Source of the DNA: Elusimicrobiota bacterium | GTDB lineage: Bacteria; Elusimicrobiota; Elusimicrobia; UBA1565 | DNA length: 14,653 bases | Assembly (NCBI GenBank): GCA_043819795.1 | Contig: JBDREN010000211.1 | Span: 1 to 14,653 of the forward strand | Reading direction: 5' to 3' | Shown: piece after piece, positions 1 to 14,653 of the stretch | Layout: each line of letters begins with the position of its first letter | Numbering within the stretch: position 1 is the stretch's first letter | Made by a program: the position numbers and the translations under genes | The notes under the pieces: generated by a model | What the model was told of the DNA's origin: nothing | Databases searched by the model: none | Seen by the model: the letters and a program-made list of their open reading frames with translations, nothing else

Positions 1-4
1 GATA

Positions 5-55
5 TGGGTGCGGGGGCAGGATTTGAACCTGCGACCTCAAGGTTATGAGCTTTGC
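5..55 (-). tRNA. 3' half of initiator-type tRNA-Met(CAT); partial copy, probable att site of an integrated element
   Basis: Minus strand reads gcaaag-CTCATAA-ccttgaggtc-gcagg-TTCAAAT-cctgc-ccccgca-c-CCA: anticodon loop with CAT, T arm, acceptor 3' strand and CCA. No D arm or 5' acceptor strand upstream, and one mismatch in the anticodon stem. Confidence 0.9.
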
Positions 56-317
56 ACCTCAGAAAACGGCCCGCTCAGAACCTCTCCGTCGAGGACCCCC
101 CTGGCGGCGGCTCGCGCCCGCCCAGGAACCTTGTGGTTCTCGATGATTGCAGCAGATCCCAATTACCGCCGCTTCCACCAGGCAAACCAGACGTGGTCCT
201 ATATAGCCGTGCCCGATCGCATGCAATCATCGTTTTCGCGCGATTGCAGCGGAGAAACCGTCATTCTTGAACTGCACCAGTGAATGGGCTGACGTCATCG
301 GAACTGGCAGGGAACCA

Positions 318-608
318 TCACCGGCCCCCAGGGCGCAGGCGGAATCCCGGCTTCTCCAATCCATTCGGCGCGCCGTAGGTGTAGTCCAGCTCAAAGCCGT
401 CCAGGTTGATGCGCGAGACTGAGTCCATGATCACGGGGATTCCCTTGACTCTCCGTGCGGCTCTCAGGTCGCCCTCGTCGTGCGTTTCCAAGCCGACCCG
501 ACAGCACCCCTCGGAATACTCCACCCTCAGTACTGTGCTCTCAGGCTCCGGCCGAGCCTGAATCTCCTTCTTGACGGCCTCCACCGCGCGATCGGTTATC
601 CTGAGCAT
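318..608 (-). CDS. HesB/IscA (Fe-S_biosyn)-like small protein lacking the C-terminal CxC motif
   Basis: MLRITDRAVEAVK...LRVEYSEGCC...GIPVIMDSVS..NLDGFELDY..GF matches the A-type carrier pattern (ITDxA, LRV, GC, V.VD, L.G..LDY, GF). It ends before any CGCG. GAGGA RBS. Confidence 0.75.
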   Translation of the reverse strand: MLRITDRAVEAVKKEIQARPEPESTVLRVEYSEGCCRVGLETHDEGDLRAARRVKGIPVIMDSVSRINLDGFELDYTYGAPNGLEKPGFRLRPGGR

Positions 609-620
609 GGGCGGCGTTCC

Positions 621-830
621 TCAAAGAGACGATATCTCCAAGAGCCTTTCCTCCAGCTCGCTTACCATACGCCGCACAAGCTCCCTCTGCTCGATAAGGC
701 CGGCGTCCCTTCGGGGCGTCCCTCGCCGGGCGACGCGCCGGAGCTGGAGCCCCAGGTTGTCGTCGGTCCTCTCCAGGACATCGATCTCCGTCCGCAGTCT
801 TCGTATCTTGCTCCTTCTTTTATCCCGCAT
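621..830 (-). CDS. 69-aa coiled-coil protein resembling the GreA/GreB N-terminal domain with a degenerate, basic tip
   Basis: ATG at 830 preceded by GAAGGAGG. RLRTEIDVLE...ARRGTPRRDAGL.EQRELVRRMVSELEERL aligns by eye with GreA KLREELDFLK...EHGDLKENAEY...EQQGFCEGRIKDIEAKL. The CDS is well supported; the family call is tentative. Confidence 0.6.
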   Translation of the reverse strand: MRDKRRSKIRRLRTEIDVLERTDDNLGLQLRRVARRGTPRRDAGLIEQRELVRRMVSELEERLLEISSL

Positions 831-841
831 GACCGCCTCCT

Positions 842-2269
842 TCAACGCCCTGCCCGGACGGCCCGTTCCGGTTCTTCCGGTCGCTCTTGTCTGAGCGCCG
901 GAAGGACGATTGAGAACTCCGAGCCCCTTCCGTCTTCAAAGGCGACGTTCACCTTCCCGGAATGTCTCTCAGCCGCCATCCTACAGAACGCCAGCCCCAG
1001 CCCCACGCCGGCCGCGTCGGAGGCGAAGCTCTCGAAAGGACGGAATATCTTCTCCCGGAGCTCCGGGGGCACGCCCGGGCCTTCGTCCTTCACGTAGAAC
1101 TCCACCATCCGCCCGTCGGGGCCCGGGGACCTCGCGCCGAGCGTCACCGTGCTTCCGCGCGGGCTATTCTGCAGCGCGTTGCTGACGAGGTTGCCCACGA
1201 GCCGCCGCAGCAGGGCCCAGTCCGCATAGATCCACTCCTCAGAGAGGGAGTCGGGAAGCTCCAGCCGCCATCGGCGGCCCGAGCCTTGCGTGAGCACGGC
1301 ATTCTCCTCGCCGCATTCACGGATGAAGCACGGGACGGATATCCGGTCCTTGTTGAGAGGGACCTGGGCCGCCTCGAGCTTCGATACGTGCAGCAGGTCC
1401 TCGACCATATTATCGATCCGCCGCATGCAGAGCCGCGCCATCGGCAGCAGCTTCTGGCGCCACTCCGGCGTCAAGAGGTCGCCGCCCTTGGCCGCGCGCA
1501 GGGTGCAATCGATGACCGTGAGGGGGTTCTTGAGGTCGTGCACCAGCATCGAAGACCACCGGTCTTTTGCCTTCTCCAACCGCACGCGCTGCTCATGCTC
1601 GGACTCCAGCTGCTTGTGCAGCCTTCGCAGCGAGGCGGTCAGCTTGGAGACCTCGTCGCTCCCCGCGTCCTTCGGCAGCGGCGGAAAAGCCTCGCCCATC
1701 CTCATCCTCTCCGCGGCTTCCGCTAATCGGCAAAGGCGCCGGCCGAGAGCCCTGCCCAGCCACCAGGAGAGACCGGCGAGCAGGATCGCCGCGAAGCCTG
1801 CGATGGCCGCGCCGCGCCACAGGAGCGCGGCCACGGCTTCACGCATGCCTTCGGTGCCTATCCCGATCTCGACGCTGCCTGGGCCCGCGTCACGGGACCC
1901 GATCGCGGCTGTCGCCCGATAGTAGCCGCCGTCCGAAGTCTCGGCGGCCCATTTGTCGGGCCCCGCTCCCGGGCGCGCAGCGTATCGGCTCAGAGCTCCA
2001 TCCGGGCTCCGCAAAGCGACGTACGCCACGCGGGGGAGCTCCAGGAATTCCTGAAAGGTATCATCCAGTGCGGCGTCGTCTCCGGCCTTGAGGGACTTCT
2101 GGGCAAGATACGCGACCACCTCGGCCAGGGCTTGGCCGCGGGCCTTGAGCGGTTCATGCAGGGACCGCCTGGACGCCACGAAACGGTCCGCGATCAGTAG
2201 ACTCAGGCAGACGCTTGAGATCGCGAACGTGATCGCCGCCAGCTTGCCGCGCAGAGACAATGGCCTCAC
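842..2269 (-). CDS. Membrane sensor histidine kinase (2 TM, periplasmic domain, HAMP, HisKA, HATPase_c)
   Basis: H box SMLVHDLKNPL, N box NLVSNALQNS, G1 DEGPGVP, F box IFRPF, G2 GVGLGLAFC, HAMP (SDEVSKLTASL). Start taken as GTG 2269, which overlaps the upstream stop (GTGA); the longer ORF to 2665 overlaps the SH3 gene. Confidence 0.93.
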   Translation of the reverse strand: MRPLSLRGKLAAITFAISSVCLSLLIADRFVASRRSLHEPLKARGQALAEVVAYLAQKSLKAGDDAALDDTFQEFLELPRVAYVALRSPDGALSRYAARPGAGPDKWAAETSDGGYYRATAAIGSRDAGPGSVEIGIGTEGMREAVAALLWRGAAIAGFAAILLAGLSWWLGRALGRRLCRLAEAAERMRMGEAFPPLPKDAGSDEVSKLTASLRRLHKQLESEHEQRVRLEKAKDRWSSMLVHDLKNPLTVIDCTLRAAKGGDLLTPEWRQKLLPMARLCMRRIDNMVEDLLHVSKLEAAQVPLNKDRISVPCFIRECGEENAVLTQGSGRRWRLELPDSLSEEWIYADWALLRRLVGNLVSNALQNSPRGSTVTLGARSPGPDGRMVEFYVKDEGPGVPPELREKIFRPFESFASDAAGVGLGLAFCRMAAERHSGKVNVAFEDGRGSEFSIVLPALRQERPEEPERAVRAGR

Positions 2270-2847
2270 CCCCCTGCGGTATCCCGGGTCCCGCGCCGCC
2301 GCGCCTGCGGGTCCGCCCCGGCCTCCCAGCCGTCCTCCGGGCGCTCCCTGTCGGGCCGCTTGTCTCCCCATACGATGGACGCATGGATCCATCCCTCCAC
2401 ATCGCCCTCGTCCTTCACCTTGAGCCAGTTCCCCGTCCGGTCCACGACCTTGAACGTATAGCCCAGGTCCACCTCCCAGACCACCTGGCGCCTCATGCCC
2501 GGGCCTTCGCGGACGTTCGCCATCTCGGCGGTCACGACTACGGCGGGGCCGTCGTCGAGCAGGCTGTCGTGGATCCAGCCCGTATAGTCCTCGAAATCCC
2601 GGACGCGGACCCAATCGCCGCGGCGCGCCAGCACCTCCAAGGGGGTGTGAATCCACGCCTGCCACGCCACGTCCGAGCTGTGCGAGGGTCCGGCCCGGAC
2701 GTTGGCCCTCTTGACGCGCACGGACGCAATCTCTCCGAACGCCGCGGAGCTCAGAGCGAGGATGAGCGCCGGCACGGCCGCCCGGACCGCCAGGCCTCGG
2801 CCGGCGCGCCGGGATCGATCCGCTTCCGATCGGGTGTTCGTTCTCAT
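2266..2847 (-). CDS. Secreted protein with two tandem bacterial SH3 domains
   Basis: Signal peptide (ALILALSSAAFG) and two repeats ANVR.GP...W..V.D..G..GWIH.S; AAGGAGG RBS. Confidence 0.92.
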   Translation of the reverse strand: MRTNTRSEADRSRRAGRGLAVRAAVPALILALSSAAFGEIASVRVKRANVRAGPSHSSDVAWQAWIHTPLEVLARRGDWVRVRDFEDYTGWIHDSLLDDGPAVVVTAEMANVREGPGMRRQVVWEVDLGYTFKVVDRTGNWLKVKDEGDVEGWIHASIVWGDKRPDRERPEDGWEAGADPQARRRGTRDTAGG

Positions 2848-2868
2848 GGCTCGCCTCCTTCGCTATTT

Positions 2869-2934
2869 AGTATAGTAGGCGGGTAGCTATTTTGAAAGAC
2901 GATAAATCCTATCATGGTTATTTAAAAAACCAAT
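2869..2934 (-). promoter_or_regulatory. LysR-type promoter for the SH3-kinase operon: -10 TATACT, weak -35 TTTCAA (17-bp spacer), T-N11-A box ATTT-N7-CAAT at 2920-2934
   Basis: AT-rich intergenic region divergent from the LysR gene. It has a paralogous copy at 4648-4713 with the same spacing. Confidence 0.7.
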
Positions 2935-3832
2935 GATTCCGCTCAATTACCACCACCTCTACTATTTCTGGGCCGTCGTCAAGGCGGGCAGCATCAGCCG
3001 GGCCAAGAGACGGCTTCTGCTGGCGCAGCCGACCTTGAGCCTCCAACTCAAGGAGCTGGAGAAGGCCTTCGGGGAGAAGCTCCTCAATAGGACCCACAAG
3101 GGGATATCGCTCACGGGCCCGGGCAGGGTCGTCTTCGAGTGCTGCGAGAGGATATTCCCGGTCGGCGAGCAGCTCGCGTCCAAGATGCAGAAGGACGCGG
3201 CCGTTCTGCCCGCCGTGCTCCATATCGGCGTGGAGGAAACGGTGGCCAGGGCCGTCGTCGTGCGCATGCTGGACTTCCTCGGGCGGGGGGCCCGGGGGGT
3301 GCGGGTCCATATCGTCGGCGGAGCCCTCCCCGACCTCAAGGACCGCTTGAGCCGTCACACCGTCGACCTTCTGGTATCCGACGTGGACCTGTCCGTGGCT
3401 TTGGGTAGGGAGTTCGTCAGCCGCCCCAAGGTCCGAGACCCGGTGGTATTTGTCGGGTCTCCGCGTCTCCTGCGCGATTTCAAGAGATTCCCGCGCGATC
3501 TGGCGAAGTACCCCATGCTCCTGAGAACGGCGGGCAATCCGGTCCGCAAGGAAGTGGACCAATTCCTCTGCCAGCACGGGATCGAGGCGAACATCGGCGC
3601 CGAGATAGAGGACAACGACCTGATACGCCTGCTGGCGCTCCGCGGCCAAGGAATCGCCGCGCTCGGCCGGATGAGCGTGCGCAAAGATATCCAGGCCAAG
3701 CGATTAAGGCAGGTCCATGGCCGCCTGCTCGGGATCACCGAACCCGTTTGGTTCACGTCTGGAAGGCTCCCCAGGCCGAACCCGGTGCTCCAGAAGGCGA
3801 TCCGGGCCATCATGTACGACCTGCGCTTCTAA
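2933..3832 (+). CDS. nhaR: LysR-family transcriptional regulator, NhaR-like
   Basis: N-terminus LNYHHLYYFWAVVKAGSISRA...QPTLSLQLKELE is the NhaR-subfamily HTH. 299 aa with LysR substrate-binding domain. Orthology to true nhaR is not established. Confidence 0.9.
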   Translation: MIPLNYHHLYYFWAVVKAGSISRAKRRLLLAQPTLSLQLKELEKAFGEKLLNRTHKGISLTGPGRVVFECCERIFPVGEQLASKMQKDAAVLPAVLHIGVEETVARAVVVRMLDFLGRGARGVRVHIVGGALPDLKDRLSRHTVDLLVSDVDLSVALGREFVSRPKVRDPVVFVGSPRLLRDFKRFPRDLAKYPMLLRTAGNPVRKEVDQFLCQHGIEANIGAEIEDNDLIRLLALRGQGIAALGRMSVRKDIQAKRLRQVHGRLLGITEPVWFTSGRLPRPNPVLQKAIRAIMYDLRF

Positions 3833-4335
3833 GGGCCAAGGCAGCAGGAGCGCGGGGCACGCGGCCGAGCGTATGAGTTCCGCCGCGCTGGAAGGCCCGG
3901 GAGCAGCTCTTTCCCGGACCTCACCACCAGCATGGGGAGCGGCAGCATCCGGGCCACCCGCTCGGTGACCGAGCCCGACCGGGCCAGCGGCATGCCGCGC
4001 CTGGCGTGCGTCCCCATCACCACCGCCTCCGCGGTGCCGAGGACGCTTTCCACGGGACCGCTTTCCTGCACGTACGCGGAAATCCGCATGCCCGGGCCCG
4101 CGAAGCGGCCGGCGAACTCCTTGAGGCAGCGGGCCAAGGCGCGCTTCTTGTGGAGCGCTCTCGGCTCGATGTCGAGCAGGATCTCAGGCGTGAAATACGG
4201 AGGCGCGTCGAAGCGCTTGGCCGTCACCGCGACGAGCCGCGACTTGCGGCTCCTCGCCCACGCGCCCGCGTACCGGAGCGCGAGCTTCGAATGTCCGCTG
4301 AAATCCACCGGGCAGACGATGCATCGCCGCGTCAT
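3829..4335 (-). CDS. Universal stress protein (Usp domain)
   Basis: IVCPVDFSGHSKLALRYA...VVMGTHARRG...GSVTERVARMLPLPMLVVR is the Usp signature. TGATG coupling to the upstream gene. Confidence 0.9.
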   Translation of the reverse strand: MTRRCIVCPVDFSGHSKLALRYAGAWARSRKSRLVAVTAKRFDAPPYFTPEILLDIEPRALHKKRALARCLKEFAGRFAGPGMRISAYVQESGPVESVLGTAEAVVMGTHARRGMPLARSGSVTERVARMLPLPMLVVRSGKELLPGLPARRNSYARPRAPRSCCLGP

Positions 4336-4622
4336 CAGCCGCTCCCCCGGGTTATGACGAAGCGCGGCCCGCCGTCCCCGTCTTTACGGTAGTCGAGGGC
4401 GAATCCGCCCAGCGCCAAGGACGGGAAGGCCACGAGGTCGATCAGGACCGCCCCGCCCGCCTTCCGGGTCATGATGTATTCATGCCCGACTCCTGCGCGA
4501 TTCCACACGACGCAGGGCGGCCCCTTGCGGAAGGCGAGCCTCGCCTTGGCCCGCCTGGGGAAGCCGTTCGCCGTCCGAAGGGTCCCGATGCGGCGAGCCG
4601 CTCTGGATGCGAGTATGATCAT
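4335..4622 (-). CDS. Divergent HesB/IscA-like small protein
   Basis: MIILASRAARRI...ARLAF...VLIDLVAFPSL..GFALDY..RFVI follows the same pattern as the other two paralogs. GGAGGAGG RBS. Confidence 0.6.
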   Translation of the reverse strand: MIILASRAARRIGTLRTANGFPRRAKARLAFRKGPPCVVWNRAGVGHEYIMTRKAGGAVLIDLVAFPSLALGGFALDYRKDGDGGPRFVITRGSG

Positions 4623-4647
4623 ACGAGCCTCCTCCCTGGCCTACTCC

Positions 4648-4713
4648 AGTGTGGCGGCCGCAAGGCCATTTGCAAAGACTATAAATTCAATCATTATCAT
4701 TGTTTGTCTAAAT
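4648..4713 (-). promoter_or_regulatory. Second LysR-type promoter: -10 CACACT, -35 TTTGCA (17-bp spacer), T-N11-A box ATTG-N7-AAAT at 4699-4713
   Basis: 4665-4702 matches 2886-2923 at 28 of 38 positions without gaps. Confidence 0.7.
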
Positions 4714-4824
4714 AAGCTTCGCGCCCGCGGCGGCTCGCTCGGTCGCCCGGGCCGGGGAAGCAGGGCGGGCCAACGCTTCGCGCGCGCCGCGCCAGACCGG
4801 TCGACGCGACAAGAAGGGCGGTCC

Positions 4825-4855
4825 TTGACAAATCCGGCTATGGAGCTATAACTAT
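4825..4855 (+). promoter_or_regulatory. Sigma70-type promoter TTGACA-N16-TATAAC
   Basis: TTGACA at 4825-4830 and TATAAC at 4847-4852, upstream of the GspC/PilP-like gene. Confidence 0.7.
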
Positions 4856-4951
4856 GGTAGGGCGTGTCCACGATCGGCACGCCGCTTCGGGCCAAGAAGC
4901 CATCGCGCTCCAAGAAGTTGGAGGCGGGGCTTCTTCGTTTCTGGGGGTCTC

Positions 4952-5602
4952 TTGGACGGAAACCGCGGACGCACATCGACTTCCGGCGGGAGCGGGCGCC
5001 GCTGGGGGGCTCCGCCTCCGCGTGGAAACGCGCTCCCTCTCCGTAAAGACCCGCACGTGCCGGAACAAGGGATTCGGCCGGGGACCGAGCGTATCTCGGC
5101 CGCGCTCTATTCGGCCCTGGCGGCCTTCAGGCAGGCGCTGGACCGGACCGAACCGCTCCGGGCCGCCAACGCCGTCCTGGCGATCCTTACGGCGTTTTCT
5201 CTCGGCTATCTTATCCTTCTTTGGACCCACGATGATCAGCAGGCGAGTCCGCGGGAGGGGCCGGAGGGCGGTCTCGCTCCGGAGCAATCCAGGCTGTCCC
5301 GGCGCCGCTATCCGTACTATATCAAGGCCGTGAGGTCCCGCGACCTTTTCGGCCGTCGTCGCCGCGTCGTGGTCGAGAAGAAGAGGACCGGACCCACGGC
5401 CGCGCAGAGAGCGCGCCGGCTGCGCCTGATGGGATTCATCGAGGCGGACGGGGCGCTTCAGGCCGTGGTGCTCGACAGGAGGGCCCGCGTTACCCGCTAC
5501 GTTCGGAAGGGGGACACCATCCGGGGGCTCCTCGTGGAGACCGTGGGCGGGGGCAAAGTGGTGCTCACGAAAGACGGAGACAAAGTGACGCTCTCTCTAT
5601 GA
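4952..5602 (+). CDS. GspC/PilP-like membrane-anchored protein (type II secretion / type IV pilus)
   Basis: One TM (NAVLAILTAFSLGYLILLW), RDLF motif, then LRLMGFI...QAVVLD...YVRKGDTIRG..VETV..GKVVL...VTLSL (HR/PilP beta domain). Directly upstream of a secretin remnant. Start codon uncertain. Confidence 0.72.
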   Translation: MDGNRGRTSTSGGSGRRWGAPPPRGNALPLRKDPHVPEQGIRPGTERISAALYSALAAFRQALDRTEPLRAANAVLAILTAFSLGYLILLWTHDDQQASPREGPEGGLAPEQSRLSRRRYPYYIKAVRSRDLFGRRRRVVVEKKRTGPTAAQRARRLRLMGFIEADGALQAVVLDRRARVTRYVRKGDTIRGLLVETVGGGKVVLTKDGDKVTLSL

Positions 5603-6335
5603 GCCGGAGGAGCCATAAGTAGGCACATCGCGGCGATCGCATTGAGCCGTATGCTGACGATCGGCACGGCCGGCCCGACGATGGCTCAGCCGCAGCCGAA
5701 CCCGGGCTTGAGCAAGGGGGACGGCAGCGGATGGAGAGACTCCGAAGGCGCTCCCGGCCCCCGTAGCGGAGGGCCCCCTCCGTCCCGGAACCGCCGCTAG
5801 GGCCTCGGGCGACCCCGGCACGACGGCCCGCACGCCCCGGGGCCTCGCGCGGAGGCGACACCCGCGTCATCGTCACGGACAGCGGAGAGAAGCGGGGACA
5901 GAGGCCTGGCGGGGGGGGAGACGACCAATCCTGAGCAGGTCACCTTCGTGGATGCGGGGATCAGATCTTCGTCACCCCGACCATCGGCGAGGACGGCTTC
6001 ATCACCATGAAGTTGAAACCCATGGCGAGCTCGGTCAACAACACCATCACCACCGCGCATGGCAACACGATTCCCTTTGTCCGGACCTCCGAGGCCGAGA
6101 CAGCGTCATGATCAAGGACGGGACGAACCTTGTAATCGGCGGCCCGATCGAGGCCCGCAAGGAGAAGAAGGTCAACCGCGTCCCCATCCTGAGCAAGATC
6201 CCGCCGCTGGGCTTCTTCCTCAAGAGCGTGAGCGAGCAGGTGCGCGAGTCGCAGCTGGCGATCTTCCTGCCCCCGCATCGTTTCGGGAACTTTGGGCGCG
6301 AAGGGATCAAGCACGCTGTAACAGTATTTCCCTAG
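5599..6335 (+). pseudogene. Secretin (GspD/PilQ family) pseudogene: internally deleted and frameshifted
   Basis: Across two single-base frameshifts (about 5965 and 6102) the sequence reads EQVTFVDAGI/FVTPTIGEDGFITMKLKP...IPFVRTSEAET/VMIKDGTNLVIGG...VPILSKIPPLGFFLK...QLAIFLPPH, the secretin C-terminal domain. A signal-peptide-like remnant follows ATG 5599 out of frame. Most of the N-terminal part is missing. Confidence 0.85.
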
Positions 6336-6375
6336 TTGGAATATCTCCAGGCCGTCTCGGCCTGAATCCGCCGGA

Positions 6376-7902
6376 TCAGGACGGGCCGGCGCGCGCGCCC
6401 AGGTCGCGCGCCGGCCGCGCCGGGGGTGCCCCGCGAGGACCCTCCTGGGACTGCCTGTAGGCGTCGAACAGCATGGCGGAGAGCACGTTCCCCACCGCGA
6501 TGGCTCCCGGGCGCATGATGTGCCCGAGGTCCGGAGACACCAGCCTGGGCCTCCTCAGATACCAGCGCGCCATGGTGCCCTCGCCGCCCAGCGCCTCGAA
6601 GAGATCGACGTAGGCGCACCCGGCTTGCGCGGCTGCCTGCTCCGCGGCGGCGACGACCTTCCGCACCGCCGGCCGGCTCACGATCAGATTGCGCTTCCTC
6701 ATGCCCATGTCTTTGGGGGAGACGACCAGGCATGAGGCCTCCGGACGCCCGGTCATCGTCCTGCCGATGCTTTTGACGTAGGCGCGGCGGAAGGACCTGG
6801 CCTGGCGGTCGGTCAGATACGGCTTGCGCATGAGCTCCTTGGCGCCCCACTGGAATATCACGAGGTCGGGCTTCCTCGCCGCGACCTGGCGCCGCAGGTG
6901 GTCCGGGTCGTAGTTCAGCTGGGTGTTGGCCCACGCGCCGATGACCATGACGGCGTCCAGCACGAAACCCCGGTCGCGCTCGAGAACGGCCCCGTAGAGC
7001 CGGGCCGGGAAGTCGCCGGCCGAGACGCGGACCCTGTGCGGGGCGTCGTCGAGCTCCATCGCGAAGACCTTGTCGCGGGTCCCGTAGGCGTTCGTGCGCA
7101 CGGTGGCGGAGGAGCTTCCGCCGTCCACTTCGATGCGCACGTCCCCGCCGCCGGGGTAGGCCTGATAGTGCAGCTCGAAGCGCGAGAAGCGGGCTCCGGC
7201 GGGGAAGTCGAGATATCCCCCGCGCCGGCTCTCGCGGGGCGAAAGCGCGGCGTACTCCACCCACGCGGGGCCCTCGTTGACCGCGAGCACGCCGCCCAGC
7301 CCGTAGCGCCGGTCGTCCAGTCCGCCCTCCAGCACCGTGTGGACCTTCCAGCCGTCGCTCACCGTCCAACGTACGTCCCTATGGCGCTGGTAGCGCCAGC
7401 CCGGCGCGATGACCATGAATCCCTTGCCGCCGTCGCCGAAGCGCGCTTGAAGCGAGCGGCGCACCTGGCTGGTCACCCGGTCGAAGCCGATTTCGGAATT
7501 CCCGAAATACACGGCCCGGACGGGCCCGGGCGCCGAGCCTTCCTCGGCGGCGGCGAGCGCGGTGAAGAAATGCCTCATGGAGCCGGCGGGATCGCGGAAG
7601 TGGGGGTGCCTGAACCCAGCGTACGGCCTGGGCGTCTCCTCTGCGGCAGCCCCCTCTTGGCGGCGGTCCGGCACGGGGGCTTCGCCCGGGGAAGCGGCCT
7701 GCGGCGGCCGTTCGAGGCTCGGCGGGGGGGGTGGTCGACCTACGGCCTCTTGCGCGCCCGGAGGCGGCGCAGGAGAAACGGCCCGCATATGGCGCATGCC
7801 GGACGCCAGGCCCGTCGCCGCGGCGAGCATCGCGATCATGGCGTAGCCGCCCCAGACGCCTCCGATGCGGTCGGCCTGCGGGGGATGCGCTGAATCTTCC
7901 AT
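6376..7902 (-). CDS. Periplasmic SGNH/GDSL-family O-acetyltransferase/esterase (PatB/AlgJ-like partner of MBOAT)
   Basis: N-terminal hydrophobic anchor, Pro-rich linker, block I YFGNSE, LQARFGDGGKGF, PDLVIFQWGAKE, SCLVVSP.D and DxxH (DLGH). Directly downstream of the MBOAT gene. Confidence 0.85.
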   Translation of the reverse strand: MEDSAHPPQADRIGGVWGGYAMIAMLAAATGLASGMRHMRAVSPAPPPGAQEAVGRPPPPPSLERPPQAASPGEAPVPDRRQEGAAAEETPRPYAGFRHPHFRDPAGSMRHFFTALAAAEEGSAPGPVRAVYFGNSEIGFDRVTSQVRRSLQARFGDGGKGFMVIAPGWRYQRHRDVRWTVSDGWKVHTVLEGGLDDRRYGLGGVLAVNEGPAWVEYAALSPRESRRGGYLDFPAGARFSRFELHYQAYPGGGDVRIEVDGGSSSATVRTNAYGTRDKVFAMELDDAPHRVRVSAGDFPARLYGAVLERDRGFVLDAVMVIGAWANTQLNYDPDHLRRQVAARKPDLVIFQWGAKELMRKPYLTDRQARSFRRAYVKSIGRTMTGRPEASCLVVSPKDMGMRKRNLIVSRPAVRKVVAAAEQAAAQAGCAYVDLFEALGGEGTMARWYLRRPRLVSPDLGHIMRPGAIAVGNVLSAMLFDAYRQSQEGPRGAPPARPARDLGARAGPS

Positions 7903-7908
7903 GGGAAA

Positions 7909-9348
7909 TCAGAATTGGAAGTAGATGAAGCTCCTCTGGGCCAAAAGCGCCATCCGCTCGATGATGAACGCGAAGGCCACGACCAGCGCACCCTGCAGCG
8001 CCGGATGCCAAACGGCGACCGCCCTCCGCATGCGCTCTTCCACCCGCTCCGGCACGTAGTGGGCGACCACGGCGGCCAGCAGCACGAGCAGGGAGACGGC
8101 GGGGAACCCGGCCGAAGCGCCCGTGAAGGAGAACGCGCGTCCATAGACCGCCCAGGCCGTGGGCAGGTCCGCGGCCCGAAACAACGGAAGCGAAAAGATG
8201 ATGAAGAGATTGGTCAATACGATCGGCGCGACCCTGCCCTCGAGCCGGTCCTCGAGACCGCGCGCGCCCCCCGCCGCGAACGGCGCCGCGAGCGCCAGCG
8301 CTGCGCGGGTCCCGATCACACCCACGGCGTGATAGAGGCCGAACAGGACGTATTTCCAATGGGCGCCGTGCCAAAGGCCGATGACGGCGAAGGTGAGGAG
8401 GATGTTGCGCAGCGTCCTGTGGAGCCCGCCCCGGCTTCCGCCCATCGGCACGTAGAGATAGTCGAAGGCGAAGCGGGTCAGCGTCATGTGCCACCGCCGC
8501 CAGAAGCGGGCGGGGGTGCAGGCGGCGTAGGGCCTGTCGAAGTTCTGCGGCAGGTCGAACCCGAAGAGCCGGGCCGACCCGATGGCGATGTCGGTGTAGC
8601 CGGAGAAATCGCAGTATATCTGGAAGTGGAACCCGATCAAGGCCACGAACGTCTCCATCGAGTTGAACAGATGCGGCATGTTGAAGACCGGATCGACGAC
8701 TGCCCCGGCCAGATAGTCCGCCACCACCATCTTCTTGGCCAGCCCGCGCAGGATGAGGTATACGCCTTGGGCCAGGTCGTCGCGCGTCAACCTCGGCTCG
8801 CCCTCGAACTGCGGCAGGAGTTCGCCCGCGCGCACGATGGGCCCGGCGATTAGCTGGGGGAAGAAGGCGACGAACAGGAAGAAGTCGCGCGCGGACCGGG
8901 CCGGCTGGATGCGCCGGAGGTAGATGTCCAGCGTGTAGCTCATGCTCTGGAAGGTGTAGAACGAGACGCCGATGGGCAGCAGGATCCGCAGGGTGGGGAG
9001 GTCCGCCTCCATGTGGAGCAGGTTTAGGGTCCAGCCCACGTTGTCGATCATGAATTGGCCGTACTTGAAGAGGCAGAGCACGGCCAGGTTGCTGACCACG
9101 CTGATCACGAGGAAGAGCCGCCGCAAGCGCGGCCTCTTGTCGTAGGCGTAGATGAGGTGGCCCGCGGAATAGTCGATGAGGGTCGAAAGGAAGATCAGGA
9201 CGAGATAGAGCCCGTTCCAAGAGGCGTAGAAGACGTAGCTGGCGGCCAAAAGCAGCCATAGCCGCAGGGACGGATGCCGCCGCATGCCCCAGAAGAGGAC
9301 GAAGACTGAAAACAGGAGGAAGAAGTATCCGCCGCTGTTGAACGACAT
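7909..9348 (-). CDS. MBOAT family O-acyltransferase (AlgI/PatA/DltB type)
   Basis: MSFNS..F, LPIGVSFYTFQSMSY, FFPQLIAGPIVR, QIYCDFSGYTDIAIG, NFDRPY, FWRRWHMTL, GLWHGA. Confidence 0.96.
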   Translation of the reverse strand: MSFNSGGYFFLLFSVFVLFWGMRRHPSLRLWLLLAASYVFYASWNGLYLVLIFLSTLIDYSAGHLIYAYDKRPRLRRLFLVISVVSNLAVLCLFKYGQFMIDNVGWTLNLLHMEADLPTLRILLPIGVSFYTFQSMSYTLDIYLRRIQPARSARDFFLFVAFFPQLIAGPIVRAGELLPQFEGEPRLTRDDLAQGVYLILRGLAKKMVVADYLAGAVVDPVFNMPHLFNSMETFVALIGFHFQIYCDFSGYTDIAIGSARLFGFDLPQNFDRPYAACTPARFWRRWHMTLTRFAFDYLYVPMGGSRGGLHRTLRNILLTFAVIGLWHGAHWKYVLFGLYHAVGVIGTRAALALAAPFAAGGARGLEDRLEGRVAPIVLTNLFIIFSLPLFRAADLPTAWAVYGRAFSFTGASAGFPAVSLLVLLAAVVAHYVPERVEERMRRAVAVWHPALQGALVVAFAFIIERMALLAQRSFIYFQF

Positions 9349-9483
9349 CAGGATCCCGCCCGCGCGGTCTTCCGGATACTACCGCAATCCGCCCGGCGGG
9401 ATACAGGGGCCGGGGCCTCCGGCGCGCGTTCGATCAGGCCTTTCAAGCCGGCGGACGCTCCCCCGGGATGCGGTGGCCCGCTC

Positions 9484-9933
9484 TCATAGCCTCGGCGTGT
9501 AGACCTCAACCACTTCGACGTCGAAGCGCAAGGATTTTCCCGCGAGCGGGTGATTGAGGTCGACGGTGACGTCGCCTGGTCCAAGCGCGACCACCGTCGC
9601 GCGGTCCAGCCCGCCGACGCGCGGCACGGAAACCGCGCTGCCGATCCGGAGAGCGCCCGGGTTGAGGAACTCCTTCTTGGGTATTCTCTTGAGCGCCTTC
9701 GGGTCGCGCCGGCCGTAGCCCTGTTCCGGGGGCAGGAGCACGGTCTTCGTTTCGCCGGCCTTCATGCCGGCCAGGCGCTCTTCGAGCCCCGGCAGGATCT
9801 CCCCCGAGCCTTGGATGTAGGTCACGGGGTCCTTCCCCGACGTGCCGGCGACCGCGCGGCCGTCCACCGTGAGGGTGTAGCGGATCGTGGCATGCGAGCC
9901 TTTCCGGATGATGCCCGCGCTACCTCCTATCAT
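9484..9933 (-). CDS. slyD: FKBP-type peptidyl-prolyl isomerase, SlyD/SlpA type with IF domain and no His-rich tail
   Basis: YTL..DG, P.TYIQGSGEILPGLEE.L.GMKAGE...PEQGYG, VTVDLNHPLAGKSLRFDVEV. GGAGAGG RBS. Confidence 0.92.
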   Translation of the reverse strand: MIGGSAGIIRKGSHATIRYTLTVDGRAVAGTSGKDPVTYIQGSGEILPGLEERLAGMKAGETKTVLLPPEQGYGRRDPKALKRIPKKEFLNPGALRIGSAVSVPRVGGLDRATVVALGPGDVTVDLNHPLAGKSLRFDVEVVEVYTPRL

Positions 9934-9972
9934 GACCTTCCCTCTCCAGGAGGACCGTCCGGCCCGCGGTCC

Positions 9973-11538
9973 TCATTCACAGTACTCCCGCAGCGCTCCC
10001 GACCGCGAAGGATGCCGGAGCTTGCGGACGGCCTTGGATTCGATCTGGCGTACCCGCTCCCGCGTGATCCGCAGCAGGCGGCCCACCTCGTCGAGAGTGC
10101 GGGGATAGCCCGCGCCGATGCCGAAGCGCAGCTTCAGGATGCTGGCCTCCCGGCCGGTCAGCGTGGAGAGGACCCTCTCGAGCCTGGCGCGCAGCATGCT
10201 CTCTTTGAGCAGGCGCGAGGGCTCCGGCACGCTCGGGTCCTTGATGAGGTCCTCGAGGCGCGAGTCCCCGTCCTCGCCGATCGGGGTGTCGAGGGAAACC
10301 GGCCGCTGCATGATCTTGAGGCCCGTCTTGACCGTGTCGAGAGGGACGCCGAGCCGCCGCGCGTACTCCTGCGGCGTGGGATCGCGCCCGAGCTCCTGCC
10401 GGCACCGGCCTCCGGCCTTATGGATCCTCGAGCACAGCTCCTTCATGTGCACCGGGATGCGGATCGTGTCCGCCTGGTCGGCGATCGCCCGGTTCATCGA
10501 CTGGTGCACCCACCAGGTCGCGTAGGTGGAGAACTTGAACTTCTTCCTGTACTCGAACTTGTCCACCGCCTTCATGAGCCCCAGTCCGCCCTCCTGGATC
10601 AGGTCGGACATCTCGAGGCTGGAATACCTCTTCTTCCTGGCGATGGCGACCACCAGCCTGAGGTTGGCCCGGATGATCCTGAGCTTGTCGGCGAGTATGT
10701 GCTCCTCGAGCGCCGTGATCCTCCGGTCCAGCTCCAAGAACCGGTCGACCGGCATGGGGATCGTGCGGGTCAGCCGTTCAAAACGCTCCCGAACCGCCCG
10801 CATCCTCGTCCCGCCCGGGCCTGGACGGCCGGAACGCCGCCCGCGGCCGGCTCCGGAGCGTCTTCGCATCGCCTCGAGCTCCCGGCGGCACTGACGGACC
10901 TTGGCGGCGAGGCTCTTGATCTTGTTGGCGAGCCGTTTGATCTTGTCCGGGTTGAGGTCCAGCGCCACGATCCTCTTGAGGACCGCCTTCTTGCGCGCCT
11001 CGATAGCTCTCGTGATGGCCGCCTTCCTGCGAGGACAGGCGCGGCGGAGTTCGGCCGCCAGCCGGCTTATCCGCGCCTCGGACCTGGCTATGCAGCCAGA
11101 CGTGCGGCGCATCTTGCGCCGCATGGCCGCGAGCTCTCGGGGCGGCCGCGTGCCGCGGGGCATCAGCTCCTTGGGCGACATCTCCTTCAAGGAAAGCAGG
11201 TGCTCCCAGTTGCGGATCTCGCGCATGGCCACGGGGGATTCCAGGACCAAGAGCTCAAGCTCCTTTTGGCGCTCATGGACGTTCCTGCAGAGCCGGACCT
11301 CGTCGTCCCGGCTGAGCAGCGCGGTCTTCGCCATCTGGGAGAGATACATGCGGATCGCGTCCGAAGCGCCCGGAGCATGGTCCCATTGCTCTCGGAAAGC
11401 CCGGCCACGGCGGCCCGTCCCGGCGCCCAGCCCCGCGCGTGTCGGGACCGGCCTGCCGCGCCCACGCATCCCGTTGCGGGCTCCTGCCGTCGATCGTCCG
11501 CGACTGCCGGCCATAGTCATCAAATCGCGGGCCGTCAT
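9973..11538 (-). CDS. rpoD: RpoD-like sigma70 factor lacking acidic region 1.1 (probable accessory paralog)
   Basis: Region 1.2 [10 protein letters not shown], non-conserved region, region 2 [37 protein letters not shown], region 3 SLDTPIGED, region 4 TLDEVG...[22 protein letters not shown]. Exact start uncertain. Confidence 0.93.
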   Translation of the reverse strand: [521 protein letters not shown]

Positions 11539-11554
11539 CCTCTTCCTCGAGACG

Positions 11555-11857
11555 TCAAGCGGCTCCTCCAGGCATCGGCCGCATCCAGAACCCCGCCTGT
11601 CCGAAGCCGTTGGACTCAGGGGGGGTATAGTCCAGCATGTGCCCGGAGAATTCCGCCTCCAGACCGCTGTCCACCACCACGGGGATGCCCGACACCTCCC
11701 GCACCTCCTCGGAGCCGAGGCGCTTCAAATCCTCTAGGCCCAAGCGGATTCCCCCTTCCTCGGTCCGCTCGATGCGCAGGGCCTTGCGTCCGGGCGATCC
11801 CCGCTGCGGGAGTTGGTTTTTGATGTGTTTCGCGGCTCGTTCGGAGAACCTGATCAT
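11555..11857 (-). CDS. Cysteine-free HesB/IscA-like small protein
   Basis: MIRFSERAAKHIK...ALRIE...GIPVVVDS...GHMLDY...GF. ATG 11857 has a GGAAGAGG RBS and overlaps the upstream stop (ATGA). Paralog of 318..608. Confidence 0.75.
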   Translation of the reverse strand: MIRFSERAAKHIKNQLPQRGSPGRKALRIERTEEGGIRLGLEDLKRLGSEEVREVSGIPVVVDSGLEAEFSGHMLDYTPPESNGFGQAGFWMRPMPGGAA

Positions 11858-12132
11858 GGAGCGTCCTCTTCCTGTACGGCGGACGGGCGCGTGCCGGCGC
11901 AGGAGGCGTGCGCCAGGTTGAGCCCGCTGGTCTCTCCCGGATCCTCGACCACGACGGGATGGTCCTCGCCCGGACATCCTCCGAAATCGGGCCCGTCGGA
12001 CAGGAGGAAGCCGAGTCCGCATACGCAGCATTCAGAGGGCTGTTCGCCGTCCTCCGGACGTTCTTCGTAGGGCCGCCCGCCGTCATAGCGGCGTGCCCAC
12101 CACGCCGGTCCGGATCCTTTTGAGTCGGCCAT
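11854..12132 (-). CDS. Hypothetical 92-aa acidic protein with CxxC...HxxC putative zinc ligands
   Basis: GGAGGAGG RBS, CCVCG and HASC motifs, translationally coupled to the next gene. Confidence 0.65.
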   Translation of the reverse strand: MADSKGSGPAWWARRYDGGRPYEERPEDGEQPSECCVCGLGFLLSDGPDFGGCPGEDHPVVVEDPGETSGLNLAHASCAGTRPSAVQEEDAP

Positions 12133-12192
12133 GCCTCCTCCGCGCTTGTTTTCTCGATGGTCGGGCGCCGCTCGCGTCCGCCGCGGCCCGGC

Positions 12193-12459
12193 CTACGATT
12201 CCGGAGGGACGATCTCGAGTATCTTGAAGCCTTTCGTGCCCTCGGGCAGCCTGACCAGCGCCGCCTCTCCCGCTCCGCATCCGATGATCGCGTCGGCGAG
12301 CGGGCAATAGACGGAGATCCTGTTTCGGGACCGATCGACCTCGTTCGGAAGGACCAGCTCATAGTCCGCCTTCTCTGCCGAGTCGACGTTCTGTATGGTC
12401 ACCCGGCTTCCCAGACAGACGTCGTCCTCCCCGTCAACGGTCTTCCCGTTCCTCGTCAT
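12193..12459 (-). CDS. GreA/GreB/Rnk C-terminal-domain-only protein (88 aa)
   Basis: VCLGSRVTI...YELVLPNEVD..RNRISVYCPLADAIIG..AGE...LPEG...KILEI. ATG 12459 has a GGAGG RBS. No N-terminal coiled coil is encoded upstream. Confidence 0.88.
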   Translation of the reverse strand: MTRNGKTVDGEDDVCLGSRVTIQNVDSAEKADYELVLPNEVDRSRNRISVYCPLADAIIGCGAGEAALVRLPEGTKGFKILEIVPPES

Positions 12460-12497
12460 GGCGTTGCCTCCGGATTGCGGCGCGCCTTCCCCCAGCG

Positions 12498-12545
12498 AAA
12501 CAAAGGCCCCCACGACCCTCCCGTCATGGGGAGCGCCGTGGAGGC
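12498..12545 (-). terminator. Leader terminator 2 (attenuator-like)
   Basis: GCCTCCACGGC pairs with GTCGTGGGGGC (11 bp including G-U) around an inner CTCCC/GGGAG hairpin, followed by CTTTGTTT. Confidence 0.55.
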
Positions 12546-12560
12546 TGACGCGGCCTCCAC

Positions 12561-12599
12561 AAAAAGAATCCTCCGCACCCGAGTAATCGGGAGCGAAGG
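12561..12599 (-). terminator. Leader terminator 1 (attenuator-like)
   Basis: CCTTCGCTCCCGA-TTAC-TCGGGTGCGGAGG stem (one mismatch, one G-U) followed by ATTCTTTTT. Confidence 0.65.
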
Positions 12600-12645
12600 C
12601 GGTCCTGGCCTACCGACGCGCGCCGCTCATGAGCGCGCTATCATT

Positions 12646-12673
12646 ATTATAGCCGGCCTTGCCCTGATGTCAA
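12646..12673 (-). promoter_or_regulatory. Consensus sigma70 promoter TTGACA-N16-TATAAT for the greC-sigma operon
   Basis: TTGACA at 12673-12668 (contains the TGA stop of the ANTAR gene) and TATAAT at 12651-12646. Confidence 0.8.
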
Positions 12674-13260
12674 GGCCGGAGACCCTCCTCGGCGAGCAGG
12701 ATGGCCCGCGCTACCTCCGCCAGCTTCTTGTTGGACTTTCTCGCCATCCTCTGGAGCTTCCTGTGGGCGTCCGCCTCCGAGAGGTTGGAGGCGCGCATGA
12801 CGATTCCCTTCGCCTTCTCGATCACCTTGCGGTCCTCCAAGGACTGCTTGAGCGAGTCCACCTCCTCATGCATCGCTTTGTACCCCTCGCACCGGGACAG
12901 GGCCAGCTGGATGGCGGGCATCAGGTCCTTCTCCTCGATCGGCTTGACCAGATATGAGGCTAGATGGGACTGCTTCGCCGCCCGGTCGATGAGGTCTTCC
13001 TCGTGGTAGGCGGTCACGATGACGAACGGGGTCGCCCTGTGCCGGCACACCCTCTCCGCCAGCTCCAATCCCGAGAGGCCCGGCATCTTGATGTCCGCGA
13101 CCACCAGGTCCGGCGCGAGCTCGCGAGCCAGCCGCAGGGCCTCCTCGCCGTCGCCCGTGTCGGCGATCACGAGATGGCCCAGCTTCTTGATCATCGATTT
13201 CAGGTGCAGGCGGATGACCCGCTCGTCCTCGGCGAGCAGGACGCGCAGTTTTTTCCTCAT
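12670..13260 (-). CDS. REC-ANTAR response regulator (PdtaR/EutV/NasT type)
   Basis: REC motifs LLAEDE, DIKMPG, TAY and YLVKP; ANTAR motif LEDRKVIEKAKGIVM...SEADAHRKLQRMA...KLAEVA. ATG 13260 overlaps the kinase stop (ATGA). Confidence 0.95.
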   Translation of the reverse strand: MRKKLRVLLAEDERVIRLHLKSMIKKLGHLVIADTGDGEEALRLARELAPDLVVADIKMPGLSGLELAERVCRHRATPFVIVTAYHEEDLIDRAAKQSHLASYLVKPIEEKDLMPAIQLALSRCEGYKAMHEEVDSLKQSLEDRKVIEKAKGIVMRASNLSEADAHRKLQRMARKSNKKLAEVARAILLAEEGLRP

Positions 13261-14381
13261 TCGGTCTTCGTCCTGAAAGTCACGCTGACGCGCGTGCCTT
13301 TCCCCCGTGCGCTCGCCATGGCGATGTCCCCGCAATGGAGCCTGGCGATCTTTCTGGCGATGGCCAGTCCCATGCCCGTGCCGCCCTCCTTGGTCGAGAA
13401 GAAGGGGACAAACGCGCGCCGCATCTCCTCCGCGCTCATGCCCCTCCCGTCGTCCGCGAACTCCACGCGCATCATCGGCGTCCCGTTCCGCACGAACGGC
13501 GCGGCGGCCAGCTTGATGCAGCCCCGTTGGCCGAGCGACTCGATGGCGTTCTCCAGCAGGTTGCGGAAGACGGACCTCATGCGGCGCGGATCGATAGAGC
13601 AGGGCGGGAGCCCGGAGTACTCCTTCCGGACCTGGATATTCTTCGCCGAGAGCGCTCCCCGCAGGTCGCGCAAGGCGTCGTCGATAACGCCGGAGACGCT
13701 GGTCTTCCGCGCCGCCAGCCGGACCGGCCGCGAGAAGTCCCTGAGGTCGGAGAATAGGTTGTTGAGGGCGTTGACGCTTTCCTCTAGGGACCGGATGATC
13801 GTCCGGGAGTGCCTGCCCCGCGGCCGCATCTGCTCCATCAAGAGGGCCACGGAGGACCGCAGCTTCTGAAGAGGGTTCTTGAACTCATGGACCACCGAGA
13901 TGATCAGCTCGCCGAGCCGCGCGAGATCGCGGGCCTGGGACAGCTCGTGCTCGATCTTCTTGCTCCTGGTGATGTCGATGCCCGTGTACAGGTATCCGGC
14001 GGGACGCTGTCGTTCATAGATGGGCACGATCGTGAGCAGAAGGACCACGTTGCTGCCGTCCTTGGCCGTGCGGGTGATCTCCCCCTTCCAGACCCCGTGC
14101 TCGGCCACGGCTCTGTAGTGTTCGACGCGGTCCCTTTCCAGGGAAGGGTCCGCGGAGAGCGTGTCGATGGAGCGCCCCACGATCTCGCCGCGGCTGTAGC
14201 CGAACAGCCTGAGGAACGCCGGGTTGACCTCGACGATCCTTCCCTTGAGGTCGGTGACGAGCATGGCGTCCGTGAAATGGGTGAACATGTCCCGCAGGAG
14301 CTGGACATTGCCCTTGAGGACGAGGTCCGGCTCCTTGATGATGGCCGTGCCGACGAGGGCGTCGTCGTCGTTGGTTTGCAT
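13257..14381 (-). CDS. Cytoplasmic PAS-domain histidine kinase (HisKA + HATPase_c)
   Basis: PAS (TDLKGRIVEVNPAF..FGYSRGEIVG...WKGEI...KDG), H box VHEFKNPL, N box NLLENAIES, DDGRGM, PFFSTKEGGTGMGL. Start set at ATG 14381, downstream of the promoter. Confidence 0.93.
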   Translation of the reverse strand: MQTNDDDALVGTAIIKEPDLVLKGNVQLLRDMFTHFTDAMLVTDLKGRIVEVNPAFLRLFGYSRGEIVGRSIDTLSADPSLERDRVEHYRAVAEHGVWKGEITRTAKDGSNVVLLLTIVPIYERQRPAGYLYTGIDITRSKKIEHELSQARDLARLGELIISVVHEFKNPLQKLRSSVALLMEQMRPRGRHSRTIIRSLEESVNALNNLFSDLRDFSRPVRLAARKTSVSGVIDDALRDLRGALSAKNIQVRKEYSGLPPCSIDPRRMRSVFRNLLENAIESLGQRGCIKLAAAPFVRNGTPMMRVEFADDGRGMSAEEMRRAFVPFFSTKEGGTGMGLAIARKIARLHCGDIAMASARGKGTRVSVTFRTKTE

Positions 14382-14445
14382 GGCTTTCCGGAAAGGTCTC
14401 CAGCCCGCCGGATACGGACGGCGGCGGGGCGACCCTCGGGTCGGT

Positions 14446-14476
14446 ATAGTTATAGAGGTATCTCGCGATTTGTCAA
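14446..14476 (-). promoter_or_regulatory. Sigma70-type promoter TTGACA-N16-TATAAC for the kinase-ANTAR operon
   Basis: Minus strand TTGACAAATCgcgagatacctCTATAACTAT has the same ends as the 4825-4855 promoter. Confidence 0.75.
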
Positions 14477-14563
14477 CCCCGCCCCTCGGCGCCCTCCTCC
14501 ATCCCGACATCCCCGGCCGGGCCGCAGGAAAATCGAAAGTAGATTTTGATTGACGGGGCTTAG

Positions 14564-14601
14564 GCGGATCCGGCGGATCTTTCCCGGATCCGCTGTTTTT
14601 T
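14564..14601 (+). terminator. Intrinsic terminator-like hairpin
   Basis: GCGGATCCGG-N10-CCGGATCCGC (10-bp perfect stem) followed by TGTTTTTT. Confidence 0.55.
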
Positions 14602-14604
14602 CGC

Positions 14605-14633
14605 TTGTGTATAACACATTAGTATACTATAGT
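14605..14633 (+). promoter_or_regulatory. Putative promoter TTGTGT-N17-TATAGT for a leaderless gene starting at ATG 14641 (truncated by the window edge)
   Basis: AT-rich block; the ATG lies 8 nt after the -10 with no SD. Overlapping palindromes TGTGT-ATA-ACACA and TAGTATACTA. Confidence 0.45.
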
Positions 14634-14653
14634 GTGGTATATGAACAAGCTCC

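Follow-up and report, generated by a model that had tools for sequence, protein, structure and literature searches.

The window, i.e., the entire 14,653-nt stretch of an Elusimicrobiota genome analyzed here, carries two operons on its minus strand. Operon A starts with a gene for an 88-aa protein that consists of a Gre C-terminal domain (CTD) alone (positions 12193 to 12459). It further encodes a 92-aa Cys-containing open reading frame (ORF; 11854 to 12132), a HesB/IscA-like paralog without cysteines (paralog 2; 11555 to 11857), an RpoD paralog (9973 to 11538), and a SlyD/FkpB-like FKBP peptidyl-prolyl isomerase (9484 to 9933). The RpoD paralog shows profile matches to regions 1.2, 2, 3, and 4 and none to region 1.1, and it is 58% identical to an RpoD-like gene on contig C105. 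The isomerase is recognized by PF00254, with PRK15095 and PRK10737 scoring below their cut-offs. The 92-aa ORF is preceded by a ribosome-binding site (RBS); it has no matches in Pfam or NCBIfam, and the Atlas search gave leads only. Operon B begins with a tandem bacterial SH3 protein (PF06347; 2266 to 2847), followed by a HAMP histidine kinase identified by profile match (842 to 2260), a 69-aa helical hairpin (621 to 830), and HesB/IscA-like paralog 1 (318 to 608). A weak promoter-like site of this operon (2869 to 2896, minus strand, 9 of 12 matches) is divergent from the gene for an NhaR-like LysR regulator, which lies on the plus strand (2933 to 3832) and was identified by profile matches.

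The two HesB/IscA-like paralogs share 37% identical residues and match TIGR00049 with E values of 2.3e-5 (paralog 1) and 3.4e-3 (paralog 2), both below the cut-off. Paralog 1 retains the first Cys region but not the C-terminal CXC motif. This motif, which contributes to the three cysteine ligands expected of an IscA/HesB Fe-S carrier, is found in 49 of the 50 canonical relatives and in none of the three paralogs of this genome. The third paralog has no Gre neighbor that we could find. Searches for close relatives of these proteins returned only weak matches (best E value, 2e-8), in 45 of 400 genomes, and those in the loci read were of the canonical type. As noticed in the initial annotation, each of the two Gre-like genes of the window is close to a HesB/IscA-like paralog on the same strand.

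The window also shows signs of a genomic island. At one end, a tRNA-Met 3' fragment (9 to 74, minus strand; RF00005, 26.8 bits, below the gathering score) lies within a repeat of ~240 nt and probably marks an attachment site where the island ends. At the other end is the terminus of a repeated insertion-sequence-like element (14518 to 14653, plus strand), with 93 to 100% copies on contigs C112, C71, and C156. A secretin gene is broken, being both frameshifted and internally deleted.

Profile searches show that the first protein of operon A matches PF01272 over residues 11 to 83 (E value, 8.8e-18). Its top Foldseek rows are GreA, Gfh1, Rnk, and GreB, with E values from 6e-8 to 6e-5. The gene has its own RBS (GGAGG), the open frame upstream of it contains no hairpin domain, no PF03449 match occurs in the same polypeptide, and no N-terminal helices were found in the protein; its description as a Gre CTD alone is thus borne out. 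GreA and GreB (PF03449 plus PF01272; E. coli GreA, PDB 1grj) share the CTD fold and motif with the 88-aa protein but are single polypeptides, whereas here the domains are encoded by separate genes. The predicted fold of the CTD core has a pLDDT of about 90, and the motif is preserved: the equivalents of S121 and P125 are retained. The S121P change impairs RNA polymerase (RNAP) binding in E. coli. The equivalent of S124 is a Cys, unlike in GreA, where Cys occupies this position in 0 of the 86 scorable sequences among 87 full-length proteins. Like Rnk (E. coli, PDB 3bmb), the 88-aa protein has a CTD of the Gre type and no catalytic tip. Rnk, however, has a short N-terminal coiled coil, whereas the 88-aa protein has none, is not placed in the Rnk clade by the tree, and scores 40.8 bits against PRK05753 (cut-off, 109). 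Its closest matches are GreAs from its own family and order; a metagenome scan with the CTD returned a sole match, a two-domain relative with 27% identity.

Two more CTD-only Gre genes are found in this genome, both on contig C133, bringing their number to three. The same genome also encodes an intact GreA on contig C212, the only PF03449 match above the cut-off, and a GreB-like protein. The C133 genes, the intact GreA, the GreB-like gene, and the third HesB-like paralog were all missing from the initial annotation. CTD-only genes are present in at least 4 of 61 genomes; among five genomes chosen for extra matches, they were found in three (G374, G352, and G330), and a fragment was found in a fourth (G368). 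They are known from three families and have domain-precise starts; an Rnk row of the tree (L077) was not counted among them. The 88-aa protein is a member of a recurring CTD-only Gre group; in the tree, it forms a long branch whose placement inside this group is not resolved. No description of natural CTD-only or split Gre factors was found in the literature covered, most subscription journals being outside its scope.

Newly described here is the layout of the CTD operon, which begins with a consensus promoter and a leader of dual hairpins and a terminator, right behind the only ANTAR gene found in the genome. The sigma-70 promoter (12646 to 12673, minus strand) is perfect, TTGACA-16-TATAAT with 12 of 12 matches, and is one of 14 such sites in the 5.0-Mb genome. 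The leader (12460 to 12643, minus strand), which has the architecture of an ANTAR-type attenuator, lies directly behind the gene for a REC-ANTAR response regulator (PF00072 and PF03861; 12670 to 13260, minus strand), which is the sole ANTAR gene found in the genome. Its likely partner is a histidine kinase with PAS, HisKA, and HATPase_c domains (13257 to 14510, minus strand), whose true start is probably later than 14510. The leader contains two hairpins, P1 and P2, with CANGRNN loops, and P2 overlaps terminator 1; 3' of this terminator are another hairpin and a second terminator-like hairpin (12499 to 12532). No riboswitch from Rfam matches the leader. It is 73% identical over 158 nt to a leader on contig C23, and model R1 locates five copies, in all of which P2 overlaps an intrinsic terminator. 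In an alignment of these copies that was fitted to the R1 model, 98.6% of the cells are paired and 6 pairs show compensatory changes, a level reached by 0 of 500 shuffles. A second copy in the window (4857 to 4951, plus strand), which was left out of the building of R1, scores 43.4 bits (E value, 5.6e-11) and is preceded by a TTGACA-16-TATAAC promoter sequence at 4825 to 4852. The R1 motif was not found at the promoter-like site of operon B. The two operons appear to be under different control, with an ANTAR-type leader in operon A and a promoter divergent from the LysR gene in operon B.

ANTAR genes are found in 3 of 81 genomes. Outside this genome, the leader was found only in G003, right behind an ANTAR ortholog with 77% identity, in the same arrangement and with the same noncanonical YANGR loops; the region from 12597 to 14337 is syntenic there, with 70% DNA identity, and an SH3 gene is located 5' of the kinase-ANTAR pair. 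The ANTAR gene of a further genome (G026) was considered as a counterpart and rejected, as it is not an ortholog and has no convincing motif. A pattern scan for the leader motif in 185,579 genomes yielded 22 loci, 21 of which have neither the terminator nor an ANTAR neighbor and look like chance coding matches; locus L337 is a repeat of an already counted element. A search of sequencing runs listed no RNA run and a single DNA run, in which the share was small.

This arrangement resembles the ANTAR antitermination systems EutV/eutP, NasR/nasF, and AmiR/amiE in having two small hairpins, the second of which overlaps an intrinsic terminator, linkers of about 6 to 9 nt, a G at loop position 4, and a REC-ANTAR regulator with an adjacent kinase. 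The strict ANTAR motif (a hexaloop with A1 and G4) is absent from the leader: the known A1-N-N-G4 loops are hexaloops, whereas those of the leader are mostly 7 nt long and start with a pyrimidine (YANGR), with G4 retained. The targets also differ, being genes for transcription and protein folding in operon A and for nitrogen metabolism in the known systems. If bound by the ANTAR protein, this leader would broaden the RNA code of ANTAR regulators, which would then no longer be confined to A1/G4 hexaloops.

The 69-aa ORF of operon B has an RBS, GAAGGAGG, located 5 nt 5' of its ATG, and a coding-like GC content of 0.65/0.43/0.75 by codon position. Its predicted structure is a two-helix hairpin with a pLDDT of 94.5. 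The initial annotation had aligned it by eye with the N-terminal hairpin domain (NTD) of GreA; the alternative, which we regard as unlikely, is a generic coiled-coil hairpin with no relation to Gre, which would leave the CTD-only gene with its ANTAR control as the sole real finding. Standard libraries favor this alternative. The ORF has no matches in Pfam, NCBIfam, or PDB sequences, does not reach the curated cut-off of PF03449, and is not among the matches of this profile in the whole genome up to an E value of 10. The hhalign probability against alignment A2, which contains several poorly aligned non-GreA rows, is 1%. The AlphaFold model, predicted from a single sequence, has a tight two-residue turn in place of the Gre tip loop, and its structural neighbors are generic hairpins such as ESCRT-III, the SerRS arm, and PspA; the absence of Gre chains from the Foldseek and VIA rows shown and the Atlas matches listed says nothing either way about so simple a hairpin. 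When 400 genomes were searched blindly, five matches had E values of ≤0.01, which is the chance expectation, and with the unbiased profile eleven long coiled coils score above the ORF. The best genome-level E value for NTD homology is 2.7, from a post hoc subset, and no standard threshold is ever reached.

Against a generic hairpin, GreA hairpins account for 17 of the 90 weak matches in the blind search of these genomes, coming from five families and all in a single register, while the runner-up family accounts for only 3. The ORF has a glocal z score of 5.3, which is equaled by 0 of 1,000 plain and 0 of 1,000 heptad-preserving shuffles. It ranks first among the 10,927 short frames of the genome against an independent GreA profile and second, after the true GreA, of 50,113 frames with an ENAGY-type profile. 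Judged from these comparisons, the ORF probably derives from the GreA N-terminal hairpin. The by-eye alignment holds better than the standard libraries imply: the ORF scores above shuffled sequences and, in searches of relatives, enriches for GreA, though without a library match.

In the GreA register, where the tip glycines coincide, the sequence GTPRRDAGL lies opposite GDL[RK]ENA[EG]Y; therefore, T38 and R41 occupy the positions of D41 and E44, and both catalytic acids are gone, in agreement with the initial annotation. Compared with GreA, the ORF also has a 3-residue deletion past the tip and lacks the N-terminal hinge strand, the motif of which 86 of the 87 full-length GreAs contain. In a profile search for short proteins consisting of the NTD alone, the best 120 of 1,657 matches were mostly truncated GreA gene calls, and all five inspected matches had a normal tip. 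No ortholog of the ORF was found among 5.8 billion proteins in a word-index search or in the 400 genomes searched from this phylum. The ORF terminates at the equivalent of I75 and the CTD gene begins near residue 73, so that their boundaries meet near the interdomain linker. PMC7527559 describes engineered GreA fragments with nearly the same boundaries; those are laboratory constructs with an intact tip, and singly they are nontoxic, unlike full-length GreA.

The reading that we favor, to which we give slightly better than an even chance, is that the window holds two independently derived Gre-domain remnants in a mosaic island, an ANTAR-induced, Rnk-like CTD competitor and an unrelated degenerate hairpin. 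Transcription from the consensus promoter would halt in the operon A leader until phosphorylation by the PAS kinase leads the ANTAR regulator to bind the two small hairpins seen in the leader and prevent the terminator from forming. Read-through would yield the CTD, the RpoD paralog, the SlyD-like isomerase, and the HesB-like protein. By likeness to Rnk, a role of the CTD-only protein as a Gre antagonist is plausible: it might dock on the β' rim helices and compete weakly with GreA without cleaving RNA. According to PMC7527559, specific RNAP binding in E. coli seems to require both GreA domains and the overexpressed isolated CTD is not toxic, so that such competition might be slight or not occur at all. 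The 69-aa protein, found in no other searched genome, would be a copy of the GreA hairpin that lost the catalytic tip and the hinge, expressed from its own, separate operon and either subject to drift or active by itself, and the two proteins would not form one factor. Against independent origin, the best NTD-like short ORF of the 5-Mb genome shares a 14.6-kb contig with a CTD-only gene. Together with the matching boundaries, this means that independent origin must invoke coincidence or a shared island history.

It is more doubtful still than a generic hairpin that both genes are nonfunctional or neutral greA debris in a decaying island. The broken secretin, the HesB paralogs devoid of Fe-S ligands, the singleton status of the ORF, and the long branch of the CTD fit decay, but each gene has a strong RBS, begins and ends cleanly, and shows a coding-like pattern at third codon positions; in addition, the CTD has a confidently predicted core, a preserved motif, and domain-precise counterparts in three families.

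Least probable of all is the split, noncatalytic Gre factor proposed initially, in which the hairpin and the CTD, made while the two operons are active together, would join in trans and plug the secondary channel as Gfh1 does: the halves share one contig ~11 kb apart, adjoin at their boundaries, and lie in operons with apparently different regulators and a HesB-like paralog each, but a free NTD-like ORF was detected in 0 of the 5 tested genomes with CTD-only sequences (E values of ≤10, at which a hairpin this diverged could be missed), the genome has three CTD-only genes and one hairpin, the ORF is nearest to ENAGY-type GreAs of other families whereas the CTD has its best GreA matches within its own family and order, the hinge motif is missing, and the third HesB paralog has no detected Gre neighbor. 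Among 87 GreAs, resemblance to the ORF and resemblance to the CTD show no significant correlation (rho, -0.13; P = 0.22). A complex prediction for the CTD (11-row alignment) and the ORF scored 0.00, "no answer," which is evidence neither way. Gfh1 of Thermus, one of the top structural matches to the CTD, and Rv3788 are non-cleaving Gre paralogs but are two-domain proteins that keep the acidic tip residues, whereas the tip found in the window is basic and belongs to a different polypeptide from the CTD. A reassembling AND gate is accordingly not supported. Equally improbable is its fullest version, in which the ANTAR system would deliver the CTD and an alternative RpoD through a new YANGR-heptaloop code, the LysR-linked operon would deliver the basic-tipped hairpin, and a dead, Gfh1-like blocker would exist only with both. 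If true, the AND gate would be much more surprising, but the evidence does not favor it.

Under the favored reading of two separate remnants, natural single-domain Gre proteins would offer a way to probe the share of each domain in RNAP binding, for which engineered fragments have served until now, and a protein made of the CTD alone would be the smallest competitor for the secondary channel. What Rnk-like factors do physiologically has been described as unknown (PMC4598747). The predicted coinduction of the CTD and an RpoD paralog points to a module under signal control that may retune transcription.

The gene at 12193-12459(-) encodes an 88-aa protein that matches the Gre C-terminal domain (CTD; PF01272) with an E value of 8.8e-18 and consists, as the initial annotation had proposed, of this domain only, without the N-terminal hairpin (NTD; PF03449). 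Its predicted structure resembles those of GreA, Gfh1, Rnk, and GreB. The CTD-only gene is real and not unique to this contig. The five above-cutoff PF01272 matches in its genome, G000, include an intact GreA with the tip GDLRENAEY (contig C212), a GreB-like gene (C223), and two tandem CTD-only genes (C133). Matches to PF01272 and PF03449 are both present in all 61 genomes searched, and CTD-only genes are found in three relatives (G003, G008, and G056) besides G000, that is, in at least 4 of the 61, a count based on 40 second-copy loci read, some of them ambiguous. Among five more distant genomes, chosen for their extra matches, CTD-only genes are found in G374, G352, and G330, and a fragment in G368. 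In a library search with the CTD, 44 of the 149 best matches are no longer than 115 aa, and many resemble truncated gene calls. The second-best match is the C terminus of a 1666-aa library protein (P0004) with repeated extracellular-type domains.

The neighbors of CTD-only genes are NarL-type two-component genes, mreB paralogs, NhaR-like LysR genes, or rnk. Those at C133:26637-27395 (locus L270) and at loci L073, L074, L276, and L277 lie beside NarL-type kinase/regulator pairs, with an mreB paralog also nearby at C133, L073, and L074; the tandem pair on C133 is close to an integrase and tRNA-Thr. In G352 (L235 and L238), a CTD-only gene directly follows an rnk gene, and family f5 has several rnk paralogs per genome. 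A widespread GreB-like family (L081-L106, L224, L225, L230, L232, and the C223 gene) escapes PF03449; its members start with MSRAFxKED and have a shortened hairpin without the GDLxEN tip.

In a 64-row tree, which keeps 31 of 87 GreA and 10 of 12 GreB-like rows, the window CTD forms a long branch of no resolved position outside Rnk; the other CTD-only rows cluster weakly (62/35). It retains the equivalents of E. coli GreA residues N96, D98, S121, and P125, whereas the S124 equivalent is Cys. Of 87 full-length GreAs, 86 have Ser, Ala, or Leu at this position (the remaining one unread); Cys occurs there in 5 of 10 CTD-only proteins from genomes. PMC7527559 describes weakened RNAP binding in E. 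coli GreA S121P and loss of antipause activity with retained binding in S124L. This residue pattern would fit a CTD that retains docking but has lost its coupling to a hairpin.

The 69-aa ORF at 621-830(-) has a strong ribosome-binding site and gaps of 11-12 nt to the neighboring genes. A reading as a generic coiled coil became the less likely one after a search of 400 genomes and profile tests. In this blind search, GreA NTDs make up two of the five matches at E≤0.01 and 17 of the 90 at E≤0.3 (69 read, the other 21 counted as non-Gre); the 17 come from five families and share one register. The next-largest cluster has three members, and other universal hairpins form none among the 90. Because these GreAs are kin, the 17 matches count as one strong signal. 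An independent profile of 63 GreA hairpins, collected without the 69-aa query, aligns over the full length of the ORF (z 5.3), a score reached by none of 1000 plain and none of 1000 heptad-preserving shuffles; in the HMMER version, 4 and 2 of 1000, respectively, score as high. With this profile, the ORF ranks 13th of 50,113 genome frames, below GreA and 11 long coiled coils; among 10,927 short frames it ranks first (35.7 versus 27.6 for the runner-up). A profile of 14 ENAGY-type hairpins, a subset picked once the matches were known, places it second of 50,113 by both methods (E 2.7). The GreA-hairpin alignment of the initial annotation is backed by the shuffle tests and the blind GreA cluster, if not by the libraries, none of which recognizes the ORF. 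Judging from these comparisons, homology to the Gre hairpin is fairly likely, and the ORF is probably a degenerate version of it. In the GreA register, T38 and R41 replace D41 and E44, in agreement with the proposed loss of the acidic catalytic tip residues; a 3-residue gap follows the tip, and the final residue aligns to the I75 equivalent.

The hairpin and the CTD had been proposed to reassemble into a split, noncatalytic Gre factor when both operons are on (an AND gate). The genome's best NTD-like short ORF does share a contig with a CTD-only gene, and the ends of the two proteins meet almost exactly at the linker, but reassembly is not supported by the comparative data. No relative of the 69-aa ORF is found in a word search of 5.8 billion proteins or among the matches from 400 genomes, and no NTD-like ORF is present near three CTD-only loci that were read. 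In five genomes with CTD-only sequences (G003, G008, G056, G368, and G374), an NTD profile built with the ORF among its sequences retrieves just GreA and long unrelated frames, so that the expected co-occurrence of the halves is not seen, although this search could overlook a very diverged hairpin. Over 87 GreAs, the scores of the two proteins are uncorrelated. The ORF scores best with ENAGY-type GreAs of other families (mean 61.6 versus 38.2, inflated by GreAs that were found using the 69-aa query), whereas the CTD has no ENAGY preference (127.3 in both groups) and finds its best matches in its own family and order. The ORF also lacks the N-terminal aromatic-hydrophobic-T/S motif of 86 of the 87 GreAs; the equivalent P5 region is required for binding and has been suggested to pack against I75 and F88. 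Although a HesB/IscA-like paralog accompanies each half (318-608 and 11555-11857), this links the two only weakly: no Gre neighbor was found for a third paralog (C23:2160-2441), and the CxC ligands, which 49 of 50 canonical relatives possess, are missing from all three. None of the three has a close relative in the 400 genomes.

Contig C211, represented by the window in its entirety, is a mosaic island and belongs to a 4.99-Mb genome (90% complete), probably of Elusimicrobiota, judging from the sources of the closest GreA matches. Its left end (1-240) carries a tRNA-Met 3' fragment inside an ~240-nt repeat. About ten copies of this fragment are found in G000, including those on C23, C77, C80 (four), C232, and C235; conservation continues for another ~170-240 bases in six of them, and a terminator-like hairpin follows several. 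These repeats resemble attachment sites of islands accreted in tandem. At the right end (14518-14653), a repeated IS-like element terminates; it contains an internal hairpin, has copies on C112, C71, and C156, and is inserted upstream of the PAS kinase, at the place of the SH3 gene in G003. The secretin gene near 5600-6300 is frameshifted and internally deleted relative to an intact 592-aa homolog on C71. Downstream of operon A, which contains the CTD-only gene, lies an MBOAT acyltransferase and SGNH/GDSL-like gene pair (6376-9348(-)), presumably AlgI/AlgJ-like. The RpoD-like gene of operon A (9973-11538), one of three in G000 (the others on C166 and C105), has no region 1.1 match and a basic N-terminal tail.

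Operon A has a perfect sigma-70 promoter (12673-12646(-)), one of 14 in G000, and an ~180-nt leader (12460-12643(-)) that shares 73% identity, across 158 nt, with the leader of a C23 operon encoding an rpsU paralog as well as the third HesB paralog. Among 100 relatives, the leader is found, beyond short chance matches, in G003 only, directly behind a REC-ANTAR gene 77% identical to that of the window and heading a symporter, deacetylase, and acetyltransferase operon; ANTAR genes are present in 3 of 81 genomes. An RNA model built from these three copies finds two more, in the window at 4857-4951(+) (E 5.6e-11) and in G003 ahead of the SH3, kinase, and ANTAR genes (E 2e-9); copies outside the window are at L269:2002-2091 and L300:10272-10364 and 12661-12742. 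Locus L337 has the same leader and ANTAR gene (an element already counted). When the five copies are aligned by fitting to the model, pairing reaches 98.6%, and compensatory changes occur in six pairs. A U-tailed terminator is built on the 3' strand of P2, which forms its base, an arrangement also described for ANTAR targets (PMC3369931). The YANGR loops, mostly 7 nt, differ from the A1/G4 hexaloop of those targets but retain G4, the base on which EutV stacks; A1 makes no protein contact in the EutV structure (PMC8934654). Such dual-hairpin/terminator RNAs are found in two genomes only, which share an orthologous ANTAR regulator, and possibly represent a noncanonical ANTAR target code. After terminator 1, two G000 copies only (12499-12560(-) and L269:2080-2150) have a second module, a GGAGGC/GCCUCC hairpin with a loop that, read by eye, could form a pseudoknot with downstream GRCGC, overlapping a second terminator-like hairpin.

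Operon B (SH3, HAMP kinase, 69-aa ORF, and HesB-like genes) has no dual-hairpin/terminator leader and is divergent from an NhaR-like LysR gene. The two operons therefore probably have different inputs; different inputs alone do not make a logic gate. In E. coli, according to PMC7527559, both GreA domains seem to be needed for specific binding and neither is toxic alone, which calls for caution about the action of a free CTD. ANTAR antitermination would operate at the operon A leader, the CTD may dock on the beta' rim helices and compete with GreA by analogy with Rnk (PMC4598747), and the 69-aa hairpin would be independent of the CTD.

Follow-up and report, generated by a model that had tools for sequence, protein, structure and literature searches.

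We find that a 14,653-nucleotide contig of an Elusimicrobiota bacterium (hereafter the window; genome size 4.99 Mb) carries a new leader with twin C-A-N-G heptaloop hairpins, the second of which overlaps an intrinsic terminator. Upstream of the leader lie a PAS kinase and a REC-ANTAR response regulator, and we propose that this pair likely controls the lineage-specific operon behind the leader by transcription antitermination. Judged from sequence, the locus is a variant ANTAR regulon with an unusual cargo.

Organization of the locus

An earlier note on this DNA had described nine co-oriented genes as a single island-borne cassette. Pfam and NCBIfam bear out its domain calls with few exceptions, and each of the nine genes is encoded on the minus strand:

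13257..14381, minus strand: soluble PAS-HisKA-HATPase histidine kinase (Pfam; start taken as M44 of the open reading frame 13257-14510)
12670..13260, minus strand: REC-ANTAR response regulator (Pfam REC 81.8 bits and ANTAR 67.1 bits, both above cut-offs)
12193..12459, minus strand: GreC, 88 aa, a Gre C-terminal domain alone (PF01272, 63.7 bits, profile positions 3-75 of 77)
11854..12132, minus strand: 92-aa orphan open reading frame with C-x2-C ... H-x2-C (GGAGG 5' of the ATG; ATGA overlap with the IscA-like gene)
11555..11857, minus strand: IscA/HesB-fold protein, 100 aa, no cysteine (weak match to TIGR00049, E = 0.0034)
9973..11538, minus strand: RpoD paralog, 521 aa, with regions 1.2, NCR, 2, 3 and 4
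9484..9933, minus strand: extra FKBP-type peptidyl-prolyl isomerase, 149 aa (PF00254, 52.1 bits)
7909..9348, minus strand: MBOAT O-acyltransferase (PF03062, 99.9 bits), 135 nt 3' of the FKBP gene
6376..7902, minus strand: SGNH-like MBOAT partner, 508 aa (Lipase_GDSL_2, 28.6 bits, below the cut-off of 32.9)

As for the stop/start overlaps that the note had pointed to, we find two of the ATGA type (kinase/regulator and 92-aa frame/IscA-like gene), whereas the remaining intergenic spacers measure 60, 16, 39, 135 and 6 nt. We read the nine genes as three juxtaposed modules rather than a single co-evolved cassette because the three have different phyletic distributions. The kinase and regulator, with their own consensus promoter, form the first; a promoter and attenuator leader followed by greC, the 92-aa frame and the IscA-like, sigma and FKBP genes form the second; and the MBOAT-SGNH pair forms the third. 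Like the earlier note, we do not recognise a described operon here: the literature, PADLOC and Rfam yielded none of such composition.

The kinase and its ANTAR regulator

The kinase is preceded by one of 17 such promoter-like sites genome-wide:

14448..14476, minus strand: promoter-like site TTGACA-17-TATAAC of the kinase-regulator operon

Given this promoter at 14476-14448, the kinase likely starts at the ATG at 14381 (M44); position 14476, where the earlier note ends its cassette, belongs to the -35 box and is not coding. The kinase has a codon score of 0.627, and its ortholog in one sister genus (G003), the only one in which the pair recurs, is 60% identical. The regulator, whose start codon overlaps the kinase stop codon, is 77% identical to its ortholog in G003 and carries the sole ANTAR domain of this genome. 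In G003 the regulator ortholog probably controls a symporter-deacetylase-acetyltransferase operon.

PdtaR of Mycobacterium tuberculosis is paired with the PAS-type kinase PdtaS. PdtaR (Rv1626; 1s8n, E = 2.7e-40) is also the best solved relative of our regulator, with the same REC-ANTAR architecture, and both it and EutV (6wsh, E = 2.9e-34) align with the regulator over its full length. Among the EutV residues that contact loop base G4 (R142, K143, K147, E160 and Y164, mapped on the assumption of a 2-residue offset between PDB and published numbering), the R, K, K and E are kept and the Tyr is replaced by His, both here and in G003.

The leader and its relatives

The "attenuated leader" of the earlier note is real. 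A promoter matching the consensus at 12 of 12 positions (12673-12646) is followed by hairpins and terminators in front of greC:

12646..12673, minus strand: promoter-like site TTGACA-16-TATAAT, its -35 box overlapping the regulator stop codon
12618..12638, minus strand: leader hairpin P1, 7-bp stem, heptaloop CAUGAGC
12597..12611, minus strand: leader hairpin P2 with a 4-bp stem and the heptaloop CAGGACC; bases of its 3' arm are shared with the 5' arm of T1
12559..12599, minus strand: predicted intrinsic terminator T1, a two-tier stem (12599-12570) followed by AUUCUUUUUGU
12497..12560, minus strand: second leader module, made up of hairpin H3 (12560-12538) and a terminator-like hairpin, T2 (12532-12507), with the tail CCUUUGUUUC

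The two heptaloops read C-A-N-G-R-N-N. In predicted folding, enforcing P2 costs 7.0 kcal/mol and strips the bottom pairs of T1, whose stem is kept through compensatory changes in four relatives. The H3-T2 module recurs almost base for base in one relative, on contig C23, and was not seen in the other three, the second leader of the window and both G003 leaders; this second terminator-like element, T2, is not accounted for by the ANTAR model. Between greC and the FKBP gene no further terminator-like site was found, and no Rfam family matches the leader.

The twin-hairpin architecture is found in five leaders, three in this genome and two in G003:

12558-12641, minus strand: leader in front of greC
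4859-4943, plus strand: second copy in the window
4825..4943, plus strand: regulatory unit containing this second copy, with a TTGACA-17-TATAAC promoter, P1 (4861-4883, loop CACGAUC), P2 (4890-4901, loop CAAGAA), then a terminator and U-tract
C23:2004-2087, plus strand: third leader of this genome
G003, first leader: directly 3' of the orthologous regulator
G003, second leader: 5' of SH3-kinase-regulator genes (model match E = 3.6e-9; this copy lay outside the training set)

Their secondary structure is supported by covariation. In a four-sequence alignment 96.9% of cells are paired, and both sides change in 6 of 16 pairs against a shuffled mean of 2.0 (6 was reached by 1 of 500 shuffles); slid controls gave 0-2. 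The P1 stem has 7-8 bp in all five leaders and the P2 stem 3-4 bp in four; the C23 copy has 2 contiguous bp and a bulge, then a third and a fourth pair. Nine of the ten loops have seven bases and one has six, and for the upstream G003 copy an alternative six-base register, tried by hand, fits worse. Position 1 is C in nine loops and U in one, position 2 is invariably A, and position 4 is G in all ten. Enforcing P2 strips the bottom terminator pairs in all five leaders, at a predicted cost of 5-11 kcal/mol, with a P2/terminator overlap of 3-6 bases only.

Across 61 genomes, strong leader matches are confined to this genome (G000) and G003, both of which bear the ANTAR regulator. A third genome of the set, G026, also has an ANTAR domain; its ANTAR protein is a different one, and the leader gave no match there. 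In this genome two other operons sit behind an ANTAR-type leader, one with a second IscA-like gene and a second S21 gene and one with a PilP-like gene and a decayed secretin. As the same leader heads these two operons, the regulator probably runs a small regulon. Of the 17 perfect TTGACA-N16-18-TATAA[TC] sites in the genome, 4 belong to the ANTAR-leader system, and 3 lie on this 14.6-kb contig where 0.05 are expected (binomial P = 1.7e-5).

Genes of the operon behind the leader

GreC lacks the N-terminal coiled coil with its acidic tip, its match being limited to GreA positions 78-157, and searches for a close relative of it found none. A decayed Gre N-terminal half upstream was considered and rejected, as the DNA there belongs to the leader and matches the C23 leader at 80% identity. 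The codon scores of GreC (0.457), the IscA-like protein and the FKBP are gene-like (0.34-0.49). The 92-aa frame scores -0.006, below even the 5th percentile of true genes (0.274) and thus non-coding-like; it has no Pfam or NCBIfam match and an AF2 pLDDT of 42.7, searches turned up no homolog, and its coding status is uncertain. Zinc-binding anti-sigma factors (ZAS) have the motif H-x3-C-x2-C, and an assignment of the frame to this family was rejected since it has C-x2-C ... H-x2-C in its place.

The call of a HesB-like protein holds at the level of fold. An AF2 model (pLDDT 82.1) has IscA (1r94/1s98), SufA and DsrR (2k4z, TM 0.65) as its top Foldseek matches. The three conserved cysteine ligands of A-type Fe-S carriers (GGCxG and C-terminal CxC) are absent from the protein, from both of its paralogs in this genome and from P0006.

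In the sigma paralog, an Arg/Gly-rich stretch takes the place of region 1.1, whereas the helix of region 4.2 is retained, as is the greater part of region 2.4. With regions 2-4 kept, it probably recognises sigma-70-like promoters. Its branch, of length 0.63, does not fall in the housekeeping clade, and its composition is odd. A role as the primary RpoD (group 1) was rejected on three grounds: the loss of region 1.1, the position outside the housekeeping clade, and a dnaG-linked copy on contig C105.

The FKBP had been called SlyD, a protein in which a His/Cys-rich metal-binding tail follows the FKBP domain at the C-terminus; we reject this identity because the protein ends right behind the FKBP domain at 149 aa and the His-rich tail is absent. 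The closest model is FkpB/SlpA-type (67.9 bits against a cut-off of 125). The best relatives of this protein are only 42-48% identical, a level equal to that of the genome's other FKBP, on contig C150.

Proposed mechanism and alternative explanations

We infer co-transcription, termination, antitermination, RNA binding and a reprogramming role as follows. In the absence of a signal, transcripts would end at T1. In its phosphorylated form the regulator would behave like EutV, forming a dimer that holds both P1 and P2. This would strip the bottom pairs of T1 beside the U-tract, and RNA polymerase would then read greC, the 92-aa frame and the genes for the Cys-less IscA-like protein, the sigma paralog and the FKBP, perhaps with read-through into MBOAT-SGNH. 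The weakest step is the output, a changed transcription and translation machinery. At sigma-70-type promoters the sigma paralog would become a competitor for core enzyme. The Gre tail-only protein, like Rnk, would sit in the Gre/DksA docking site but be unable to cleave, and ribosomes would be altered by the spare S21. The altered RNA polymerase specificity proposed in the earlier note would be part of this output. The link that the note drew from the ANTAR two-component system through the leader to the sigma operon finds support in further leaders, both paralogous and orthologous, that show covariation. Several observations count against the ANTAR model: the non-canonical loops, the weak P2 of the C23 copy, the short P2/terminator overlap, T2 and the missing Rfam match, and also the decay of the neighbourhood, the non-coding-like 92-aa frame and the operon genes without orthologs. 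No RNA run covering the locus was found.

The leader could instead be a cis-acting attenuator or riboswitch read by a metabolite, by another RNA-binding protein or by leader-peptide translation, which we hold to be very unlikely: its loops depart from the canonical rule and the conserved H3-T2 module is not explained by ANTAR binding, but two short hairpins with similar loops are the ANTAR signature, G4 is invariant, and strong matches are confined to genomes with this regulator. Moreover, two of the five leaders, in two genera, start within about 30 nt of the regulator stop codon, and no Rfam riboswitch matches. Still less probable to us is the view of the nine genes, envelope O-acetylation included, as a cassette that moves and evolves as a unit. 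Their shared orientation and an FKBP-MBOAT interval in which no terminator-like site was found fit this view. However, the phyletic distributions of the three parts differ: the kinase and regulator recur only in G003, where the downstream genes are quite different, and genus g3 has the MBOAT-SGNH pair side by side but no FKBP, sigma or GreC with it. MBOAT orthologs in genus g3 are 60-62% identical; those of the SGNH-like protein are 53-55% identical and lie directly 3' of the MBOAT gene in G002 and G016, with unrelated genes upstream. The two may form an O-acyltransferase pair of the AlgI/AlgJ-X, DltB-like type, in which an MBOAT stands beside an SGNH/AlgX-type partner; the MBOAT is clear, the partner below the Lipase_GDSL_2 cut-off. 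In the window the 135-nt spacer and a weak ribosome-binding site precede the MBOAT gene. By this evidence the MBOAT-SGNH pair is a separate ancestral module, conserved independently, and a place for O-acetylation in the programme is unsupported.

The operon itself might consist of redundant paralogs and non-genes in decay, brought together by chance through IS shuffling, with a leader that may work and a cargo that has no joint function, a possibility that we take seriously yet consider unlikely. Searches of 60 relatives, 300 genomes of the phylum and protein collections of 5.8 billion and 1.84 billion sequences turned up no ortholog of GreC, of the 92-aa frame or of the IscA-like, sigma and FKBP proteins; an IS end lies at the contig edge, a decayed secretin lies behind a sister leader, the 92-aa frame has a weak codon score, and the sigma has a long branch and an odd composition. 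Set against this, regions 2-4 of the sigma are highly conserved, with change confined to region 1.1 and the NCR, the codon scores of GreC, the IscA-like protein and the FKBP are those of genes, and there are intact ribosome-binding sites and an intact ATGA overlap. In addition, an independent leader copy heads an IscA-like paralog beside an S21 paralog, a second pairing with machinery paralogs. The earlier note had offered a gene order unique to this genome, together with dN/dS near 1, as grounds for doubting its cassette. The order is found in this genome only, since the genes of the second module lack orthologs and the other modules recur separately; orthologs of the operon genes, on which dN/dS would depend, turned up nowhere in the collections searched.

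Comparison with known systems

To our knowledge, nearly all known ANTAR regulators switch operons for nitrogen sources or related metabolism. The closest antitermination systems, in the available parts of PMC3369931 and PMC8934654, are EutW/EutV with the eut leaders of Enterococcus faecalis, NasR/nasF and AmiR/amiE. Like EutW/EutV, the locus pairs a histidine kinase with a REC-ANTAR regulator. The eut leaders, as far as these sources describe them, likewise have two short hairpins with similar loops 5' of an intrinsic terminator, the second overlapping it, and an invariant loop G4, and several leaders per genome form a regulon. The published target rule (the dual-hairpin motif of Ramesh et al. 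2012; PMC3369931) calls for a hexaloop with A at position 1 and G at position 4. In the solved complex of EutV with RNA, base-specific contact is confined to the flipped G4 (PMC8934654). Our loops have seven bases, a C/U start and A at position 2, in contrast to the canonical A-start hexaloops of those sources. This best-supported target thus breaks half of the rule and keeps the base-specific half, and the departure is paired with the Tyr-to-His change in a G4-contact residue of the regulator, unlike in EutV. Because of these loops, motif searches with the canonical rule would miss the whole target class. The hairpins precede intrinsic terminators, unlike actinobacterial ANTAR RNAs, which in the available account act mainly on translation at start sites.

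Unlike the nitrogen-metabolism genes of known ANTAR systems, the cargo here consists of transcription and translation machinery paralogs. Group 2 sigma factors include RpoS, cyanobacterial SigB-E and actinobacterial HrdA-D. The sigma paralog resembles them in being RpoD-derived, presumably non-essential and in keeping regions 2-4; it differs in that the long NCR between regions 1.2 and 2 is kept, region 1.1 is lost and an ANTAR-type attenuator lies upstream. GreC shares an RNAP-binding globular Gre C-terminal domain with Rnk, Gfh1 and Rv3788, secondary-channel factors without cleavage in the available part of PMC4598747, and by this analogy would act as a GreA/DksA competitor; there Rnk has a short and Gfh1 and Rv3788 a full coiled coil, whereas the 88-aa GreC has none. 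DsrR of Allochromatium vinosum is, according to the title of Grimm et al. 2010 (cited in PMC11406059), an IscA-like protein without Fe or Fe-S binding that takes part in regulation. The window protein likewise has an IscA fold without cysteine ligands, but no detectable sequence kinship with DsrR beyond the fold, and the gene context of the IscA-like proteins here is one of sigma or S21 genes rather than a dsr operon.

The sigma-70, Gre docking domain and S21 paralogs in this cargo point to antitermination control of the expression machinery. A bolder proposal, which we offer as doubtful, is that the C-start heptaloop and the Tyr-to-His ANTAR domain might define a second recognition class of ANTAR antiterminators. 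In this Elusimicrobiota lineage it would be the master switch of a "spare parts" regulon, in which a single RNA-binding regulator turns on an RpoD paralog that lacks region 1.1, a decoy reduced to the Gre tail and blocking the RNAP secondary channel, a second S21, an FKBP chaperone and Cys-less IscA-fold adaptors. If so, transcription and translation machinery would be rebuilt through attenuation, not anti-sigma factors. Leader, regulator and small proteins are all short and can be cloned, and in vitro tests of the predictions need no culture of the organism.

Genomic surroundings

The island-borne reading of the earlier note would have one basis here, the end of an IS element:

14525..14653, minus strand: terminal part of an IS element, inside which the contig breaks

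The GC content of the window (66.3%) equals that of the genome (66.8%), so there is no compositional sign of an island. Decay and flux in the neighbourhood are visible in this IS end and in a frameshifted secretin at 5712-6335. The 25-nt end motif of the IS, with an identical inner flank, occurs in 9 copies in the genome, often at contig ends, and one of these copies lies directly 5' of the promoter of the C23 leader.

A row of nine genes with three histories

The nine genes at 6376-14476 are all on the minus strand, as the earlier note had described, and the domain names it gave them are borne out by Pfam and NCBIfam. In order, they are:

Minus strand, most likely start ATG 14381: PAS-HisKA-HATPase kinase, behind a TTGACA-17-TATAAC site at 14476-14448
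Minus strand: REC-ANTAR response regulator, by domain matches
Minus strand: GreC (88 aa), a Gre C-terminal domain alone
Minus strand: Cys/His ORF (92 aa)
Minus strand: IscA/HesB-like protein (100 aa)
Minus strand: sigma-70 factor (521 aa) with regions 1.2, 2, 3 and 4
Minus strand: FKBP (149 aa)
Minus strand: MBOAT protein, by domain match
Minus strand: SGNH-like protein (508 aa), with a sub-threshold SGNH match

The name SlyD was dropped for the FKBP, which is without the SlyD tail. The window spans all of contig C211 of a 4.99 Mb assembly (G000; 241 contigs, 90% complete) and has a GC content of 66.3% (genome, 66.8%). In such GC-rich DNA long ORFs occur by chance, one example being a 757-aa ORF antisense to the sigma gene, and genes were therefore called by third-position GC, domain hits and a codon log-odds score for which 1,053 long ORFs from this genome served as the training set. 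ATGA stop/start overlaps join the kinase to the regulator and the 92-aa ORF to the IscA-like gene. A good Shine-Dalgarno sequence precedes the 92-aa ORF, yet the ORF's codon score of -0.006 is in the range of wrong frames; an AF2 model made without an alignment was uninformative (pLDDT 42.7). Two PADLOC similarities, of sigma to MzaA and of the regulator's receiver region to the SduA model (a weak match, E 1.8e-8), were taken as generic only. Among the sequencing runs listed, none of RNA contains the locus; short identical pieces occur at low depth in one DNA run, which may represent the source sample.

The nine genes had been read as a single cassette, a view that does not hold: they form three modules with three histories, since the regulator and kinase have close relatives only in G003, the sister genome from the same family, the cargo has no orthologs in the collections searched, and the MBOAT-SGNH pair is conserved without the rest. 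The regulator and kinase are 77% and 60% identical to their G003 counterparts, and scans of genome and metagenome contigs with the regulator returned only the G003 record and receiver-domain matches. MBOAT and SGNH have orthologs in two genomes of another genus (G002 and G016; 60-62% and 53-55% identity, respectively), where they are adjacent and in the same order, downstream of unrelated genes.

A candidate attenuator between regulator and greC

The following elements lie between the regulator and greC, which starts at 12459, downstream of T2:

12673-12646, minus strand: promoter matching the consensus at 12/12 positions, with the regulator stop codon inside its -35 box
12638-12618, minus strand: hairpin P1, loop CAUGAGC
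12611-12597, minus strand: hairpin P2, loop CAGGACC
12599-12559, minus strand: terminator T1, a two-tier hairpin followed by AUUCUUUUUGU
12560-12497, minus strand: hairpin H3 and terminator-like T2, a second block after T1

The foot of T1 is the 3' arm of P2. In G003, too, the regulator gene runs straight into such a region, with a TATAAT box, then P1, P2 and terminator. An nhmmer profile built from this pair of leaders detected another copy at C23:2006-2081 and, more weakly, one at window 4862-4939, both with consensus promoters at equal spacing. A covariance model built on the four leaders recovers the three G000 copies at E <= 1e-24; across 60 relatives it picks up only two sites, both in G003: the copy used for training and a new one (E 3.6e-9; L057 16664-16742, minus strand, equal to G003:C15:20665-20739), complete with a TTGACA-17-TACCCT site, P1, P2 and terminator of its own. 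The model's remaining hits, those in G000 at E >= 1e-4 as well as those in relatives, fall within coding DNA without a promoter or terminator and were dropped. The H3/T2 block is near-identical in two of the three G000 leaders (window 12497-12560, minus strand; C23 locus L058 2082-2145, plus strand), and no such block was seen in the remaining leaders.

In the four-sequence alignment, 96.9% of cells are paired. Both sides have changed in 6 of 16 pairs, where shuffles give 2.0 +/- 1.1 (6 being reached in 1 of 500) and slid-partner controls 0-2; coming from four related sequences, this covariation is supportive, not decisive. Across five leaders, all ten loops read (C/U)-A-N-G and nine have seven bases. 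Enforcing P2 removes the bottom pairs of the terminator in all five, at a cost of 5-11 kcal/mol. A search of the whole window against Rfam (E<=1) gave no match at the leader, only a sub-threshold tRNA-like fragment at the other contig end (9-74, minus strand; 26.8 bits against a 29-bit threshold); ARAGORN called no tRNA in the window. The 9-74 stretch has very high depth in one DNA run.

By the published target rule (PMC3369931), a target has a pair of hairpins, each with a stem of 3 bp or more and a hexaloop in which position 1 is A and position 4 is G. In the EutV-RNA structure (PMC8934654), only the flipped G4 is contacted base-specifically, through R142, E160 and Y164. The regulator is collinear with EutV and keeps the R, K, K and E residues; the Tyr is a His here and in the G003 regulator, and a Phe in Rv1626. 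Compared with this rule, the leader is alike in G4, the twin hairpins and the overlap with the terminator, but unlike in loop length and at A1. We class it as a variant motif that would function in the manner of an ANTAR target. G000 encodes one ANTAR domain. Such domains occur in 3 of 61 genomes of the order (G000, G003 and G026); elsewhere in the phylum they are frequent, with 102 of 301 genomes sampled. Among the 61, strong leader hits are confined to G000 and G003. The ANTAR protein of G026 is a different one, and its locus gave no leader hit.

We think it probable that promoter, leader and terminator form an attenuator read by the ANTAR regulator, gating greC through FKBP as one transcript. 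Co-transcription of these genes is the less certain step, which we infer wholly from short spacers, ribosome-binding sites and the lack of a terminator-like site. In abstract-level literature on ANTAR proteins and sigma-factor control, no ANTAR-gated sigma, Gre or S21 gene is described, which we count as weak evidence that no such case has been published.

Predicted regulon of the leader

The C23 leader (L058, G000:C23:1960-5350) is followed by an IscA-like paralog, a second ribosomal protein S21 (59% identical to the rpsU beside RpoD2) and a PG-binding protein, and its unit also holds a DedA/VTT protein and a lysine-2,3-aminomutase-like radical SAM enzyme. The second window leader (4825-6335, plus strand) precedes a 216-aa ORF that we read from its sequence as PilP/GspC-like, with no Pfam hit, and then a secretin broken by frameshifts, of which only the C-terminal motif is left. 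In G003, one leader precedes a symporter-deacetylase-GNAT operon. The new copy stands before the genes for an SH3 protein, the kinase and the regulator, in this order, a position that suggests positive autoregulation in that genome; the G000 kinase instead has an ordinary consensus promoter and no leader copy. ANTAR regulons have a nitrogen theme, as outlined in PMC3369931; the G003 cargo fits this theme, the G000 cargo does not.

The window also carries a row of genes at 318-2847 (minus strand): an SH3-domain protein, a HAMP histidine kinase, a 69-aa coiled-coil ORF and a second IscA-like paralog with a Cys-Cys pair. The G003 protein encoded between leader and ANTAR kinase has this SH3 protein as its best match; a leader ahead of the window's SH3 gene was looked for and not found.

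Lineage-specific cargo

The trio singled out in the earlier note did not recur, and orthologs of the IscA-like protein, GreC and sigma were absent from all 60 relatives. For GreC, these genomes hold ordinary GreA only (best identity, 47%). A word-indexed search of 5.8 billion clusters matched the IscA-like protein, the 92-aa ORF and GreC each only to themselves; three hits to the 92-aa ORF in 300 phylum genomes (E 0.002-0.006) were taken as chance. By sequence comparison, the cargo from greC to FKBP is lineage-specific.

The IscA-like protein has the IscA/SufA/DsrR fold, and the three Cys ligands are absent in all family members. Two paralogs occur in the genome (window 318-608 and C23:2160-2441), and a profile search of 1.84 billion representatives added one further relative at E <= 1e-10 (P0006, the sole outside relative, on a 630-bp contig without gene context). 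A by-eye resemblance of orf95 (4335-4622) was rejected on HMM evidence. Two full-length RpoDs are encoded elsewhere in the genome (C105 after dnaG, C166 after rpsU). The window's sigma factor is 58-61% identical to RpoDs, has no closer ortholog among 60 relatives and branches outside the housekeeping clade, on a long branch. Region 1.1 and part of the NCR are gone from it, the region 4.2 recognition helix is kept, and region 2.4 carries R-to-H and R-to-D changes. The FKBP is 42-48% identical to relatives' FKBPs and 45% to the genome's other copy, and a normal GreA is encoded on C212. That the cargo products jointly re-tune RNAP and ribosomes is a doubtful proposal, in which a Gre-tail decoy would lean on Rnk, Gfh1 and Rv3788 (PMC4598747), and a regulatory role of the Cys-less IscA fold on DsrR, as cited in PMC11406059.

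Mobile context

Window 14525-14653 is an IS end. Its 25-nt terminus has nine occurrences in the genome, one of them immediately next to the C23 leader promoter. Together with the decayed secretin, the IS end marks a region in flux and supports "rearranged by IS" rather than the "genomic island" of the earlier note. The main rival to the attenuator reading sees in the cassette a passing collection of redundant paralogs, shuffled by IS elements. Under the attenuator reading, promoters that fire strongly and constitutively, with attenuation as the control step, would give the pattern seen: of 17 perfect TTGACA-N16-18-TATAA[TC] sites in the genome, 4 belong to the ANTAR leader system.

Copies of the IS end at C23:1923, C127:115, C128:3165, C236:115 and elsewhere lie ~17-80 nt upstream of -35-like TTGAC boxes, as though the IS inserted close ahead of promoters. 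The classical rpsU-dnaG-rpoD operon appears split in G000 (C105:48346-51869, dnaG; C166:8964-10939, rpsU), with a sigma gene of its own in either part. In G000:C133:22389-31750, a stretch of lower GC (~54-64%) after a tyrosine integrase, two tandem genes encode Gre C-terminal domains only (91 and 89 aa), accompanied by a kinase, a NarL-type regulator, a zinc-ribbon protein and a glutamate dehydrogenase.
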